Below the pieces are notes generated by a model. That model was not told the DNA's origin. It saw nothing but the letters and a program-made list of their open reading frames with translations, and made no database searches. DNA of 64,000 bases, from positions 110 through 64,109 of the forward strand of contig JBMFOU010000020.1 in the NCBI GenBank assembly GCA_049969475.1. The letters are read 5' to 3'. Numbering within the stretch: position 1 is the stretch's first letter; each line of letters begins with the position of its first letter. The position numbers were made by a program, and so were the translations under genes. Of the stretch, positions 1-64,000 are shown piece by piece. Origin of the DNA: Bacteroidales bacterium (lineage in GTDB: Bacteria > Bacteroidota > Bacteroidia > Bacteroidales > TTA-H9).

Positions 1-261
1 GATTTATCCGAAGTTCGATTTTGAAATCTGAGCTACCCTCTTCGGCGTTTGGCGACTCCGATTGACTTTAAAATGCTTTATAAACCCGGCACCGTCTGCC
101 TCTGTGGCGTAAAACGGGAGTATATGTTTGTTTGCATTGCGCAGAACGCCTGGAAACCCTGGGCTTGATAAGAAACCTGCCTTCGAAGCAACTAATACCA
201 CTAGGGAAATATGGCTTTTCGCCTTGCATTTGATTTGTGGCGATTAATTAAACGCGCAAAT

Positions 262-305
262 TAAAAGAGGCTGCCTCAGAAAATTCCTGACAGCCTCTTT
301 TTTTA
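262..305. terminator. Hairpin with T-rich flanks on both strands, a likely bidirectional rho-independent terminator just downstream of gap
   Basis: aagaggctg (265-273) pairs with cagcctctt (291-299). A T7 run follows on the + strand and cttttaattt follows on the - strand. Confidence 0.6.
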
Positions 306-326
306 GGATTTTTTGATTTAAATGAT

Positions 327-1358
<1,032 letters not shown>

Positions 1359-1371
1359 TCATTTGCGTGTG

Positions 1372-1379
1372 CAAAGGTA
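1372..1379 (-). promoter_or_regulatory. Bacteroidota-type -7 promoter box (TAccTTTG) for gap
   Basis: caaaggta on + equals TACCTTTG on -, about 40 nt upstream of the gap ATG. Matches the TAnnTTTG consensus. Confidence 0.5.
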
Positions 1380-1461
1380 GAGATTTTATTTGTTTGCTGG
1401 AATTGTGAAAGATTGATTTTAACTTAATATTCAAAGATTTTGGTCAGTTGTTAGTGTGTAA

Positions 1462-3504
1462 TTAGTTGTTATTTTTCAACACAAGACCCAAAACAAACCA
1501 GCGACCGGGTAGTGGCACGCCCCCATGGTCGTAATATTTAGCATTGGTCACATTTTGAGCAGAGAATGAAAATTCCCAGTTGCTGCCAGTAAAGGTTACT
1601 TTAATATCGGCCATGAAGCTGCCACCGTAGGCTCTGGCTATCTCCGTACCTTCCTTTTCGTACGCAATATACTGTCCAACCCTGTATTGGTAAATACTAT
1701 TGATGCCCACTGAAAGGGATGGCAGGGGTTGAATGAGTGTGGTCAGGGTTAATTTGTGCCGCAATGGGTCGAGTACATACCGTGATGCCAAGGTGTCGGT
1801 GGTTTTGGAAGCGTGAGTAAATGAATAGCTCATTCCTACATCCGACAACATTCTCCACAGCGATTTGGCCAGAGAATTAGAAACAAGGAAAGAGAATTCG
1901 GCTCCGTAAACATCGACCCTGGTATGGTTGACACTTCTCCATTTTTCCTCACCCGGCCCTCTAACCCAATCGATTAGATTTCTTCCTTTTCTGAGGAATA
2001 AATCGACGGAGGTAGCAATTGCAGGCGCGTGATACCTCCAGCCAGTTTCGTAAGCGAGGGCGGTTTCTGGTTTCAACTGTGGATTCGCGATGTTTGTGGG
2101 CCCCTGGTAGTATAGGTCGGTATAGGTGGGAAGGCGCAAGGAACGGTTGACAGACCAATAAATATGAGAATTAGGTCCACTTTCATACGAAATATCAACC
2201 CCTGGATAGATTTCCCATCTGTGGAGAGAACTGAGCCAATTGAACAGGGTTCCAGAAGAGAGAGTAAAGCGGTTAAAGCTTATTAAATGGTTTACATATA
2301 CCCCCACTTGATAGCGACCCGCCTGGCGTGTGTAGAATGCGCTATCAGCCATAGGAACTTTCTGTTGCTCTTTCAAGGGTTCTCCAAGAACATTACTTAG
2401 AATGGTCTCATACCTTCCGTCGATGCCCAGCGAAGTGATTCCTCCTTTCCAGGAAAGGTTTGCAGGAATTTGTAATCCTGCTATCAGAGAGGAATGATAG
2501 TTTGGACCTTTATACCAACTAGGTGCCTGATAGCGAAATAGCTCAAAACGGTCGAAATGTTTCCGAAAGTAGGCCTTTGGGGTTAGTGAAAACCTTTTTT
2601 TCTGAATGGTACCTGAGGCTGACACAAAGCCCGCAAACGTTTCTTCGAACTGATCAGGATACTTGAGTGAATAAAAACTGTTGGCTCCAAATGCCCTGTG
2701 CGAGAAACCAGCCTGCAAGTCGAGCATTGACTCCTCCCCCTTTGAATAAACAGCACGGGCAAAGCCTAACTGCTGCGAAGCATCAGTGTTGGGGGCAAAT
2801 CCGTTGTGGCTCTGATGAGCTATTCCGGTAAATATTCCCCACTTTCCCAGTGAACGCATCAACGAGCCATCCACAGATATTAACTGATGTTGGCCTCCCT
2901 GAATCTGAATTTCAGAGGCATCACTTGAAGGAAAAGGCGTGACAAGGTTTACCGCACCAGCAAAGGCATTCGATCCCCAGATACGGGCTGCTGGCCCACG
3001 TAATACTTCGATTTTAGAAAGCCAACGGGGCACAAGGGGAAGATCAAAGCTGTGATGACCGGTTTGTGGATTTGTGAGGTTGATACCATTGAGGAGAATG
3101 AGGGTTTGATCGAAAGATCCACCTCTGAGGCTAATGTCGGCTTGCGTGCCCGGAGCTCCGCGTTGACGGACATCGACTCCGGGCATAAGATCCAGCGCTT
3201 CGGCAGGGGTGGCCAAAGCCAGCTGCTGGATAAGCTCCGGAGCCATGATCCCTAACGGACGCGAGGCCTGTGAAGCCAGAACAGGCACCCGCTGGGCTGT
3301 GATGACTACTTCGTCATCGGGTAAGGTCTTCTGCATCAGCAACGTGTCGGTTTGCTGAGCACGGCAGGGCTCCCGCAAAATGCTAAACGTGTATAGCAAT
3401 ACCCCTATGCGTATAAGCCTGCCCAGGCTATTGAACACAGCATAAGGCTTTCTGGTCCAACGCCTGAAATTTACAACCGATTTGGAGTGTTGAAAGGAAG
3501 ACAT
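1462..3504 (-). CDS. TonB-dependent outer-membrane receptor (plug + beta-barrel), substrate unknown
   Basis: 680 aa with a signal-like N-terminus. Plug motifs DEVVITAQR and IEVLRGPAA, followed by a long Tyr/Gly/Asn-rich barrel. Confidence 0.8.
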   Translation of the reverse strand: MSSFQHSKSVVNFRRWTRKPYAVFNSLGRLIRIGVLLYTFSILREPCRAQQTDTLLMQKTLPDDEVVITAQRVPVLASQASRPLGIMAPELIQQLALATPAEALDLMPGVDVRQRGAPGTQADISLRGGSFDQTLILLNGINLTNPQTGHHSFDLPLVPRWLSKIEVLRGPAARIWGSNAFAGAVNLVTPFPSSDASEIQIQGGQHQLISVDGSLMRSLGKWGIFTGIAHQSHNGFAPNTDASQQLGFARAVYSKGEESMLDLQAGFSHRAFGANSFYSLKYPDQFEETFAGFVSASGTIQKKRFSLTPKAYFRKHFDRFELFRYQAPSWYKGPNYHSSLIAGLQIPANLSWKGGITSLGIDGRYETILSNVLGEPLKEQQKVPMADSAFYTRQAGRYQVGVYVNHLISFNRFTLSSGTLFNWLSSLHRWEIYPGVDISYESGPNSHIYWSVNRSLRLPTYTDLYYQGPTNIANPQLKPETALAYETGWRYHAPAIATSVDLFLRKGRNLIDWVRGPGEEKWRSVNHTRVDVYGAEFSFLVSNSLAKSLWRMLSDVGMSYSFTHASKTTDTLASRYVLDPLRHKLTLTTLIQPLPSLSVGINSIYQYRVGQYIAYEKEGTEIARAYGGSFMADIKVTFTGSNWEFSFSAQNVTNAKYYDHGGVPLPGRWFVLGLVLKNNN

Positions 3505-3522
3505 GACTCAAAAAATGAACCG

Positions 3523-3530
3523 CAAAGGTA
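3523..3530 (-). promoter_or_regulatory. -7 promoter box (TAccTTTG) for the TonB receptor
   Basis: caaaggta on +, 19 nt upstream of the ATG at 3504. Confidence 0.45.
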
Positions 3531-3560
3531 AAAACGTTATCTTGAATCATTAACCCTCTT

Positions 3561-4286
3561 TTGAAACTTCAACAAAGTCTGGGACTTTACCTTCGAAAGG
3601 CAGAGATTCCTTCTCCCTGGCGGGGAAAACCTGTCATATCCGATGCCAGGGTAGTTGAGGAGGCGGTTGCTGCGGTTTGCCCAACCGGGGCCATCAGCAC
3701 TGCCCCACTATCTATAGATTTGGGTCGCTGTGCCTTTTGTGGTGAATGTGCCCTGGCCTTTCCCGAAAAAATAAAGTTCACGAATAATAAGCAGATTTAC
3801 AGCAATAAAAGGGAGAATCTCATCATCAAAGAAGGAGACGATAGTCCTACCTTATTCGACCCTGAATCGGTTCGGTCCGAAATTAAACACATATTTCGAA
3901 AATCATTAAAAATCAGACAAGTATCGGCGGGAGGTGACAATTCGGCCGAATGGGAGCTTAATGCCAGCGGAAACGCTAATTTCGATATGCACAGGTTTGG
4001 GATTGAGTTTGTAGCTTCACCCCGTCATGCCGATGGTATAGTTACCACAGGCCCAATTTCTTCCAATATGGCTGAAGCCTTGCGAATTACATACGAAGCA
4101 ACACCTGATCCCAAAGTTATTATTCTGGCAGGTGGGGATGCTATTAGCGGAGGCATTTTTTCTGATAGCCCGGCCCTTGATCGTTCATTTCTTGACAACC
4201 ATCCTGTAGACCTTTATATACCGGGTAATCCCCCTCATCCCCTGGTGATTATAAATGCTTTACTTGACCTTTGCGGTAGGAAATAA
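3561..4286 (+). CDS. Ferredoxin-like N-terminus fused to a NuoB / hydrogenase-small-subunit-like (20 kDa subunit) domain that lacks the cluster cysteines
   Basis: N-terminus has VCPTGA ... CAFCGEC (4 Cys). C-terminus aligns to NuoB motifs RFG, ASPRHADG, PKVIILAGGDAISGG and VDLYIPGNPPHP, with Cys replaced by G/D/D/N. TTG start and no internal Met nearby. Confidence 0.6.
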   Translation: MKLQQSLGLYLRKAEIPSPWRGKPVISDARVVEEAVAAVCPTGAISTAPLSIDLGRCAFCGECALAFPEKIKFTNNKQIYSNKRENLIIKEGDDSPTLFDPESVRSEIKHIFRKSLKIRQVSAGGDNSAEWELNASGNANFDMHRFGIEFVASPRHADGIVTTGPISSNMAEALRITYEATPDPKVIILAGGDAISGGIFSDSPALDRSFLDNHPVDLYIPGNPPHPLVIINALLDLCGRK

Positions 4287-4350
4287 ATTTTAGGAAAAGG
4301 CTGTTATTCTTCTTTTCCCTTATTAACTTAGCATTCCAATTTACCAGGGA

Positions 4351-6591
4351 ATGCTTAAGGAAAATCCAATCCTGCGGCTATTAATTCCATTTTTAGCGGG
4401 AATCCTGCTTTACAGTAGGGTGAACTTAGATTGGGGCCCAGCCTTTGTGGGTATGGCTCTTGGGGTTGCATTCATCACTTTGTGGATACTGGAACGGAGG
4501 TTTCAGTTTTCGGAGCAATGGATTACTTCGGTTCTGGTGTTTTTTTCCATGGTGTTGGCAGGAGCAGGTTCCATGGCTGTGAAAAACTATTTTTTCCATT
4601 ACCACCATTTTGAATCATACCTGCCGACGAGTGATGGTTGGGTGGCACAAATTATGGATTACGGCCAGGAAAAGGAGCGATCGGTAAAATACCTTGCTCA
4701 AATGGAAGGCTCGCTGGATTCGACAGGAGAGAGGCCAGCCGGAGGGAAAATTATTCTCTATCTGGCTAAAGACTCCCGGGCATTGAGTCTGGCACCAGGT
4801 ACGCAAATTGTATTTAAAGGAACCCCTTTGGCAATCCCGGGTCCCTCGTTACCGGGTGGATTTAATTATAGACAGTACCTGGCCCGCAAAGGAATTTTCT
4901 ATCAAATTTATCTCCCGGGTGATGCATGGAAATCTTATCCGGTTCAGCACTCCATCGGGTTGAAGCCTTGGGCTGCTAAAGCCAGGGGGAAACTCTTAAG
5001 GGTTTTGCATACTTATGGCCTCGAGGGTAAGCAATATGCAGTGGCTTCTGCTATCTTATTGGGATATTCCTCAGCTCTTGATCCTGAAACTCGTCAAATT
5101 TTTGCCGGTTCAGGGGCCATGCATGTTTTGTGTGTTTCGGGATTGCATGTGGGGATTATTTATTTGTTTCTCGGGGTTTTAATGGCTCCCTGGGTGCGCT
5201 GGAAAAGCGGTCGCCTTTTAAAGAGTATTATAAGCATGGTAGTCATCTGGGGATATGCCCTGCTTACTGGGCTTAGTGCTTCGGTAATCAGGGCAGCTAC
5301 TATGTTTTCTTTTTTAAGCATAGGTCAAATGGCGGGTCGCAGGACATCAATATATAATACGCTGGCAGCTTCCGCTTTTTTTATTCTTCTGTTTAATCCT
5401 TATCTGCTTTTTGAAATAGGATTTCAGCTCTCTTACCTTGCTGTTCTTGGAATTGTAAGCATACAGCCTGGAATTTATCGCCTGCTTTCCTTTAATAATA
5501 CCTTGCTTGATAAAATCTGGGCGTTGATTGCGGTTTCATTGGCAGCCCAGCTAACAACAGGCCCGCTGGCAGCCTATTATTTCCATCAGTTCCCAGCCTA
5601 TTTTCTTATCACCAATCTTTGGGTAATACCGATTTCTTTTGTGGTCATGTTTTTAGGGGTGTTGTTCTTCGTTACTTCCTGGATTCCCCTTTTGGGTCAT
5701 TGGACCGGATGGCTTCTTGCCTGGGCCTTGCGCATTATGAATGGCGGAGTCGGGTTTATTGAAAATCTGCCTGGTGCCGTTATTTCAGGTTTATACCCCG
5801 ACACTATATTTACCGTGCTTCTCTATTTATCTATTTTCTTGATAGTCTTGTATTTTTATTTTTCGAAAAGTTGGTTATTCTACGGTGCTTTAGCCTGTAT
5901 TTCAGTCCTGGCACTAAAATTCCCCATCACTTCATGCATGGCCCGAAATAATGAAGGGAGAGTTGTGGTCAATGCATCTTCCCGTTCCGGGTTTTTCCTG
6001 TTGGATGAAACCCGGGCTTGGCTTTCAGATTCAGCTTTATTGAGCGATAAAGGAATTAGAGACTGGTTAGGTTCGAATGGGATAAAGGATATAAGGATTC
6101 TAAAAGCTCCTTCCAGTTTTATCTGGAAGGGGAGGGTTTTTTGTTTATTGAAGGGTGACAGCCTTAAAGTTCCCATGAACAGGCATGTCGATTTTCTTTA
6201 TATACAGGGTCGAATATCTCTTAACCCTGAGAAGTTTTTGGCTGTATGCCGTCCGTCCCTTGTGGTATTTGGTGCGGATGTAACGCCTTATATTCTGAGG
6301 AAGTGGAAAGAAAAACTGCGTAAAAACGGAATACGCTTTTACGCAGTAAGGGAAGAAGGTTATTTCATGGAAGAAGTTCATCCGGCGAAAAATTTAGAGG
6401 CTTTGACCAATGCAGCATCCAGTCCTTCGGGAAAGCTGCCCCCAGCCGTAGCAAAGTGCGGTTGTCCCCCGCCTCCTCCTCTGATTTCCCTGGCAAAATC
6501 TTTGACTAATTGGCCAGCATTCCAGCCTTTCTCGCTTGCAAGGTTTTCGCTAATCAGGAGGCTGATGCCTGGTTTACCATTCGAAATATAG
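4351..6591 (+). CDS. comEC: ComEC/Rec2 family DNA-uptake channel protein (no metallo-beta-lactamase domain seen)
   Basis: Polytopic membrane protein with a GAMHVLCVSGLHVG competence-domain motif. The last ~71 codons run antisense through the 3' end of alaS. Confidence 0.8.
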   Translation: MLKENPILRLLIPFLAGILLYSRVNLDWGPAFVGMALGVAFITLWILERRFQFSEQWITSVLVFFSMVLAGAGSMAVKNYFFHYHHFESYLPTSDGWVAQIMDYGQEKERSVKYLAQMEGSLDSTGERPAGGKIILYLAKDSRALSLAPGTQIVFKGTPLAIPGPSLPGGFNYRQYLARKGIFYQIYLPGDAWKSYPVQHSIGLKPWAAKARGKLLRVLHTYGLEGKQYAVASAILLGYSSALDPETRQIFAGSGAMHVLCVSGLHVGIIYLFLGVLMAPWVRWKSGRLLKSIISMVVIWGYALLTGLSASVIRAATMFSFLSIGQMAGRRTSIYNTLAASAFFILLFNPYLLFEIGFQLSYLAVLGIVSIQPGIYRLLSFNNTLLDKIWALIAVSLAAQLTTGPLAAYYFHQFPAYFLITNLWVIPISFVVMFLGVLFFVTSWIPLLGHWTGWLLAWALRIMNGGVGFIENLPGAVISGLYPDTIFTVLLYLSIFLIVLYFYFSKSWLFYGALACISVLALKFPITSCMARNNEGRVVVNASSRSGFFLLDETRAWLSDSALLSDKGIRDWLGSNGIKDIRILKAPSSFIWKGRVFCLLKGDSLKVPMNRHVDFLYIQGRISLNPEKFLAVCRPSLVVFGADVTPYILRKWKEKLRKNGIRFYAVREEGYFMEEVHPAKNLEALTNAASSPSGKLPPAVAKCGCPPPPPLISLAKSLTNWPAFQPFSLARFSLIRRLMPGLPFEI

Positions 6592-8999
6592 GCCAGTAGA
6601 CCTACCAGCGGTGTATGGGTTTGTTTAAGGCGGTAAAGCAGGTCGCGGGCCAGGGTGGCATCTCCATCAATGCGGGTAGCTATAAAATGAAATCCGTTGA
6701 GGTTTGTGGCTTTGCTTTTTAATGTTTCTATAATGCTATCAGTGAGCACCTTGCGTAATTCCTCAACCTGCTGTTCCAGGCGGCTCTTTTCCTCCAGGAG
6801 ATTCTGAACTCCTTTGACGGCATCAACCGGATTTTTAACCAATACTTTCACTTCCTCCAGCGTGTCGAGGGTATGGTTGTAAAAGCTGATGGCTTCGGGG
6901 CCTGTCAGTGCCTCTATTCGTCTAACGCCAGCAGCAATGGCCGATTCTGAGACAATTTTAAAAAGCCCTATCTGACCTGTAGAGGGCACGTGGGTGCCAC
7001 CGCAAAGTTCCACCGAATATTCCGGATCGAACGCGATTACACGTACTTTATCTCCATATTTTTCACCAAAAAGAGCCATGGCTCCCATTTTCCGCGCCTC
7101 TTCTATGGGCAGTTCTCTCCACTCACTTCGCGGAAGGTTAGCCCAAATTTTTTCGTTGACCAGGTCTTCTACTTTACGAATTTCTTCAGATGTTAACCGT
7201 GCAAAATGGGAGAAATCGAAGCGCAGTCGTTTTTCATCTACCAGCGAGCCTTTTTGCTCTACGTGCGTTCCCAGAACCTTACGAAGGGCAGCGTGCATCA
7301 GATGAGTGGCCGAGTGGTTGTTGGCTGTGAGCCAGCGCTTGCGGGCGTCTACTTTGAGTAACACAGGTAACGTGATATCCGCAGGCATTCGGCTTACAAT
7401 GTGAACGCTGAGGTTGTTTTCCTTCACCGTATCTTCAATCTCTATCCTTTCCTCTCCTGAAATTAATATTCCACGGTCACCTACCTGCCCGCCGGATTCG
7501 GCATAAAAAGGGGTTCGGTTGAAAACAACCTGATAGTAGGTTTTTTTGGCTGTTTTAACCCTTCTAAACTTAACAATTTCTGCCTCAGCTTCCAGGGTGT
7601 CGTATCCCAGAAATGTAGTCTCTGTTTCCTCGTTGCCTACCTCTACCCAGTCGTCGGTATCAACGGCTGCGGCTGCTCTGGAACGTTCTTTCTGTTGCTC
7701 AAGGTTTTTGTGGAAGGCTGTCATATCCACATCCCAGCCTTGTTCGCGGGCCATAAGCTGGGTAAGGTCGATAGGAAAGCCATAGGTATCATACAGTTCA
7801 AAAGCAAAATTTCCATCGATAAGGCCTGGCTGCTGAGCATTGATTAAATAGGCATTGAATTTTTGGATACCCGATTCGAGGGTTCGCAGGAAGTTGCTTT
7901 CTTCTTCGGCTGCCACCCGGCGTATAAGTTCTTCCTGAGCAATGAGTTCGGGGAAAAAAGTACCCATTTGTTCTTTCAGCCGCGAAACAAGCAGTGAGAT
8001 AAAGGGTTGGCGAAATCCAAGGAAGGTATAGCCGTATCGGACGGCTCTTCGCAAAATGCGACGAATTACATAACCTCCTTTAGTGTTTGAGGGTAATTGT
8101 CCATCGGCAATGGCAAAAGAGATGGCCCTCAAATGGTCGGCTATTACTCGCATGGCCACATCGGCCTTAGGATCTTCTCCGTATTTTTTACCGGCCATGG
8201 CAGCGATGCTGTTAATAAGGGGCTGAAAAACATCCGTGTCGTAGTTACTTTGTTTTCCTTGCAATACCATACATAGGCGCTCGAATCCCATCCCAGTATC
8301 TACATGACGGGCAGGCAATTTCTGTAAGCTGCCGTTGGCCATTCTGTTGAATTCAATAAATACTAGGTTCCATATTTCAATGACCAAAGGGTGCCCCTTA
8401 TTTACCAGCTCACGACCTGGAACTGTATTGCGTTCTTCATCATTTCGAATGTCAACATGAATCTCCGAACAAGGTCCGCAGGGCCCCGTATCGCCCATTT
8501 CCCAAAAATTATCTTTTTTACTTCCAAAAAGGATACGATCCTCAGGAACGTATTTTTTCCAGATTTCGTAGGCCTCCATATCCCTTGGAATACCATCTGC
8601 CTCATCTCCCCCGAAGACTGTAATGTAGAGCTTTTGTTTATCAATCTTATAAACTTCGGTGAGCAATTCCCAGGCCCAGGCAATAGCCTCCTCTTTAAAA
8701 TAATCTCCAAACGACCAGTTGCCCAGCATCTCAAACATGGTATGGTGGTAGGTGTCGTGGCCGACTTCCTCCAGGTCGTTGTGTTTACCCGATACCCTGA
8801 GGCATTTCTGGGTGTCGGCTACCCTTGGATATTGAGCGGGAGTGTGCCCCAGAAAAATATCCTTGAATTGGTTCATCCCTGCGTTGGTAAACATCAGGGT
8901 GGGGTCGTTTTTGATAACCATGGGTGCTGAGGGCACTATCTGATGCCCTTTGCCTGCAAAAAAGTCGAGAAATGTTTGTCGGATCTCTGCGGATTTCAT
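6378..8999 (-). CDS. alaS: Alanine--tRNA ligase
   Basis: 873 aa. Class II core FTNAGMNQFK and HHTMFEMLGNWSFGDYFK, editing-domain HSATHLMH, C-terminal GGGGGQPHFATAGG. Confidence 0.97.
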   Translation of the reverse strand: MKSAEIRQTFLDFFAGKGHQIVPSAPMVIKNDPTLMFTNAGMNQFKDIFLGHTPAQYPRVADTQKCLRVSGKHNDLEEVGHDTYHHTMFEMLGNWSFGDYFKEEAIAWAWELLTEVYKIDKQKLYITVFGGDEADGIPRDMEAYEIWKKYVPEDRILFGSKKDNFWEMGDTGPCGPCSEIHVDIRNDEERNTVPGRELVNKGHPLVIEIWNLVFIEFNRMANGSLQKLPARHVDTGMGFERLCMVLQGKQSNYDTDVFQPLINSIAAMAGKKYGEDPKADVAMRVIADHLRAISFAIADGQLPSNTKGGYVIRRILRRAVRYGYTFLGFRQPFISLLVSRLKEQMGTFFPELIAQEELIRRVAAEEESNFLRTLESGIQKFNAYLINAQQPGLIDGNFAFELYDTYGFPIDLTQLMAREQGWDVDMTAFHKNLEQQKERSRAAAAVDTDDWVEVGNEETETTFLGYDTLEAEAEIVKFRRVKTAKKTYYQVVFNRTPFYAESGGQVGDRGILISGEERIEIEDTVKENNLSVHIVSRMPADITLPVLLKVDARKRWLTANNHSATHLMHAALRKVLGTHVEQKGSLVDEKRLRFDFSHFARLTSEEIRKVEDLVNEKIWANLPRSEWRELPIEEARKMGAMALFGEKYGDKVRVIAFDPEYSVELCGGTHVPSTGQIGLFKIVSESAIAAGVRRIEALTGPEAISFYNHTLDTLEEVKVLVKNPVDAVKGVQNLLEEKSRLEQQVEELRKVLTDSIIETLKSKATNLNGFHFIATRIDGDATLARDLLYRLKQTHTPLVGLLAYISNGKPGISLLISENLASEKGWNAGQLVKDFAREIRGGGGGQPHFATAGGSFPEGLDAALVKASKFFAG

Positions 9000-9125
9000 G
9001 TTTTATTTGTCTTATCTGCTAATTATCTTAACATTATTTAACCTTTTAGGTTTAAAAGATGTTTTGGTTTGATTTTGAAAGTTTTATGATAAAATAGGAG
9101 TGGATTCTGTTTTACGAAAAGGTCT

Positions 9126-9133
9126 GCAAAGTT
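9126..9133 (-). promoter_or_regulatory. Candidate -7 box (TAacTTTG) for alaS
   Basis: caaagtta on +, 127 nt upstream of the alaS ATG. Confidence 0.3.
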
Positions 9134-9144
9134 ACTGGAAAATA

Positions 9145-9152
9145 TTAATTTT
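9145..9152 (+). promoter_or_regulatory. Candidate -7 box (TAatTTTG) for the M23 peptidase gene
   Basis: taattttg, 61 nt upstream of ATG 9213. Confidence 0.35.
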
Positions 9153-9212
9153 GCCCGCAAAGCAGTTCTGCACGGGAGTGCAGCCCACTGTTGGAATCAC
9201 TTCACCCACAGG

Positions 9213-10202
9213 ATGTCGAAAAAACACCGATATTATTTTGACCCCATTACGCTTACCTACAAGATTATCCCTGTTCGGTTCAGGGATAAGCTAAAAAGGT
9301 TTTTTTATGTTTTATCTGCGGGTTTGGTTTTTAGTACCATAGTTGTTTCGATTGCCTATTCATTTTTCTCCTCTCCTAAAGAACGCATGCTGCTGCGCGA
9401 AATCGATACCTATAAAACCCAGTTACAGGCGATAAACCAGGAATTGGACCGCATGCAAAAGGTACTGAACAATTTGCAGCAGCGCGACAATAACATTTAT
9501 CGGGTTATTTTCGAAGCAGAACCCATTCCCGCCTCTGCTCGTGAAGGGGCGCTTGGAGGCGCCGACCCTTACTCCGCTTTGCGAAATATGACCACTGGAG
9601 AGCTTTTGCTGGAAACTGCTCAAAAGCTCGATAAAATCAAAAGCCGAATGTACGTTCAGTCGAAATCATTCGACGAGGTTTTCAACCTGGCCAAGCAAAA
9701 AGAAGCTATGTTGGCTTCCATTCCCGCTATTCAGCCTATCAACAAAAGAGACTTAAAATATATTTCCTCGTATTACGGTTATCGAATACATCCCTTTTAT
9801 AAAACGGTAATGTTTCATGAAGGTATGGACTTCACGGCCCCGGTAGGTGCCAAAGTATTTGCCACAGGTGATGGTACGGTGGAAGAAGCCTCTCAGATTA
9901 TTAAAGATGGTTATGGCCGTAAAGTTATTATCGATCATGGCTTTGGATATAAAACTGTTTATGCCCATCTTCAATCATTCAGGGTTCGTCCCGGACAGAA
10001 AGTGAAACGTGGTGATTGGATTGCTAACGTGGGCAACACTGGTCTTTCCTCCGGACCGCATCTCCACTACGAAGTGGTGTATAATGGAAAACCTGTTAAT
10101 CCGGCTTATTTTATGTTCGATATCGATCCGGCTACCTTCCAGGAAATGATCAATCAGTCCCCAACGTTCTCCGAAACACCCAATGCCCCGGTTGCTGAAT
10201 AA
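9213..10202 (+). CDS. M23 family metallopeptidase (membrane-anchored, coiled-coil linker)
   Basis: N-terminal TM segment. HEGMDF and GNTGLSSGPHLHYEV LytM/M23 zinc motifs. Confidence 0.85.
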   Translation: MSKKHRYYFDPITLTYKIIPVRFRDKLKRFFYVLSAGLVFSTIVVSIAYSFFSSPKERMLLREIDTYKTQLQAINQELDRMQKVLNNLQQRDNNIYRVIFEAEPIPASAREGALGGADPYSALRNMTTGELLLETAQKLDKIKSRMYVQSKSFDEVFNLAKQKEAMLASIPAIQPINKRDLKYISSYYGYRIHPFYKTVMFHEGMDFTAPVGAKVFATGDGTVEEASQIIKDGYGRKVIIDHGFGYKTVYAHLQSFRVRPGQKVKRGDWIANVGNTGLSSGPHLHYEVVYNGKPVNPAYFMFDIDPATFQEMINQSPTFSETPNAPVAE

Positions 10203-10219
10203 TCTTGAAAATTTTTCCC

Positions 10220-10552
10220 ATGAAAAGAGGTGAAAATAGCCCCAAAGTTTATTATACCATTGGCGAAGTAAGCCGCCTGCTGGGCGTAAACCCAAGTACG
10301 CTGCGTTTCTGGGAAAAGGAATTTGAGGGAATTAAGCCTTACCGCAACAAAAAAGGCAACCGGTTTTATCATCCCAAAGATGTGGAAATGCTGAAGCTTA
10401 TATATTACCTTTTAAAAGATAAACGGTACACCATCGAAGGGGCCCGGGAATATATTCGCTTGAATAAGAAACAAGGGCTGCGCGATATGGAAATTGCCGC
10501 TACGCTTAAGGATATTAGAGCTTTTTTGGTTCATCTGCGCGATAGCCTCTGA
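10220..10552 (+). CDS. MerR family transcriptional regulator
   Basis: HTH YTIGEVSRLLGVNPSTLRFWEKEF. The ORF-track start 10205 is TTG. ATG at 10220 preferred. Confidence 0.75.
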   Translation: MKRGENSPKVYYTIGEVSRLLGVNPSTLRFWEKEFEGIKPYRNKKGNRFYHPKDVEMLKLIYYLLKDKRYTIEGAREYIRLNKKQGLRDMEIAATLKDIRAFLVHLRDSL

Positions 10553-10557
10553 TTTTT

Positions 10558-10941
10558 ATGAACTTATGGTTTCATTTGGGAGATATCTTTCTCACGGTTT
10601 TTCACACCAGCCTGATGATATTTAATGTTTTAGGTTGGCTTATCCCTTCTACCCGTCGCCTCAACCTGCTATCTTTACTTCTGACCTTTTTTTCCTGGAC
10701 TTTTCTGGGTTATTGGTACGGGTGGGGCTATTGCCCACTAACTGATCTGCATTTTTCACTCCTCGAAAAACTGGGTTACAGGCATCTACCCCCTTCTTAT
10801 CTGCAATTTATGCTGGATCGTTTTTGGGGTTGGGAAATAAGCACACATCAGGCCGACCTAATAACCGTAGGAGGACTGGCGTTGGGCTTTCTGGGGTCGT
10901 TGACCCTCAACCTTAGGAATATCAGGGAAAAAAGAAAATGA
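10558..10941 (+). CDS. Small integral membrane protein (DUF2784-like)
   Basis: 127 aa, 3-4 hydrophobic helices, GYCPLTDLH motif. The family assignment is from memory only. Confidence 0.5.
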   Translation: MNLWFHLGDIFLTVFHTSLMIFNVLGWLIPSTRRLNLLSLLLTFFSWTFLGYWYGWGYCPLTDLHFSLLEKLGYRHLPPSYLQFMLDRFWGWEISTHQADLITVGGLALGFLGSLTLNLRNIREKRK

Positions 10942-10945
10942 ATTC

Positions 10946-11911
10946 CTATAAATACTCTCCCATGAGTAAATACTTCCTCACATATTCAATGATGCCATCT
11001 TCCAGACTCCTGAAAGAAGGGCAGCATCCGGTGGCCAATGATTTATGCATATCGGCCTGGGTAAAATACTGGTATTTATCGCGAATATCGGCCGGGGTAT
11101 CGATAAATTCTATTATGGGCTCTTTTTTAATGGCTTTAAAAACAGCTGTAGCTAAATGAAGAAAGGGTTCGGCTTTACCTGTACCTGCATTGTAAATACC
11201 TGAGGTGGGTTGTTTTTGCCAGAAATTAATCATCATTTCCACCACATCTTTCACATATACAAAATCACGTAACTGCATGCCGTCGGCATAATCGAGCCGA
11301 TGCGAACGAAACAGTTTTACCTTACCAGTGTTTTGTATTTGATGGAAAGCGTGAAAAACCACAGAGGCCATTCGGCCCTTATGATATTCATTGGGGCCAT
11401 ATACATTAAAAAACTTGAATCCATACCACCTTGGGGGCGTTTCTTCCCGTTGCAATACCCAACGGTCGAATTCCTGTTTCGACCACCCATAAGGATTGAG
11501 CGGGGTGAGAAAAGGTATTAGTGTATGATCATCGCTATAGCCCATGTCTCCCGCACCATAAGTGGCAGCACTTGAAGCATAGAGTAAAGGTATCTGATGT
11601 CGGGTACAGAAATTAAACAAGCTGATAGAATAGCCAACATTAAGACGGTCGAAAATAGAGGAGTCAAATTCTGTGGTGTCCGTGCGGGCCCCCAAGTGAA
11701 AGATGGCTTCTATGAAGCTGGCATTTTCTTCTGCCCATTCGAAAAAGAGGTCTCTCTCGATTTTTTGGAGATAATGCTTGCGGACAAGGTTTTTTTCTTT
11801 TTCGGGTACTCCGAAATGGTCTACCAGCACCAAATCCTCGCGACCTAGTTGGTTGAGGCATCCGGTAAGCACACTACCAATAAACCCTGCTGCCCCTGTA
11901 ATTACAATCAT
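10946..11911 (-). CDS. hldD: ADP-L-glycero-D-manno-heptose 6-epimerase
   Basis: GAAGFIGS NAD motif. LYASSAATYG, FFNVYGPNEYHKGRMASVVFH and YQYFTQADM closely parallel E. coli RfaD/HldD. Confidence 0.85.
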   Translation of the reverse strand: MIVITGAAGFIGSVLTGCLNQLGREDLVLVDHFGVPEKEKNLVRKHYLQKIERDLFFEWAEENASFIEAIFHLGARTDTTEFDSSIFDRLNVGYSISLFNFCTRHQIPLLYASSAATYGAGDMGYSDDHTLIPFLTPLNPYGWSKQEFDRWVLQREETPPRWYGFKFFNVYGPNEYHKGRMASVVFHAFHQIQNTGKVKLFRSHRLDYADGMQLRDFVYVKDVVEMMINFWQKQPTSGIYNAGTGKAEPFLHLATAVFKAIKKEPIIEFIDTPADIRDKYQYFTQADMHKSLATGCCPSFRSLEDGIIEYVRKYLLMGEYL

Positions 11912-11942
11912 GGATAGGTGAAATTAAACAAGGAAACCAGAC

Positions 11943-12632
11943 TTACCTGGGCAAAACATCTAAGGCGGCATGCACAGCTATGGTAAGATTCTCAAGGGCT
12001 GATTCAATATCCCAGGATTCATCTTCGCGGGCACCAACGTAGTTCGAAACAGCTCTTATTTCAATGAAGGGAACTTCCCCGGCCAGGCAGGAAAAGAAAA
12101 ATGCTCCTCCTTCCTGAGTCTCCACATCGGCTTCGAGGGTCGAGGAGAGATAAGAGGGTTTCCGCTTACCTGAGAGATCAACCAGATTTACTGTAGCTCC
12201 GCGGGCTGTCGGAAGATTTTTAAATCCTATTACCTGATTGAAGTGAGGATTTTCGAGCAAGGTGTTTTTGCAAGCCGAGGGAAGGTTTGTATCGAACCCC
12301 AATTCCTGAATATACTTGAACCCTGCATCATCCATCATTCCGAATTCAGGGAAGAACTCCTCTTTAATGTTTAAAACCGTGCCCGGGTTAAGTTCTTTGC
12401 GAAACGAGCCGCAAATTCCTGCATTGATCGCCAAATTATACCGGGTATTCATCAAAGCTTTACCTACACCGAAAGCTGTAGCAACCATACCCATACCCGT
12501 AACAAGGACATCCACACGATGTTCTCCATAACGAAAAGAGTAATTATTGCCCGAATATTTACGCAGGAAGTGAAAGCCTGACATCAGGGGCTTAGCTTCT
12601 AGCCAGGTGGCTGTAACAAGTAAAATCCTCAT
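11943..12632 (-). CDS. mqnB: Futalosine hydrolase-like nucleosidase (PNP_UDP_1 family, menaquinone futalosine pathway)
   Basis: 229 aa. N-terminal MRILLVTATWLEAKPL and GMGMVATA motifs typical of MqnB / MTA nucleosidase-like proteins. Confidence 0.6.
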   Translation of the reverse strand: MRILLVTATWLEAKPLMSGFHFLRKYSGNNYSFRYGEHRVDVLVTGMGMVATAFGVGKALMNTRYNLAINAGICGSFRKELNPGTVLNIKEEFFPEFGMMDDAGFKYIQELGFDTNLPSACKNTLLENPHFNQVIGFKNLPTARGATVNLVDLSGKRKPSYLSSTLEADVETQEGGAFFFSCLAGEVPFIEIRAVSNYVGAREDESWDIESALENLTIAVHAALDVLPR

Positions 12633-12731
12633 TGTTAATCTTTTAGGTCAAAATTTCGATGCTGCTCTGCTGAAATAAAATTAGTGGTGGGGGATAATTG
12701 GGCTGCAAAGCTACAAGAAAAAAAAGAATTC

Positions 12732-12739
12732 TTACATTT
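12732..12739 (+). promoter_or_regulatory. Candidate -7 box (TAcaTTTG) for the MFS transporter gene
   Basis: tacatttg, 72 nt upstream of ATG 12811. Confidence 0.35.
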
Positions 12740-12810
12740 GGCCGCCTTTTTGGAAAGGCATAGGCATCACCTAAACAAATTTACGTTAAAGTTTTTAAAA
12801 CTAAAACAAA

Positions 12811-14208
12811 ATGACACAAAAATTGCAGGTTTTGTTATCCGAATCGAAACTAGCCCGGTGGACGGCCCTCATGTTGATTGCCTTCACTATGCTTACAGCC
12901 TATTTCTTCGTAGACGCCCTGGCTCCCTTGCAGGCCCTGCTGGAGGTAAACTACAAATGGAACCCCGAAGTTTATGGCACTTTTAGCGGTTCTGAGTATT
13001 ACCTCAATATGTTTGGCTTTTTGCTTATCTCAGGCATCATTCTCGACAAATTGGGAATTCGTTTTACTGGCCTGCTTAGCACGGGAGTGATGGTACTAGG
13101 AGCTGTCATCAAGCTTTACGCTCTTTCAGATTATTTTAATGCAGGTGGTCCCGGCTTTAATTTTTTTAACTCATTTATGACCTGGATGCCCGCTTCGGCA
13201 AAACTTGCGGCTTTGGGTTATGCCTTGTTTGGCATTGGTGTGGAAATGTGCGGTATTACGGTTTCTAAGACCATCGTGAAATGGTTTAGAGGCAAGGAGC
13301 TGGCTCTAGCTATGGGTATGGAAATGGCTACCGCCCGAATCGGAGCATCTGTGGCCTTTTTCTTTTCCCCCATTATCGCCTCAGGTATTCCTTACCGCTC
13401 TGTGTTATTCGGTGTGGTTCTTCTAATGATCGGTTTTCTCACATTTCTCTCTTATGTGTTATTTCTCGATATTCCCTTAAGTAAACAGATTAAAGAAAAC
13501 GCTACCGATGAAGAGAAAGCTGAAGACGAATTCAAAATCAGCGACCTGGGAAAAATTGTTTCCAATCGCGGGTTTTGGTACATCGCTTTATTATGCGTAC
13601 TATTTTACAGCGGTGTTTTCCCTTTCCTGAAATATGCTGTGAACATGATGCAAAGCAAGCTGGGCATTTCTCCTGAAGCAGGGGGGATGATAGCAGGATT
13701 GCTCCCTGTAGGCACTATATTGCTCACTCCCATTTTCGGTAATATGGTTGACCGGAAAGGTAAAGCTGCTTCAGTAATGATGCTTGGTGCTCTCTTGCTT
13801 TCAGGCTCTCACCTCATTTTTGCCATTGCTCCTCCGAGCATGGTGCTTTATATCGTAGCTATTTTGATCTTAGGTGTTGCTTTTTCTCTTGTTCCGGCTT
13901 CGCTGTGGCCATCGGTACCCAAAGTGGTGGAAGACCGTTATCTGGGCTCTGCCTATGCTGTTATTTTCCTCATTCAGAACTGGGGACTGGGTTTAATTCC
14001 TGCTGTCATTGGTATCATTTTGAACGCTGTTAACCCTGGTGTGGCCGAACGGATTGCAGCAGGCGATACTACAGCCGTTTATAACTATACCGTGCCGATG
14101 CTGGTGTTTGCCTCATTAGGTCTATTAGCCATGGTGTTTGGCCTTCTGCTTCGCAGAGAAGACAGAATCAAAAATTACGGTCTCGAAAAACCTAACATCC
14201 AAAAATAA
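12811..14208 (+). CDS. MFS transporter
   Basis: 465 aa, about 12 hydrophobic segments with a central charged loop (KENATDEEKAEDEFK). Confidence 0.8.
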   Translation: MTQKLQVLLSESKLARWTALMLIAFTMLTAYFFVDALAPLQALLEVNYKWNPEVYGTFSGSEYYLNMFGFLLISGIILDKLGIRFTGLLSTGVMVLGAVIKLYALSDYFNAGGPGFNFFNSFMTWMPASAKLAALGYALFGIGVEMCGITVSKTIVKWFRGKELALAMGMEMATARIGASVAFFFSPIIASGIPYRSVLFGVVLLMIGFLTFLSYVLFLDIPLSKQIKENATDEEKAEDEFKISDLGKIVSNRGFWYIALLCVLFYSGVFPFLKYAVNMMQSKLGISPEAGGMIAGLLPVGTILLTPIFGNMVDRKGKAASVMMLGALLLSGSHLIFAIAPPSMVLYIVAILILGVAFSLVPASLWPSVPKVVEDRYLGSAYAVIFLIQNWGLGLIPAVIGIILNAVNPGVAERIAAGDTTAVYNYTVPMLVFASLGLLAMVFGLLLRREDRIKNYGLEKPNIQK

Positions 14209-14234
14209 GTTTTAACATTTATCCCTTTTTAAAG

Positions 14235-14274
14235 TCTGCAAGGGTGAGTTTGTCTCTCTTTGCAGATTTTTTTT
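14235..14274 (+). terminator. Rho-independent terminator of the MFS gene
   Basis: tctgcaagg (14235-14243) pairs with ctttgcaga (14258-14266), followed by a T8 run. Confidence 0.7.
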
Positions 14275-14339
14275 ATTCGCATTACTAAGGCCACCCTTTA
14301 AGTGATAGAAAAAATGAACCCGTGAACGCCATTGGGGGA

Positions 14340-15023
14340 TCAGGTTATATGGATTATTTCTTTATGGGGTAAGTCTGGATGGGAAAACGCTGGACTAATA
14401 CTTATTAATTCGCTGATAATCATTGCTGTGGCTCCCCAGATTCGGACTCCTTCCATCGCAAAACAAGGAGCAGAAACTGGCCCACGCAGGGTGTCAAAAA
14501 CAAAGGTGCTTTGGTAATTTCTATCGAAAAACAAGGGGTAAGGAATCATAAGAATTTCATCGACCTCTTCTTTTTGCCTCACGAACGTTGGAGTCTTTGA
14601 CGTATATCCCACATGAGGATGTACCCTGAAGTTGCTGTGGGGTATGTATAAAGGACTTAGCAGCCCCAGCTGTTCAACGGTTTCGGGTGCTATGCCTGTT
14701 TCTTCCTGTGCCTCTCTCAGCGCTGTATTCCATAAATCAATATCCGAAGATTCTGCTCTTCCTCCTGGAAACCCGATCTGGCCTCCGTGAATTCTTCCGT
14801 CCTCGCTCCTTCGGATAAGCAAAAGAAAAAGCTGGTAGTCCCTTTCAATAAATAACACTAAAACAGCACTCTCCACAGGAACAACCTCAGCTGGCATATC
14901 CAATAATCGCCCTTCTGGCATCATGTGCTTCCAGGCTTTCGGACCCGGTAATGCTTCCTTCAGTCGAAATGAAAGATTTTTAATGAATGTTGGATTTATA
15001 TCCTCTCTCCCTGTATTTTTCAT
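14340..15023 (-). CDS. NUDIX hydrolase, CoA pyrophosphatase-like
   Basis: Nudix box GGRAESSDIDLWNTALREAQEETGI. The ORF-track N-terminus (to 15281) overlaps clpS and is not protein-like. ATG at 15023 (MKNTGRED) chosen. Confidence 0.75.
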   Translation of the reverse strand: MKNTGREDINPTFIKNLSFRLKEALPGPKAWKHMMPEGRLLDMPAEVVPVESAVLVLFIERDYQLFLLLIRRSEDGRIHGGQIGFPGGRAESSDIDLWNTALREAQEETGIAPETVEQLGLLSPLYIPHSNFRVHPHVGYTSKTPTFVRQKEEVDEILMIPYPLFFDRNYQSTFVFDTLRGPVSAPCFAMEGVRIWGATAMIISELISISPAFSHPDLPHKEIIHIT

Positions 15024-15107
15024 AGTGCAAAAATCGAATATTTTAGCATCCATCCCTTGATTTGTTGTAATTTTACCCCCAGAAAAGCATAGGGTGATAA
15101 CCAAACC

Positions 15108-15380
15108 ATGGACGAAGTTAAAGCTAAACCCATAGAAGAACAAATCAATGATTCGGATGATGTGAAGGAACTCATCCTGTTTAACGATGAGGTAAATACC
15201 TTTGAGCACGTAATCCAATGCCTGGTGGAGGTCTGCCGCCATACCACCGAACAGGCAGAACAGTGTGCCCTTATTGCTCATTTTAAGGGGAAATGCCCTG
15301 TAAAATCGGGTTCATTCACTGAGCTGAAACCTATGGCCGACGAACTGACCCGGCGTTATCTCACGGTTGAAATTCAATAG
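15108..15380 (+). CDS. clpS: ATP-dependent Clp protease adaptor ClpS
   Basis: 90 aa. LILFNDEVNTFEHVIQCL ... EQAEQCALIAHFKGKC is the ClpS core. Confidence 0.9.
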   Translation: MDEVKAKPIEEQINDSDDVKELILFNDEVNTFEHVIQCLVEVCRHTTEQAEQCALIAHFKGKCPVKSGSFTELKPMADELTRRYLTVEIQ

Positions 15381-15514
15381 TATTGTATTTTTTTGTTGAG
15401 CAAAAGCTCCAGGCTTAATAGGGCTGGGGCTGCTGTATTTTTTTGTGTTTTTTCTAAATCACAGTATTCCTAAGAGAGTAAAACCCACATAAAATTTTGC
15501 GGGGATAGCCTGAA

Positions 15515-16018
15515 ATGATTAATTTCACACCCAACAAATCGATATCCATGAGCTGGTCATTGATTATCGTTCTTATCCTGATAGGGCTGATATTTTTACT
15601 ACTGGAAATGCTGGTAATACCTGGTATCACAGTGGCTGGGGTGATAGGTTTTGCTTGTGTGGTGGTAGCCGTTTGGGCCGCTTTTGCAACCCATGGAACG
15701 ATGGCCGGATTAATTACTTTGGGCCTCACGGTTTTTCTTTCGGCTCTGGCACTTTTTTATGCCTTAAAGTCGAAAACCTGGAGAAAACTTTCGCTTGAGA
15801 CGCGCAATGAAGCCAAAGTGAATGTAGTGGATGAGAAGGCCCTAAAGCCGGGGGATAGTGGTATTGCAATTAGCCGGATGGCTCCTGCAGGAACCGTGGA
15901 AATCAATGGTGAACAATACGAAGCACACACCTATGGGGAATTTCTCAATCCCGGAACCCGTGTTATAGTAGATAAAATTGAATTTAACAAAATATATGTA
16001 AAAACCATTAAAAACTGA
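15515..16018 (+). CDS. nfeD: NfeD family membrane protein
   Basis: N-terminal TM helices plus a C-terminal OB-fold-like soluble domain, immediately upstream of floA (the classic pairing). Confidence 0.75.
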
Positions 16019-16022
16019 AGTT

Positions 16023-17027
16023 ATGGACGGAAATCCTGTGATTATCATTATTATTGGACTGGCAGCGCTGGTCGGTTTGTGGATGATTTTTTATTTTATT
16101 CCGGTGGGTCTGTGGTTCTCGGCCCAGGTAAGCGGCGTTCGCATTTCCCTGCTTCAGCTCGTTCTGATGCGCTGGCGTAAGGTTCCTCCCGCTGTTATTG
16201 TCAATAATCTTATTGCGGCTACCAAAGCCGGTCTCAAGATTACGGCCAACGACCTTGAAACGCACTATCTGGCGGGTGGTCGCGTAAAATCTGTTGTAAA
16301 TGCTTTGATTTCGGCAGAAAAAGCCAACATGGGCCTTGACATAAAAACAGCCACGGCCATCGACCTGGCCGGCCGCGATGTCTTCGAGGCTGTTCAGATG
16401 TCGGTACAGCCCAAAGTTATCGATACTCCTCCCGTGACAGCGGTAGCTAAAGATGGGATACAGCTTATTGCCAAAGCAAGGGTTACAGTGAGGGCTAACA
16501 TTCGCCGTTTGGTGGGAGGCGCCGGTGAGGAAACTATTCTGGCTCGCGTAGGCGAAGGCATTGTTTCGAGTATTGGCTCTGCCGAAAATCACAAAATTGT
16601 GCTCGAAAATCCCGACTCCATCTCAAAATTGGTGCTCGATAAAGGACTTGACTCTGGTACGGCTTTCGAAATACTTTCTATCGACATAGCTGATATCGAT
16701 GTGGGGAAAAACATAGGGGCTGTGCTTCAGATGGACCAGGCCAATGCGGATAAAAATATTGCCCAGGCTAAAGCCGAAGAACGACGAGCTATGGCAGTGG
16801 CCTACGAACAGGAAATGAAAGCCAAAGCCCAGGAGGCCCGGGCACGCGTCATCGAGGCTGAAGCAGAAATTCCCAAAGCCATTGCCGAAGCTTTCCGCAA
16901 CGGAAATCTGGGCATCATGGATTATTATCGCTTTGAAAACCTGAAGGCCGATACTCGTATGCGCGAAAGCATTGCCAGCCCCCAGGGTAAACCCAAAGAT
17001 CCTAAAGATGAAGACCTAACTAAATAA
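16023..17027 (+). CDS. floA: Flotillin-like protein FloA (SPFH, UPF0365/YqfA family)
   Basis: 334 aa. N-terminal TM, SPFH core, and an Ala/Glu-rich flotillin tail ([26 protein letters not shown]). Confidence 0.85.
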
Positions 17028-17057
17028 CTGAGGCATTTCAAACCTATTGTTCAAATC

Positions 17058-17093
17058 CTCCCCATGAGCCTGTCTTGTGGGGAGTTTTTTTTT
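17058..17093 (+). terminator. Rho-independent terminator of nfeD-floA
   Basis: ctcccca pairs with tggggag (7 bp), followed by a T9 run. Confidence 0.7.
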
Positions 17094-17259
17094 AGATTCG
17101 ACCGTATGTTCCTGATCCTCTACTCTATCGACTACCCCAGGACAGCGAATCTATCTTATTGAAGTAAGCCAGGAAGGCTTCAGATGGTGTGTAATCTTGG
17201 GTGAAATAAAAGAAAAAACCTCGTAAAATGCTTATATTAAACAATTTACGAAGTTCTGG

Positions 17260-17346
17260 TGGTACCCGAGACAGGACTTGAACCTGCACGTCCGAAAGGA
17301 CACTAGTCCCTGAAACTAGCGCGTCTACCAATTCCGCCACTCGGGT
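17260..17346 (-). tRNA. tRNA-Leu (anticodon CAG), long variable arm, CCA encoded
   Basis: Reverse complement reads ACCCGAG-TG-GCGGAATTGGTAGACGCG-CTAGT-TTCAGGG-ACTAG-(variable arm)-GCAGGTTCAAGTCCTGT-CTCGGGT-A-CCA. The 7-nt anticodon loop is TT-CAG-GG. Confidence 0.9.
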
Positions 17347-17359
17347 ATTTTTAAAGAAC

Positions 17360-17445
17360 GGTGCCCAGGACAAGACTCGAACTTGCACGCCCGAACGGGC
17401 ACTACCCCCTCAAAGTAGCGTGTCTACCAATTCCACCACCTGGGC
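17360..17445 (-). tRNA. tRNA-Leu (anticodon GAG), long variable arm, CCA not fully encoded (ACCG)
   Basis: Reverse complement reads GCCCAGG-TG-GTGGAATTGGTAGACACG-CTACT-TTGAGGG-GGTAG-(variable arm)-GCAAGTTCGAGTCTTGT-CCTGGGC-A. The anticodon loop is TT-GAG-GG. Confidence 0.9.
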
Positions 17446-17455
17446 AAAGGGTTTG

Positions 17456-17463
17456 CAAAGATA
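17456..17463 (-). promoter_or_regulatory. -7 promoter box (TAtcTTTG) for the tRNA-Leu pair
   Basis: caaagata on +, 11 nt upstream of the mature 5' end of tRNA-Leu(GAG). Confidence 0.5.
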
Positions 17464-17704
17464 CAAACTTTTTGACATGTGCAATACCTCTAAGGTTTTT
17501 ATGAAGAAAAAAATTTTCTATATCCCTGAACCTGTCTGGTTTTCCGGTGAATATGTCCGGTTATTTTATTGCAAAAGAATTACAACCTGGAAGCAGTGTA
17601 GAAACAAGTCATTGAGAAATGATGAATGGGACTACCTATGAAAAACCTGTAAAAATGGCTTTAAATTTTACTGAGTAAAATTAGTATCATTCTGAAAATC
17701 AATT

Positions 17705-18463
17705 TTAGCTATTGGACTTGAAGGAATGAAAACACTCCAGAATAGCCACATAGAGCTCGTAATCGCTGCAATGGAGCACAAAATCTTCATCAAGATGGCA
17801 GAAATCAAGAAACTTTCTTAAGATTTCCTGGTCGGTGATACCCGTTAGCTGGCGTACAAGATCTGCATTATACCTTTGTTTAATCTGGGCTTCCCTTCGA
17901 TCGGCAGCCACCAGCGCAGCGTATTTGCGCCTGCTTTTGGGGGCACTGCCAAAAATGTTGTAAAGGGCAGAGATTGGCGACATGAGGCTAACTCCAAAAC
18001 CTCCATAGGGTCCCTGATAGTTATACACGCCTTCTTTGGCCAGGTGCAGGTCGGTAGGCTGAGGGCCGGGGTCGGTCTTCAAATTTTTAAAGGCTTCGGA
18101 AAATTCTTGCCAGGTGGAGGGAAAAGGATGTATTACTACTTCTTTTAACTGGTATATCTGTTCCAAGAGAATAATTTCCAGCTCTCCGTTGTAAACCGGG
18201 GTTTCTGCTGTGAATCCTACAATCCTGGTAACATACCCTATGCGACTTACCAGCAGACTGTCGCCGGGCTTTAGTGGTATATTAAAATATCCCGAGGTAT
18301 CGCTTACCGTTCCTGTAAGGGTTTTTAAATGGATGATGTGGGCCAGCGCCACGGGCCTATGGTCGGTTCCCAGCACCCGTCCTTTGCACCAAGTCCTGTC
18401 GGCGGTCTGGGCCATGAGGCTAGTGTAGGCCCAAATAGAAATAAATAGCAGCGCCTTTTTCAT
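17705..18463 (-). CDS. Secreted CarboxypepD_reg-like domain protein of unknown function
   Basis: Signal peptide MKKALLFISIWAYTSLMAQ. N-terminal carboxypeptidase-regulatory-like beta-sandwich (GRVLG ... SGYFNIPLKPGDSLLVSRIGY). Lies 75 nt downstream of the TPP-riboswitch TonB receptor on the same strand. Confidence 0.55.
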   Translation of the reverse strand: MKKALLFISIWAYTSLMAQTADRTWCKGRVLGTDHRPVALAHIIHLKTLTGTVSDTSGYFNIPLKPGDSLLVSRIGYVTRIVGFTAETPVYNGELEIILLEQIYQLKEVVIHPFPSTWQEFSEAFKNLKTDPGPQPTDLHLAKEGVYNYQGPYGGFGVSLMSPISALYNIFGSAPKSRRKYAALVAADRREAQIKQRYNADLVRQLTGITDQEILRKFLDFCHLDEDFVLHCSDYELYVAILECFHSFKSNS

Positions 18464-18538
18464 GACGCTGCTAAATTACACTGGTTTTTGAAGGAAATAA
18501 TCCGCCTGAAAGTTAAAAAGTGTTAAGGTTCAGGATAT

Positions 18539-20944
18539 TTAAAAACGGATATCAAACCCTGCCAAAAAGTGGATACCGGCCTGAGGGAAATAGCCATCCA
18601 TTTTTTTCTCCACCCCTCCTTCCAGATAACTGTAAACCCAGGCATTGCTTTCGTACTTGTGGTCTAACAGGTTATACACGTTAACAAAGAGAGAAGCTGA
18701 TTTTACAAAAGGTAAAACCACTTGGTATTCTGCCCGGAGATCGAGGATGCCGTATGGATTCAATTTTTTTGATTCGCTGGAGGTGTTATCAATAAATTGT
18801 TTACCAACGTACTTTCCTGTGAGGGTGAAGTTAAGGGGCTGAGTGGGGTGGTATTGCAGAGTGGCTCCTCCAATAATGGAAGGGGAGAAGCTGATGGTCG
18901 TTTCTCCCAGGGGACGTTCCTCCTGGGTCCAGGTGTCCCAATTATCGATGTATTCTACAAAGTTTTTAATTCGGTTTCGGCTAAGAGTTAGGTTTCCGGC
19001 CAGGTTCAGTGAAGAGGCCAGGCTGGCCGATGCCATAAGCTCCACGCCCATGCGGTAACTTTCGGGCACATTGATATTTACCGGGCTTCCAACATTGTTG
19101 ATTTTTCCTGTCATGACGAGCTGATCTCTGTAATTCATCAGATAAAAATTGACTCCTGCCTGCGCCTTATCTGCAGAATATCGATAGCCCAGTTCCCAAT
19201 CGGTCATTTTTTCAGGACGGGGCTGGTAGCCCTCGTCTGCATCCCGATATTCGTTGCGCGAGGGTTCGCGATGGGCAATTCCTACTGAAGCGTAAGCCAA
19301 AGAATTTTTAGTGATTTGGTAGCTCAGGCCCGTTTTGGGATTAAAAAAGTCGAAGGTATGCACTTGATCCAGTATACGAAGGTCATCGTGCGTTCCTTCG
19401 ATGCGATAATCGATGTGCCTGTATTGCAAGTCGGTCATCCAGTTGATTCGGTCGGTAGCCTGCCAGCTCAGGCGGGCAAATGCGTTGAAATCTTTTTTAA
19501 TTCCCTGGTTGCGGTAATAGTCTCTGTCGATAAACCCAGTGGAGGCATAACGAGCCCAGATTACTTGGCCAAAATGCCAACCATCGTAGTAGGTATATCC
19601 GCTTCCCGTAGTAAAGCTAACTTTTTCTGACGGTTGCCATATGGCAGAAAAATTTACGCCGTAAAAATCATTGTCGAGATATTTGCGACGTATGAGGTCA
19701 GTTTTACGGATGGTGTCTCCTCCAATAATCACATTGGGCAATCCGTATTTGCTGAATTTCTGGTTCTGCTTCATCGATTCATAAAAACCAAATCCCTGGG
19801 TGTAGTGCAAAGCAAAATGGAGGGTGAGGGAAGAGGTGGGCTTAATTCCATAGAAAAGTTGGTAATGATTTTGTTCATAATCGTCCACCTGGTTTTTGTA
19901 ATAAAGTGTATCACCGTTTTCATCGAAATACATACCAGCCGGATTGAATGTACGGCGTGAGTTCAACAGTTCTGAAGGCACTCCTTCCCATGCCTGGTAG
20001 GTGACTTCTTTTCCTCCGAAAATATTGAAGCGCAGAAAGCTCTTCTCCCCAAAATACCCACCCGTGAGGAAAAAGGATTTGAGGTTGGCGCTGGCCCGGT
20101 CGATATAGCCGTCGGATGAAGTGCGGCTCAGGCGTCCCTCGAGGGCAAAATGCGAACCCAGTCGGCCAGTGGCAAAGCTCAGGGTATTGCGTAAGGTATT
20201 GAAACTGCCTGCTGAGCTGATGAGCTGGGCTTCTGCCTCTTCGCTGATGGCCGAAGTTTGCAGGTTGATGGCTCCGCCAAAGGCTCCGCTCCCATGCGCC
20301 GAAAGTCCTACTCCCCGCTGTATCTGGATGTTTTCGGTAGAAGACGCTATATCAGGCACATCTACCCAGTACACCATCTGCGACTCAGCATCATTCAAAG
20401 GTACCCCGTTAATCATCACATTGATGCGCTGCATATCAGAACCACGAATCCTGAGGCCCGTATAGCCTATTCCCGTTCCGGCATCGCTGGTTACCACCAC
20501 TGAAGGCGTCTGGTCGAGAAGAAAGGGAAGGTCGCGGCCGGTATTCAGTTTCTGAATAGTTCTGGATGGTAAATTGGTAAAGGCTATAGGAGCTTTTTCT
20601 CCAGCCCGGGTAGCACTCACCACTATACCCTCCTGCAACAAGACCGAGGGCTTTAGTGCTACGTCCTTTACTGCGTTGGTTGTCAAAACGATTTCTTCCT
20701 GCCAGGTTTCATACCCCATAAAAGAAACCCGCATTACAAACTTTCCCTGCGGAATGTGCCGGATGACATACCGGCCCGATTCATCGCTTACTGAGGCAAA
20801 CTGGTGCCCCGCCAACATTACATGCGCACCGGCTAAAATTTTACCGTTGGTAGCATCGGTAATTTTGCCTGAGAGTGTTAACTGTGCTCTCGCCCCTGTG
20901 AAAACTAGGGCAGTTAAAAAAAGCAAAAACAACTTTTTAAACAT
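18539..20944 (-). CDS. TonB-dependent receptor with N-terminal CarboxypepD_reg domain, predicted thiamine/thiamine-precursor receptor
   Basis: 801 aa. Signal peptide, SGKITDATNGKILAGAHV regulatory domain, plug (IQIQRGVGLSAHGSGAFGGAIN), barrel ending in F. Preceded by a TPP riboswitch. Confidence 0.85.
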   Translation of the reverse strand: MFKKLFLLFLTALVFTGARAQLTLSGKITDATNGKILAGAHVMLAGHQFASVSDESGRYVIRHIPQGKFVMRVSFMGYETWQEEIVLTTNAVKDVALKPSVLLQEGIVVSATRAGEKAPIAFTNLPSRTIQKLNTGRDLPFLLDQTPSVVVTSDAGTGIGYTGLRIRGSDMQRINVMINGVPLNDAESQMVYWVDVPDIASSTENIQIQRGVGLSAHGSGAFGGAINLQTSAISEEAEAQLISSAGSFNTLRNTLSFATGRLGSHFALEGRLSRTSSDGYIDRASANLKSFFLTGGYFGEKSFLRFNIFGGKEVTYQAWEGVPSELLNSRRTFNPAGMYFDENGDTLYYKNQVDDYEQNHYQLFYGIKPTSSLTLHFALHYTQGFGFYESMKQNQKFSKYGLPNVIIGGDTIRKTDLIRRKYLDNDFYGVNFSAIWQPSEKVSFTTGSGYTYYDGWHFGQVIWARYASTGFIDRDYYRNQGIKKDFNAFARLSWQATDRINWMTDLQYRHIDYRIEGTHDDLRILDQVHTFDFFNPKTGLSYQITKNSLAYASVGIAHREPSRNEYRDADEGYQPRPEKMTDWELGYRYSADKAQAGVNFYLMNYRDQLVMTGKINNVGSPVNINVPESYRMGVELMASASLASSLNLAGNLTLSRNRIKNFVEYIDNWDTWTQEERPLGETTISFSPSIIGGATLQYHPTQPLNFTLTGKYVGKQFIDNTSSESKKLNPYGILDLRAEYQVVLPFVKSASLFVNVYNLLDHKYESNAWVYSYLEGGVEKKMDGYFPQAGIHFLAGFDIRF

Positions 20945-21009
20945 GACTACATGGTTTTAATTAGTTAATGTTTTGAATTAAAACCATATAGGGGAATATG
21001 AGAAAAATG

Positions 21010-21105
21010 CACCTTTTTATTCCCTACGCCGGCATTACCCGGATCAGGTTCAAAGGGTATAATCTCAGCCCCTTTTCCCAAGGAGCACCCCTATAAGGTA
21101 TCTGT
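21010..21105 (-). promoter_or_regulatory. TPP (THI-box) riboswitch aptamer
   Basis: The minus strand reads ccttataGGGGTGCtccttgggaaaaggGGCTGAGAttatACCCtTTGAACCTGATCCGGgTAATGCCGGCGTAGGGAAtaaaaagg. All universally conserved THI-box blocks are present in order. Confidence 0.9.
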
Positions 21106-21108
21106 GTG

Positions 21109-21116
21109 CAAAGTTA
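21109..21116 (-). promoter_or_regulatory. -7 promoter box (TAacTTTG) driving the riboswitch-TonB receptor transcript
   Basis: caaagtta on +. This places the transcription start within a few nt of the riboswitch P1 5' strand. Confidence 0.55.
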
Positions 21117-21183
21117 TATCATTTTATTTACTATGACTGCAATACTCCCGAAAAAATATAATTTTGAATAAAACTTGTGATGT

Positions 21184-21606
21184 ATGAAAATTCTGATTCT
21201 CAATGGTCCGAATCTGAATTTACTAGGTATTCGGCAACCGGGTATTTATGGAAAGGAAAGGTTTGAAGATTACCTAGTGCAGCTCAGTGGTCTCTACCCT
21301 GGGGTTGAAATTGTATACCGACAGCACAATTCTGAAGGAGAAATAATCGACACCCTGCATGAATTGGGCTTTTCTGCCGATGGCATCATATTCAATCCGG
21401 GAGGTTTTACCCACACATCGGTAGCCATTGCCGATGCCATCCGCTCGATAACCACCCCTGTTGTTGAGGTTCACATCAGCCTGATTTTCGGTAGAGAACC
21501 GTATCGCCAGAAATCGTTGACAGCTCCTGCCTGCCGGGGATTTATTAGTGGTTTCGGACTCGATAGCTACCGTCTGGCGCTTGAGAGTTTTTTAATGAAA
21601 AAGTAA
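21184..21606 (+). CDS. aroQ: Type II 3-dehydroquinate dehydratase
   Basis: 140 aa. ILNGPNLNLLGIRQPGIYG, QHNSEGEIID, NPGGFTHTSVA. Confidence 0.95.
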   Translation: MKILILNGPNLNLLGIRQPGIYGKERFEDYLVQLSGLYPGVEIVYRQHNSEGEIIDTLHELGFSADGIIFNPGGFTHTSVAIADAIRSITTPVVEVHISLIFGREPYRQKSLTAPACRGFISGFGLDSYRLALESFLMKK

Positions 21607-21663
21607 AGATAAGGCAGTGCGGTTGGAAAAGTAAATGTTTGTAAATCGGACTTTAATTTTTTT

Positions 21664-22200
21664 CTATTCCTCAATTAAGTAAATCAAATTATCCTCCACT
21701 CTGTATAGCAGGGGCACCGTTGCTACCCTGGGGTATTTTTCATTAAGTCTGCGAGCTTCGGAGACGGTGAAAGTCATTTCGTTGTCAATCTCAAAGAGGG
21801 GTGCAAAATTCTGAAAATGCTCGAGAGCCCTTTCAGGGTTCCAACCTCCGTTTTTTACGAGTCCTTCCACGAAAGCCTCGCGACGGGCCGCCAGATTTAC
21901 CATACCACACTGGGTATGACCCATCAGAGCAATGTACTTTACGCCCCCCACTGCTATGGCATAGGATACTTTGAATTCCGAATAGCGGAGGTTGGCTCCT
22001 CCTGCCCTGATGATATAAGCAAACCGGTCGGGGATACGGAGTTGTTTACGGTTATCCATGCACATGCCAATGAGCAGTTCGGCTTTATCGTAAGTTTTAA
22101 AAGGTGCTCCCAGATTGTGATAGGCAATAAAGTCTGCCACTGGTGTATCGATAAGAGTAGGAGGAATGTCTGCCAGATTTTGGATGGGTTTAAGTCTCAT
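21664..22200 (-). CDS. Beta-class carbonic anhydrase-like protein
   Basis: CMDNR ... GHTQCGM zinc-ligand pattern (C-x-D-x-R ... H-x-x-C). Confidence 0.5.
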   Translation of the reverse strand: MRLKPIQNLADIPPTLIDTPVADFIAYHNLGAPFKTYDKAELLIGMCMDNRKQLRIPDRFAYIIRAGGANLRYSEFKVSYAIAVGGVKYIALMGHTQCGMVNLAARREAFVEGLVKNGGWNPERALEHFQNFAPLFEIDNEMTFTVSEARRLNEKYPRVATVPLLYRVEDNLIYLIEE

Positions 22201-22457
22201 AGGAAATTACCTTTTAGGTTAATTTAACGTTTTGGCAGTTGGAATGGTTTAATAATGGAAGGTAACTTGGATAAACGGTTTATGTGTAGGCTGTTTCAAA
22301 ATGTGAATTGAGTCACCAACAGAATAAAGGAAAGAAATTAATTAGGGATAAATTCACAGCATTTGCAGGTATGGGCGTCCAAAACTGAAAACACTTTTCG
22401 CTTTTTAAATTGCGCGTGAAATTTCGATTTGATTTATCAGGAATAATAAGGATGATA

Positions 22458-22490
22458 ACAAAAAGGCTGCCCCGGAATTCTGAGGCAGCC
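22458..22490 (-). terminator. Rho-independent terminator of rpoD
   Basis: ggctgcc (22465-22471) pairs with ggcagcc (22484-22490). On the - strand the hairpin is followed by tttttgtt. Confidence 0.65.
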
Positions 22491-22538
22491 ATTTTAGTAT
22501 GTATCCTAGTGAAGAGTGGACTCTGTGTCCCTGCTCAC

Positions 22539-23405
22539 TTAATGACCTAAATAGGCCTTTAACAGACGGGCTCTGGATGTATGTTTAAGACGTCTGATGG
22601 CTTTTTCCTTAATCTGACGAACCCTTTCTCGGGTAAGGCCAAAACGGGCACCGATTTCATCGAGCGTGAGACCATGGGTTTCACCGATACCGTAGAAGAG
22701 CCTGATCACTTCGCGTTCTTTTTCAGTAAGGCTGTTAAGCGACCTTTCTATTTCTTCTTTTAGAGATTGCTGAATCAGGGCTTCATCGGTTTCAGGGGTG
22801 TCTTCGGCTACAAAGACATCGATCAATTTAGTTTCTTCATCATCGCCGATAGGTGCGTCCATCGAAACATAGTGTGAATTGACCTTCAGCACTGCTTCAA
22901 TTTTACTTTCCGGCAGATCGAGAGCTTCTGCGATTTCGTCGGCCGAGGGCGTACGTTCGAGCTTTTGTTCAAGCAACGATGCAGCTTTTTTGATTTTGTT
23001 GAGCGAACCTACCTGGTTAAGGGGAAGCCTTACGATACGCGATTGCTCGGCCAATGCCTGCAGTATGCTCTGACGGATCCACCATACTGCGTAGGAGATG
23101 AATTTAAAACCACGGGTCTCATCGAATTTCTGCGCAGCCTTTATCAAACCTACGTTTCCTTCGTTGATAAGGTCGGGCAGCGACAGACCCTGGTTCTGAT
23201 ACTGCTTCGCAACCGAAACAACGAACCTCAGATTGGCCCTGCAGAGTTTCTCGAGGGCTTTCTGATCGCCTTCGCGGATGCGTTGCGCGAGCTTTACCTC
23301 TTCTTCGGCCGTAATCAGTTCTTCACGCCCAATGTCCTGCAAATAGACATCCAGTGAAGCCGTCTCACGGTTGGTAATGGATTTTTGAATTTTTAGTTGC
23401 CTCAT
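22539..23405 (-). CDS. rpoD: Primary RNA polymerase sigma-70 factor (short Bacteroidota type)
   Basis: 288 aa. Region 2 [35 protein letters not shown], region 3, and region 4.2 [28 protein letters not shown]. Confidence 0.93.
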
Positions 23406-23494
23406 GTTGATTTACACCCACTATTTAAGCGACTCTAAACAATCTTAATGACCCAATTGTTCAGCGTCGGGTTTATTTCAAAATGGCTAATTTA

Positions 23495-23502
23495 CAAAAT
23501 TA
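23495..23502 (-). promoter_or_regulatory. Candidate -7 box (TAatTTTG) for rpoD
   Basis: caaaatta on +, 90 nt upstream of ATG 23405. Confidence 0.35.
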
Positions 23503-23559
23503 TTCCTCACCAGTCAATAACGCCTGAAAAGTTATTTTGTTACTTCTGAGCTTCAGATT

Positions 23560-25011
23560 TTATAGTCCTAGTCCATAATAGGCTCTTACTCCGTTAGGAT
23601 AAACTCCTTCGATGAGTACGCCTCCTCGTTTGCCTCTGAGGGCATCATCTACATCTTTGGCTGAGTTAACTCTAATACGGTCGATACGGGTAATAATGAA
23701 ACCTTTTTTAATTCCAATGGATGACAGAGCGCCAGGTCTGAGCTCCACCACTTCCACCCCCGACTGAATGCCCAGCTCTTTTTTCATTTCTTCTGATACC
23801 GGTCTGAAAGCAGCCCCCAGATTTTCTAAATACGAAGGTTCTTCCTTTTTGACGCGACTGGTAGTCCCTTTTTCATTGGTCAGCACAAGGTCGTAGGTGA
23901 GAGGGGTACCTTTACGTTCTACCGTTACCGAAATCTTGTCACCAGGACTGTACTGCCCGATAACTTCAAGCAACTCAGCATTGCTGTTTACTTCGTTTCC
24001 CTGTACAGCCACTATTACATCGCCGGGTTTTATACCAGCTTTCTCTGCCGAACCATTCTCCATAACACCAGCCACATATATCCCTTTAATTTTTTCCAGG
24101 CCTTTTTCCCGGGCCAGATCTGCATCTACCTCGCGAATCTGAACTCCAATGTAAGCCCTTTGTACTTCACCATACTGCAGAAGGTCTTTCACTACCTTAC
24201 GAACGATATTGACGGGAATAGCAAATGAATAGCCGGTATAGAAACCGTTACCCGATGCTATGGCGGCGTTGATGCCCACCAGTTGGCCCCGGGTATTTAC
24301 CAACGCACCCCCGCTGTTTCCCCGATTCACTGCAGCATCGGTCTGTATGAACGACTCAATAGTATTCCCCTCCCGATCGTTCAAAATATTGATATTGCGT
24401 GCCTTAGCACTCACAATGCCTGCAGTTACCGTGCTGGTTAGATTAAAGGGATTACCCACGGCAAGCACCCATTCACCTACTTTCAGGTCGTCGCTATTTC
24501 CATAAGTCAGGTAGGGGAGATCGGTTTCTTCTATCTTAATCAAGGCCAGGTCGGTGCTGGGGTCTGTCCCAATTATTTTGGCTTCGTAAACCCTTTTGTC
24601 GTTGAGAGTTACTTCCAATTTTCGGGCATCCTGTACCACGTGATTGTTCGTTACAATATATCCCTCAGGTGAAATGATTACCCCCGACCCTGTCCCAATG
24701 AGGGCTTGTTCTTGCCGGGGCATCCCGAAGGGATTGAAAAAATCTCCAAAAAAGTCATCGTAGAAAAAGTTTTTACGGGCAAACTCTGCCTTAATATGTA
24801 CCACGGCATGAACCGACAGGTTGGCAGCTTCCACAAAATCAGGTGCCATCATCGGAGCACTGGCCGTCAAACTGGCTCGCTGTACGGGTATTTCCTGACG
24901 GGTTTGTATTAAAGCGCTTTTTTTAAGTGATGTAAAATGGGTATACAAGCCCAAAGAAACGAGTCCACCTAAAATTGCCATGGCAAGCATTCCTGCATAT
25001 TTCTTCAACAT
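23560..25011 (-). CDS. HtrA/DegP/DegQ family periplasmic serine endoprotease with two PDZ domains
   Basis: Catalytic TNNHVV (His), DLALIKI (Asp) and GNSGGALVN (Ser), followed by two PDZ-like segments. Confidence 0.9.
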   Translation of the reverse strand: MLKKYAGMLAMAILGGLVSLGLYTHFTSLKKSALIQTRQEIPVQRASLTASAPMMAPDFVEAANLSVHAVVHIKAEFARKNFFYDDFFGDFFNPFGMPRQEQALIGTGSGVIISPEGYIVTNNHVVQDARKLEVTLNDKRVYEAKIIGTDPSTDLALIKIEETDLPYLTYGNSDDLKVGEWVLAVGNPFNLTSTVTAGIVSAKARNINILNDREGNTIESFIQTDAAVNRGNSGGALVNTRGQLVGINAAIASGNGFYTGYSFAIPVNIVRKVVKDLLQYGEVQRAYIGVQIREVDADLAREKGLEKIKGIYVAGVMENGSAEKAGIKPGDVIVAVQGNEVNSNAELLEVIGQYSPGDKISVTVERKGTPLTYDLVLTNEKGTTSRVKKEEPSYLENLGAAFRPVSEEMKKELGIQSGVEVVELRPGALSSIGIKKGFIITRIDRIRVNSAKDVDDALRGKRGGVLIEGVYPNGVRAYYGLGL

Positions 25012-25202
25012 AATTACCTCCTTTTTTAAGTGATGGATTTTTAATGGGTTATAACTTTTAAATTGAATACAAACCAGCGAATGACTACCAAATTTTGTAC
25101 CCCTTTAGCTTTCGCATTAATTTCGCAGTGGGAAAATAACCGTAAGTTTATTTGTAAATAGATAATATTCAGTATTTTAAATAATTGGTTAAAAACAGTT
25201 AA

Positions 25203-25997
25203 ATGAAGCTAAAGTTTTTTAAATTTCATGGAGCCGGCAATGACTTCATTCTCATTGATAACAGGACTGACTTTTTTTCAGATGACCCGGCTATCATACG
25301 CAGACTTTGCACCCGGCGATTTGGGGTTGGTGCTGACGGACTGATTTTACTGAATCAGGACCCGGAAGCCGATTTTTATATGAAATATTATAATGCGGAT
25401 GGAAGTTTGGCTCAAATGTGTGGTAACGGAGGACGTTGCGTGGCTTCCTTTGCCTATTGGCTCGGAGGGTTTGGTACAAAGCTCAGGTTTAAGGCGGCCG
25501 ATGGTATGCATACTGCTGAAATTCTTAAGGTAGAAGATAAGTTTTTTCACGTCAGATTGTCTTTGCTTGATGTTGAGCAAATCCATATAGAGAAGCGGGA
25601 TTATCTGCTAAATACCGGTGTTCCCCATTTTGTTCGTTTTCTGAGAAACGTCCCCGATGAAGATTTGGATGTGGTTTCAGAGGGCAGGAGCATCCGCTAC
25701 AACGAGCGTTTTATGCCCGATGGGGTGAATGTTAATTTTGTTTCTGAGATTTTCGATGGCATTTATGTGCGAACCTATGAGCGAGGCGTGGAAGACGAGA
25801 CCCTGAGCTGTGGCACCGGGGTTACGGCATCGGCCATAGCCTGGGCCCTGGAGCAAGGATTAAGTCAGGGTCCGGTTAAGGTAACCACACGGGGAGGCTT
25901 TCTTGAAGTCGATTTCAAACTGGAAGGTAATCGGGCGGAGGAGGTATTCCTTACCGGCCCCGTCGAGTTGGTTTATGAAGCAGAAACCTGGATTTAA
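25203..25997 (+). CDS. dapF: Diaminopimelate epimerase
   Basis: FHGAGNDFILID. The two catalytic Cys lie in MCGNGGRC and LSCGTGVTA. Confidence 0.93.
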   Translation: MKLKFFKFHGAGNDFILIDNRTDFFSDDPAIIRRLCTRRFGVGADGLILLNQDPEADFYMKYYNADGSLAQMCGNGGRCVASFAYWLGGFGTKLRFKAADGMHTAEILKVEDKFFHVRLSLLDVEQIHIEKRDYLLNTGVPHFVRFLRNVPDEDLDVVSEGRSIRYNERFMPDGVNVNFVSEIFDGIYVRTYERGVEDETLSCGTGVTASAIAWALEQGLSQGPVKVTTRGGFLEVDFKLEGNRAEEVFLTGPVELVYEAETWI

Positions 25998-26006
25998 TCC
26001 CTGACT

Positions 26007-26540
26007 ATGGAAGGAAAACTGGTACGACTCAGGGCTCTCGAACTTGATGATGCCCGGTTTATATACACATGGGAAAACCAGCCCGACCTTTGGCGGGTTA
26101 GTCAGGTGCCTGGGCCTTACAGCCTATCAGCTATTCAGGAATATGTAAAAAATGCCATGACCCATGATATCCTGGCCATGAAGCAGGCCCGGTTTATGAT
26201 TGAGCGACTGGAGGATAACCAGCGTATTGGCATGATTGATCTGTTTGATATTGATATGATTAACAGCAGGGCGGGCATTGGCATCATGATTGATCCCCGG
26301 GCGCGCAAACAGGGATATGCTTCGGATGCCCTCCGCCTGATTGTCAGATACGGATTCGAACATCTAAAACTTCATCAGCTCTATGCTGAGGTGGATTTAC
26401 TCAACGAGGTCAGTCTGAAGTTGTTTAAATCTGCAGGCTTCGAAATCACCGGCTGTAAAAAAGACTGGGTGAAAGTAGGCCAGGGCTGGGAAGATGTGAT
26501 GGTTTTCCAGATAATTAATTTGGGCCAAGTGGAAGATTGA
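26007..26540 (+). CDS. GNAT family N-acetyltransferase (RimJ/RimL-like)
   Basis: 177 aa. Acetyl-CoA binding region RKQGYASDALRLIVRYGFEHLKLHQLYAEV. Confidence 0.75.
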   Translation: MEGKLVRLRALELDDARFIYTWENQPDLWRVSQVPGPYSLSAIQEYVKNAMTHDILAMKQARFMIERLEDNQRIGMIDLFDIDMINSRAGIGIMIDPRARKQGYASDALRLIVRYGFEHLKLHQLYAEVDLLNEVSLKLFKSAGFEITGCKKDWVKVGQGWEDVMVFQIINLGQVED

Positions 26541-26551
26541 AACTAAATTTT

Positions 26552-27628
26552 ATGCTAAGTCGTTCAGGCAAAGAATATTATTCAAAGCCCCGTTCGCGAT
26601 ATAAGCGCTTGATTTTGTGGAGTCTGATGTCTACCCTTGGAATAGCTCTGATGGTCTTATTTTTCCTGGTGAAGGCTTTATTGTTGCCCAATGTAAGAGT
26701 TAAAGAGGGAGAGACCACCTTTATAAATATAAGAACCGGAAGTAGTTACGATGATTTGAAAGCAGCTTTGTACGAAAAAGACCTGATTCGCGACCGCGGA
26801 ACGTTTGAATGGGTGGCTCGCAGGCAAGGTCTGGATAAGAGGGTAAAACCGGGTCGCTATCGTTTACGTGACGGAATGTCGAACTTGCAATTGGTTCGCA
26901 TGCTGATGGGTGGGCATCAGGAACCAGTTCGCCTGGTTTTCAATAGTATACGAACTAAGGAACAATTGGCAGGCCGTATCGCCGCCCAGATTGAGGCAGA
27001 TTCGGTAGAATTGCTCCAATTGCTCAACGATTCGGTTTTTCTAAAGAAATGGGGTGTCAGGCCTGAGACTGCCTTTGCATTGTTTATTCCTAATACCTAC
27101 GAAGTTTGGTGGAATACTTCTGCCTCTGCATTTATCGAACGCATGGCACATGAGGCCAATAAATTCTGGAACGAAGCCCGGCTTCAGAAAGCTAAACAGA
27201 CAGGGCTTTCGCGCATACAGGTGGTTACCCTGGCTTCCATCATCGAGCAGGAAACCAATAAAAATGATGAAAAGGCCCGTATAGCCGGAGTTTATATTAA
27301 CCGACTTCGCTCGGGTTGGCCCCTGCAGGCCGATCCTACGCTGAAATTTGCCCACGGCGATTGGTCGATTAAACGCATACGAAAAGTCCATACCGAAATA
27401 GATTCACCCTATAACACTTATAAATTCCCGGGTTTGCCTCCTGGTCCCATATGCGTCCCCTCCATCGCCTCGATAGATGCTGTGCTCAATTATGAGAAAA
27501 ACGATTACTATTATTTTTGCGCTCGCGAGGACATGTCGGGCTATCATGTGTTTTCTTCCACCTACCAACAGCATCAACAAAACGCCGAGCGCTACCGCCG
27601 GGCCCTCAACCGGTTGGGGATTAATTAA
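26552..27628 (+). CDS. mltG: Endolytic murein transglycosylase MltG (YceG-like)
   Basis: N-terminal TM. ASIIEQETNKNDEKARIAGVYINRL catalytic Glu region, PYNTYKFPGLPPGPICVPS. The ORF-track start 26537 is TTG. The first ATG is 26552. Confidence 0.88.
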   Translation: MLSRSGKEYYSKPRSRYKRLILWSLMSTLGIALMVLFFLVKALLLPNVRVKEGETTFINIRTGSSYDDLKAALYEKDLIRDRGTFEWVARRQGLDKRVKPGRYRLRDGMSNLQLVRMLMGGHQEPVRLVFNSIRTKEQLAGRIAAQIEADSVELLQLLNDSVFLKKWGVRPETAFALFIPNTYEVWWNTSASAFIERMAHEANKFWNEARLQKAKQTGLSRIQVVTLASIIEQETNKNDEKARIAGVYINRLRSGWPLQADPTLKFAHGDWSIKRIRKVHTEIDSPYNTYKFPGLPPGPICVPSIASIDAVLNYEKNDYYYFCAREDMSGYHVFSSTYQQHQQNAERYRRALNRLGIN

Positions 27629-27637
27629 AGAATTGAT

Positions 27638-28333
27638 TTAAAGCTCGCTGATTTTTTCCAGTTTTTCAAAATTCAGTATCGTAAATTTTTTGCCATTGGT
27701 GGCAATAAGGCCCTCGTCTTTGAAATCTTTCAATATGCGAATAACGCTTTCACTGGCCAGCCCGGTTAGATCGGCAAGGTCGTTGCGCGAAATGGCCAGA
27801 TGAAACTCCCTGGCCTTGTATACTCTTTTCGAGAGGCAAAGCAGAATATCGGCCACACGGCTGTGCGATTGTTTCATTGTTAAACAAAAAAATCTTCCGT
27901 AGACAAGCGCCGTGTCTTCGTTAAGAATATTTATGATTTTCAATGCAAATTGCGGATTAGAACTTAGCAACTCTTTGAAAATGTTAATGTCGATCTGGCT
28001 TACCAATGAATCGGTGTAGGTAGCTACGGAATAAATGAATTGGTTGTTGCCGTCGTAAATGGACGGCAATCCTATAAGATGATTAGAAGGAACGATTTTA
28101 AGAATCAGATCTTTAGGACGACCTTCCAAAAAAACCTTAACAAGGCCTTCATCCAAAAAAATGATGTGAGAGGCTAAGCTTCCTTGCTTGGCTATGGTTT
28201 CTCCTTTTTTATATCTGATTTGAATCCGGTTCAAACGCACCAGTTCCTTCTGGTCAGGGGTGAGTAGATCGAAGCAACTCGTGTGTTGGTTTTCCAGAAA
28301 ACAAGAAGGACCTTTCAAATAATTGCTTTCCAT
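27638..28333 (-). CDS. Crp/Fnr family transcriptional regulator
   Basis: cNMP-binding beta-roll plus C-terminal HTH ISRNDLADLTGLASESVIRILKDFKDEGLI. The ORF-track TTG start (28354) lies inside a -7 promoter box, so ATG 28333 (MESNYLK) was chosen. Confidence 0.8.
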   Translation of the reverse strand: MESNYLKGPSCFLENQHTSCFDLLTPDQKELVRLNRIQIRYKKGETIAKQGSLASHIIFLDEGLVKVFLEGRPKDLILKIVPSNHLIGLPSIYDGNNQFIYSVATYTDSLVSQIDINIFKELLSSNPQFALKIINILNEDTALVYGRFFCLTMKQSHSRVADILLCLSKRVYKAREFHLAISRNDLADLTGLASESVIRILKDFKDEGLIATNGKKFTILNFEKLEKISEL

Positions 28334-28351
28334 CTGCGCATTTTGAATATG

Positions 28352-28359
28352 CAAATATA
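28352..28359 (-). promoter_or_regulatory. -7 promoter box (TAtaTTTG) for the Crp/Fnr gene
   Basis: caaatata on +, 19 nt upstream of ATG 28333. Confidence 0.5.
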
Positions 28360-28526
28360 GTAATAAGTTATAGAATGTAAATCATTCATATACAGTGAGT
28401 AATATTTTGAGGGTTATTTTGCGTCTGTTTAAAAATTGATTTAAGTCAGTTTTTTAGTTGACACAAAAGATTGATTTTAATTTTGAATATCAGTAAGTTA
28501 AAGGTGCTTTGACGGATAGTACCATT

Positions 28527-28534
28527 TACCTTTG
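28527..28534 (+). promoter_or_regulatory. -7 promoter box (TAccTTTG) for the rhodanese-porin-rhodanese operon
   Basis: tacctttg, 57 nt upstream of ATG 28591 and only 12 nt upstream of the ORF-track GTG at 28546. Confidence 0.5.
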
Positions 28535-28590
28535 CGTTACCACTCGTGAACGTTCAAACTCTTTTTACTAACCTTAAAAATCAATCACCT

Positions 28591-29580
28591 ATGAACAGAT
28601 TTGCTAAATTTTTCCTCTTTGTGGCATTGGTGCCAGCCCTGGTACTTACTAGCTGCAAAAAGTCGGACGACAACACCCAAACGGGTAATTTTGAAACCTT
28701 AAAATCATACCTGGTAGCGCAGGGTATGGATTTACCTGCTTTGCTCGATAAGTGGGCCATTGATGCCAAGCTGACTACCGATGGCGGAATTGTTGACCCC
28801 ACAGATCATTCCATTCCCGGTTATTATGTTTTCGATTTACGTTCAGCTACCGATTTTGCTGCTGGCCACATTAAAGGAGCTATAAATGTTGCGCTGAAAG
28901 ATGTGGTTACTGCAGCCCAGGGTAAGACAGACAAACCCATTTTACTGGTTTGCTATACCGGACAAAATGCTGCCGTAGCATGCGCAGCTCTTAGGCTTTC
29001 CGGTTTCAAGGATGCCAAAATATTGAAGTTTGGAATGGCTGCCTGGAATGAGGCTTTCCAGGGACCGTGGATGAACGCAAAAGGTAACATTGCTGTAGGA
29101 AATGCCAATTGGGTATTCGATGCTGCTCCCGCACCCGTTGCTTACAACAAACCTTCCTGGACATCCACAGCAACCGATGGAAAGACCCTTCTCGACCAGA
29201 AAATCGCTGAAGTATTAAATGCTGGTCTGCAAGGGGTAAATGCATCGGATGTATTGGCAAATCCTGCCAACTACACCATTATCAATTTCTGGCCCGAAGC
29301 AGATTATACTACTTTCGGACATTTTGCAGGTGCATTTGATATTCCTAAAATCTCTATCGAAGGCGATGAAATTAAATACATCAATCCCGATAAAGAAGTG
29401 CTGATTTATTGCTATACGGGAATGACTTCGGCCTTTGTAACCACCTACTTAAATGTTTTGGGCTATAAAACCAAGGGTATCAAGTTTGGAGCTAATGCTC
29501 TGGTTTATGACGCCTTGAAAGATGCATCAAAAACTGTATATAAAGGACCGGCCGGTTACAGCTACGTTACCGGTAACTAA
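28591..29580 (+). CDS. Lipoprotein with two rhodanese domains (both retain the active-site Cys)
   Basis: Lipobox LVLTSC after MNRFAKFFLFVALVPA. Rhodanese loops LLVCYTGQNAA and LIYCYTGMTSA. Confidence 0.75.
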   Translation: MNRFAKFFLFVALVPALVLTSCKKSDDNTQTGNFETLKSYLVAQGMDLPALLDKWAIDAKLTTDGGIVDPTDHSIPGYYVFDLRSATDFAAGHIKGAINVALKDVVTAAQGKTDKPILLVCYTGQNAAVACAALRLSGFKDAKILKFGMAAWNEAFQGPWMNAKGNIAVGNANWVFDAAPAPVAYNKPSWTSTATDGKTLLDQKIAEVLNAGLQGVNASDVLANPANYTIINFWPEADYTTFGHFAGAFDIPKISIEGDEIKYINPDKEVLIYCYTGMTSAFVTTYLNVLGYKTKGIKFGANALVYDALKDASKTVYKGPAGYSYVTGN

Positions 29581-29661
29581 CCCGTTCATAGGGTGGTGGG
29601 GGTGGTTTTGTTGCCACCCCTTTTCAAAGTTTATTTCAGAACACTCATAATACGTTCAATT

Positions 29662-30759
29662 ATGCGAAAAATATTTCTCAGCTTCATTCTAATAACCGGT
29701 GTTTTTATTTCGGGATACAGTCAGGGTTGCGTTGAACCCTTGGGTGGTAGTAGCGATGGAGCTAAAATCATCGGTTATCTGCAACCTCAGTTCGATTATC
29801 ATTTTTATGGCAAAAGCTCCAGTGGTAAGTCTCTCGATCAGAGTACATTCAAGTTTAACAGGGCGCGCATTGGCGTTGCCGGTAGTATTCCCTATGATGT
29901 AGAGTACTATGTTTTATTGGAAGCTAGTCCCAATGCTTACGGACATCCCTATTTGCTCGATGCTTTTGTGTCTTATACCCGTTTGGGCCCCTATGCCAGG
30001 TTTAGTTTAGGCTCTTTTAAATCGCCCATAAGCCTTGAACTGAACACTCCTTGCAATGCTCTTTATACCATAAATCGTTCGATGGTGGTTGACGAGCTGA
30101 CACCCAACCGCGACCTGGGATTTATGGTGCTGGGCTCGACGGATACCTTGAATCTTTTTGGCTTACAGACAGTCAATCTTTTTAAATACAGCCTATCGGT
30201 TTCCAATGGCACAGGAGTGTTGGGACTCGATAACAACAACGGGAAAACCTACTCAGGCCGTGTTGTATTTACTCCTTGGAAACACTTGAGTCTGGGTGCA
30301 AGTTATTTATTCGGAAAATACAAAGCAGCTGATCCCTCGGCCACGCAGGACGACGAGAAATCCCGTTATGGTTTCGATGCTGAATTCAAGTATGGAAACC
30401 TTCTGATTCAGGGAGAATACCTGCATGGTGACGATAAAGGGAGCTACACTGTAGGAGGTGGATGCGGGTCGACACCCGAGATACGCACCGGAAGCGTGCT
30501 GCGTGATGGTTATTTCGTCATGGCTGCTTATTCCACACCCTGGAATTTGCAACCAGTCGTTAAGTTTGAAACCTACGACCCCAACAAAGACGCGGCTTCC
30601 AACACCGACCGCCAGAATATTATCACATTCGGTCTCAATTACTTCCTCAACGATTGGACCCGTATTCAACTTAACTATCTCTACAAGGCAGAAGAAACCG
30701 CTGCCGTGGAGAAACCCAATGACTGCATTTTGTTGCAGGTTCAGGTAAAAATCAAGTAA
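29662..30759 (+). CDS. Outer-membrane porin (phosphate-selective porin O/P-like)
   Basis: Signal peptide MRKIFLSFILITGVFISGYSQ. Alternating beta-strand pattern, RIQLNYLY, C-terminal LLQVQVKIK. Start moved from GTG 29593 to ATG 29662. Confidence 0.6.
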   Translation: MRKIFLSFILITGVFISGYSQGCVEPLGGSSDGAKIIGYLQPQFDYHFYGKSSSGKSLDQSTFKFNRARIGVAGSIPYDVEYYVLLEASPNAYGHPYLLDAFVSYTRLGPYARFSLGSFKSPISLELNTPCNALYTINRSMVVDELTPNRDLGFMVLGSTDTLNLFGLQTVNLFKYSLSVSNGTGVLGLDNNNGKTYSGRVVFTPWKHLSLGASYLFGKYKAADPSATQDDEKSRYGFDAEFKYGNLLIQGEYLHGDDKGSYTVGGGCGSTPEIRTGSVLRDGYFVMAAYSTPWNLQPVVKFETYDPNKDAASNTDRQNIITFGLNYFLNDWTRIQLNYLYKAEETAAVEKPNDCILLQVQVKIK

Positions 30760-30792
30760 TCTATTGACAAAGAAAAAGTTAAATATTGCCCT

Positions 30793-31647
30793 ATGAAAAG
30801 GATGTTATTTTCAATGCTGTTTATACTCGGCTTTCTGGGTGTAAAAGCTTTCCCTACGGCAAATCTTGTGAGCACGGCCGAGTTTATGGAACTTCTTAAG
30901 ACGAGCAAGGAGATGGTGGTGGTCGATTGCGATCGTCCTCAAAACTACGCCACACAGCATGTCAAGGGTGCTATCAATATCTGGCAACAAGATTTGTTTT
31001 CTGGTAAGCCCGATGGAATATTGAAGTCACCGGAAGAATTGGCTCAAATTTTTGGTGCCAAGGGAATCAGCGAGAAGGCGCCCATTATTCTTTATGACGA
31101 TGGTTCCAATAAATATACGGCAAGGCTTTATTTCGTTCTGAAGATGCTGGGAGCCCAAGATGTAAAGATTTTCTCCAAAAATATGCAGGAATGGAGTAAA
31201 TACCGCGTCCCCCTCACCTCACAGCCTACTACTTTACCCAAGACTACATTCAATCTTAATTTGAATAACGATATGCTGATTTCTATAGATGTTCTCAAGG
31301 GTAAATTAAATGAGGGCGGCTTTACGTTAATTGATACGCGTAAACTGGAGGAGTTTGCCGGACAGACCGATAAAAGCAAAGGTCACTTGCCCGGAGCTAT
31401 TCACATCGATTATCGTGATTTTCTTGATACAAACAATAATTTTAAAAATGCCGATGAACTGAGGGCTATGCCTGTCATTAGTTCTCTCAATCCCGAGCAG
31501 GAGATCATTTTGTACTGCAATTCAGGGGTATTGGCCTCTGTAGGCTATTATGCCCTGAAAGAAGTGCTTGGTTTTCCCAAAGTAAAAATTCTCAACGGAG
31601 GGTATAACCACTGGGTGCTTGACGAAAATAACCCTGTTGTGAAATAG
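30793..31647 (+). CDS. Secreted tandem-rhodanese sulfurtransferase (inactive N-domain, active C-domain)
   Basis: Signal peptide. The first domain has Asp at the Cys position (ILYDDGSNKY). The second has LYCNSGVLAS. This is the classic thiosulfate/3-MST architecture. Confidence 0.75.
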   Translation: MKRMLFSMLFILGFLGVKAFPTANLVSTAEFMELLKTSKEMVVVDCDRPQNYATQHVKGAINIWQQDLFSGKPDGILKSPEELAQIFGAKGISEKAPIILYDDGSNKYTARLYFVLKMLGAQDVKIFSKNMQEWSKYRVPLTSQPTTLPKTTFNLNLNNDMLISIDVLKGKLNEGGFTLIDTRKLEEFAGQTDKSKGHLPGAIHIDYRDFLDTNNNFKNADELRAMPVISSLNPEQEIILYCNSGVLASVGYYALKEVLGFPKVKILNGGYNHWVLDENNPVVK

Positions 31648-31667
31648 TAATCGCTTAATGGCTGGTA

Positions 31668-31708
31668 ATGGGGCTGTCTCGAAAGGGGCAGTCCCATTTT
31701 TGTTTTTT
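31668..31708 (+). terminator. Rho-independent terminator of the rhodanese operon
   Basis: atggggctg pairs with cagtcccat (9 bp including one G-U), followed by tttttgtttttt. Confidence 0.7.
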
Positions 31709-31826
31709 AAAATTAATATGAAGAATTTCAGACCTATATTTTCACAATATTTTGGAAGCTTTTGATAAACAGATTAATTTTGTGAAGCCTAAAGTATCGC
31801 AAAGTTATTTTATACTAAAAATTAAT

Positions 31827-33848
31827 ATGTTACCTAAAGGCCTGCTATTGGCAATTATTTCAGTGTTTTTTATTTGGGTTCCTTCCTCGGGTCAGTTGCA
31901 GATTGTCCCACTTACCCGAAGCGATTCGGCTCGATTAGTAGAATGGAAATTAATGGCTGCGCAGCAACAGAAAACTGGTGACCTGCGGGAAGAGAGCCGG
32001 TATTACGATCTGATTGCTTTTCTTTATTGGGAACATAATTTTACCGAGCAAGCCATTGAATGGTATAAAAAATCCCTTGTTATCAATCAGAAGCTTGAAA
32101 ATCAGGCGGGTATATCAATGATTAATAGTAATTTGGGAATGCTCTATGCCGACCTCAAGCAGTATGAAAAATCATTGGAGCATTTCAACCAAACCCTCAA
32201 CTACCGCCAAATGATAAAAGATAAGGTGGGGATTATTACCACCCGAATCAACATCTCTGTAGTTTTGAATAACTTAGGTAGATTTGAGGAAAGTGCCCGC
32301 AACTTGCTTGAAGCACTTACATTGGCACGCGAGCTCAACGACATGGACCAGATGAAGAGCTGTTATGGCATGCTTTCGGAGACCTATGAAAAGGCGCGCC
32401 AGCCTGATAAAGCCAAATATTACTTCGACCTTTACCGAACCTTCCACGAAGAATTGCAAAGGCAAAAAGAAGCTAAAGCAAAAAAAATAGTAGAGGAAAC
32501 GCAACTTCAGTTGCAACTTACAGAAGCAGAAAAACGGAATAAAGAGCTAGAACTTCTCCTTAAGCAAAAAGAATTGAGCGAAGCTGAGCAAGAACTTAAA
32601 ACAGCCGGCGAACGACAAAAAAACCTTTACGATAACCTCACACGCTCCGAGTTGCGCAACGAGCTGCTAAAGCGTGACAACGAGTTGAAAAATGCAGAGT
32701 TGAAAAATGCGGCAGAAAAATCCGCTCGTCAACGTACCCAATTGTTATCGTTGGCTTTCATACTTTTCTTACTGTTGGCCCTGACGGTTGTAGTGTGGAG
32801 GGCTTATCTGAACAAAAAGAAAACCAATCGTTTACTGGCTGAACAAAAGGCTGAAATAGAGCGTCAAAAAAACGCCATCGAGTCGGCTTATCAGCAATTG
32901 CGCGAACTCACTGATTTCAAGGAGGGAATTCGTTCCATGATTGTTCACGACCTAAAAAATCCCTTAAACGCCATACTTAACCCTCCTTCGCACTACAAAG
33001 AAAGTCTGCGTTTGGAGCTTGCTCACAGAGCAGGAAGGCAGATGCTTAACCTGGTGATGAATTTTCTGGATGTTCAAAAATTTGAAGAGAACAAGCTTCC
33101 TCTAGAAATACAGGCATGTAACCTCTCGGCTCTGGCCCGACTTGCCGTCGACGAGACAAGTTTCTTGGGACAGTCACGGGGCCTGGTATTCCTGGTCAAT
33201 ATTCCCGAAAATATTGTTGGTCAATGTGACCCGGAAATTATAAAGAGGGTACTGGTCAATTTGTTGACTAATGCCATAAAATATGCTTTTCCCCAGAGCG
33301 AAATCACCATTCACGGGGTTTTTGACGAGGAGCGTGGAGTGGCCCGGATTTCGGTAACCAATGCGGGTGAGGGGATTTCCTCAGAGTTTCTTCCCCGGGT
33401 TTTCGATAAGTTTGCCCAGGGAGATGCCCGAGAGTCGGGGGCCATTAAAAGCACTGGCCTGGGCCTCACTTTTTGCAAGTTGGCTGTGGAAGCTCACAAG
33501 GGCCAAATTGGTGTGGAAAGCACACCGGGTAAGACCACCACATTTTGGTTTACCCTTCCGGCCCAATGGGTTGATACCTCTGCTGAAGGAGAAGTAATAG
33601 TAGTTCCACCCTTTGTGAACTTGCAGCCTGAATTAAACCGAGAGGAACTTCAGCTAATTCGAGCAGTAGTGGCACAATTAAAATCAGTCCCCATGCATAA
33701 AATTTCCCTTATTCGAAAGATTATAGCACCTTTGCGTCAAAAACCCAGCGATGGTATCTTGCAATGGCTCGAGGCCTTTTATTTTATTCTCGAAACTAAT
33801 GACTCCCAGAAATATTCTAATTTCCTGATGAACTATGCCAAACCTTGA
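31827..33848 (+). CDS. TPR-repeat sensor histidine kinase (periplasmic/extracytoplasmic TPR, coiled coil, one TM, HisKA + HATPase)
   Basis: TPR-like repeats (YYDLIAFLYWEHNFTEQAIEWYKKSL ...). TM LLSLAFILFLLLALTVVVW, H-box MIVHDLKNPLNAI, G-boxes GLGLTFCK. ATG 31827 preferred over TTG 31752. Confidence 0.8.
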   Translation: MLPKGLLLAIISVFFIWVPSSGQLQIVPLTRSDSARLVEWKLMAAQQQKTGDLREESRYYDLIAFLYWEHNFTEQAIEWYKKSLVINQKLENQAGISMINSNLGMLYADLKQYEKSLEHFNQTLNYRQMIKDKVGIITTRINISVVLNNLGRFEESARNLLEALTLARELNDMDQMKSCYGMLSETYEKARQPDKAKYYFDLYRTFHEELQRQKEAKAKKIVEETQLQLQLTEAEKRNKELELLLKQKELSEAEQELKTAGERQKNLYDNLTRSELRNELLKRDNELKNAELKNAAEKSARQRTQLLSLAFILFLLLALTVVVWRAYLNKKKTNRLLAEQKAEIERQKNAIESAYQQLRELTDFKEGIRSMIVHDLKNPLNAILNPPSHYKESLRLELAHRAGRQMLNLVMNFLDVQKFEENKLPLEIQACNLSALARLAVDETSFLGQSRGLVFLVNIPENIVGQCDPEIIKRVLVNLLTNAIKYAFPQSEITIHGVFDEERGVARISVTNAGEGISSEFLPRVFDKFAQGDARESGAIKSTGLGLTFCKLAVEAHKGQIGVESTPGKTTTFWFTLPAQWVDTSAEGEVIVVPPFVNLQPELNREELQLIRAVVAQLKSVPMHKISLIRKIIAPLRQKPSDGILQWLEAFYFILETNDSQKYSNFLMNYAKP

Positions 33849-34956
33849 TATGCCTCATAAAATCCTTATTATCGACGACCAAATTAGCTTCATCAATTAC
33901 ATGGTAGAAGTGTTGGAAAAAGCCTATCCCAGTTATGAGATTTTCCAAACTACAGACCCCCGCAAAGCTTATGACATTGGCCGTTTGGAATTACCCAATC
34001 TCATCATACTCGACTGGGCTATGCCCGGACTCTCGGGCATTGAATTGATGAAGCAATTGAAAGCCGATGAAATATTGAAGGACATCCCTGTAATCATGTG
34101 CACAGGTGTAATGACTAAATCGGCCCATTTGCAAGAAGCTTTTGCCGCCGGTGCAGTTGATTTTATTCGAAAACCCATCGATGAGCTTGAGCTGATTGCA
34201 CGCGTAAATTCAGTAATGCAACTATCAGATAGTTTCAGGGAGATAAAGACTTTGCTGGCCCATCGCGAAAAGCTTTTTAGTATTGTAGCCCACGATTTGC
34301 GAGGGCCTATTGGAAACCTCGCCCCCATGATGGATGTAATCCTGAGTCAACCCAACCTCAATTTAGACGAAAGCAGCCGGGCACTTTTGGAGTCGAGTCG
34401 AGAGACCGTACGCGATACCGTGAGCATGCTCGAAGATATCCTACTCTGGGCCAATAACCAGCGAAACCGACTCCAGTTTGAGTTTCAGCTACAGGACCTC
34501 GTCTACCTCTTACGAAGTCAGTTGCCCTTTTGGAAAACCATGGCGCTAAGTAAAAAAATTGAAATTAAGATCGAAGCTCCGCAGCAGGCTTATGCCTACT
34601 TCGATTACAATAGTGTGAAAACCATATTACGCAACCTGGTAAACAATGCTATTAAATTTTCGCATGAAGGGGGAACTATATTTATTACCATTCAACCAGG
34701 AATCGACACTACTTATGTAAGTGTGAAGGATGAAGGAGTGGGAATAAACCCGGAAAATCTTTCCCGTATTTTTAATACCGGAGAACATTTTAGTACCTAT
34801 GGAACCAGCGGAGAAAGGGGCAGTGGACTGGGATTGCTTCTGTGCCGCGAGCTTATTGAACGCAATAAAGGAGAAATTGGTGTTGAAAGTATTCCCGGAC
34901 AGGGTAGTAATTTCTTTTTTAGCCTTCCCAACCACGATCCAGATGAGATTCATTAA
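33835..34956 (+). CDS. Hybrid response regulator-histidine kinase (REC + HisKA + HATPase)
   Basis: REC: ILIIDD, LIILDWAMPGLSG, RKP. H-box SIVAHDLRGPIGNL. GSGLGLLLCR. Overlaps the upstream kinase by 14 nt. Confidence 0.85.
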   Translation: MPNLDMPHKILIIDDQISFINYMVEVLEKAYPSYEIFQTTDPRKAYDIGRLELPNLIILDWAMPGLSGIELMKQLKADEILKDIPVIMCTGVMTKSAHLQEAFAAGAVDFIRKPIDELELIARVNSVMQLSDSFREIKTLLAHREKLFSIVAHDLRGPIGNLAPMMDVILSQPNLNLDESSRALLESSRETVRDTVSMLEDILLWANNQRNRLQFEFQLQDLVYLLRSQLPFWKTMALSKKIEIKIEAPQQAYAYFDYNSVKTILRNLVNNAIKFSHEGGTIFITIQPGIDTTYVSVKDEGVGINPENLSRIFNTGEHFSTYGTSGERGSGLGLLLCRELIERNKGEIGVESIPGQGSNFFFSLPNHDPDEIH

Positions 34957-34985
34957 TCTGTCACCGATTAAAAATAAAAGCCATT

Positions 34986-36716
34986 ATGAGAAGAAAATTT
35001 CCTCTAATGTCCTTATTCCTGCTAATTTTCTGGGTACTCAGCGGGCAGGAACTTGTAATTCCTGAAAAGAGCTTTTTCATTGATTCTTTGCATCGGTTTT
35101 ATACCCAAACCGACTTACCCCTATATGTGCAGATAGCTTCAAAACCCGGTGACCCCAGTCCAGTAACCCTTTCTCAAACCGATCATGCAGATAAAGATAA
35201 TGTGTTGATTCCTATGTATATGGATGGCAACGGTAAGCATACTCTCAGGCACAAAGATGCTCTGCATAATACCGAGAACGTGTTTGTAATTTATGCTGAC
35301 GGAACTCCACCTTCCAGTTCTTCCCTTTTTACTGGTGCACCGGTATACACGGCAGGTGGAAAAATCTATTACGGCAAAAATTTAACCGTTACACTTTCAA
35401 CCCGTGATGATTTGTCAGGGGTAAAAGCTTTTCTTTATTCTCTCAATGGGGAAAAATATCACCAATACCTCAGACCCCTTATTGTTGACAAGGAGGGTAA
35501 CCACATCCTGAAATATTATGCCTTCGACCAGGTAGGAAATGTAGAAAACCTGAATGAACGTGCCTTCACTGTCGATTTAACTCCTCCGGTTACTGAGCAC
35601 AAAACTGGAGGTGTTACTTTGCAAGGAAAAATACTTTCGGCATCCTCCGATATTTGGCTCGAATCGAGTGACAACATTAGCGGTGTGGACATTACCCGGT
35701 TTGGTTTTAATGATGAAGGAGAAAAATTATACTTGGGTGGCAAAATCAATTTTACTTATCTGCCTGAGGGCGAAAATACCCTTTGGTTTTATTCGGTAGA
35801 CAAAGTCAGAAATGTTGAGGAAAAAAGAAAATTTGAGTTTTTCTATGATAAGACACCTCCTATTATTGCCACGGATATTTTAGGCGATCGATTTATTGTT
35901 AACGATAGGATTTATTTTAGTGGTCGTACTAAACTGAAAATAACGGCAGTTGATAACAAAACGGGAATCAAGACATTGCGTTATGCAATCAACGATTTAA
36001 ATTTCAAGGACTATGAAGAACCCTTCTACCTTCCTTCCAGGCAGGGTATTCACATCGTTCGCTATTATGCCGTCGATAGCCTGGATAATGCAACGGCCGA
36101 CCTAAAGAATCTTCGATTTGAGGAATTTAAGCATAATGTGAGTAAAATATTTGTAGACCTTACAGGTCCCTCGCTTGAATATGCCTACGACGGCCCCAAC
36201 TACACCAGCCGGGATACAGTTTTTATTAACGATAAAACCCGTATTCGCTTGAGCTTCACTGATGCAGAATCGGGGCCCCAACACCTGGCCTATGCCAAAG
36301 ACGGAAATCCCGCAGAAATAGATTACACTGGTCCATTCTCGATTCATGAAGCAGGTTGGCATACCATCCAAATTGTGGGCTATGATAATGTGAATAACCG
36401 TAACCAGAGAGTATTTGGTTTTGTGGTGGACAACAAGGCTCCGGTTATTGATTTCAGATTTAGCGTACAGCCTATTGGAAAAAGAGAAGGACTAGATGTT
36501 TATCCTCCTTTCGTAGCCCTTTATCTTGCCCCCCATGATGACCTCTCAGGCATCGAAAGGGTAGGCTGGTCACTCAATGGGGCACCTGAGCAGCCTTATC
36601 AAAGTCGTATCGCAGGTTTTTCCCGGGGGCAGAAACACCGGCTGATTGTTACTGCTTCCGATAAACTGGGAAATACATCCACAAAGACTTTTGAATTTTA
36701 TATAAATGAAAAATAA
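34986..36716 (+). CDS. Secreted protein made of about five Ig-like (OmpL47/chitobiase-C-like) repeats
   Basis: Signal peptide. A recurring ~95-aa unit ends in YYAFDQVGNVE / FYSVDKVRNVE / YYAVDSLDNAT / IVGYDNVNNRN / VTASDKLGNTS, each preceded by D..SG(V/I). Confidence 0.6.
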   Translation: MRRKFPLMSLFLLIFWVLSGQELVIPEKSFFIDSLHRFYTQTDLPLYVQIASKPGDPSPVTLSQTDHADKDNVLIPMYMDGNGKHTLRHKDALHNTENVFVIYADGTPPSSSSLFTGAPVYTAGGKIYYGKNLTVTLSTRDDLSGVKAFLYSLNGEKYHQYLRPLIVDKEGNHILKYYAFDQVGNVENLNERAFTVDLTPPVTEHKTGGVTLQGKILSASSDIWLESSDNISGVDITRFGFNDEGEKLYLGGKINFTYLPEGENTLWFYSVDKVRNVEEKRKFEFFYDKTPPIIATDILGDRFIVNDRIYFSGRTKLKITAVDNKTGIKTLRYAINDLNFKDYEEPFYLPSRQGIHIVRYYAVDSLDNATADLKNLRFEEFKHNVSKIFVDLTGPSLEYAYDGPNYTSRDTVFINDKTRIRLSFTDAESGPQHLAYAKDGNPAEIDYTGPFSIHEAGWHTIQIVGYDNVNNRNQRVFGFVVDNKAPVIDFRFSVQPIGKREGLDVYPPFVALYLAPHDDLSGIERVGWSLNGAPEQPYQSRIAGFSRGQKHRLIVTASDKLGNTSTKTFEFYINEK

Positions 36717-36738
36717 CGCACAGGCAAAAGCCTGATGG

Positions 36739-36766
36739 GCCGGCTTCCGGAAGGCAGCCGGCTTTT
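36739..36766 (+). terminator. Rho-independent terminator
   Basis: gccggct pairs with agccggc, followed by tttt. Confidence 0.6.
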
Positions 36767-36769
36767 CTG

Positions 36770-36777
36770 TATTTTTG
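36770..36777 (+). promoter_or_regulatory. -7 promoter box (TAttTTTG) for ispH
   Basis: tatttttg, 14 nt upstream of ATG 36791. Confidence 0.45.
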
Positions 36778-36790
36778 CACCAAAAACCGC

Positions 36791-37654
36791 ATGGAAATCA
36801 TTATTGACCCCGACAGCGGATTTTGTTTCGGGGTTCGTAGAGCCATACAATTAGCTGAGGATAATTTATCCGATGGACCTCTAACCTGCCTGGGCGATAT
36901 GGTGCACAACGAGGCTGAGGTGGCCCGCCTGGAAGCCCTGGGAATGCAGACTTTTCGCCCATCGCGTGATAACAAGTGGCCAGGGGGAAGGGTACTGATT
37001 CGTGCCCATGGCGAACCCCCAGAAACTTATGCGCGACTTCGTGACTCCGGCGCTCAGGTCATTGATGCCACCTGTCCTATCGTCCTTCGATTGCAGGAGA
37101 AAGTTAAAAAAGCGTTTGAGGCATCCCGACAGACCGGTTCGCAAATCCTCATCTATGGAAAACAAGGACATCCTGAGGTAATGGGGCTGAACGGACAAAC
37201 CGGATACCGGGCCCTCGTGATTTCAGACGAATCTGATTTTGATGCTATAGATTTCGACAAGTCAGCAGAGTTGTTCAGCCAGACCACTATGGATGCTGAG
37301 TCATACACTCGATTGGCCGAAAAGCTTAGAATCAGGTTCACTGCGAAAGGACAGACACTGAAGGTACATCCTAGTTCGTGCAGGCAGGTCTCAGGCCGCG
37401 TAGAGGGTCTGCGGAAGTTTGCTGTCAGTGTCGATGTGGTCGTGTTTGTCAGTGGCCGCCATTCGAGCAATGGGAAGGCACTCTTCGAGGTTTGCAGGGC
37501 GGTGAATGCCAGAACCTACCACGTATCGGCGCCCAGCGAACTAGACCCAGCCTGGTTTTCAGGGGCTCAGCGCTGTGGCATAAGCGGTGCTACCAGCACA
37601 CCTCCCTGGCTGTTGGAACAGGTGGCCCATGCCATTCGTACCCTAACCTCTTAA
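36791..37654 (+). CDS. ispH: 4-hydroxy-3-methylbut-2-enyl diphosphate reductase
   Basis: GFCFGVRRAI, ATCPIV, and the third Cys in PSSCRQV. 287 aa. Confidence 0.93.
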   Translation: MEIIIDPDSGFCFGVRRAIQLAEDNLSDGPLTCLGDMVHNEAEVARLEALGMQTFRPSRDNKWPGGRVLIRAHGEPPETYARLRDSGAQVIDATCPIVLRLQEKVKKAFEASRQTGSQILIYGKQGHPEVMGLNGQTGYRALVISDESDFDAIDFDKSAELFSQTTMDAESYTRLAEKLRIRFTAKGQTLKVHPSSCRQVSGRVEGLRKFAVSVDVVVFVSGRHSSNGKALFEVCRAVNARTYHVSAPSELDPAWFSGAQRCGISGATSTPPWLLEQVAHAIRTLTS

Positions 37655-37673
37655 TGCGCTGTATTTTTGCATC

Positions 37674-38804
37674 ATGCATCTGCATAGTCTTAAATTAATC
37701 AATTTTAAGAATTACAAGGATTCCAGCTTGGTTTTTTCCCCTAAAATCAATTGCCTGGTTGGGCCCAATGGGGCAGGTAAAACCAATCTGCTCGATGCGG
37801 TTTATTATCTGTCGTTTACTCGTTCGTTTTTCAACCCCATCGATTATCAGAACATTCGCCATGGAGAGGAGTTTTTTGCTTTACATGGCGAGTATTTCAG
37901 GGATGGAGAGCAACACCACCTGGTAAGCTGTATTCAGAAAAAGGGACAGGCTAAGGAGTTTAGCCTCAATCAAAAAAGATATGAGCGGCTGGCTGACCAC
38001 ATTGGGCTCATTCCCCTGGTTATCGTCTCACCATACGATCGTGATTTAATAAACGATGGGAGTGAAATACGCCGAAAATATATCGATGGCGTCATCTCAC
38101 AATTCGACCACGCCTACCTCGATGACTTACTGACCTATAACCGTGCTTTGGCGAGCCGCAATGCTTTGTTGCGGCAATTTACCGATACTGGGGCTTTCGA
38201 TGCTTTTATGCTGGATATTTACACCCCTCAGCTTGTTAATACGGGCCAGCGTATTTATGAGAAAAGAAAGTCCTTTCTGCAAGCTTTTCTTCCGGTTTTC
38301 AACCATTTTTACAGGGAGATATCAGGTAATCGCGAAGAAGTTAATATTGTTTATCAAAGTCAGCTGAACGATGCTGGGATGCCACAACTACTCGAAGATT
38401 CGCTTGTCCGCGACCGGACCTTGCGCTATACTACGGTCGGTATTCATAAAGATGACCTTGAATTTCTGATTGGAGGATTTCCCGTTAAAAAATTTGGTTC
38501 TCAGGGACAGCAGAAGTCTTTTGTGGTAGCCATAAAGCTGGCTCAGTTTGAGTTTACACGCAGCATCATCGGCTATAAGCCCATTTTGCTGCTCGACGAT
38601 GTTTTCGACAAACTCGATGAGGAGAGGGTAAAAACGCTGATTCGGCTGGCTGGCGAGGAACAATTTGGCCAGGTGTTTATTACCGATACGCATCTATCGC
38701 GCATCAAGTCAATATTTAACGAAAGCTCCATCGACCATGCTATTTTTAGGGTACAAAGGGAAATGGAGGAGGGAAGCGCCCTGGTTGAAAAAGTAGGGGA
38801 GTAG
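37674..38804 (+). CDS. recF: DNA replication and repair protein RecF
   Basis: Walker A GPNGAGKTNLLDA, signature GSQGQQKSF, Walker B ILLLDDVFDKLD. Confidence 0.93.
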   Translation: MHLHSLKLINFKNYKDSSLVFSPKINCLVGPNGAGKTNLLDAVYYLSFTRSFFNPIDYQNIRHGEEFFALHGEYFRDGEQHHLVSCIQKKGQAKEFSLNQKRYERLADHIGLIPLVIVSPYDRDLINDGSEIRRKYIDGVISQFDHAYLDDLLTYNRALASRNALLRQFTDTGAFDAFMLDIYTPQLVNTGQRIYEKRKSFLQAFLPVFNHFYREISGNREEVNIVYQSQLNDAGMPQLLEDSLVRDRTLRYTTVGIHKDDLEFLIGGFPVKKFGSQGQQKSFVVAIKLAQFEFTRSIIGYKPILLLDDVFDKLDEERVKTLIRLAGEEQFGQVFITDTHLSRIKSIFNESSIDHAIFRVQREMEEGSALVEKVGE

Positions 38805-38829
38805 TACTTTTGGGGGAATGGAGTTAATT

Positions 38830-40302
38830 TTAGAGTTTAAACCACGACTCCACTCTTACGGTTTTATCTTTTGGTTCGTTGCGGTGTCTGAATTCGTTTT
38901 TGCGGGGATTGTAGATGTAGTCTCCACTCCAGCGTTCGGCATGCAATGCAATTTCACGTACAGCACCGGCTACAGTTTCCAATTCTTCGTCGGTCATCGT
39001 GGGATGCAACGAAAGCCTTACCCACCCCGGCTTCTCTGAAAGGTCTCCCTGGTTTATTTTTTCAGTGATACGCTTGCTTTGCTCGTAGCTTACATTCAAT
39101 AGAAAATGTCCATAAGTACCGGCACAGGCACATCCTCCACGCACCTGCACACCCCACAAATCATTCAGCAGTTTGACTGCCAGGTTGTAATGCACATTAT
39201 CAAGATAGAAAGAAAAAATGCCCAATCGGTCTTCTACGTGGTCGGCAAGAATATGCACGTGAGGAATGTCGCGAAACAATTGGAAAGCTTTCGATACGAG
39301 TTCTTTTTCCCTTTCGTGCATGCGTTGAGTGGTCATCTGGTTTTTCAGCTCAATGCTCAAGGCTGTGCGAATAGCTTGTAGAAATCCGGGAGTTCCTCCG
39401 TCCTCACGTAATTCAATGTCGTCGATGTATTTGTATTCTCCCCAGGGGTTGGTCCAGTCGACAGTACCACCGCCCGGCTGGTCGGGTGCCGGATTGTGAT
39501 AGAGCGAAGAGTCGAAAATGAGTACGCCGGAACTGCCTGGCCCACCCAGGAATTTATGAGGAGAGAAAAAAATGGCATCTAATTTTTCCATGGGATCGGC
39601 CGGATGCATGTTGATGTCGACATAAGGAGCCGAGGCTGCAAAATCCACAAAACAAACCCCGCCATATTCGTGCATCAGCCGTGCCATGGCATAATAGGGA
39701 GGCTGAATGCCAGTAACATTTGAGCAAGCCGAAAATGATCCGATTTTAAACTGTCGGTTGCCATATTCCTTGAGTTTGGCTTCCAGGTCGTTAAGGTCAA
39801 CAAAGAGGTCGGGTGTGTGTTTAATAATCACTACATCGGCCACAGTTTCGAGCCATGAGGTATGATTGCTGTGATGTTCCATATGCGTGATGAAAACCAC
39901 GGGTTTCTCCCTCATGCTCAAGCAACCAGTTTTGAAAAGCTGACCACAAAACTTAAGCCCTAAAATGCGCTGCAATTTGTTTATAACGCCTGTCATTCCG
40001 AAACCCGTTGTGATAATGACATCGTTGGGCCCGGCATTCACATGCTCTTTTATGAAATGATGCGCATAGTGATAGGCCTTGGTCATGAGTGTGCCGGTTT
40101 CGCTAGTCTCAGTATGCGTATTGGCAACCCAGGGACCGAAAGTATTGATGATGCGCTCTTCTATAGGGCGGTAAAGGCGTCCGCTGGCGATCCAATCGGC
40201 ATAAATCAACCGACGGGTGCCATAAGGTGTTTCGAAAAGCATTTCGTTTCCAATCGTGTTTTCGCGGAAGGGCCTAAACCAATGCTCAAGTTGGTGGTTC
40301 AT
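38830..40302 (-). CDS. Class V aminotransferase-fold PLP enzyme (cysteine desulfurase/selenocysteine lyase-like)
   Basis: PLP-Lys motif FSPHKFLGGPGSSGVL. A -7 box sits inside the ORF-track N-terminus, so ATG 40302 (MNHQLEHW) was chosen over 40347. Confidence 0.7.
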   Translation of the reverse strand: MNHQLEHWFRPFRENTIGNEMLFETPYGTRRLIYADWIASGRLYRPIEERIINTFGPWVANTHTETSETGTLMTKAYHYAHHFIKEHVNAGPNDVIITTGFGMTGVINKLQRILGLKFCGQLFKTGCLSMREKPVVFITHMEHHSNHTSWLETVADVVIIKHTPDLFVDLNDLEAKLKEYGNRQFKIGSFSACSNVTGIQPPYYAMARLMHEYGGVCFVDFAASAPYVDINMHPADPMEKLDAIFFSPHKFLGGPGSSGVLIFDSSLYHNPAPDQPGGGTVDWTNPWGEYKYIDDIELREDGGTPGFLQAIRTALSIELKNQMTTQRMHEREKELVSKAFQLFRDIPHVHILADHVEDRLGIFSFYLDNVHYNLAVKLLNDLWGVQVRGGCACAGTYGHFLLNVSYEQSKRITEKINQGDLSEKPGWVRLSLHPTMTDEELETVAGAVREIALHAERWSGDYIYNPRKNEFRHRNEPKDKTVRVESWFKL

Positions 40303-40325
40303 GGGTGCTAAAAATCGGATAGGAG

Positions 40326-40333
40326 CAAAAATA
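40326..40333 (-). promoter_or_regulatory. -7 promoter box (TAttTTTG) for the aminotransferase gene
   Basis: caaaaata on +, 24 nt upstream of ATG 40302. Confidence 0.45.
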
Positions 40334-40560
40334 CGGGTTTGAAGCACATGGGCAAAGCAACCTGTGCATCAGAAAAATTAGAGGATGGAGGAAATTTTAC
40401 AGGTGAATTTTGAAGGAATTTATATCATGTATTATTCATAAAATGTTGAAATACTTAGTTCTAGATTTAAATAAGAATTCCTTCTTTCGAAATCCCTATA
40501 GGACAAAATCTGATGTCATTTTCAGACTTTGTCTGATTGCTGCCGGCATTCTTCCATTAC

Positions 40561-40568
40561 TAAATTTG
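40561..40568 (+). promoter_or_regulatory. -7 promoter box (TAaaTTTG) for the che-like operon
   Basis: taaatttg, 23 nt upstream of ATG 40591. Confidence 0.5.
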
Positions 40569-40590
40569 CTACAAACGTTAAAATGTAATT

Positions 40591-40959
40591 ATGAGAATAC
40601 TGCTGGTTGACACATCCATACCCTTGTTAAACCGGCTTTCCCGCGCTTTAAAACGTCAGGGATGCCAGGCTGAAATAGCTGTGGCCAGCACGGCTTCCGA
40701 TGCATATGAAGAATTAGCCAGCAGTCCTTTTGATGTTGTGGTTTTCGACCTTTTCCTGCCTGATGACCCAGGGATGAAGTTTATACAGATTCTGAGCAAA
40801 GACTATCCCATGAGCACTCCACTCATTTATTCTTCTGACCTTAACCCTGATGTAGAAAAAATTTGCCGCTCGATGGGCGGAGCCTTTTTCTTTCGAAAAC
40901 CCGATGATCATGAAAAATTGATTCAAAAAATTTTAAACCTGGAAAACCGAATATCTTAA
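40591..40959 (+). CDS. Single-domain response regulator (REC) with atypical acidic pocket
   Basis: Phospho-Asp in VVVFDLFLPD and conserved FRKP Lys, but the N-terminal DD pair is D-T (LLVDTS). Confidence 0.8.
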   Translation: MRILLVDTSIPLLNRLSRALKRQGCQAEIAVASTASDAYEELASSPFDVVVFDLFLPDDPGMKFIQILSKDYPMSTPLIYSSDLNPDVEKICRSMGGAFFFRKPDDHEKLIQKILNLENRIS

Positions 40960-40962
40960 ACC

Positions 40963-41331
40963 ATGAAAAAAATTCTAATAACCGATGATTCGGCAACCAT
41001 GCGCAAAATGGTTATGGCAGCCTTGCGAATACTGCCGGATATATCGTTTTTAGAGGCATCCAACGGATTGGAAGCTTTGGAACTCATTGCTATCCATCGG
41101 CCCGATCTGGTGATTCTCGACATCAATATGCCCGATATGAACGGTATGGATGTGTTGCGATTTATCAGGAATCACCAGATTTTTTTCAAGATGCCGGTTA
41201 TTATGCTTACCACCCGTTCCGACGATGGCATCAAGTCTTCGGCTCTTGAAGCAGGGGCCACGATATATTTAACTAAACCATTTCAGCCCCAGAAGCTTAA
41301 AGAAGTGGTAGCACAACAGTTAAACCATTGA
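40963..41331 (+). CDS. cheY: CheY-like single-domain response regulator
   Basis: ILITDDS, LVILDINMPDMNG, MLTT, LTKPF. All canonical REC residues are present. Confidence 0.88.
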   Translation: MKKILITDDSATMRKMVMAALRILPDISFLEASNGLEALELIAIHRPDLVILDINMPDMNGMDVLRFIRNHQIFFKMPVIMLTTRSDDGIKSSALEAGATIYLTKPFQPQKLKEVVAQQLNH

Positions 41332-41334
41332 GCC

Positions 41335-41637
41335 ATGACGAGTCTTATTGAGGAGTTTGCTGATGATTTTTATGCCGAGGCCGATGAATAGCTGGGTTCG
41401 ATTCGAAAGTTGCTGCTTGAAGCAGAGCAGCATCCCCTGACTGCCGACCAGTTGCAGGCGCTCTTGAGAGCTTATCATACACTCAAAGGAATCTCGGGTA
41501 TGATGGGATTTTGATTTGTTGAAGAAATTTCCCACGACCTGGAAGCCTACCTTAAGAATCTTCAAAAACAAGGGAAGAATCTTGACAAGGACAATATTAC
41601 CTTTATTATCACTGGAACTTCGCTCATTGAATCCAAT
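41335..41637 (+). pseudogene. cheA: CheA Hpt (P1) domain coding segment, in frame with the downstream CheA ORF but interrupted by in-frame TAG (41389-41391) and TGA (41512-41514)
   Basis: My translation: MTSLIEEFADDFYAEADE*LGSIRKLLLEAEQHPLTADQLQALLRAYHTLKGISGMMGF*FVEEISHDLEAYLKNLQKQGK... The phospho-His motif HTLKG has its His codon at 41476-41478. Both 41335 and 41638 are congruent to 1 mod 3. ATG 41335 lies 3 nt after the cheY stop. Confidence 0.85.
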
Positions 41638-43332
41638 TTGAGCTCTAAAGGACAAGCCAACGAAGCGGATCTGGCATCATGGGGCGAATTGAAGGGGCGA
41701 CTTAAAGATTTGACTTTGGGTGAGAAGGTGGAAGATACAGCCAATTCTGCATCCCCCATGGCCAAAAAATTCAGAGTGGTTTTCGAATCATCGAAAGAAA
41801 ATTTTGAACAGAATATCACGGTAAATACGATTCGGGATATTTTAAGTGCACATTGTCAAATTCTTGAGGTTCATCCTATTACAGGTGAGAGTGACAGGTT
41901 ATTTTTTGAATTTATCGTATCTTCTGAATTGCCTTGCGACGAGCTGAGCAGAACTATGCCTGTTGCGGTCAAATGCGAAGCTTTGGAGGCTTTACCCACA
42001 GAGGGAGCTACCGTTGAAATAAATTCTTCCGGAGCAGGAAGTGCGTTTGTGGAGGCCAAAGAGAAGGTAGAATCGCCAGTAGGACGCGAAGAAAGGTCGG
42101 CTCTTAAAAGTGGCTTTGTTCGGGTTGACATCCATCGGTTGGAAGACCTGATGACCCTGATTGGAAATCTGGTAATTAGCCGCAGCAAGCTGGAAGAAGC
42201 CCTGCAGGTTTTGTCAAAAGAGGTAAAGGAGAATAAACTAAGATCATTGATTGAAATTAACCAACTGATGGAGCGTCAGTTGCGTAATCTGAGGGAAGGG
42301 GTCATGCGTGTACGCATGGTTCCTATTGCCGATGCTTTCGACCGCATGCAATACATAATTCAGGAAGCCTCGCGCAATTACAATCGTAAAATCCAGTTAC
42401 ATGTTGTTGGTAGGGAAACAGAAATCGATAAATATGTAGTGGAGCGCATGATCGATTCTTTGCTTCACCTGGTGCGAAATGCGGTGAGCCATGGTATTGA
42501 ACCCCCTGAAGAAAGGGTGAAGGCTGGTAAACCAGAAGTAGGAAATATTTATCTAAAGGCTTTTACTTCCGGCGATTCTGTTATTCTTGAGATTTCTGAC
42601 GATGGAAGAGGGATAGACCGACAGAAACTCATACGCAAAGGAATTGAGGCCGGAGTTCTGGCACCCAAAAACGAAGTAAGCGATGCTGAAATACTGGATA
42701 TCATGTGCAGACCAGGTATTTCAAGCAAAGATGAAGCAGATCGTTACAGTGGTAGAGGAGTAGGAATGGATGTGGTGCAGCGTACAATAATTGAATTGGG
42801 CGGTCAGCTCGATTTCAAGTCGGAACCCAATCAGGGGACCACTTTTATTATCCAGCTTCCGCTAACCATTGCTATTCTCGATGCACTCATCCTCCGGGTA
42901 GGAAACATGCGTTTTGCACTCCCTCAAACTATGGTCTCAGAAGTGATTCAGGTAGATCAAAACGATATAACCAGCATTGAAGGGAATCTCATCATTCCCT
43001 ACCGGAATCATGTGCTGGCAATCATCGATCTGATGGAATATTTCCATATAGGAGAGGGCGGCAGCGGAATGCGAAACGTGCTGGTGTGCAGCAGTGGTTC
43101 AAGGCTGGCCGGCCTGATGGTGGACAAAGTAGAAGGAATAAGGGAAATTGTGGTACGAACCATCACCGACCCACTGGTCTCGGTTCCGGGTATTTCTGGG
43201 GCTACCGAGCTAGGCGACGGCAAGCTGATTCTTATTATCGATGCTAACGCACTCATAAAACATGTAGTTCAAATCCGTCAGAAAAGTGCAAGGAAAATTG
43301 AAGGTTTACCTAATTTATTGAAAAATGAGTAA
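41638..43332 (+). CDS. cheA: Chemotaxis histidine kinase CheA core (dimerization, HATPase, CheW-like P5). The longest stop-free part of the gene.
   Basis: H-kinase dimerization region VRVDIHRLEDLMTLIGNLVI, N-box HLVRNAVSHGIE, G1 DDGRGID, G2 GRGVGMDVV, C-terminal CheW-like domain. The M at 41638 is a TTG picked by the ORF caller and is not a supported start. Confidence 0.9.
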   Translation: MSSKGQANEADLASWGELKGRLKDLTLGEKVEDTANSASPMAKKFRVVFESSKENFEQNITVNTIRDILSAHCQILEVHPITGESDRLFFEFIVSSELPCDELSRTMPVAVKCEALEALPTEGATVEINSSGAGSAFVEAKEKVESPVGREERSALKSGFVRVDIHRLEDLMTLIGNLVISRSKLEEALQVLSKEVKENKLRSLIEINQLMERQLRNLREGVMRVRMVPIADAFDRMQYIIQEASRNYNRKIQLHVVGRETEIDKYVVERMIDSLLHLVRNAVSHGIEPPEERVKAGKPEVGNIYLKAFTSGDSVILEISDDGRGIDRQKLIRKGIEAGVLAPKNEVSDAEILDIMCRPGISSKDEADRYSGRGVGMDVVQRTIIELGGQLDFKSEPNQGTTFIIQLPLTIAILDALILRVGNMRFALPQTMVSEVIQVDQNDITSIEGNLIIPYRNHVLAIIDLMEYFHIGEGGSGMRNVLVCSSGSRLAGLMVDKVEGIREIVVRTITDPLVSVPGISGATELGDGKLILIIDANALIKHVVQIRQKSARKIEGLPNLLKNE

Positions 43333-43780
43333 CTCAACGGTTCAGACTGATTCATACATACTTTTTCAATTGGGAGACAATCATTTTGCTTTGCCCAGTG
43401 TAGTCGTGAAGCAACTTGATATGGTAGAATCCATTACCCCTATCCCTGGTGCGCCTTTTTATGTTGAAGGGATTGTTTTTAGCCGGGGCCTGGTGATTCC
43501 AGTGGTTAACCTGCGACTGAGGCTGGGTATGGAATACAAGCAGCCCGATATGCGTTCACGTATGATTATCATTTACAGCCACAATCGACATATAGGTTTG
43601 ATTGTGGACTCAGCCCGCGATTTTGTGCACTTGCAGGCTGACTCTATCCTTCCCCCTCCTGAAAATGTAGCCGGACTCTCGGGAAATTACCTTATGGGTA
43701 TAGCCCACCTCAAAGACCGCTTGGTTATTGTGCTTAATGTGGATGCTTTAATGAATGAAGAAGTTACTGATAATAAATAA
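43325..43780 (+). CDS. cheW: Coupling protein CheW
   Basis: 151 aa. [21 protein letters not shown]...[23 protein letters not shown]. The ATG overlaps the cheA stop (ATGAGTAA). Confidence 0.9.
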
Positions 43781-43793
43781 ATCTAAGGTGAAT

Positions 43794-45875
43794 ATGCTCT
43801 GGAATTCGAAAAAACGCAAAACAAATACAGTTATGAATGAAAAAATGAAAGAGACAGGGATTTCTGCTGAGGTAAGAGAGACCCTGAATGTTTACATACG
43901 TTCGCTCTTGAGCCATGTTACGGGCTTGGAAGAAAAGACCGAACGGGTAGTGAAAGGTGCCGAAGACCAGGTGAAAGCCATTGACAATCTGTTGAGTGGT
44001 CAGAATCAGGCGGCAGCCACGCTTAAAGAAAATGCTGAACAGGCCGAGTCGATTGCCGTTTCGGCCGAGGAAATGCTCAGTGGTATTAATGAAATAGCAG
44101 CCTCTGTTGAGCAAATCAGTTCAGGAGCCAAAGTTCTGGATACTGCTACCGAGGAGGTAGCCAATGCTACAACGGAATCCGTGGCCGGAACCCAGCAAGT
44201 TGCGCAGGGTGCTCTCGAGATGTCAGCCTCGGCCCAGGAACTGGCCGCTTCAATGACTGAACTATCGGCTTCCTTTAGAAGCGTTGGCGAAGACACCCAA
44301 GTGCTAATAGGAAACATTGATGGAGTAGCAACCGCCATCGAACAAATTGGAAAAACTACCGACAACCTCGCCCAGAATTCGCTCGATTTAGCCTCTGCCG
44401 CCGAACAAAGCACTTCTGCCATCAACGAAATGGCTTCTGCCATAGAAGAGGTAACAGCCACTACCGAACATCTATCTGCCAATATCGAAAAGGTTGCTTC
44501 AGCAAATGAAGAACTTGCAAGAAGTTTTGAAAGCGTCTCGCAGTCCGTTAAAATTATCAGTTCAGCCAACGACAATGCGGCGACAAGCGCCACACAGCTC
44601 GATGCCAGCTCCCGGTCGGTGGCTTCCATGGCCTCACAGGCCAAAGAATTCAGCTCGTTAATGAAGCAAAGAACCACCGAGGGTATTGATCTGGCGCAGA
44701 AATCCATTCAGGGATTGTTTAAGGTCAAGGAATCGTTTACGGCTACTTCTTCCGTTATCAAAGAGTTAGGACGTCGATCCTCAGAAATAAGTAGTATTGT
44801 AGATACCATCAATCTCATTTCTGAACCTACGAATCTTCTGTCGCTCAATGCTTCCATAGAGGCAGCCAGGGCAGGTGAGGCAGGCAGAGGATTTGCGGTA
44901 GTGGCCGAGGAGATACGCAATCTGGCCGATAGAGCAGCCAAAGCTACTGCTGATATTGCAGCTATTATTCGTTCGTTTCAGGAGATTACACAGGAAGCAG
45001 TTTCTTCAACCAGTGAGGGCTTACGTATTGTGGATGAAGGAACTCACCTGGCTGATGAAAGTTTAAAAGGGTTGAATGTAATCAAAGAAGCCATTGAGCA
45101 AACCAACCAGGTTATTGGGCAGGTGGCCAAAGCATCGGATGAACAGATGGCTGCTTCTGCCAATGTTATGAAGCTGGTCAAGGAAACCTCTGAAAAGACC
45201 CGTGATGTAGTAAGAGCTATTGAGGAACAAACTTTGGGGTCGAAAGAAATTGCTACCAGTATGGCTACCATGCGCACTTCAGCCAAACAGGTTGCTCAAA
45301 GCATGGCCGAGCAAGGCAAAGCTGCCCGCGAAATTATTCGGGCCGCCCAAGCTACCTCTCAGCTGGCTGTGCATCTTAAGAATGCCTCCGCCGAGCAAAG
45401 CAAAGCAGTTCAGCTTATTACCCAAAATACCTCCAGCGTCCAGAAAATGGCTCAAAAAACAGCTAAAGCTATTCAGGAGCAGATATTGGCTGGTGATCAG
45501 GTGGCTAAAGAAGTGGTAAGGCTTGAGAAAATTATTTCTGCCACATCCAAGGCCATGAATGAACAATCGGTAGCCGCTAACCAAATTTCACACTCTATAG
45601 AAAATATCCGCAAACATGCACGCCAGACGGCTTCAGCGCTTGCTGAGCAATCGAAGGCTATCCATGAAATGAGTTTGGCAACCCAGAGTATTAGCCGTCA
45701 AATAGCCCAACTTTCGAAGGCAAATAAAGAACATGTTAAAGTTAACGAGGACGCCCTGAATAGACTGGCTGAAATCAGACGAATTACTGATCGCAACTCT
45801 TCAGAAGCCCGCGAAAGTCTTTCCATCTTACAAATTATAAGAGAAAAAGCCGCTGAACTGGATAGGCTTATCTAA
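43794..45875 (+). CDS. Soluble methyl-accepting chemotaxis protein consisting only of an unusually long, internally repetitive signalling hairpin
   Basis: Tip motif [35 protein letters not shown]. No hydrophobic segment, HAMP or sensor domain. ATG 43794 (after the cheW stop) preferred over 43755. 28-residue periodicity throughout. Confidence 0.85.
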
Positions 45876-45890
45876 TACATTGATGACATT

Positions 45891-48461
45891 ATGAATCAGA
45901 TAGGTGCTTCCCAAAATAATTACAATGAACCCCAGGGGGTAGGTGTGGCCTCGCTCAATCTACTCTATGAGGTTGTTTACTGGAACGATAACATGCGAAG
46001 TATTACCGGGCTGAGCGAAGCTGAGGTAAAAGGGAAACACATTGAGGATATTCTCCCGGGTTTCAAGAGTCCACTTATGCGCAGGAGGATGGATAATTGT
46101 GTGCGAAACGGAGTGGTGGAATTCATTAGCGGAGTCCTCAATTCCCGACTTTTTATTCGGCCCGGATCTGATTCTGAGGCTCTGAAAGACTTTATGCTAA
46201 CCCTGGCACCCCTTCGTATAGAGGAGGAAGAGTCGGTGGGAATGATTTTGATTCTGGAGGTTACAGGACAGGGCCAAAGAGAGAAGACTGACGAAGCCCA
46301 ATCCGTGAGTTGTCCGTATGAGGCGCTCGATACGGCTCAATTGGTGGAAGATTTGATACATCGCCATCACAATCCGGCTTTGCTTTCATCGGTGCTCGCT
46401 CTTCTCACAACAGCTACCGGTAACCTGGTACCTATGCTGGTAGAATTACTGGAAAAATCTGATGCAGACCTGAAAATATATGTTTTGCAGACCCTGGGCG
46501 AAAGAGGCGACAACGAGGCTATTCCGGCCATCATTAAATCCCTCGACGATCCCGACCCTAATGTTAAATACCATGCTATAGAAGCTTTGGGCAAACTAAA
46601 GGCTGTAGAATGTGTCAACCAACTGGTTTCCATAGCTTTCAGTGATGATTACTTCCTTTCTTCAGCTGCTATCATGGCCCTGGCACTTATGGGTGACGCA
46701 ATGGTGTATCCTTCCCTGCGTTTGCTTTGGAAAAATGAAATGCTAACCGATGCCATGATTTCGCTGGCCTCTGCCTGTGGAACTGTGGAAGCGGTTACTG
46801 ATTTGTGTACCGTTATTAATCAGAATCCTTTATATACGGCGGAAGCAGCCCAAGCGCTGGCAAAAATATTATCAGGTCATCGTCTTCCTTTGACTGCCAC
46901 CCCTCACGAAAAGTTAATCTCAAAGTTGATTGATGCCACAGGGGCGCAAAACTTACTTCGGGTGGCAGAGCAGGCACCAGAAGATAAACTTCCTGCATTA
47001 TTGCGAATTCTGGCTTTGCTGGATTACCCTTCGGTTGACAAGTTTTTGATCAGGGTGATTGGGAACCCTCAGGTAAAGGAGGTAGTGATTGAGGGTTTAG
47101 TAAAAAAAGGTGACCGTTTGATGCCGGCTTTGGCTCAACTCATAGAGAGCGGCGACGAATCGGAGCGCTCCGCCGCTATTATCACGTTGGGACGCATTGG
47201 TAACTCGGCAGCATTGCCTTATCTTGTAAAGGCCCTCAATGATGAGCCTCAGTTAGCTATACTTGCTGCCGGGGCCCTGGCTAAAATCGGCGACCGCGCT
47301 GCCTTCGAACCCCTGATAGCCAATTTGGGTCATCCCGATCCCCTGGTTCGCAGAGCTGCAATTTCAGCCCTGAATAGCATAGGTCATCCGCAGATGGAAG
47401 CAGTTATCTTCAGACTTCTGGATGATCCTGATCCTTTGGTACGTGAGTCGGCTATCAAAATTGCCGGTTATTTTGGATATCCTTCCTGCGCCCCAAAAGT
47501 CGTCAGTGCTTTATATGATTCCGATAACCTCGTTCTCGCAGCAGCGATTGAGGCTTTGCCTTTTTTCGACCTGGAGAATGCTGAAAAATTACTCACTGGG
47601 TTGTTTCATACGTCCAATGCACGCATTAGGTCGCAGATTGCCAAGTCGGCAGCTTTCCTGGAGCCTGAAATGGCCTTGCCCATTCTGCGTCTTGCCCTCT
47701 CTGACCTTGATCCCTGGGTGCGAACCTTTGCGTTGCGAAGTGTATCGAGACAGGGGCTTAAAGAATTTCATCCCATATTAAAAGAAATTCTTGAGGGCGA
47801 CCATCCTCCTTTTCTTTATGCGGCAGCCATGGAAGCAGTCGGAGCCTTACAGCTCGTGGAGTTTATGCCATTGCTCAAGCAGTATGCTCAAAGCAGTAAT
47901 CTTGACCTTGCCGGCGCTGCCATTAATGCACTTGCTGACCTGGGTATGGAGGAAGCGCTTAATCACTTACTTGAAATGCTTCCGGGAGTCGACGCCGAAC
48001 TAAAAAAATATCTTATACAGGTGCTTCGTCATTTCAATCATAATGCTGTGGTCGATCAACTCGTTGTTCTGGCTTCGGCCTCTCACGATGAAGCGCTCCG
48101 GCAGGCATGTATTGAAACCCTTTCAATCCTGGATACCCCACATGCGTATCTTGGTTTGCTCAAGCTTATTAGAATTCCAGCATGTCAAACCGGCACGATT
48201 GAGGCACTCATTGCTAAAAAGAAACACTATCCGGAGCTTATCTGGCAGTTTGGTCAGATGAGTGTTGAAAATCGCCTGCTCCTGGTGAGCCTTTTACAGC
48301 ACCTGCCCCTTGCCATGTTCCGCGACATTTTGGTAAGATATGCATCGGATGAAGACTTTAGGGTAAGAAATCATTACCATATGCTACTTACGGAGCTTGA
48401 TCTGCTCATGGCACTCGAGGATTCTGTTACGGGCAATAAGACCGGTCATCGAGAAAATTAA
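45891..48461 (+). CDS. PAS domain + HEAT-repeat (PBS-lyase-like) protein
   Basis: N-terminal ~120-aa PAS-like fold, then many HEAT-like units with a D(P/L)DPxVRxxAxxALG signature (DPDPNVKYHAIEALGKL, HPDPLVRRAAISALNSIG, DPDPLVRESAIKIAG, DLDPWVRTFALRSV). Confidence 0.8.
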   Translation: MNQIGASQNNYNEPQGVGVASLNLLYEVVYWNDNMRSITGLSEAEVKGKHIEDILPGFKSPLMRRRMDNCVRNGVVEFISGVLNSRLFIRPGSDSEALKDFMLTLAPLRIEEEESVGMILILEVTGQGQREKTDEAQSVSCPYEALDTAQLVEDLIHRHHNPALLSSVLALLTTATGNLVPMLVELLEKSDADLKIYVLQTLGERGDNEAIPAIIKSLDDPDPNVKYHAIEALGKLKAVECVNQLVSIAFSDDYFLSSAAIMALALMGDAMVYPSLRLLWKNEMLTDAMISLASACGTVEAVTDLCTVINQNPLYTAEAAQALAKILSGHRLPLTATPHEKLISKLIDATGAQNLLRVAEQAPEDKLPALLRILALLDYPSVDKFLIRVIGNPQVKEVVIEGLVKKGDRLMPALAQLIESGDESERSAAIITLGRIGNSAALPYLVKALNDEPQLAILAAGALAKIGDRAAFEPLIANLGHPDPLVRRAAISALNSIGHPQMEAVIFRLLDDPDPLVRESAIKIAGYFGYPSCAPKVVSALYDSDNLVLAAAIEALPFFDLENAEKLLTGLFHTSNARIRSQIAKSAAFLEPEMALPILRLALSDLDPWVRTFALRSVSRQGLKEFHPILKEILEGDHPPFLYAAAMEAVGALQLVEFMPLLKQYAQSSNLDLAGAAINALADLGMEEALNHLLEMLPGVDAELKKYLIQVLRHFNHNAVVDQLVVLASASHDEALRQACIETLSILDTPHAYLGLLKLIRIPACQTGTIEALIAKKKHYPELIWQFGQMSVENRLLLVSLLQHLPLAMFRDILVRYASDEDFRVRNHYHMLLTELDLLMALEDSVTGNKTGHREN

Positions 48462-48463
48462 CT

Positions 48464-49321
48464 ATGCGTTTTTATCGGGAATCTCTAGGTCTGAGTGACA
48501 GTGCTTTTACTATTTTACGCGATCTCATTCACGAGCGCACAGGTATTTATTTCGACGAGATGCGCCGCGACATGTTGGCAGACAAACTCTCTGGAAGAGT
48601 TATTGAGCTGGGGTTTAATAGCTTCCTCGATTATTATTATTTCCTGAAATACGATCCCGCAGGGGAATCCGAGTTTAAGGTAATTTTTAATCTTATTACA
48701 GTTAATGAAACCTACTTTTTCAGGGAAATGCATGCGCTGGAGGCTATTGTGTACCATCTGGTACCCCTGCTTAAAAATCACCTCAACGGAGGAACTTTGC
48801 GCATTTGGAGTGCAGCCTGTAGCAGTGGGGAAGAACCTCTTACCATTGCAATAATGCTAAAAGAAGCGGGGCTATGGGACCCAACTATAGAAATCATAGG
48901 AACTGATGCTTCGAGCCTGGCCCTTGGAAAAGCCATTAAGGGCCTATACAGCGAGCGATCATTCAGAGCCACATCCAACGAAATACGTAAAAAATATTTT
49001 AAACTTACTGAAAATGGATTGTATCAAATAGCGCCTGAAATTCACCAGAGTATTCGTTGGGCGGTGGTAAACCTTAAAGAAGCGTTTCAGGTACGGCCTT
49101 TTGCTGCCAGCCACATCATACTGTGCCGCAATGTATTTATTTACTTCTCAAGTTCTGTAATTCAAGAGGTCGTGGAAAATTTTTATAAATTTATGCCTGA
49201 GATCGGTTATTTGGTAGTAGGTGTATCTGAATCTCTGCTCAAATACCCCATTCCTTTCGAGATGGTAGATGTAAATGGGGCACTTCTTTATGCTAAAAAT
49301 CATAAAAATCTGAATAAATGA
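48464..49321 (+). CDS. cheR: Chemotaxis protein methyltransferase CheR
   Basis: N-terminal helical CheR_N domain, VNETYFFRE, SAM-binding IWSAACSSGEEPLTIA, ILCRNVFIYF. Confidence 0.92.
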   Translation: MRFYRESLGLSDSAFTILRDLIHERTGIYFDEMRRDMLADKLSGRVIELGFNSFLDYYYFLKYDPAGESEFKVIFNLITVNETYFFREMHALEAIVYHLVPLLKNHLNGGTLRIWSAACSSGEEPLTIAIMLKEAGLWDPTIEIIGTDASSLALGKAIKGLYSERSFRATSNEIRKKYFKLTENGLYQIAPEIHQSIRWAVVNLKEAFQVRPFAASHIILCRNVFIYFSSSVIQEVVENFYKFMPEIGYLVVGVSESLLKYPIPFEMVDVNGALLYAKNHKNLNK

Positions 49322-50379
49322 ATCATAATCCAGAAAAGATCATCCGGGTACTGGTCGTCGACGATTCGGCATACATACGCAAGGTCATGCGGCAGATGCT
49401 CGACAAAAGTCCATTTATTGAGGTGGTGGGAACCGCTATCAATGGATTGGATGCTTTGGAGAAGGTTGAATTACTGGATCCCGATGTTATCACCCTCGAC
49501 CTGATAATGCCCGAGATGGACGGGGTGAGCTTTCTCAAAGAGTTGATGAAGCGAAAGCCTAAACCGGTTGTAGTGGCCAGTATTGCCAGCGAAAGCGGTG
49601 AGTTGGCTATGGCTGCCATGGAGGCCGGAGCCATTGAATTCATTCAGAAACCTACGGCCCTGGCTACTGAGAAAGTTTTTGAGATTTCCAGTGAACTGAT
49701 AGAGAAAGTGAAAAGTGCAGCCCAGGCACGTTTAATCCCCGCTGAAAAGGAAAGGGTGTCAGTTTTACCCGGAGAAATTCCTGGCTTTGAGCGCGAACGT
49801 CTTGCTTTCGATATAGTTGTGATAGGTGTATCTACCGGAGGCCCCCAGGCTTTGAAATCCATCATTCCCCTGATGCCGGCCGATTTTCCGGTTCCTGTGT
49901 GTGTTGTAATGCATATGCCGGTAGGATATACCAGTCTCTACGCACAGAAGCTCAACGAAATATCTGCAGTTGAGGTGCTCGAAGCCAGCGTAGGGATGCA
50001 GCTTTTGCCGGGCCGCGTAATTTTGGGGCAGGCGGGTGAACATTTTGGAATCAAGCGATTGCCTGGAGGTGAAGCGGTAGTAACCTTCCCCAGCGAACCC
50101 ACCGAAAGTATTCACAAACCTTCTGTCAACGTACTTTTCCGTTCAGCAGCCGAAGTTTTTGGACAAAGGGTGCTTGGAGTGGTAATGACAGGCATGGGAA
50201 ACGATGGACAGGAAGGCGCAGCATGGATAAAAGCCAGAGGAGGAAAAATCATTACCCAGGATGAAGATTCCTGCGTAGTATACGGAATGCCTCGCTCAGT
50301 GTTAGAGGCAGGCCTTTCCGATAAAGTAGTTCCATTAAACCAAATGTTAAACACCCTAATTAAAGAACTGTTGCTATGA
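49318..50379 (+). CDS. cheB: Protein-glutamate methylesterase CheB (REC + methylesterase)
   Basis: REC (VLVVDDS, VITLDLIMPEMDG). Catalytic Ser in GVSTGGP, His in VMHMP, Asp in GMGNDG. ATGA overlap with cheR. Confidence 0.92.
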   Translation: MNHNPEKIIRVLVVDDSAYIRKVMRQMLDKSPFIEVVGTAINGLDALEKVELLDPDVITLDLIMPEMDGVSFLKELMKRKPKPVVVASIASESGELAMAAMEAGAIEFIQKPTALATEKVFEISSELIEKVKSAAQARLIPAEKERVSVLPGEIPGFERERLAFDIVVIGVSTGGPQALKSIIPLMPADFPVPVCVVMHMPVGYTSLYAQKLNEISAVEVLEASVGMQLLPGRVILGQAGEHFGIKRLPGGEAVVTFPSEPTESIHKPSVNVLFRSAAEVFGQRVLGVVMTGMGNDGQEGAAWIKARGGKIITQDEDSCVVYGMPRSVLEAGLSDKVVPLNQMLNTLIKELLL

Positions 50380-50729
50380 AAAAGATTCTCATTATCGACG
50401 ATTCTTCTCTTTCTCGTAAGATCATCCGGCGAATGATTGGTGAAGAAAGTTATGAGTTTATCGAAGCGGGTGAAGGCCTGGCAGCCATTGAAGCCTATAA
50501 GGCAAACCACCCTGACCTGGTTTTGCTCGACCTCAACATGAGTGGCATGTCGGGTATGGAAGTGCTCCGGCATATCAAAGAAATTGACTCTCAGGCCCGG
50601 ATCATTATCGGAAGTGCCGATATTCAGCAGGCCACTATCGACGAGTTTATGGCTGCCGGAGCCACTGCCTACATTACCAAACCCTTCAAACAGGAGCAAA
50701 TAAAGGAAATTCTGAAACGATTTATCTGA
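50376..50729 (+). CDS. cheY: CheY-like single-domain response regulator (second copy)
   Basis: ILIIDDS, LVLLDLNMSGMSG, ITKPF. ATGA overlap with cheB. Confidence 0.88.
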   Translation: MKKILIIDDSSLSRKIIRRMIGEESYEFIEAGEGLAAIEAYKANHPDLVLLDLNMSGMSGMEVLRHIKEIDSQARIIIGSADIQQATIDEFMAAGATAYITKPFKQEQIKEILKRFI

Positions 50730-50754
50730 ATTCATTTAATTCATTACCTCAACC

Positions 50755-51300
50755 ATGATACTAACAAACACCCAGAAAGATAATCTGACCGAGCTAATAA
50801 ATATTGGGTTTTCGAGAGCGGCGGCCGCCCTATCAGAGCTTACGGGCGATCGCATCCTCCTGGAAGTACCTAAAGTGAATGTTGTTCCGGTGAATGAGCT
50901 TTCAAAACGACTATCTCCCATGGCTGATGGTGAAGTGACTACTGTGCATCAGCTTTTTGCTGGGGAGGTGAGTGGCGATGCCATGCTCATTCTCAACCGC
51001 CAGGGTGCACTACTGCTGACAGACTTGCTCACAGAATCAGAAACCGGAACCTACACCGACTTCAGCTCCACCGTTAAGGAGGTACTTCTCGAGGTGGGCA
51101 ACATCATTCTTAACTCCTGTTTGGGGATGTTTGGTAACCTTCTGAAAGTGCATTTCACCTTCAGCGTGCCTGAACTCCATATAAATGCCATAGAAGAAAT
51201 GCTGAAAACACTCGACGCGGGAGAAAAAAGGGTGGACTACGCTCTGCTGGTGTTTATGGGTTTTCGTTGCGCGAGAAATTTATTTCCGGAAACCTGGTGA
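50755..51300 (+). CDS. cheC: CheC-type CheY-P phosphatase, C-terminus displaced by a frameshift (continuation in the -1 frame to 51380)
   Basis: Two copies of the CheC/FliY/CheX active-site pattern (D/S)-x3-E-x2-N-x22-P: DNLTELIN-22 aa-P and EVLLEVGN-22 aa-P. After ...ALLVFMGF the protein-like sequence SLREKFISGNLVIVLGVISLAKLLEKINRLDDLMLEES continues in the frame one base back. Confidence 0.75.
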   Translation: MILTNTQKDNLTELINIGFSRAAAALSELTGDRILLEVPKVNVVPVNELSKRLSPMADGEVTTVHQLFAGEVSGDAMLILNRQGALLLTDLLTESETGTYTDFSSTVKEVLLEVGNIILNSCLGMFGNLLKVHFTFSVPELHINAIEEMLKTLDAGEKRVDYALLVFMGFRCARNLFPETW

Positions 51301-51392
51301 TTGTGCTCGGTGTAATTTCGCTAGCCAAATTGCTTGAGAAAATTAATCGCCTGGATGATTTAATGTTGGAAGAATCCTAAAACTTTCGCCGC

Positions 51393-54300
51393 ATGAAGGA
51401 CGCTCTGCTTAAGTGGATGATGGGAGCATCGGGCATGGGAATCCTGCTGCTCGACAAGGATTTGAATATTATGGACGTTAATGAGTGGGTACTGCTAAAA
51501 ACAGGTAAGCGGCGAGATGAGATTATTACTTGCCCGATTACAAGGGTCTTTCCCGAGATAACCGAACTTAAAAACGATCGTTATCTGCAAGCAGCACTCA
51601 AAGGCGAAATTCATGTGCTTTCAGGACGTTTTCACAAGTACTTCATCCGTATTCCAGTGGAGTATCCCGATGGCAAGGTCGATTATATGCTCCAAAGTGC
51701 CAATGTCAGCCCTCTTTACGAGGGAGGTGAAATTGTGGGTGTAACAGTGGCTATACAGGATATTACCGAGCGTACCTTGTATGAAACACGTATCTCACAG
51801 CAATTGAAAGAATTAAAGGATAAAAATTACAAGCTGGAGCAGTCTGAGCAACAATACAAGGAATTAATCGAATCGACCGAGGCCATCGCATGGGAGTACG
51901 ACATTGAAGAAGACCGATGGACCTATATAGCCCCACAGATAGAGAAAATATTCGGGTTCTCAAGGCATGAAGCCATGGAACCCGGGTTTTGGATGTCGCA
52001 TATCCACCCGTTGGATGTCGAAAAAATAATCGCCCTCTACAAAGCATTTCCTGATACGGTCGAAAATCTTACGCTCGTATACCGTTTCAGGGACAAACAA
52101 GGGAAATTTCGGTGGGTAAGAGATTTTGTTCAAGTTTCATTGTCGCGAAAAAAGGGGATGGTGCGGCGTGGAATTATGCTCGATATCACCGCCAGCCGCG
52201 AAGCAGAAGAACAGATTCGTTATAATGAAGCTCTCTTTCGTACTACACTCTACAGTATAGGCGATGGTGTAATAACCACCAACAGCCTGGGTAACGTTAG
52301 GCAAATGAATCCTGTGGCAGAGCTACTCACAGGCTGGAAAGAAGAGGAAGCTACAGGCAAGCCCCTGGCAGAAGTGTTTCGGATTATTTCAGAGGATTCA
52401 CGCCTTCCAGTGGACGATCCAGTTATAAAGGTTTTAAGGGAAGGGAAAGTGGTTGGATTAGCCAATCATACGCTGCTCATCAGCCGAGATGGCAGAGAAA
52501 TTCCTATCAGCGATTCCGGTGCTCCCATAAAAAATGACGATGGGGATATAACAGGGGTCGTTTTGGTTTTTCACGACCAAACCGAAGAAAGGGCTGCACG
52601 ACGCAAACTTGAAGAGAGCGAAGCCCGCTATCGCTATATGTTTTATAATAATCCTCAGCCCATGTGGATTTACGATCTGGATAGCCTGTCTTTTCTCGAG
52701 GTAAACGACGCTGCAGTAAAGCACTATGGTTACTCCAGAGATGAATTTTTAAGAATGACGATCAAAGACATTCGACCTGCTGAGGATATCCCCTTGCTTT
52801 TGAAAGACGTTGAGGCCACCAAACATCAACTCAATCAGGCAGGGCGCTGGAGGCATCTCAAGAAAAATGGTGAAGTCATTGATGTGGAAATTACTTCTTT
52901 TGCCGTAGAATTTGCCGGCAGGCCGGCCCGGCATGTCATGGTTAATGATATTACTGAACGCCTAAAAGCAGAAGAGGCATTGGCTGAAAGCGAACGTCGT
53001 TTCCGCAATTTGGCTGAAAATGCCCCTGACCTGATTTTTCACTATCAAATTCTGCCTGAACGGAAATTTACTTATGTCAGTCCTTCGGCCACTCAAATCA
53101 CTGGATATACGCCTGAGGAACATTATGCCGATCCTGACTTGGGCTTCAAAATTGTTGTTGATGAAGACAAACAAATTTTGGCCTCAGCATTGAATATTCA
53201 GCCGGGCGCAGGCCCAGTGAAGCTTAGCTTGCGTTGGAAACGTAAAGATGGTCATATAATCTGGACTGACCTGCGCATGGTGCCCATTTTTGATGAATCC
53301 GGCCAGTTGGTGGCGCTGGAAGGCATTTCGCGAGATGTAACAGAAGTGCGTCTTGCCCAGCTTTTGCAGGAAATTCAATACAATGTAGCAGAAGCTTTGG
53401 TAAAGACCACCGGATTGGAGGAATTGGTGGCCACTATTAAAAAGGAATTAAATAAAGTAATCGACACCACAAATTTCTATATTGCTTTTTATGATGAAAA
53501 TGATGATACTTTCCATTCGGTAATTTTTATTGACCAGGTTGACAGGGTTAGCAAATGGCCAGCCAAGGGCAGCCTTTCAAAATATTTGTTGAAGATTAAT
53601 AAAGCTGTTTTTCTTAAAAGAAAAGATATTGAACAACTGGCTGAAGATGGTGAAATTGAGATAATTGGACATCCGGCAGTCCATTGGTTAGGTGTACCTC
53701 TGAGAATGAGTGGGGTTACAGAGGGGGTTATGGTTGTTCAATCATACTCCGAAGACATTCCTTTTTCAGAGCAATTGCTTCAGGTTTTGGAAGAAATTGG
53801 CATTGGAGTCAGCTTATTTATTGAGCAAAAGAAGCAAATGATGGTAGCCCAGCAATTGCTTATTGGCATAGAGAGCAGCCCTGTAAGTACTCTAATAACT
53901 GATAGAGAGGGTTATATTCTGTATGTGAATAATGCTTTTTATAAGACTACAGGTTTTACTCCGTCCGATATTAAGCGGCAAACTCCCAGGATTCTTAAAT
54001 CAGGACTTCACCCGGCCGACTATTACGAAAAAATGTGGCAAACTATCGTTTCGGGCGAGCCCTGGAAAGGACAGATTTTAAACAAACGTAAAGACGGAAG
54101 CACTTTTTGGGCTACCTTGGTTATTTCTCCCATGAAAAATAAGGAAGGAATCATTACCCACTTTATTGCCGTAATGCAGGATATTACGGAAGAAATTGAA
54201 ATGATTACCGCTTTACATGAAGCTAAAGAAAAGGCAGAAGAGAGCGACCGTCTCAAATCGGGCTTTCTGGCCAATATGAGCCACGAAATTCGTACCCCTC

Positions 54301-55349
54301 TCAACGGTATTATTGGTTTTGCAGAAATGCTGGCTACAGGCCATGCCAGCCCCGAAGAGGTTACTGAATTCGGGCAGGTGATTCTGTCGAGTAGTACAAG
54401 GCTCCTGGAATTGCTAAACAATATCGTTGATCTTAGCAAAATAGAGGCGGGGGCTGAAGAAATCGTCTGGTCGTCGGTATCTCCTGCCGGAATTATTGAT
54501 GAAGTGCTGGCGCAGATGAATTCATTGGCCAGCAAAAAGCATATTGGACTTAGGAAAAAAATTGCCCCAGAGGTAGAAGATCTGGTCATAATGTCCGATG
54601 TATCCAAACTGCATCGTATTTTGGTTAATTTGGTGAATAACGGAATCAAGTTTACGGATAAGGGATACGTGGAAGTGGCCTGCTCAGTTGAAAGTGATAA
54701 TCTGGTGGTGAAAGTAATCGATTCAGGCAGGGGTATAGCTCCGGAGCATCTGCCCCGTATTTTTGAGCGTTTCTACCAAACAGATTATTCTTATAGCCGA
54801 GGATGGGAGGGGGCTGGCCTGGGATTGGCTATTTCCAAAGGGCTCGTAGAAATGCTGGGAGGTACTATCTGGGTGGAGTCGAAGCTGGGAGAAGGCTCTG
54901 TTTTTGCCTTTACTCTCCCCATCAAAGAAGCCCCCAAAGCTAAATCAGAGTCAAATATCAAGGCGAAGGATTTAATTCCGACCCGACAGCTCAAAGTGAT
55001 GGTAGCAGAAGATGATATATCGAGTTACAACTATTTAAAAATTCTTCTCTCCCGCATGGGATGCGAAGTATTACATGCTCCCGACGGCCTGAAGGCAATA
55101 GAGCTTATGCAAGACCACCCAGATATAGACCTCGTATTGATGGATATTAAGATGCCGGGTATGGATGGTTTTGAAGCTGCCCGGCAAATTCGAAAAATCA
55201 ATCCCAAAGTTGTCATTATTGCCCAGACGGCCCATGCCATGGCCGGCGACAGAGAAAGAATTCTCTCCGCTGACTTCGACGATTATTTATCCAAGCCCAT
55301 ACGGAGTGCCGTTTTAATCGAGACCATTCGTAAATTTTTTCCCAAATAA
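51393..55349 (+). CDS. Multi-PAS / GAF hybrid sensor histidine kinase (PAS x5-6, GAF, HisKA, HATPase, REC)
   Basis: 1318 aa. Repeated PAS cores ending in DITERK/DITEE, H-box MSHEIRTPLNGI, GAGLGLAISK, C-terminal REC (VMVAEDD, LVLMDIKMPGMDG, LSKP). Confidence 0.9.
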   Translation: MKDALLKWMMGASGMGILLLDKDLNIMDVNEWVLLKTGKRRDEIITCPITRVFPEITELKNDRYLQAALKGEIHVLSGRFHKYFIRIPVEYPDGKVDYMLQSANVSPLYEGGEIVGVTVAIQDITERTLYETRISQQLKELKDKNYKLEQSEQQYKELIESTEAIAWEYDIEEDRWTYIAPQIEKIFGFSRHEAMEPGFWMSHIHPLDVEKIIALYKAFPDTVENLTLVYRFRDKQGKFRWVRDFVQVSLSRKKGMVRRGIMLDITASREAEEQIRYNEALFRTTLYSIGDGVITTNSLGNVRQMNPVAELLTGWKEEEATGKPLAEVFRIISEDSRLPVDDPVIKVLREGKVVGLANHTLLISRDGREIPISDSGAPIKNDDGDITGVVLVFHDQTEERAARRKLEESEARYRYMFYNNPQPMWIYDLDSLSFLEVNDAAVKHYGYSRDEFLRMTIKDIRPAEDIPLLLKDVEATKHQLNQAGRWRHLKKNGEVIDVEITSFAVEFAGRPARHVMVNDITERLKAEEALAESERRFRNLAENAPDLIFHYQILPERKFTYVSPSATQITGYTPEEHYADPDLGFKIVVDEDKQILASALNIQPGAGPVKLSLRWKRKDGHIIWTDLRMVPIFDESGQLVALEGISRDVTEVRLAQLLQEIQYNVAEALVKTTGLEELVATIKKELNKVIDTTNFYIAFYDENDDTFHSVIFIDQVDRVSKWPAKGSLSKYLLKINKAVFLKRKDIEQLAEDGEIEIIGHPAVHWLGVPLRMSGVTEGVMVVQSYSEDIPFSEQLLQVLEEIGIGVSLFIEQKKQMMVAQQLLIGIESSPVSTLITDREGYILYVNNAFYKTTGFTPSDIKRQTPRILKSGLHPADYYEKMWQTIVSGEPWKGQILNKRKDGSTFWATLVISPMKNKEGIITHFIAVMQDITEEIEMITALHEAKEKAEESDRLKSGFLANMSHEIRTPLNGIIGFAEMLATGHASPEEVTEFGQVILSSSTRLLELLNNIVDLSKIEAGAEEIVWSSVSPAGIIDEVLAQMNSLASKKHIGLRKKIAPEVEDLVIMSDVSKLHRILVNLVNNGIKFTDKGYVEVACSVESDNLVVKVIDSGRGIAPEHLPRIFERFYQTDYSYSRGWEGAGLGLAISKGLVEMLGGTIWVESKLGEGSVFAFTLPIKEAPKAKSESNIKAKDLIPTRQLKVMVAEDDISSYNYLKILLSRMGCEVLHAPDGLKAIELMQDHPDIDLVLMDIKMPGMDGFEAARQIRKINPKVVIIAQTAHAMAGDRERILSADFDDYLSKPIRSAVLIETIRKFFPK

Positions 55350-55420
55350 ACCAAGTACAACTTGGTTACTCGTTCTGTATATTTTACCCCAACACCACTT
55401 TAGATTGACAATAAACAGTA

Positions 55421-55458
55421 AAGAGGCTGTCTCGGTCTTCAGGGACAGCCTCTTTTAA
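55421..55458. terminator. Bidirectional hairpin terminator between the che-like operon and the convergent S9 peptidase gene
   Basis: aagaggctgtc (55421-55431) pairs with gacagcctctt (55444-55454), an 11-bp stem with T-rich flanks on both strands. Confidence 0.6.
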
Positions 55459-55577
55459 TTATTGTTAAGCGAAATTTTATGGAATTTAAATATTTAGAGA
55501 GAACCATCATTCCAACCTTTCGGCCCTGGCTATCACGACGTTAAGGGTAGCGTTCTCCTATTTAAACCCCATTATTG

Positions 55578-57662
55578 TTATTTCAGCCATTTATCCAACC
55601 AGTCGAAAAATACCCTTTGCCAGAGAACTGAGTTTTGAGGTTTAAGCACCCAGTGGTTTTCGTCAGGAAAGTAAAGATACTCGGCCGGTATGCCTCGCAA
55701 AATCGCCGCGTTGAATGCTGCCATTCCCTGGGAAGCAACTATGCGGTAGTCTTTTTCACCATGAATGATAAGAATGGGTGTATCCCATTTGTCCACAAAA
55801 CGATGGGGCGAATTGGCATAAGAGCGCTGAGCCACAGGGTTTCCTTTATCCCAGTAGGGCCCTCCAAGGTCCCAATTTACAAACCACATTTCCTCGGTTT
55901 CTAAGTACTGAGATTCAAGATTGAACATTCCGTCGTGGGCGATGAATGCCTTAAAACGTTTGTTGTGGTGCCCGGCTAACCAGTAGACGCTAAATCCACC
56001 ATAGCTTGCACCCACGGCTGCCAGGCGGTTCTCGTCGCTCCAAGGTTCGGCTGCCACATCGTCAATGGCACTAAGGTAATCCTGCATATTTTGACCTCCA
56101 TAGTCGCCCGAAATTTGTTCCTTCCAGGCCTGGCCAAATCCAGGGACACCCCTGCGGTTAGGAGCTACCACGATGTATCCATGGGCAGCCATGATCTGGA
56201 AATTCCATCGATACGACCAGAACTGACTCACAGCATTTTGCGGCCCTCCAGCACAGAAGAGCAGCGTGGGGTATGCTTTGGTACTATCGAAATCGGGTGG
56301 GAAAATAATCCAGGAATGCATCTGCTTGCCGTCTGTCGTTTTAATCCATCGGGCCTTCACTTCCCCCATTTTTATTTGTTCGAGTAAAGGCTTATTAATG
56401 AAGGATATTTCCCGGTCGACTCCTGTATTGGGATCGATGGCATAAATCTCGTCGGGCTTGCTTATCGACATTTTTATACCATAAAGTCCCTGGGCCGAGG
56501 CCACAATGCTCTTGTAATCGTGAGCTCCCTGGGTAAGGGGTGATAACTTCTGGGTGTTGAAATCGAAAACGTATACCTGATGGGTTCCTTCCACCACGGC
56601 GATGGAGTAGATTTTGGAACCATCGGGGCTCCAACAGGGAGAGGCCAGATCGTTGTCGAATCCCTGGCTCAGCCAGGTTTTCTCGCCCGACTTCAGATCT
56701 GCCATGAAAAGACGGTTGAGGTCAGCCTCGTAGCCGTCGCGTTCCATGCTCAACCAGGCAATACGACTGCCATCAGGCGAGAATACGGGCTCCATGTCGT
56801 ATCCGGCCATGCCTTCTGTGAGGTTGGTTGTGTGGCCGGTTTCAAGGTTATAAAGATAAATATCTGTATTGGTGCTCAGAGCGTAGGCTTTACCTTCTTT
56901 TTTGCGGCATGTATAAGCTATGGTTTTTCCATCGGGACTGATGGCTACTTGCTCCATACCCCCCCAGGGACGTACAGGCGATTCCCAGGGCTCTCCTTCC
57001 ATGATATCTTTGCCTGTGCTGATGGTCTGCCCATTGTAATAAGCAATAAAGATGTGTGAATAGGCATCTACCCAACTATCCCAATGTCTGTACATTAAGT
57101 CGTTCATGAGTCGTCCACTGGTTTTGTCGAGGCCCTCAAAGAGTTTTTCGTTGATACGCTTGCGAGGTACGTCACTCGAATATACCAATAGCTTCATATC
57201 TTTTGAAAAACGGTAGCCGTTGACACCCGCCTCGATTTGGGTTATCTGTTTACGGTTTCTACCATCGGCATCCATCATCCAAACCTGCATACTCCCCGAC
57301 TCTGGTGAAAGGAAAGTAATTTTGCCTTCAGGAGTCCAGCGGGCCTCTTGTTCCGAAAAGGATGTATAAGTGATCTGCTTTCGCTCACTACCATCAACGT
57401 TCATCACATACAATTCCCTGTTTCCTTTGTTTTGGGCAACATCGTACCATGAAACACCAAAGAGAATTTTGCTTCCGTCAGGCGATACCTCGACTTCGCT
57501 TACCCTGCCCATGGCCCAGAGGAGTTCAGGGGTTAAGAGGCCATTTTCTACCTTAAGATCTTTGGGGCCAATTAAAGCATCGCCCCCGGGAGCCTGTTTT
57601 TTCTGGCATCCTGTAAACAAGGCTGCAAGGGCCATTGTTAACAGAAATAAAAACTTTCTCAT
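55578..57662 (-). CDS. S9 family serine peptidase (beta-propeller + prolyl oligopeptidase-type alpha/beta hydrolase), lipoprotein
   Basis: Lipobox LFTGC, TolB/WD40-like propeller repeats (SPDG...), nucleophile elbow GASYGG, HGEKDYRV. Confidence 0.88.
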   Translation of the reverse strand: MRKFLFLLTMALAALFTGCQKKQAPGGDALIGPKDLKVENGLLTPELLWAMGRVSEVEVSPDGSKILFGVSWYDVAQNKGNRELYVMNVDGSERKQITYTSFSEQEARWTPEGKITFLSPESGSMQVWMMDADGRNRKQITQIEAGVNGYRFSKDMKLLVYSSDVPRKRINEKLFEGLDKTSGRLMNDLMYRHWDSWVDAYSHIFIAYYNGQTISTGKDIMEGEPWESPVRPWGGMEQVAISPDGKTIAYTCRKKEGKAYALSTNTDIYLYNLETGHTTNLTEGMAGYDMEPVFSPDGSRIAWLSMERDGYEADLNRLFMADLKSGEKTWLSQGFDNDLASPCWSPDGSKIYSIAVVEGTHQVYVFDFNTQKLSPLTQGAHDYKSIVASAQGLYGIKMSISKPDEIYAIDPNTGVDREISFINKPLLEQIKMGEVKARWIKTTDGKQMHSWIIFPPDFDSTKAYPTLLFCAGGPQNAVSQFWSYRWNFQIMAAHGYIVVAPNRRGVPGFGQAWKEQISGDYGGQNMQDYLSAIDDVAAEPWSDENRLAAVGASYGGFSVYWLAGHHNKRFKAFIAHDGMFNLESQYLETEEMWFVNWDLGGPYWDKGNPVAQRSYANSPHRFVDKWDTPILIIHGEKDYRIVASQGMAAFNAAILRGIPAEYLYFPDENHWVLKPQNSVLWQRVFFDWLDKWLK

Positions 57663-57742
57663 ACAAATAATTTTTTATAAATTGGTCATTGTTTTGTGCC
57701 CCAAAAGTGCGAAAAATCGTCTTTGATAGAAAGCTTTTGTAT

Positions 57743-57750
57743 TAACTTTG
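57743..57750 (+). promoter_or_regulatory. -7 promoter box (TAacTTTG) for the terminal two-component cluster
   Basis: taactttg, 18 nt upstream of ATG 57768. Confidence 0.45.
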
Positions 57751-57767
57751 GTTAACAACAGTTACCT

Positions 57768-59909
57768 ATGAAAAAAAATGATGATGTAAACAAACAATCG
57801 TTCAGAGAATTAATCCGAAGAGAGTATTTTAAAGCAGCCCTTATCCCTATTCTGATAATCGAATTGATGCTGCTGGTGCTTTACTTCAGTATTAACCACT
57901 ATAAAAACATTAAGACCCGTGATACCCTGTTGACAGAGGCCAGGATTAACCTGCAGGAAATTTCTAAACGCGAAGCACAAAAAATTGATCAACAGCTTAC
58001 CAGAATCTCAGCCTTAGCCCGAATTCTTCAAAAAGAGCACGAACGTTTTTTTGCAAACCCCGAAAAGTTTCCCTTACCTGCAGGTGAGCCCATCCTCAAG
58101 GTAGCTCCCAATGGTTCAATGTACAAAGAAAATAACAATGGCGGTTCAAGTGTCTATTATTCTGACCTGATACCTTTCACGGCCGAAAGTTTCCGTAAGG
58201 CACGCAGTACCGAAGCCCTCGACCCGCTATTCAAAGCGGTTTATGAAGCTGATTCAAACATTGTGGCAGTTTACCTCAATACCTGGGATAATATGAACCG
58301 ATATTATCCTTTCATTGAAAATACCTACAAGCAATATGAACCCAAAATGAACATTCCTCAATTCAACTTTTATTACGAAGCCGACGCTAAGCATAATCCC
58401 TCACGGGGTGTTGTATGGACGGATGCTTATCTTGATCCGGCTGGCCAAGGTTGGATGGCTTCTTGCATTGTTCCTATCTATAAAGGAGATTTCCTCGAGG
58501 GAGTTACGGGAATTGATGTTACGGTAGAACGCTTTGTAAAAAATGTTTTAAAGCTCAAACTACCCTGGGAGGGAGTTCCATTGTTGGTCGACAGAAATAA
58601 GGGTATACTGGCCATGCCCCCCGAAGCTGAAAAGATTTTTGGCCTGGTTGAACTCAAATCGCACGAATACAATGAAACAGTTAAGCATGATACCTATAAA
58701 CCCGATGACTATAACCTGTTGAAGAACCCCAACATTCCTAAGGAGTTTAAGGCATTTGTAAAGTCGAATAATTCACTGGTAGAAATTAAGCTAGGACAAA
58801 AGACTTACCTGATTACCCGACATAAGATTCCTGAAACAGGGTGGGAGTTTTATGCATTTATCAACGAGGATATACTGTTTGGTCCCATTTACAAGCTGCA
58901 CAGGTTGGGAACCATACTGGGTATCATAGCCCTTGCATTCCTCATCATTTTCTATATCCCCTTCTTTATTGCTCTGTTGAAGCGCTCCGATGTTATTGCC
59001 GCTCGCATTATTTCACCTCTAGAGTATTTGATTCAGGCTACTGCAGAAGTTTCACAAAAAGTAAAGCAGGTTGACCTTAAACCTGTGGGTATTGAAGAAA
59101 TAGACCTGCTCACTGCTAATTTCAATCAAATGACCGAAGAGCTAAAAGCTATGTACGATAGGCTGGAAGAAAAAGTGGCCCAGGCTGTTCGTCAGCTTCG
59201 CGATAGGGACCATATGCTCATCAAACAATCGAGGCTAGCAGCCATGGGTGAAATGATTGGAAACATTGCTCACCAATGGCGGCAGCCCCTCAACTCCATC
59301 GCAGTGATGATTCAAAATCTTGAAGACGCTTATATTTACGGCGAGATGAATGAAGCCTATCTTCGTGAGAAGATCGGTCGTATCATGGAGATCATCAACT
59401 TCATGTCCCAAACTATCGACGATTTCCGTTATTTCTTTAAACCCGACAAGGAAAAAATGGAATTTAGCCTGAGTCAGACCATCGAGCAAGCTTTAAACTT
59501 TGTGAGTAGCTCACTGTTGCATAACAATATCAATCTTGAAAAGAATCTGGCCGAAGGTATCTACACAGAAGGTTATCCCAACGAATTTGCCCAGGTGGTT
59601 TTAAATATAGTGAACAATGCGAAAGAAATCCTCCTGGAACGCAAAATCAGCAATCCTGAGATAAAAATAAATCTCTCTCAGGTTGAGGGATATGCTGTAA
59701 TCACCATTTCCGACAACGCAGGGGGCGTGTCACCAGAGGTCATGGAAAAAATCTTTGAACCCTATTTTACCACCAAAGAGATGGGTACCGGACTGGGCTT
59801 ATACATGTCGAAGACCATCATCGAATCGAACATGAAGGGCCGCCTAAAGGTATTCAACGACGAGCAGGGCGCGGTGTTCTCCATTGAATTACCTATAGTA
59901 GGCAAATAA
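57768..59909 (+). CDS. Cache-domain sensor histidine kinase (TM - dCache-like - TM - HAMP-like - HisKA - HATPase)
   Basis: Two TM segments flank a ~330-aa periplasmic domain. H-box IAHQWRQPLNSI. GTGLGLYMSK. Confidence 0.85.
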   Translation: MKKNDDVNKQSFRELIRREYFKAALIPILIIELMLLVLYFSINHYKNIKTRDTLLTEARINLQEISKREAQKIDQQLTRISALARILQKEHERFFANPEKFPLPAGEPILKVAPNGSMYKENNNGGSSVYYSDLIPFTAESFRKARSTEALDPLFKAVYEADSNIVAVYLNTWDNMNRYYPFIENTYKQYEPKMNIPQFNFYYEADAKHNPSRGVVWTDAYLDPAGQGWMASCIVPIYKGDFLEGVTGIDVTVERFVKNVLKLKLPWEGVPLLVDRNKGILAMPPEAEKIFGLVELKSHEYNETVKHDTYKPDDYNLLKNPNIPKEFKAFVKSNNSLVEIKLGQKTYLITRHKIPETGWEFYAFINEDILFGPIYKLHRLGTILGIIALAFLIIFYIPFFIALLKRSDVIAARIISPLEYLIQATAEVSQKVKQVDLKPVGIEEIDLLTANFNQMTEELKAMYDRLEEKVAQAVRQLRDRDHMLIKQSRLAAMGEMIGNIAHQWRQPLNSIAVMIQNLEDAYIYGEMNEAYLREKIGRIMEIINFMSQTIDDFRYFFKPDKEKMEFSLSQTIEQALNFVSSSLLHNNINLEKNLAEGIYTEGYPNEFAQVVLNIVNNAKEILLERKISNPEIKINLSQVEGYAVITISDNAGGVSPEVMEKIFEPYFTTKEMGTGLGLYMSKTIIESNMKGRLKVFNDEQGAVFSIELPIVGK

Positions 59910-61300
59910 TGCATAAAATTACGCTCATAACTGACGAGGGTTTAACTGCTGAAATAATGCAGGCACTTGGCCGTTTGAATAACGAAAAGATAAAACTGGT
60001 CGACGCTTCGGAAGTTAAATTCCTTCGTAGTGGCAGTAGCTTTTTCTTTTTGATTACACAACGCCCCGAATATTGGGAGATCTCGCCCGAGTATAGTTTC
60101 AATGAGAATTGCCTAATACTGGCTGGATTTAAAGGAACTCAACTCATTTTTGCCCGTAAGCTTGATTTATATTCAGCGAAAGGACCGCAATACCTTTCAC
60201 GCAGGATTTACGGTCAAATCCTATGGGAAGTTTTCAGTGCTGAATACATAAATACACAAGGCTCATTGATTGCTTTCTTTGATTTGACAGGCTTGGCCTT
60301 GTTGGCCTACTCATACGACGGAGTTTTACTATATGCCAACGAGGAAGTCGAGAACTTAACCGGTTGGCCAGTCAGAGAGTTGTATGTCAGGTCTGTGGAT
60401 GAATACTTACGACCGGTGGATGGAATGAACGAAGAAATGCATGACCTCTCTCAACTGTTTAGAGAGCCGGGTATGTTAGGGCCTTTACATTTTCAGTTTT
60501 TCGATGGAACCTGGCAAACCTTAGTCTATCATAGCTACCTCATTCCCCTTTCTACCATTGGACAAGAAGTTTTACTCATTCTAATAGGTACCTACCCTCG
60601 GGGCGAGATGACTGGCATGGTAGAACTTGGTAATAAACTACATGAAAGGGCTATTTTGCACGATTTCAGGAATTTATTGCAAAGCGTGGTGACTTATACT
60701 GATTTGCTAGGATTTGAAATAGATCCTAATTCAACGCCTTATGGCTATTTAGAAAAAATGCGGAGTGAGCTCCGACGTGCGCAGGAAATTCTGCGACATC
60801 TTATGTATCCGGAGTCCACTACTGAATCAACGGCCCTAAGGGTCGATCAGTATGTGGAAAGCCTTGTGAACACAATAAAGGAAATTGCCCCTCAAAACAT
60901 TAGTATCGAGTTTAATCCAGGTTGTCCTTACATAATCAACATTTCCCCGATTGATTTAGGACGTATACTTCGAAATTTAGTAAAAAATGCATTAGAAGCG
61001 ATTGGTAATTCCCCAGGACGGATACAGTTGAAAACGGAAAAATCGAACCCCGATAATACCCAGGGCGATAGGGAATTTGTAAAAATTGAGGTGAGCGATA
61101 ATGGCCCGGGTATTTCTGAACCCATGAAGGAAAATATTTTTCAACCCTTTTTTACTACCCATAAGGACAATGGTGGCACAGGCTTAGGCCTATACAGTGT
61201 ACAAACTACTGTGAAACAATATGGCGGAGTTATTGATTTTAAAAGCCATCCAGGCGTGGGTACAACTTTTGTTGTTTATTTACCTTTGGCGAATCAATAA
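59909..61300 (+). CDS. Cytoplasmic PAS-containing histidine kinase
   Basis: PAS-like YDGVLLYANEEVENLTGW, H-box ILHDFRNLLQS, N-box LVKNALEAI, GTGLGLYSV. The start codon shares one base with the upstream stop (TAATG). Confidence 0.8.
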   Translation: MHKITLITDEGLTAEIMQALGRLNNEKIKLVDASEVKFLRSGSSFFFLITQRPEYWEISPEYSFNENCLILAGFKGTQLIFARKLDLYSAKGPQYLSRRIYGQILWEVFSAEYINTQGSLIAFFDLTGLALLAYSYDGVLLYANEEVENLTGWPVRELYVRSVDEYLRPVDGMNEEMHDLSQLFREPGMLGPLHFQFFDGTWQTLVYHSYLIPLSTIGQEVLLILIGTYPRGEMTGMVELGNKLHERAILHDFRNLLQSVVTYTDLLGFEIDPNSTPYGYLEKMRSELRRAQEILRHLMYPESTTESTALRVDQYVESLVNTIKEIAPQNISIEFNPGCPYIINISPIDLGRILRNLVKNALEAIGNSPGRIQLKTEKSNPDNTQGDREFVKIEVSDNGPGISEPMKENIFQPFFTTHKDNGGTGLGLYSVQTTVKQYGGVIDFKSHPGVGTTFVVYLPLANQ

Positions 61301-61318
61301 TACTCAGGCAACAAGGAA

Positions 61319-62083
61319 ATGGAAAAACTTCCGGTTAGCGTTTTATATGTTGAAGACGAGGTGATTGTGAGTGAACCCTTTGCCGAAATGCTCAATCGAA
61401 GGGTCATGCAGGTATTGGTGGCTGAAAATGGAGAACAAGGGTTTAGGCTCTTCCAGGAGCATCATCCGGATATCATAATTACAGATATTAAGATGCCGGT
61501 GATGGATGGACTTACGATGGTGGCTAAAATTCGCGAAACCGACCGACACATCCCTGTCATCATTACCACTGCTTTCGAATTCAAGGATTATTTGAAGAAA
61601 AGTATTGAGGTAGGCGTGAATAAATATTTGGTGAAACCCATAGAACGTACCGCAGTAGACCAAGCTCTTGCAGAAATGACCCGACTGGTGGAGTTTCAAA
61701 AAGCTAACCGCGATTATCAGGAATTCCTCGAGTTGATGCTCAATACCAACAACCGGGTGATTATCGTAGCTGAATTTCCCCAGGAGGTGGTACATCTCAA
61801 TCAGGAGTTTCTGCGCTTCTTTGGTTTTGCCGACCGCAACGAGTTTTATCGCAAAAACCATTCAGTATTGGAGTTTTTTCACTCACTAAAGAATAAAACT
61901 TTTACCTACGATGCAGGTACCGACCTCGCCTGGATTGATGGCTTTTTGAAGCTAAATGGTATTGAGAATAATACTTTTCTCAATTATTGTCCCGATAAAA
62001 CAGCAGGTGCTTATAATCTTAGTTTTCATGTGTTTAGCAACTGGAAAAAGGTAGCATTGATACTCAATGCAATTGATAATTAA
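61319..62083 (+). CDS. Response regulator: REC + ~130-aa uncharacterised C-terminal domain
   Basis: REC: VLYVEDE, IIITDIKMPVMDG, LVKP. The C-terminal half has no DNA-binding or enzymatic motif that I can recognise. Confidence 0.75.
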   Translation: MEKLPVSVLYVEDEVIVSEPFAEMLNRRVMQVLVAENGEQGFRLFQEHHPDIIITDIKMPVMDGLTMVAKIRETDRHIPVIITTAFEFKDYLKKSIEVGVNKYLVKPIERTAVDQALAEMTRLVEFQKANRDYQEFLELMLNTNNRVIIVAEFPQEVVHLNQEFLRFFGFADRNEFYRKNHSVLEFFHSLKNKTFTYDAGTDLAWIDGFLKLNGIENNTFLNYCPDKTAGAYNLSFHVFSNWKKVALILNAIDN

Positions 62084-62089
62084 ATTTAT

Positions 62090-64000
62090 ATGGCAACAAA
62101 TCTGGCAACACGCGAAAAATTGCCCATAAGGGTCCTTTACGTTGAAGACGAATATGGTATCCGCTTGCCTATGCTTGAAATGATGTCGCGATGGGTGGAC
62201 GACATCATTGTAGCAGTTAATGGAGAGGAAGGACTCGAAGCATTCAGGCAGACAGGAGCCGACTTGGTTATAAGCGACCTGAAAATGCCCCAGATGGATG
62301 GACTCGAGATGATAGCTGCCATAAAGAACATCGATCCTAATGTTAAAACCATCATCGTTTCTGCTCATAGCGATGCCGAGTCGTTTATAGAAGCTATCAA
62401 CATAGGGGTGGACGGTTTTCTTGTAAAACCGGTTCTTCGCGACAAGCTTTACGAGACAATCAACCGTTTTGGCAAGGTAGTTATTGCCCAGCGCAATGCT
62501 CGCCTGCAGGAAGAGAAGTTTATGGCTTTGGCTGGCAGTGTCATCGATGCCATTATTATCATAAACGAAAAAGGAGAGATACTTTTTTGGAATCAGGCTG
62601 CTACTCGAATTTTTGGATACGAGGCCAACGAAGCCATAGCTTTACCTTACAATTCTATATTCGATTCTCAATCTATGCCACCCGACTGGCCTTCAACTAC
62701 ATTGGCTTTAAGGAGGTTTTACCGCGAACATCACGAAAAAGGTGGCCTCATCGAGGCCCATGGTTTGCATAAATCCGGAAGGGTTTTCCCGGTCGAAATA
62801 TCAGTCTCTCCATTGCAGGTGGACGATTTGTGGTATGCACTTTTTATTATCCGTGATATCACCGAACGTAAACAACGCGAGAAAGAACTTATCGAAGCCC
62901 GAGAAAGGGCAGAGGCTGCTACCCGTGCTAAACAGCAGTTCCTCTCGGTGATGAGTCACGAAATACGCACCCCCCTAAATGGTATTCTGGGTACCATCAA
63001 TCTGTTGGTGCAGGAAGACCCGCGACCTGATCAAATGGAATATCTTAAAACCCTCGAATTTTCAGGGAATCACCTGCTTTCCCTCATCAACGATATTCTC
63101 GACTTTTCGAAGATTGAGGCCAATCGCATCCAATTCGAAGCTGTTACGCTTGATATTCGTGAAGTGGTAGAAAACCTATTGAAGATTTTCGGTTTCAAGG
63201 CTCAGGATAAAGGTATTAGTATTAAGTCAGAGATAGACCCAGGCATCCCTCAGTTTGTAAAAGGTGACCCGGTTCGATTGAATCAGATTCTCAATAATCT
63301 GGTGGGTAATGCACTCAAATTCACTGAAAAAGGGGGGATTACCGTAAGGGTTCGGTTGAATGGCCCCATAACGCAAGAGGAGGTACCTCTGTATTTCGAA
63401 GTAGAAGATACGGGTATAGGAATACCTGACGATAAAACAGAGATCATCTTCGACATGTTTAGCCAGGCCGACACCAATACCACCCGACGATTTGGAGGCA
63501 CGGGCCTGGGATTGGCCATTACCAAAAAACTGGTGGAACTCCAGGGAGGCACCATTGGGGTGAGGAGTCGTTTGGGCGAAGGTAGCACCTTCTTTTTCAA
63601 TTTAAAGTTTAAAAACGTTCAGGAAGGGTCGGGCGAATTGGAAAAACCCGCCGATTTTCTCGAAAGTCTCGAAGGTATTAGAATTCTGCTGGTAGAAGAT
63701 AACAAGATAAACCAGATGATTGCACAGAAATTCCTTACCCGCTGGGGTGCCCTAATCGAAATCGCAGAAAATGGTTTGCAGGCAGTGGAAAAAATTCAGT
63801 CGAAAAATTTTGATATTGTGCTGATGGACCTTCAAATGCCCGAGTTGGATGGATATCAGGCTACCCAGCAAATTCGGAAAATGGATGACGATTATTTTAA
63901 AAAAGTTCCCATCATTGCCCTCACAGCTTCTACTCTGGCCGAAATTAGGGAAAACCTCCAGAAATATGGTCTCAACGATATGATTACCAAGCCTTTTATT
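62090..64000 (+). CDS. Hybrid sensor kinase REC-PAS-HisKA-HATPase-REC, 3'-truncated by the window end (absent from the ORF track)
   Basis: My translation from ATG 62090: MATNLATREKLPIRVLYVEDE...LVISDLKMPQMDG...(PAS)...RDITERKQREKEL...MSHEIRTPLNGI...GGTGLGLAITK...ILLVEDN...IVLMDLQMPELDG... It is open for 637 codons to position 64000. Confidence 0.9.
   Translation, partial: MATNLATREKLPIRVLYVEDEYGIRLPMLEMMSRWVDDIIVAVNGEEGLEAFRQTGADLVISDLKMPQMDGLEMIAAIKNIDPNVKTIIVSAHSDAESFIEAINIGVDGFLVKPVLRDKLYETINRFGKVVIAQRNARLQEEKFMALAGSVIDAIIIINEKGEILFWNQAATRIFGYEANEAIALPYNSIFDSQSMPPDWPSTTLALRRFYREHHEKGGLIEAHGLHKSGRVFPVEISVSPLQVDDLWYALFIIRDITERKQREKELIEARERAEAATRAKQQFLSVMSHEIRTPLNGILGTINLLVQEDPRPDQMEYLKTLEFSGNHLLSLINDILDFSKIEANRIQFEAVTLDIREVVENLLKIFGFKAQDKGISIKSEIDPGIPQFVKGDPVRLNQILNNLVGNALKFTEKGGITVRVRLNGPITQEEVPLYFEVEDTGIGIPDDKTEIIFDMFSQADTNTTRRFGGTGLGLAITKKLVELQGGTIGVRSRLGEGSTFFFNLKFKNVQEGSGELEKPADFLESLEGIRILLVEDNKINQMIAQKFLTRWGALIEIAENGLQAVEKIQSKNFDIVLMDLQMPELDGYQATQQIRKMDDDYFKKVPIIALTASTLAEIRENLQKYGLNDMITKPFI

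Follow-up and report, generated by a model that had tools for sequence, protein, structure and literature searches.

A cheA gene whose P1 (Hpt) phosphotransfer domain is crossed by two in-frame stop codons was found in the window, as we call the whole 64,000-nt stretch of Bacteroidales DNA analyzed here. The reading that best accounts for it, to which we assign a probability of roughly 0.6 on the strength of sequence comparisons, is that cheA has probably undergone a genuine and recent loss of function within the recurrent decay of an accessory Che-like cluster. When the window is read directly, the cheA frame extends on the forward strand from ATG 41335, 3 nt after the TGA (41329–41331) of the upstream receiver gene, to TAA 43330–43332 and is interrupted solely by the two stops, with no indel. 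The first stop is a TAG at codon 19 (41389–41391, forward strand), which corresponds to Leu19 of the E. coli CheA P1 domain and lies near the domain start; the second is a TGA at codon 60 (41512–41514, forward strand), which corresponds to Ser60 of E. coli CheA. The two lie 123 nt apart and flank the CAT codon (41476–41478, forward strand) of the phospho-accepting His, which lies in the motif YHTLKG and matches His48 of E. coli CheA. An earlier note, made from the letters of the window, had given the same positions for the ATG, both stops, and the His codon and had reported the absence of an indel, all of which proved correct.

In the list of open reading frames, cheA appears only as a 564-aa ORF starting at TTG 41638, with both stops in its frame. 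The earlier note had taken this TTG to be a start chosen by the ORF caller, and indeed it is merely the place where a start-type codon first occurs beyond the second stop. Upstream of it, the P1 remnant occupies codons 1–101 of the ancestral 665-codon cheA (41335–41637, forward strand), as recognized from its translation, Pfam, alignment with E. coli CheA, and orthologues, and it shares its frame with the remainder of the gene. Downstream, the portion that remains open (41638–43332, forward strand) was assigned from the 564-aa ORF, Pfam, and alignment to a variable linker, P3, the P4 ATPase with its N, G1, and G2 boxes, and a CheW-like P5. In the window cheA, P1 and the kinase core are not linked by one uninterrupted frame, since the TAG at codon 19 and the TGA at codon 60 break it. 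Judged by these alignments, the 303-nt stretch is a genuine P1 domain cut by two nonsense codons, its reading frame unchanged.

The identity of the interrupted segment follows from several comparisons. With the stops masked, Pfam placed Hpt (PF01627) at residues 8–87 and, after it, H-kinase_dim, HATPase_c, and CheW, which is the order found in CheA; PF02895, PF02518, and PF01584 all exceeded their cut-offs. A sequence search of the PDB aligned residues 5–119 of the window protein with residues 5–119 of the E. coli CheA P1 domain (8C5V, 1I5N), His48 falling on His48, and the read-through CheA is 84% identical to its closest orthologue across the full 665 aa. Given the Pfam match, the alignment with E. 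coli CheA, and the identity to the orthologue, a chance open frame is untenable for 41335–41637. The earlier description of the segment as a standard Hpt domain with an HTLKG motif is thus upheld by an Hpt E-value of 2.8e-12 and a residue-for-residue alignment with E. coli CheA. In the alignment of CheA with its relatives, the sequences HLVRNAVSHG, DDGRGID, and GRGVGMD are kept, so that the N, G1, and G2 boxes are all present.

The gene accordingly resembles canonical CheA as known from E. coli and Thermotoga maritima (P1 structures 1I5N, 8C5V, and 1TQG) in its domain order, in the placement of His48 within an H-T/S-L/I-K-G motif common to the window P1 and the E. coli P1, and in an operon that likewise holds cheW, an MCP gene, cheR, cheB, and cheY. 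It differs in that codons 19 and 60 are stops, leaving P1 untranslatable, and in that the protein has no Pfam match to P2, a variable linker of 150 residues standing in that place. The host also differs, being a Bacteroidales lineage whose cluster includes a PAS-HEAT-repeat protein. With P1 untranslatable, ATP-dependent autophosphorylation of the His and transfer of the phosphate to CheY are predicted to be absent from the window CheA.

Four related lineages were recovered for comparison, and the AlaS and CheA relatives bear Bacteroidales or Bacteroidota names. The closest, L002, is a Logan assembly of SRR28311681 with a CheA identity of 82–84% to the window. It is followed by a lineage represented by L001, L003, L004, L005, and L009 (a UBA2030 MAG, two JGI metagenomes, a Logan run, and AMZC01007520; 77–78%), by L008 (Logan ERR14790952; 77%), and by the ENA assemblies L006 and L007 (75%). 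A same-species genome was sought among genome contigs, metagenome contigs, and full-length proteins, where nothing exceeded 82% CheA identity; the window CheA ORF is the sole member of its 90% cluster, and the species is represented by one contig of 64,128 nt, nearly all of which the window takes up.

In all four lineages P1 is uninterrupted and fused to the kinase core, and CheA measures 665–666 aa, the read-through length of the window gene; in the three lineages other than L002, cheA is uninterrupted throughout. The earlier note had pointed out that a P1 naturally split off or missing in orthologues would argue against recent decay, and the fused state in each lineage speaks the other way. 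At codon 19 the four lineages have CTG, CTG, CTG, and CTT, all Leu, and at codon 60 they have TCG, TCG, TCC, and TCT, all Ser. Two of the three bases in each window stop depart from the codons of the relatives. A proposed origin by single C-to-T changes from CAG and CGA therefore does not hold, since the relatives carry Leu and Ser codons rather than Gln or Arg. The immediate precursors were likely TTG and TCA, each one transversion away from its stop, unless the change took two steps.

The break appears to be very recent. Relative to L002, dN/dS is 0.042 for P1, 0.038 for the kinase core, and 0.02–0.13 for the neighboring genes, with dS above 1 throughout, a saturation that leaves the P1 value without power to detect recent relaxation. 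On these values, P1 experienced strong purifying selection through almost the whole period after the split from L002. At sites identical among the four other lineages, four changes in P1 are private to the window (E17D, L19stop, F44L, and S60stop), and eight such changes fall in the kinase core, which amounts to no missense excess in P1 (Fisher p = 0.13). It is this absence of a missense excess, together with the low dN/dS of P1, that indicates the recency of the break. Two of the four private P1 changes are stops, a share above what neutral drift after a first stop would be expected to give by our rough estimate, which puts the chance that a random substitution creates a stop at about 1 in 20. 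This excess keeps three alternatives alive, namely that the stops are artefactual, that one population carries several loss alleles, or that loss is selected.

The cheA gene sits in an operon that Pfam delineates as a ten-gene Che-like operon. Directly upstream of it are two intact receiver-domain genes (40591–40959 and 40963–41331, forward strand). Downstream, on the same strand and intact by Pfam and tblastn, are cheW (43325–43780), an MCP gene (43794–45875), a gene for a large protein with a PAS domain and HEAT/PBS-lyase repeats (45891–48461), cheR (48464–49321), cheB (49318–50379), and a third receiver gene, cheY (50376–50729). A CheC/CheX-like phosphatase gene follows (50755–51380, forward strand), recognized as frameshifted by comparison with L002, and after it a PAS-GAF hybrid kinase gene (51393–55349). 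The partner genes from cheW to cheY are 76–91% identical to those of L002 by tblastn, free of stops and frameshifts, and have dN/dS values of 0.04–0.13 in that comparison. The lesion in the CheC-like gene is a 1-nt deletion in a T run, four T at 51261–51264 in place of the five of L002, and it puts the last 40 residues in another frame. The claim that the partner genes are intact save for a CheC-like frameshift was thus sustained by the comparison with L002.

The output of the pathway may not be flagellar, as the PAS-HEAT protein in the operon and a window devoid of flagellar genes together suggest. The Che7-type accessory chemosensory cluster of Myxococcus xanthus has a HEAT-repeat partner, Cpc7. 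The window operon likewise encodes a large HEAT-repeat protein and is in this respect reminiscent of Che7; in contrast to Che7, the window HEAT protein has an N-terminal PAS domain, and the cluster adds a CheC/CheX-like phosphatase and then a PAS-GAF hybrid kinase.

Whether the damage is scattered or concentrated bears on its origin. The window was compared with L002 over 31.8–52.8 kb (18 genes) and with L012, L011, and L010 over 0.3–18.5 kb (about 16 genes), together about 34 genes and 40 kb. Among these, the damaged window genes are cheA, with its two stops, and the CheC-like gene, with its 1-nt deletion, which belong to the same operon; at 1–18.5 kb, all of the housekeeping genes (roughly 16) are intact in the window and in L010, L011, and L012 alike.

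Sister lineages carry lesions of their own in the same block. The cheA gene of L002 is interrupted by an in-frame TGA immediately beyond the G2 box (DVVQ*TI; L002:11447–11449), with a conserved frame downstream of it; the codon at this site encodes Arg in the window (CGT), L009 (CGT), L008 (CGC), and L006 (CGA). The TPR histidine kinase gene of L002 also has an in-frame stop, a TAA in its G2 box (L002:2133–2135), where the window has AAG (Lys) and the gene forms one continuous 698-codon ORF (31752–33848). In L003, an IS3-type transposase pair (HTH_Tnp_1 and rve) replaces the region from the C-terminus of the HEAT protein through roughly residue 1190 in the PAS kinase, and owing to this replacement L003 lacks cheR, cheB, cheY, the CheC gene, and about 90% of the PAS kinase gene. 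Its close relative L009 is complete in the cluster (L003:17092–18449 versus L009:17098–20157), and with 3 differences between the two over the first 17,000 nt, this is a strain-level deletion.

Two further observations concern the same pair of assemblies. At 4457–5373 of L003 and L009, a Big_3_3 gene is cut to its C-terminal half and has a frameshift at about 5065. These UBA2030-like contigs also lack the TPR kinase and receiver-kinase genes that lie upstream in the window, a further case of decay in the signalling block.

An artefact would take the form of assembly or consensus errors, or of a mixed-population consensus in which the loss alleles are a minority, and we consider it unlikely though the most serious of the competing explanations. 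The record is a single metagenome-type assembly, and both stops are known from that contig alone. Three window-specific changes fall within 7 nt (GAT GAA TAG versus GAA/GAG GAG/GAA CTG), with E17D 4 nt from the TAG, a cluster that a local assembly fault could produce. The CheC-like lesion is the loss of 1 nt from a T run, a classic type of error, although this run is just 4–5 nt long. Two stops 123 nt apart beside only two missense changes are also more nonsense than neutral drift typically gives. Against this, errors should spread evenly, whereas the other 32 or so compared genes are free of stops and frameshifts; the grouping of all three lesions in a single operon, with two within 123 nt, is unlike a uniform error process; and two independently assembled relatives are damaged in the same cluster, which points to biology. 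The occurrence of three different recent lesions in one cluster across three lineages speaks for a biological origin of the window stops, and we infer that they are probably present in the DNA of the living population rather than in the assembly.

Among the five readings offered by the earlier note with none preferred (recent inactivation, heterogeneity, consensus errors, readthrough, and a P1-less core), very recent inactivation is therefore the best supported, given intact fused orthologues, past purifying selection, a second lesion in the operon, and independent lesions in sister lineages. The features agree with those of nonsense pseudogenes of motility and signalling genes in gene-losing bacteria, in which in-frame stops occur without an indel while orthologues are intact. 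As in such bacteria, the lesions are limited to dispensable signalling genes, sister lineages have independent lesions, and gene remnants lie nearby; we see no essential difference from that pattern.

It is extremely improbable that the stops are read through or recoded, by selenocysteine, pyrrolysine, a suppressor tRNA, or RNA editing, such that the cell would still obtain full-length CheA. The reading frame flanking each stop is intact and conserved, and a sister lineage too has in-frame stops in its kinase genes, as recoding would allow. Across the two lineages, however, TAG, TGA, and TAA are all involved, at nonhomologous sites, and the orthologues hold Leu, Ser, Arg, and Lys at the stop sites rather than Cys or Trp. 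At codons 19 and 60 in particular, neither Cys/Sec nor Lys/Pyl was found in the orthologues, which have Leu and Ser there. Window genes end at orthologue-confirmed TAA (14), TGA (10), and TAG (3) codons, and all three stop codons thus terminate genes, in agreement with the earlier view that genome-wide reassignment is unlikely and that TGA and TAG act as real stops (gap, alaS, and cheY end in TGA; the rhodanese gene ends in TAG). Comparison with shuffled controls found no SECIS-like or otherwise stable recoding fold downstream of either cheA stop: the RNA fold after the TGA is weaker than the controls (z = +1.15), and that after the TAG is unremarkable (z = −1.5). No suppressor tRNA is encoded in the window, whose sole tRNA genes are two for tRNA-Leu. 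Stop usage, the tRNA scan, and the RNA folds consequently give readthrough no support.

TadA-type A-to-I editing, which requires a UACG context, was also considered, as it would turn both stops into Trp; this candidate was dropped, since neither site has the context and the orthologues lack Trp there.

A different proposal is that the gene now encodes a P1-less CheA core, translated from an internal start (TTG 41638 or the next in-frame ATG, 41758) and phosphorylating the Hpt domain of another protein in the manner of CheA-short or CheA4. We regard this as very unlikely. From codon 102 onward the gene is intact and conserved, with the low core dN/dS given above and with N, G1, and G2 boxes and P5 all present, and split CheA systems are known. 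Yet with dS saturated, this conservation mirrors the past only. As a start, the TTG at 41638 is not conserved: CTC, CTG, TTA, and CTA stand at this codon in the relatives, no start codon in three of the four lineages, so that no conserved internal start downstream of the phospho-His was found there. Nor did Pfam detect PF01627, and with it a separate intact Hpt gene, among the ten flanking proteins scanned, which span 30.8–64 kb. The CheC-like gene of the same operon is broken too, and the L002 lesion strikes the kinase core itself, which points to loss and not remodelling. The earlier suggestion of a core resembling CheA-short accordingly finds no support, given the unconserved TTG and the lack of another Hpt domain in those ten proteins.

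CheA-short of E. coli starts internally at Met98 and lacks His48; the longest ORF remaining in the window starts at codon 102, nearly the same place, and likewise lacks the phospho-acceptor His. CheA-short, however, has a conserved internal start and accompanies full-length CheA, whereas the window gene can make no full-length form. The resemblance follows from where the frame reopens and the ORF caller met the first start. In the split CheA of Rhodobacter sphaeroides, CheA3 carries P1 and CheA4 carries the kinase core. A core without its own P1, as in the window, could in principle phosphorylate a P1 in trans; unlike CheA3, the window P1 lies in untranslatable pieces rather than in a separate gene, and the orthologues are fused.

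Under the favored reading of recent loss of function, two nonsense substitutions in P1 would have converted Leu19 to TAG and Ser60 to TGA, and translation from ATG 41335 would end after 18 residues. His48 would then never be made within a folded four-helix bundle, leaving no protein that bears the phospho-acceptor. The kinase core, if made at all, would lack its substrate histidine and, following the established CheA mechanism, could pass no phosphate to the CheY and CheB receivers. The roughly 300 nt left untranslated may also exert polarity, lowering the expression of the translationally coupled, overlapping downstream genes. The cheA lesion would in this way form part of an ongoing, lineage-by-lineage loss of the accessory Che-like cluster.

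This is ordinary gene decay and involves no new mechanism. For the purposes of annotation, neither a functional CheA nor a natural P1-less kinase is a fitting label for the 564-aa ORF; the gene should be marked as a pseudogene, and the Che-like pathway of the organism as probably nonfunctional. On a small scale, the case illustrates how a long-conserved Che-like cluster has been lost repeatedly, in independent and recent events, within a clade of uncultured Bacteroidales that has no obvious flagellar system. A more speculative and distinctly improbable proposition is that loss of the cluster has been repeatedly selected and not merely tolerated; it is suggested by the fact that three lineages have different recent lesions despite strong long-term purifying selection. 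If so, the pathway would be useful in a source habitat and its loss briefly advantageous in the sampled habitats, and the double stop around His48 would be a mark of selection or the trace of several loss alleles in one population.

Other features of the window were recorded alongside. An orphan Oxidored_q6 (NuoB-like) gene at 3561–4286 lacks the first ~18 residues of its relatives. It is the sole remnant of a six-gene complex-I/hydrogenase-like operon, which L010 and L011 retain intact and L012 lacks altogether, and it thus indicates other gene loss in the window lineage, outside the che operon. In an adjacent ComEC-like ORF (4351–6591), the stop is lost at 6433–6435, where the window has AAG and three relatives have TAG or TAA. 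The next in-frame stop of the relatives is changed as well, and the ORF is therefore 52 codons longer, its overlap with the convergent alaS amounting to 214 nt rather than some 58 nt. A TPP riboswitch (Rfam RF00059, 80.7 bits) lies at 21004–21102 on the reverse strand, upstream of an 801-aa ORF (18539–20944) whose orthologue in L010 and L012 has Plug and TonB-dependent receptor domains.

What the first reader, a model, noticed from the sequence alone, without database searches (positions are those of the whole stretch)
43794..45875. Sensor-less soluble MCP built from phased 28-residue (84-nt) repeats, with a hairpin far longer than standard chemoreceptor classes
The protein has no TM, HAMP, PAS or Cache domain. 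The conserved tip ([27 protein letters not shown]) lies near residue 375 of the 706-codon ORF, leaving roughly 330-350 residues on each side. On the C-arm an acidic-Gln dipeptide recurs with an exact 84-nt period: GAR-CAR at 45141, 45225, 45309, 45393, 45477, 45561 and 45645 ([70 protein letters not shown]). The N-arm shows the same 28-residue phase (EE 105/106, EE 133/134, QE 161/162, EQ 217/218, EK 245/246). Twenty-eight residues is four heptads, so the rod appears to have been lengthened symmetrically by duplicating a four-heptad unit on both arms. Published MCP length classes run from 24H to 64H total heptads. If both arms are fully coiled coil this one would be about 90 or more heptads. 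The repeated EQ/EE pairs also resemble methylation-site consensus, so many CheR/CheB sites are possible.
Basis: partly seen in the sequence, partly recalled or inferred. Interest (0 to 1): 0.65.

Follow-up and report, generated by a model that had tools for sequence, protein, structure and literature searches.

The report
Extra-long soluble chemoreceptor (about 96 heptads)
This gene encodes a sensor-less cytoplasmic chemoreceptor whose coiled-coil hairpin (about 96 heptads, roughly 50 nm) is well beyond the published 24H-64H length classes. It belongs to a conserved, uncatalogued family that always sits next to a PAS/HEAT-repeat protein in a Myxococcus Che7-type signalling operon.

Summary
ORF 43755-45875 (likely start 43794) encodes a soluble MCP whose only domain is MCPsignal, with the tip at E375.

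The heptad pattern runs unbroken from residue 39 to 706, giving about 48 + 47 heptads. Two AlphaFold runs give an all-helical hairpin.

This protein is not a one-off:
- At least 124 species genomes carry relatives, mostly Acidobacteriota, also Chloroflexota, Cyanobacteriota and Planctomycetota.
- Seven E-Q modules recur in 76 of 77 readable loci, and 68 full-length homologues show no indel across 665 residues.
- A PAS/HEAT gene lies directly downstream in 74 of 74 loci.
- The order CheY-CheA-CheW-MCP-HEAT-CheR-CheB matches M. xanthus che7, whose Mcp7 is an 821-aa cytoplasmic receptor.

C-arm lengths among relatives fit 140 + 28n residues, so the rod looks like a 40H-type core plus seven four-heptad modules per arm. 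The repeats are ancient and leave no DNA-level repeat.

The N-arm E/Q pairs sit at the heptad position of Tsr methylation sites. The C-arm Gln is a conserved core residue.

In this Bacteroidales genome the pathway may be decaying. CheA P1 has two stops, and the receptor tip carries a unique R358P change.

Verdict: a new variant of a known kind, of moderate interest.

The parts
43755..45875 (+). Soluble MCP gene. The longest ORF is 706 codons. The probable start is 43794 (693 aa); 43833 is also possible.
43794..43865 (+). Short basic N-terminal peptide ([13 protein letters not shown]..., residues 14-37). It is predicted disordered and is not part of the rod.
   Evidence: pLDDT below 50 in both models. 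Most of the family has no residue aligned to residues 6-19 and 24-32.
43866..44876 (+). N-arm helix, residues 38-374 (about 48 heptads).
   Evidence: Unbroken heptad phase. Helical in AlphaFold.
44055..44558 (+). Six N-arm 28-residue modules (residues 101-268). They carry MH1-like EE/NE/EQ pairs 7 residues apart.
   Evidence: Nine [EQ][EQ] pairs are conserved in at least 80% of the family, all at (tip - pos) mod 7 = 3.
44769..44969 (+). Kinase-control tip (residues 339-405), with the hairpin turn at E375 (44877-44879).
   Evidence: Block of invariant columns in 69 sequences. Aligns with TM1143 and Tsr.
44826..44828 (+). Codon CCT, giving Pro358, where the family has Arg or Gln. It is the only Pro in the protein.
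   Evidence: 0 of 240 homologues have Pro here. The same-genus orthologue has CGT (Arg).
44880..45872 (+). C-arm helix, residues 376-706 (about 47 heptads).
45129..45716 (+). Seven C-arm 28-residue modules (residues 459-654, consensus kA..EQ.kA...I...). An eighth, degenerate module (KEH) follows.
43325..43780 (+). cheW, immediately upstream.
41335..43332 (+). cheA. P2-P5 are open from 41638. The P1/Hpt part (41335-41637) has two in-frame stops around the HTLKG histidine.
45891..48461 (+). PAS + HEAT-repeat protein (856 aa), the invariable downstream partner of this receptor family.
   Evidence: Present downstream in 74 of 74 related loci.
48464..50379 (+). cheR and cheB, encoding the adaptation enzymes.

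Best explanation
**What it is.** The gene encodes the single, dedicated cytoplasmic receptor of a Che7-type chemosensory operon of the 'alternative cellular function' kind. The gene order is REC-CheY-CheA-CheW-MCP-PAS/HEAT-CheR-CheB-CheY-CheC/X-hybrid kinase.

**Shown here.**
- The protein is one uninterrupted helical hairpin of about 48 + 47 heptads (roughly 96H).
- It has no sensor domain.
- It reads as a 40H-type core extended on each arm by seven 28-residue (four-heptad) modules.
- These modules are copies of the adaptation-region segment. The N-arm copies resemble methylation helix 1. The C-arm copies repeat the 'A..EQ..A...I' segment that lies opposite it.

**Inferred from what is known of MCPs.**
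- Two chains form a four-helix bundle about 50 nm long.
- Bundles trimerise at the tip and bind CheW and CheA to form a cytoplasmic array.
- CheR and CheB methylate and demethylate Glu/Gln pairs. The likeliest sites are the nine conserved N-arm pairs, which occupy the heptad position of Tsr Q297, E304 and Q311.
- With no sensor of its own, the receptor must get its input from a partner or from the adaptation enzymes. The co-conserved PAS/HEAT protein is either that partner (a sensor supplied in trans along the long rod) or the CheY target, as Cpc7 is for CheY7 in Myxococcus.

**Length.** Length appears to be the selected property. No residue has been gained or lost over 665 positions across several phyla.

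**State in this genome.** The system has probably been damaged recently.
For: - **MCP identity and tip:**. TM1143 (2CH7) matches with TM-score 0.71-0.76 over 306-309 columns.
- **No sensor or TM segment:**
- **Heptad continuity:**
- **All-helix models:** both runs are helical, with breaks that are mirror-symmetric about the tip.
- **28-residue period:**
- **Family and fixed length:** 124 species genomes carry a relative. Of 77 loci with a readable tip, 76 show 7 E-Q units followed in most by an xH position, with an N-arm of about 349 and a C-arm rod of about 335 residues. No indel occurs between residues 42 and 706 in 69 sequences.
- **Arm symmetry across lengths:** P0069 has about 248/253 residues per arm, the window 337/331, P0041 408/400 and P0061 456/439.
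- **Purifying selection:** dN is 0.09 with saturated dS against the same-genus orthologue.
- **Synteny:**
- **Che7 parallel:** locus tags MXAN_6965 to 6959, and Mcp7 as an 821-aa protein with no TM or HAMP, MCPsignal at 317-534, cytoplasmic mobile clusters and binding to CheW7 (PMC3945109). Cpc7 is a HEAT protein that binds CheY7 (PMC11514114).
- **Single system:** this is the only MCP, CheA and CheW in the 3.1-Mb genome.
Against: - No dimer or array model could be made, and no model coordinates are available. Arm pairing therefore rests on symmetry arguments and on the match to TM1143.
- Mean pLDDT is only about 71, and each model has a low-confidence break in the middle of each arm.
- Methylation sites are assigned by position only.
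- The sequence of M. xanthus Mcp7 could not be fetched. Its kinship with this family is inferred from gene order, length and domain coordinates.
- The window protein is by far the longest branch of the family tree (about 2 changes per site).
- Pro358 in the most conserved helix, broken CheA P1 and a reported CheC frameshift raise doubt that the protein still signals in this organism.
Confidence: 0.8

Rival explanations
1. In this genome the gene is a relic. The operon is being lost, and the intact ORF no longer makes a working receptor.
For:
- R358P is unique among 240 homologues, and Pro358 is the only Pro in the protein.
- Only the same-genus genome keeps the gene among 40 relatives.
- The window protein sits on a very long branch.
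Against: - The 2.1-kb frame is fully open.
- dN/dS against the same-genus orthologue is below 0.05.
- Length and all invariant E/Q positions are kept.
- The stops and the Pro could be assembly errors.
- This rival concerns the present state of the gene, not what the protein is.
Confidence: 0.35
2. The N-terminal 300 residues form an independent helical sensor or partner-binding domain, for example a long four-helix-bundle-like module. On this reading the true hairpin has ordinary length.
For: - Pfam MCPsignal covers only residues 329-472.
- Weak sub-threshold hits to DUF948, SMC and Mce-type helical families lie in the N-terminal half.
- AlphaFold places a break near residues 189-212.
Against: - The C-arm is as long as the N-arm and would have no partner.
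- Heptad phase is continuous through the supposed boundary.
- The breaks in the N-arm and C-arm are mirror images in both models.
- N-arm and C-arm lengths change together among relatives.
- There are no indels anywhere in the family.
Confidence: 0.05
3. The rod is mainly a spacer or scaffold. It may be tethered by its distal end, as FrzCD is to the nucleoid, and hold the kinase layer at a fixed distance. On this reading it does not transmit a signal along its length.
For: - Length is strictly conserved.
- Many family members carry K/R-rich tails at the distal end, and the window protein has a basic N-terminal peptide.
- There is no sensor domain.
Against: - CheR and CheB are always in the operon.
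- Methylation-type pairs are conserved on the N-arm, which argues for adaptation and so for signalling through the bundle.
- Scaffold and signalling roles do not exclude each other.
Confidence: 0.12
4. It is a DosM-like receptor with two signalling domains that bridges two baseplates.
For: Pfam reports four MCPsignal stretches, and the protein is very long.
Against: Only one tip motif is present. The extra stretches are the repeated adaptation-type modules.
Confidence: 0.02

Closest known systems
Myxococcus xanthus Che7 system: receptor Mcp7 (MXAN_6962) with the HEAT-repeat protein Cpc7
   Same: - The gene order is the same: CheY-CheA-CheW-MCP-(HEAT protein)-CheR-CheB (locus tags 6965-6959 in PMC3945109; window and 74 related loci).
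- Mcp7 has no TM or HAMP, is 821 aa, and has MCPsignal in the middle (317-534). This implies two arms of about 400 residues, as in P0041 (809 aa).
- Mcp7 is cytoplasmic and binds CheW7.
- Cpc7 is a HEAT protein that binds CheY7 (PMC11514114).
   Different: - The window receptor is about two modules per arm shorter.
- Its HEAT protein has an N-terminal PAS domain.
- The operon continues with CheY, CheC/X and a multi-PAS hybrid kinase.
- The host is a Bacteroidales bacterium.
- Mcp7 was filed as class 40H in that paper, and its extra length was not discussed.
Long transmembrane MCPs of Geobacter and relatives (published class 64H, also written 40+24H)
   Same: - The C-arm A..EQ module recurs in the same 28-residue phase starting at +88 from the tip.
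- The tip is of the same type.
- These are the best full-length matches outside the family, at 28-32% identity over about 500 residues (class names in PMC3543383 and PMC8235581).
   Different: - They have 4HB/HAMP sensors and are membrane-bound.
- They have five E-Q modules and a C-arm of about 253 residues.
- The window family has three more modules on each arm (+24 heptads).
Thermotoga maritima TM1143 cytoplasmic domain (PDB 2CH7, class 44H)
   Same: It is the best solved-structure match by sequence (E 1e-33, query 231-512) and by fold (TM-score 0.71-0.76). It confirms the antiparallel hairpin for the central 300 residues or so.
   Different: It has 22 heptads per arm, against about 48 here.
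E. coli Tsr (class 36H)
   Same: - Tip and adaptation-region motifs align.
- Tsr E465-Q466 aligns with E463-Q464 of the window protein.
- Tsr methylation site E493 lies exactly 28 residues further on, in phase with the window's E491.
- Tsr Q297, E304 and Q311 share the heptad position of the window's N-arm pairs.
   Different: Tsr has 18 heptads per arm, a periplasmic sensor, HAMP, and a C-terminal NWETF tether. No tether motif is present in the window family.
Other cytoplasmic receptors: FrzCD (M. xanthus), and TlpT/DosM-type receptors of sandwich arrays
   Same: They are soluble MCPs that form cytoplasmic clusters. FrzCD has no classical sensor. It is described as nucleoid-associated (PMC6952110, abstract seen); that it binds DNA through a basic tail is from my own knowledge.
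   Different: They have ordinary rod lengths. DosM has two signalling domains. V. cholerae baseplates are 35 nm apart (PMC7184735), whereas a sandwich of these rods would be far thicker.

Membership tests
Methyl-accepting chemotaxis protein (Pfam PF00015 MCPsignal) | Conserved kinase-control tip and flanking helices, scoring above the family cut-off | tested here: met
   136 bits against a cut-off of 34.6. The tip block is invariant in the family alignment. One deviation: Pro358 where all others have Q, R, E or K.
Methyl-accepting chemotaxis protein | Antiparallel helical hairpin with a continuous heptad pattern on both arms | tested here: met
Methyl-accepting chemotaxis protein | Encoded with CheA, CheW, CheR and CheB | tested here: met
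Methyl-accepting chemotaxis protein | Reversible methylation of Glu/Gln pairs | not testable with these tools
   Only positional evidence is available. There are four strict consensus matches in the window protein and nine conserved N-arm pairs at the Tsr-site heptad position.
Published heptad length classes 24H-64H (Alexander and Zhulin 2007; MiST 3.0) | Total number of heptads in the signalling hairpin within 24-64 | tested here: not met
   Direct count gives about 48 + 47 heptads. The class list comes from PMC6943060.
Published heptad length classes 24H-64H | Assignment by the class-specific HMMs | not tested
   The class HMMs are not on hand. Mcp7 was filed as 40H by others (PMC3945109), which suggests the HMMs see only the core.
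Che7-type chemosensory system (M. xanthus che7) | Gene order CheY-CheA-CheW-soluble MCP-HEAT protein-CheR-CheB | tested here: met
   Window; 74 of 74 loci with the HEAT gene downstream; che7 locus tags.
Che7-type chemosensory system | Receptor orthologous to Mcp7, and HEAT protein orthologous to Cpc7 | not tested
   The sequences of Mcp7 and Cpc7 could not be fetched. A search with P0041 returned no named Myxococcus protein at E <= 1e-40.
Che7-type chemosensory system | CheY binds the HEAT protein | not testable with these tools
   Known for CheY7-Cpc7 (PMC11514114).
[quoted passage not shown] | Methylation-type coiled coil without the kinase-control tip | tested here: not met
   The tip is present. 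MAC is defined in PMC6943060; that these proteins lack the tip is from my own knowledge.
DosM-type double-signalling-domain receptors | Two tip regions in one chain | tested here: not met
   One tip motif only.

The most novel reading that the evidence does not exclude
The seven extra four-heptad modules on each arm form a docking rail of fixed length for the PAS/HEAT solenoid. Receptor and sensor would then be two separate proteins, with the signal entering the bundle from the side. The invariant rod of about 50 nm would set the geometry of an unusually thick cytoplasmic array, with baseplates up to about 100 nm apart if sandwiched, and with up to about 16 methyl-accepting positions acting as a deep memory.
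Probability: 0.2. Interest if true: 0.75.

Novelty: new variant of a known kind. Interest (0 to 1): 0.5.

Why it matters
Chemoreceptor length classes are used to assign receptors to pathways and to interpret array thickness in cryo-tomograms, and the catalogue stops at 64H. This finding adds three things.

1. **A longer class.** There is a widespread receptor family of about 96H, with relatives of roughly 112H and 126H. Their lengths follow a simple rule: a 40H-type core plus n four-heptad modules per arm.
2. **Extreme length conservation.** No indel occurs in 665 residues across several phyla. This points to length itself as the functional parameter.
3. **An obligatory partner.** The PAS/HEAT neighbour suggests how a receptor without a sensor gets its input or delivers its output.

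The link to Myxococcus Che7 also gives a genetically tractable model in which to test what the extra modules do.

For this particular genome the biological weight is lower, because the pathway may be decaying.

Tried and rejected
- **DNA-level repeats.** I looked for an 84-nt repeat as a sign of recent duplication. Tandem Repeats Finder found nothing, and only short fragments repeat. The repeats are therefore old.
- **Repeat-number variation inside the family.** Some tblastn matches were longer, which suggested variation. These turned out to be C-terminal low-complexity tails. 76 of 77 readable loci have 7 E-Q units, and the 77th reads out of frame.
- **'Fusion' proteins.** P0003 and P0005 (MCP + PAS/HEAT) and P0050 (MCP + CheR) first looked like evidence of physical coupling. 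Their sequences contain out-of-frame stretches rich in R, G and P, and their loci show split neighbouring genes. I treat them as frameshift artefacts of high-GC assemblies.
- **Papers not held.** The Alexander and Zhulin 2007 paper, Darnell et al. 2014 (Cpc7) and Sharma et al. 2018 are not in the library. Class definitions and Cpc7 facts are taken from papers that cite them.
- **Mcp7 sequence.** A homologue search with P0041 returned six unnamed proteins only.
- **Literature search.** Searches for heptad classes above 64H found none in the held library. This is absence in that library, not proof of absence.
- **Flagella.** The FliG_C search gave one weak hit in a 526-aa ORF. This is probably not FliG, and I did not follow it up.
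Full report
**1. What is at the coordinates**

The + strand ORF 43755..45875 is open for 706 codons. AAGGTG lies a few bases upstream, and the orthologue in a genome of the same genus begins at the equivalent Met (MFWNRKN...). A start at 43833 (Met27) would give the N-arm length usual in the family. I keep the 706-residue numbering below.

Pfam finds one domain, MCPsignal (residues 329-472, E 1.5e-39). It finds no HAMP, PAS, Cache or 4HB domain. NCBIfam gives only sub-threshold matches to other MCPs and to long coiled-coil proteins. No 19-residue window is hydrophobic enough for a membrane helix; the highest mean is 0.95. The tip motif ARAGEAGRG puts the hairpin Glu at residue 375.

**2. The periodicity is real**

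They encode E463/Q464, then the same pair every 28 residues up to E631/Q632.

BLOSUM62 autocorrelation of the protein peaks at lags 28, 56, 84 and 112, with z = 10-11 against shuffles. These peaks are above the other multiples of seven. In the C-arm, lag 28 scores 0.74, against 0.12-0.19 for lags 21 and 35.

Stacked in rows of 28 from the tip, the C-arm reads kA..EQ.kA...I... seven times (+84 to +279). An eighth, degenerate unit (KEH) and a cap follow, ending at +331. The N-arm shows units of the type sAEE..s.nE.aaSvEq.., with acidic or amide pairs 7 residues apart.

At DNA level there is no repeat. Tandem Repeats Finder gives nothing, and only 15-27-nt fragments recur. The units are therefore old and diverged, at about 20% identity.

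**3. Both arms are coiled coil for their whole length**

Mean hydropathy by position modulo 7 keeps the same pattern in every 56-residue segment. The C-arm holds it from the tip to +331 (hydrophobic at 1, 2 and 5). The N-arm holds it from the tip to -336 (hydrophobic at 2 and 5, plus 1). There is no stutter.

This gives about 48 heptads on the N-arm (residues 39-374) and about 47 on the C-arm (376-706), so about 95-96 in all. At about 0.15 nm per residue (general knowledge of coiled coils), the rod is roughly 50 nm long.

I ran AlphaFold2 twice. The first run used a 53-sequence alignment that was partly frameshifted. The second used a clean 69-sequence family alignment.
- Both runs give helix from residue 38 to 705 and a disordered residue range 15-37. 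Mean pLDDT is 71.5 and 70.5.
- Each model has one low-confidence break per arm, and the two breaks mirror each other about the tip.
- The breaks move between runs, stay symmetric, and sit near the middle of the rod. I read them as the single chain folding back on itself to imitate the four-helix bundle that the dimer would form. They do not look like a domain boundary. They also show that the models pair residue 375-k with residue 375+k.

Foldseek places the central 300 residues or so on the T. maritima TM1143 hairpin (2CH7, TM-score 0.71-0.76). The whole model also matches long folded antiparallel coiled coils such as the MukB and cohesin elbows.

**4. It is a family with a fixed length**

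The word-indexed search found about 55 close relatives, the best at 45% identity. Many are fragments, or frameshifted ORFs from high-GC assemblies. The exhaustive search of 1.84 billion representatives found 223,037 MCP-like proteins. Only one, P0002, matches residues 61-702. P0002 is a membrane protein with a CHASE3 sensor on the same rod.

I then scanned one genome per species with an alignment of the distal C-arm only, which avoids the universal tip. This gave 124 genomes with a relative, of which the best 80 were kept. They are mostly Acidobacteriota (Pyrinomonadaceae, Blastocatellia). Others are Chloroflexota (Anaerolineae), Cyanobacteriota (Allocoleopsis, Aerosakkonema, Aulosira), a Gemmataceae genome, and Rokubacteriota among others.

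In 76 of the 77 loci with a readable tip, the C-arm shows the seven E-Q units, followed in most by an xH position. The 77th (L087) reads out of frame. Where the gene is not cut short, the N-arm is about 349 residues and the C-arm rod about 335. A MAFFT alignment of 68 full-length members with the window protein has no gap between window residues 42 and 706. Length varies only in a short N-terminal peptide and in C-terminal K/R-rich tails.

The Gln residues of the modules are invariant or nearly so (Q464, Q492, Q520, Q548, Q604, Q632). So are most of the Glu residues.

A tree groups the members by phylum. The window protein is the longest branch by far, at about 2 changes per site.

**5. Length series**

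Other relatives keep the same 28-residue phase from the tip with no indel, but stop earlier or later.
- Geobacter-type membrane MCPs (P0069 from Geotalea, P0070) have five E-Q units and a C-arm of 253 residues.
- P0041 (809 aa, soluble) has about nine units and a C-arm of 400.
- P0061 and P0067 (896-899 aa, a Bacteroidota MAG) have a C-arm of about 440.

In each, the N-arm matches the C-arm: about 248, 408 and 456 residues. These C-arm lengths fit 140 + 28n, where 140 residues is 20 heptads, one arm of a 40H receptor. On that rule n is 4, 7 (the window family), 9 and about 11. The published '40+24H' or 64H class (PMC3543383; PMC8235581) would be n = 3. This rule is my inference from these lengths, and the class HMMs were not available.

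It also shows that such growth is a general mode among 40H-derived receptors, not an event in this gene. MiST 3.0 lists classes 24H to 64H only (PMC6943060). I found no paper in the held library that describes longer ones.

**6. What the modules are**

The alignment to Tsr (1QU7) puts the window's E463-Q464 on Tsr E465-Q466, with 14 extra residues between tip and motif. Tsr methylation site E493 lies exactly 28 residues after E465. Tsr itself therefore holds two copies of the C-arm unit. The Glu of each window module is in the heptad and 28-residue phase of a known methyl-accepting Glu.

The Gln that follows is on a core position (position 5 modulo 7, hydrophobic on average) and is the most conserved residue of the unit. 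It therefore looks like a buried polar layer repeated every four heptads, rather than the second member of a methylation pair.

On the N-arm, nine [EQ][EQ] pairs are conserved in at least 80% of the family. They start at residues 105, 119, 140, 161, 196, 217, 231, 245 and 252. In all nine, the second residue lies at (tip - position) modulo 7 = 3. Tsr Q297, E304 and Q311 occupy the same position, at 94, 87 and 80 residues from E391 (numbering checked on the 1QU7 alignment).

Four sites in the window protein fit the strict consensus [ASTG][ASTG]xx[EQ][EQ]xx[ASTG][ASTG]. Many CheR/CheB sites are therefore plausible, chiefly on the N-arm. This remains untested.

**7. Genomic setting**

The window operon has this order:
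- REC (40591)
- CheY (40963)
- CheA (41638)
- CheW (43325)
- this MCP
- PAS + HEAT-repeat protein (45891)
- CheR (48464)
- CheB (49318)
- CheY (50376)
- CheC/X (50755)
- a multi-PAS/GAF hybrid kinase (51393)

The 3.1-Mb genome is 98% complete and has no other MCP, CheA or CheW.

I ran tblastn with the window's proteins against the 80 related loci.
- All 74 loci with at least 1.5 kb downstream of the receptor have a PAS/HEAT homologue there.
- 37 loci show the full ten-gene order, and most of the rest are truncated versions of it.
- Four loci read through the gene-call tables agree. One of them is the locus of the longer P0041.

This is the gene order of the M. xanthus che7 operon: CheY7 6965, CheA7 6964, CheW7 6963, Mcp7 6962, CheR7 6960 and CheB7 6959. 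Mcp7 is 821 aa, has no TM or HAMP, and has MCPsignal at 317-534. It is cytoplasmic, forms one or two mobile subpolar clusters, and binds CheW7 (PMC3945109). The gene between mcp7 and cheR7 would be cpc7; that placement is from my own knowledge. Cpc7 is a HEAT protein that binds CheY7 (PMC11514114). The Myxococcus paper filed all M. xanthus MCPs as 40H or 44H, so the unusual length of Mcp7 went unremarked.

I could not fetch Mcp7 to compare it directly. The kinship is an inference from gene order, length and domain position.

**8. State of the gene in this genome**

Against the same-genus orthologue (84% identical over 540 residues), dN is 0.09 and synonymous sites are saturated. dN/dS is below 0.05 where it can be computed. 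The gene has therefore been under purifying selection for most of its history.

Three things nevertheless suggest recent damage to the pathway.
- Codon 358 is CCT (Pro), in the helix leading into the tip. The orthologue has CGT (Arg), and none of 240 homologues has Pro at this position. It is the only Pro in the protein.
- CheA P1 has two in-frame stops around the HTLKG histidine.
I did not test this.

Among 40 related genomes, only the same-genus one has the orthologue. Reads could not be consulted, so assembly error is not excluded.

**9. How it most likely works**

*Shown.* The protein is a sensor-less soluble MCP. It is a continuous hairpin of about 96 heptads with a modular build. The family has a fixed length, and the HEAT, CheR and CheB neighbours are obligatory.

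*Inferred from established MCP biology.* Two chains form a four-helix bundle. Bundles form trimers of dimers at the tip with CheW and CheA, and CheR/CheB adapt the receptor. Because there is no sensor, input must come from a partner or from the adaptation enzymes. The PAS/HEAT protein is the obvious candidate. By the Che7 precedent it may instead, or also, be the CheY target.

*Speculative.* Basic tails at the distal end might tether the rod, as in FrzCD. These are the K/R-rich C-termini of many members and the KKRK peptide at the window protein's N-terminus.

**10. Verdict**

The protein is best described as a member of an uncatalogued receptor class of about 96H belonging to Che7-type systems. 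That makes it a new variant of a known kind rather than a new kind of thing. Interest is moderate. The length rule, the extreme length conservation and the obligatory HEAT partner are worth a specialist's attention and are testable in Myxococcus. This particular copy may be on its way out.

Noticed in passing
window 44826-44828: CCT (Pro358) replaces the Arg/Gln found in all 240 homologues checked, in the helix entering the receptor tip. The same-genus orthologue has CGT. This is either a recent damaging change or an assembly error.
   Followed up: partly
window 41335-41637: The CheA P1/Hpt region reads through in frame, but two stop codons lie on either side of the HTLKG phospho-histidine.
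   Followed up: partly
L020-L099 (C-termini of the receptor genes); window 43794-43865: Many family members end in K/R-rich tails followed by acidic residues (for example KKARKKKKSKR). The window protein lacks this tail but has a basic N-terminal peptide (KKRK). Both ends lie at the distal end of the hairpin, so a nucleoid or membrane tether as in FrzCD is possible.
   Followed up: no
L014/L015 10001-12700 (Bacteroidota MAG, GCA_049663345.1): An even longer soluble MCP (899 aa, tip at 457, arms of about 456/440 residues) sits in a different cluster: CheR-CheB-CheA-Hpt protein-AAA ATPase-CheW (267 aa)-MCP. There is no HEAT protein.
   Followed up: partly
P0059, P0066 (Thermodesulfovibrionales / Nitrospirae MAGs): Long membrane MCPs carry a Cys-rich C-terminal extension after the rod (CWDILNCP...CPAHN...CWLISGTWCKG...CMTCEAFK). 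It looks like a metal- or cluster-binding domain.
   Followed up: no
P0003, P0005, P0050; L016: Apparent fusions of MCP with PAS/HEAT and of MCP with CheR in ENA assemblies contain long out-of-frame stretches rich in R, G and P. They are probably frameshift artefacts, not real fusions.
   Followed up: partly
G000 contig C31:23511-23750 (-): The only FliG_C-like hit in the genome is weak (37.9 bits) and lies in a 526-aa ORF. It is probably an MgtE-type protein rather than a flagellar switch protein. No evidence of flagella was seen.
   Followed up: no
window residues 189-212 and 535-556 of the MCP (about 44319-44390 and 45357-45422): Both AlphaFold models break the two helices at mirror-image positions near mid-rod. 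This is probably a single-chain fold-back artefact. However, the family has conserved Gly/Asp residues nearby (NADDL at about -165, MRRG at about +188), so a real second hinge is not excluded.
   Followed up: partly
P0095, P0077, P0099 and similar (Bradyrhizobium): A separate group of MCPs has a short N-side (147-246 residues before the tip) but about 450 residues after the tip. This asymmetric architecture is unrelated to the window family.
   Followed up: no
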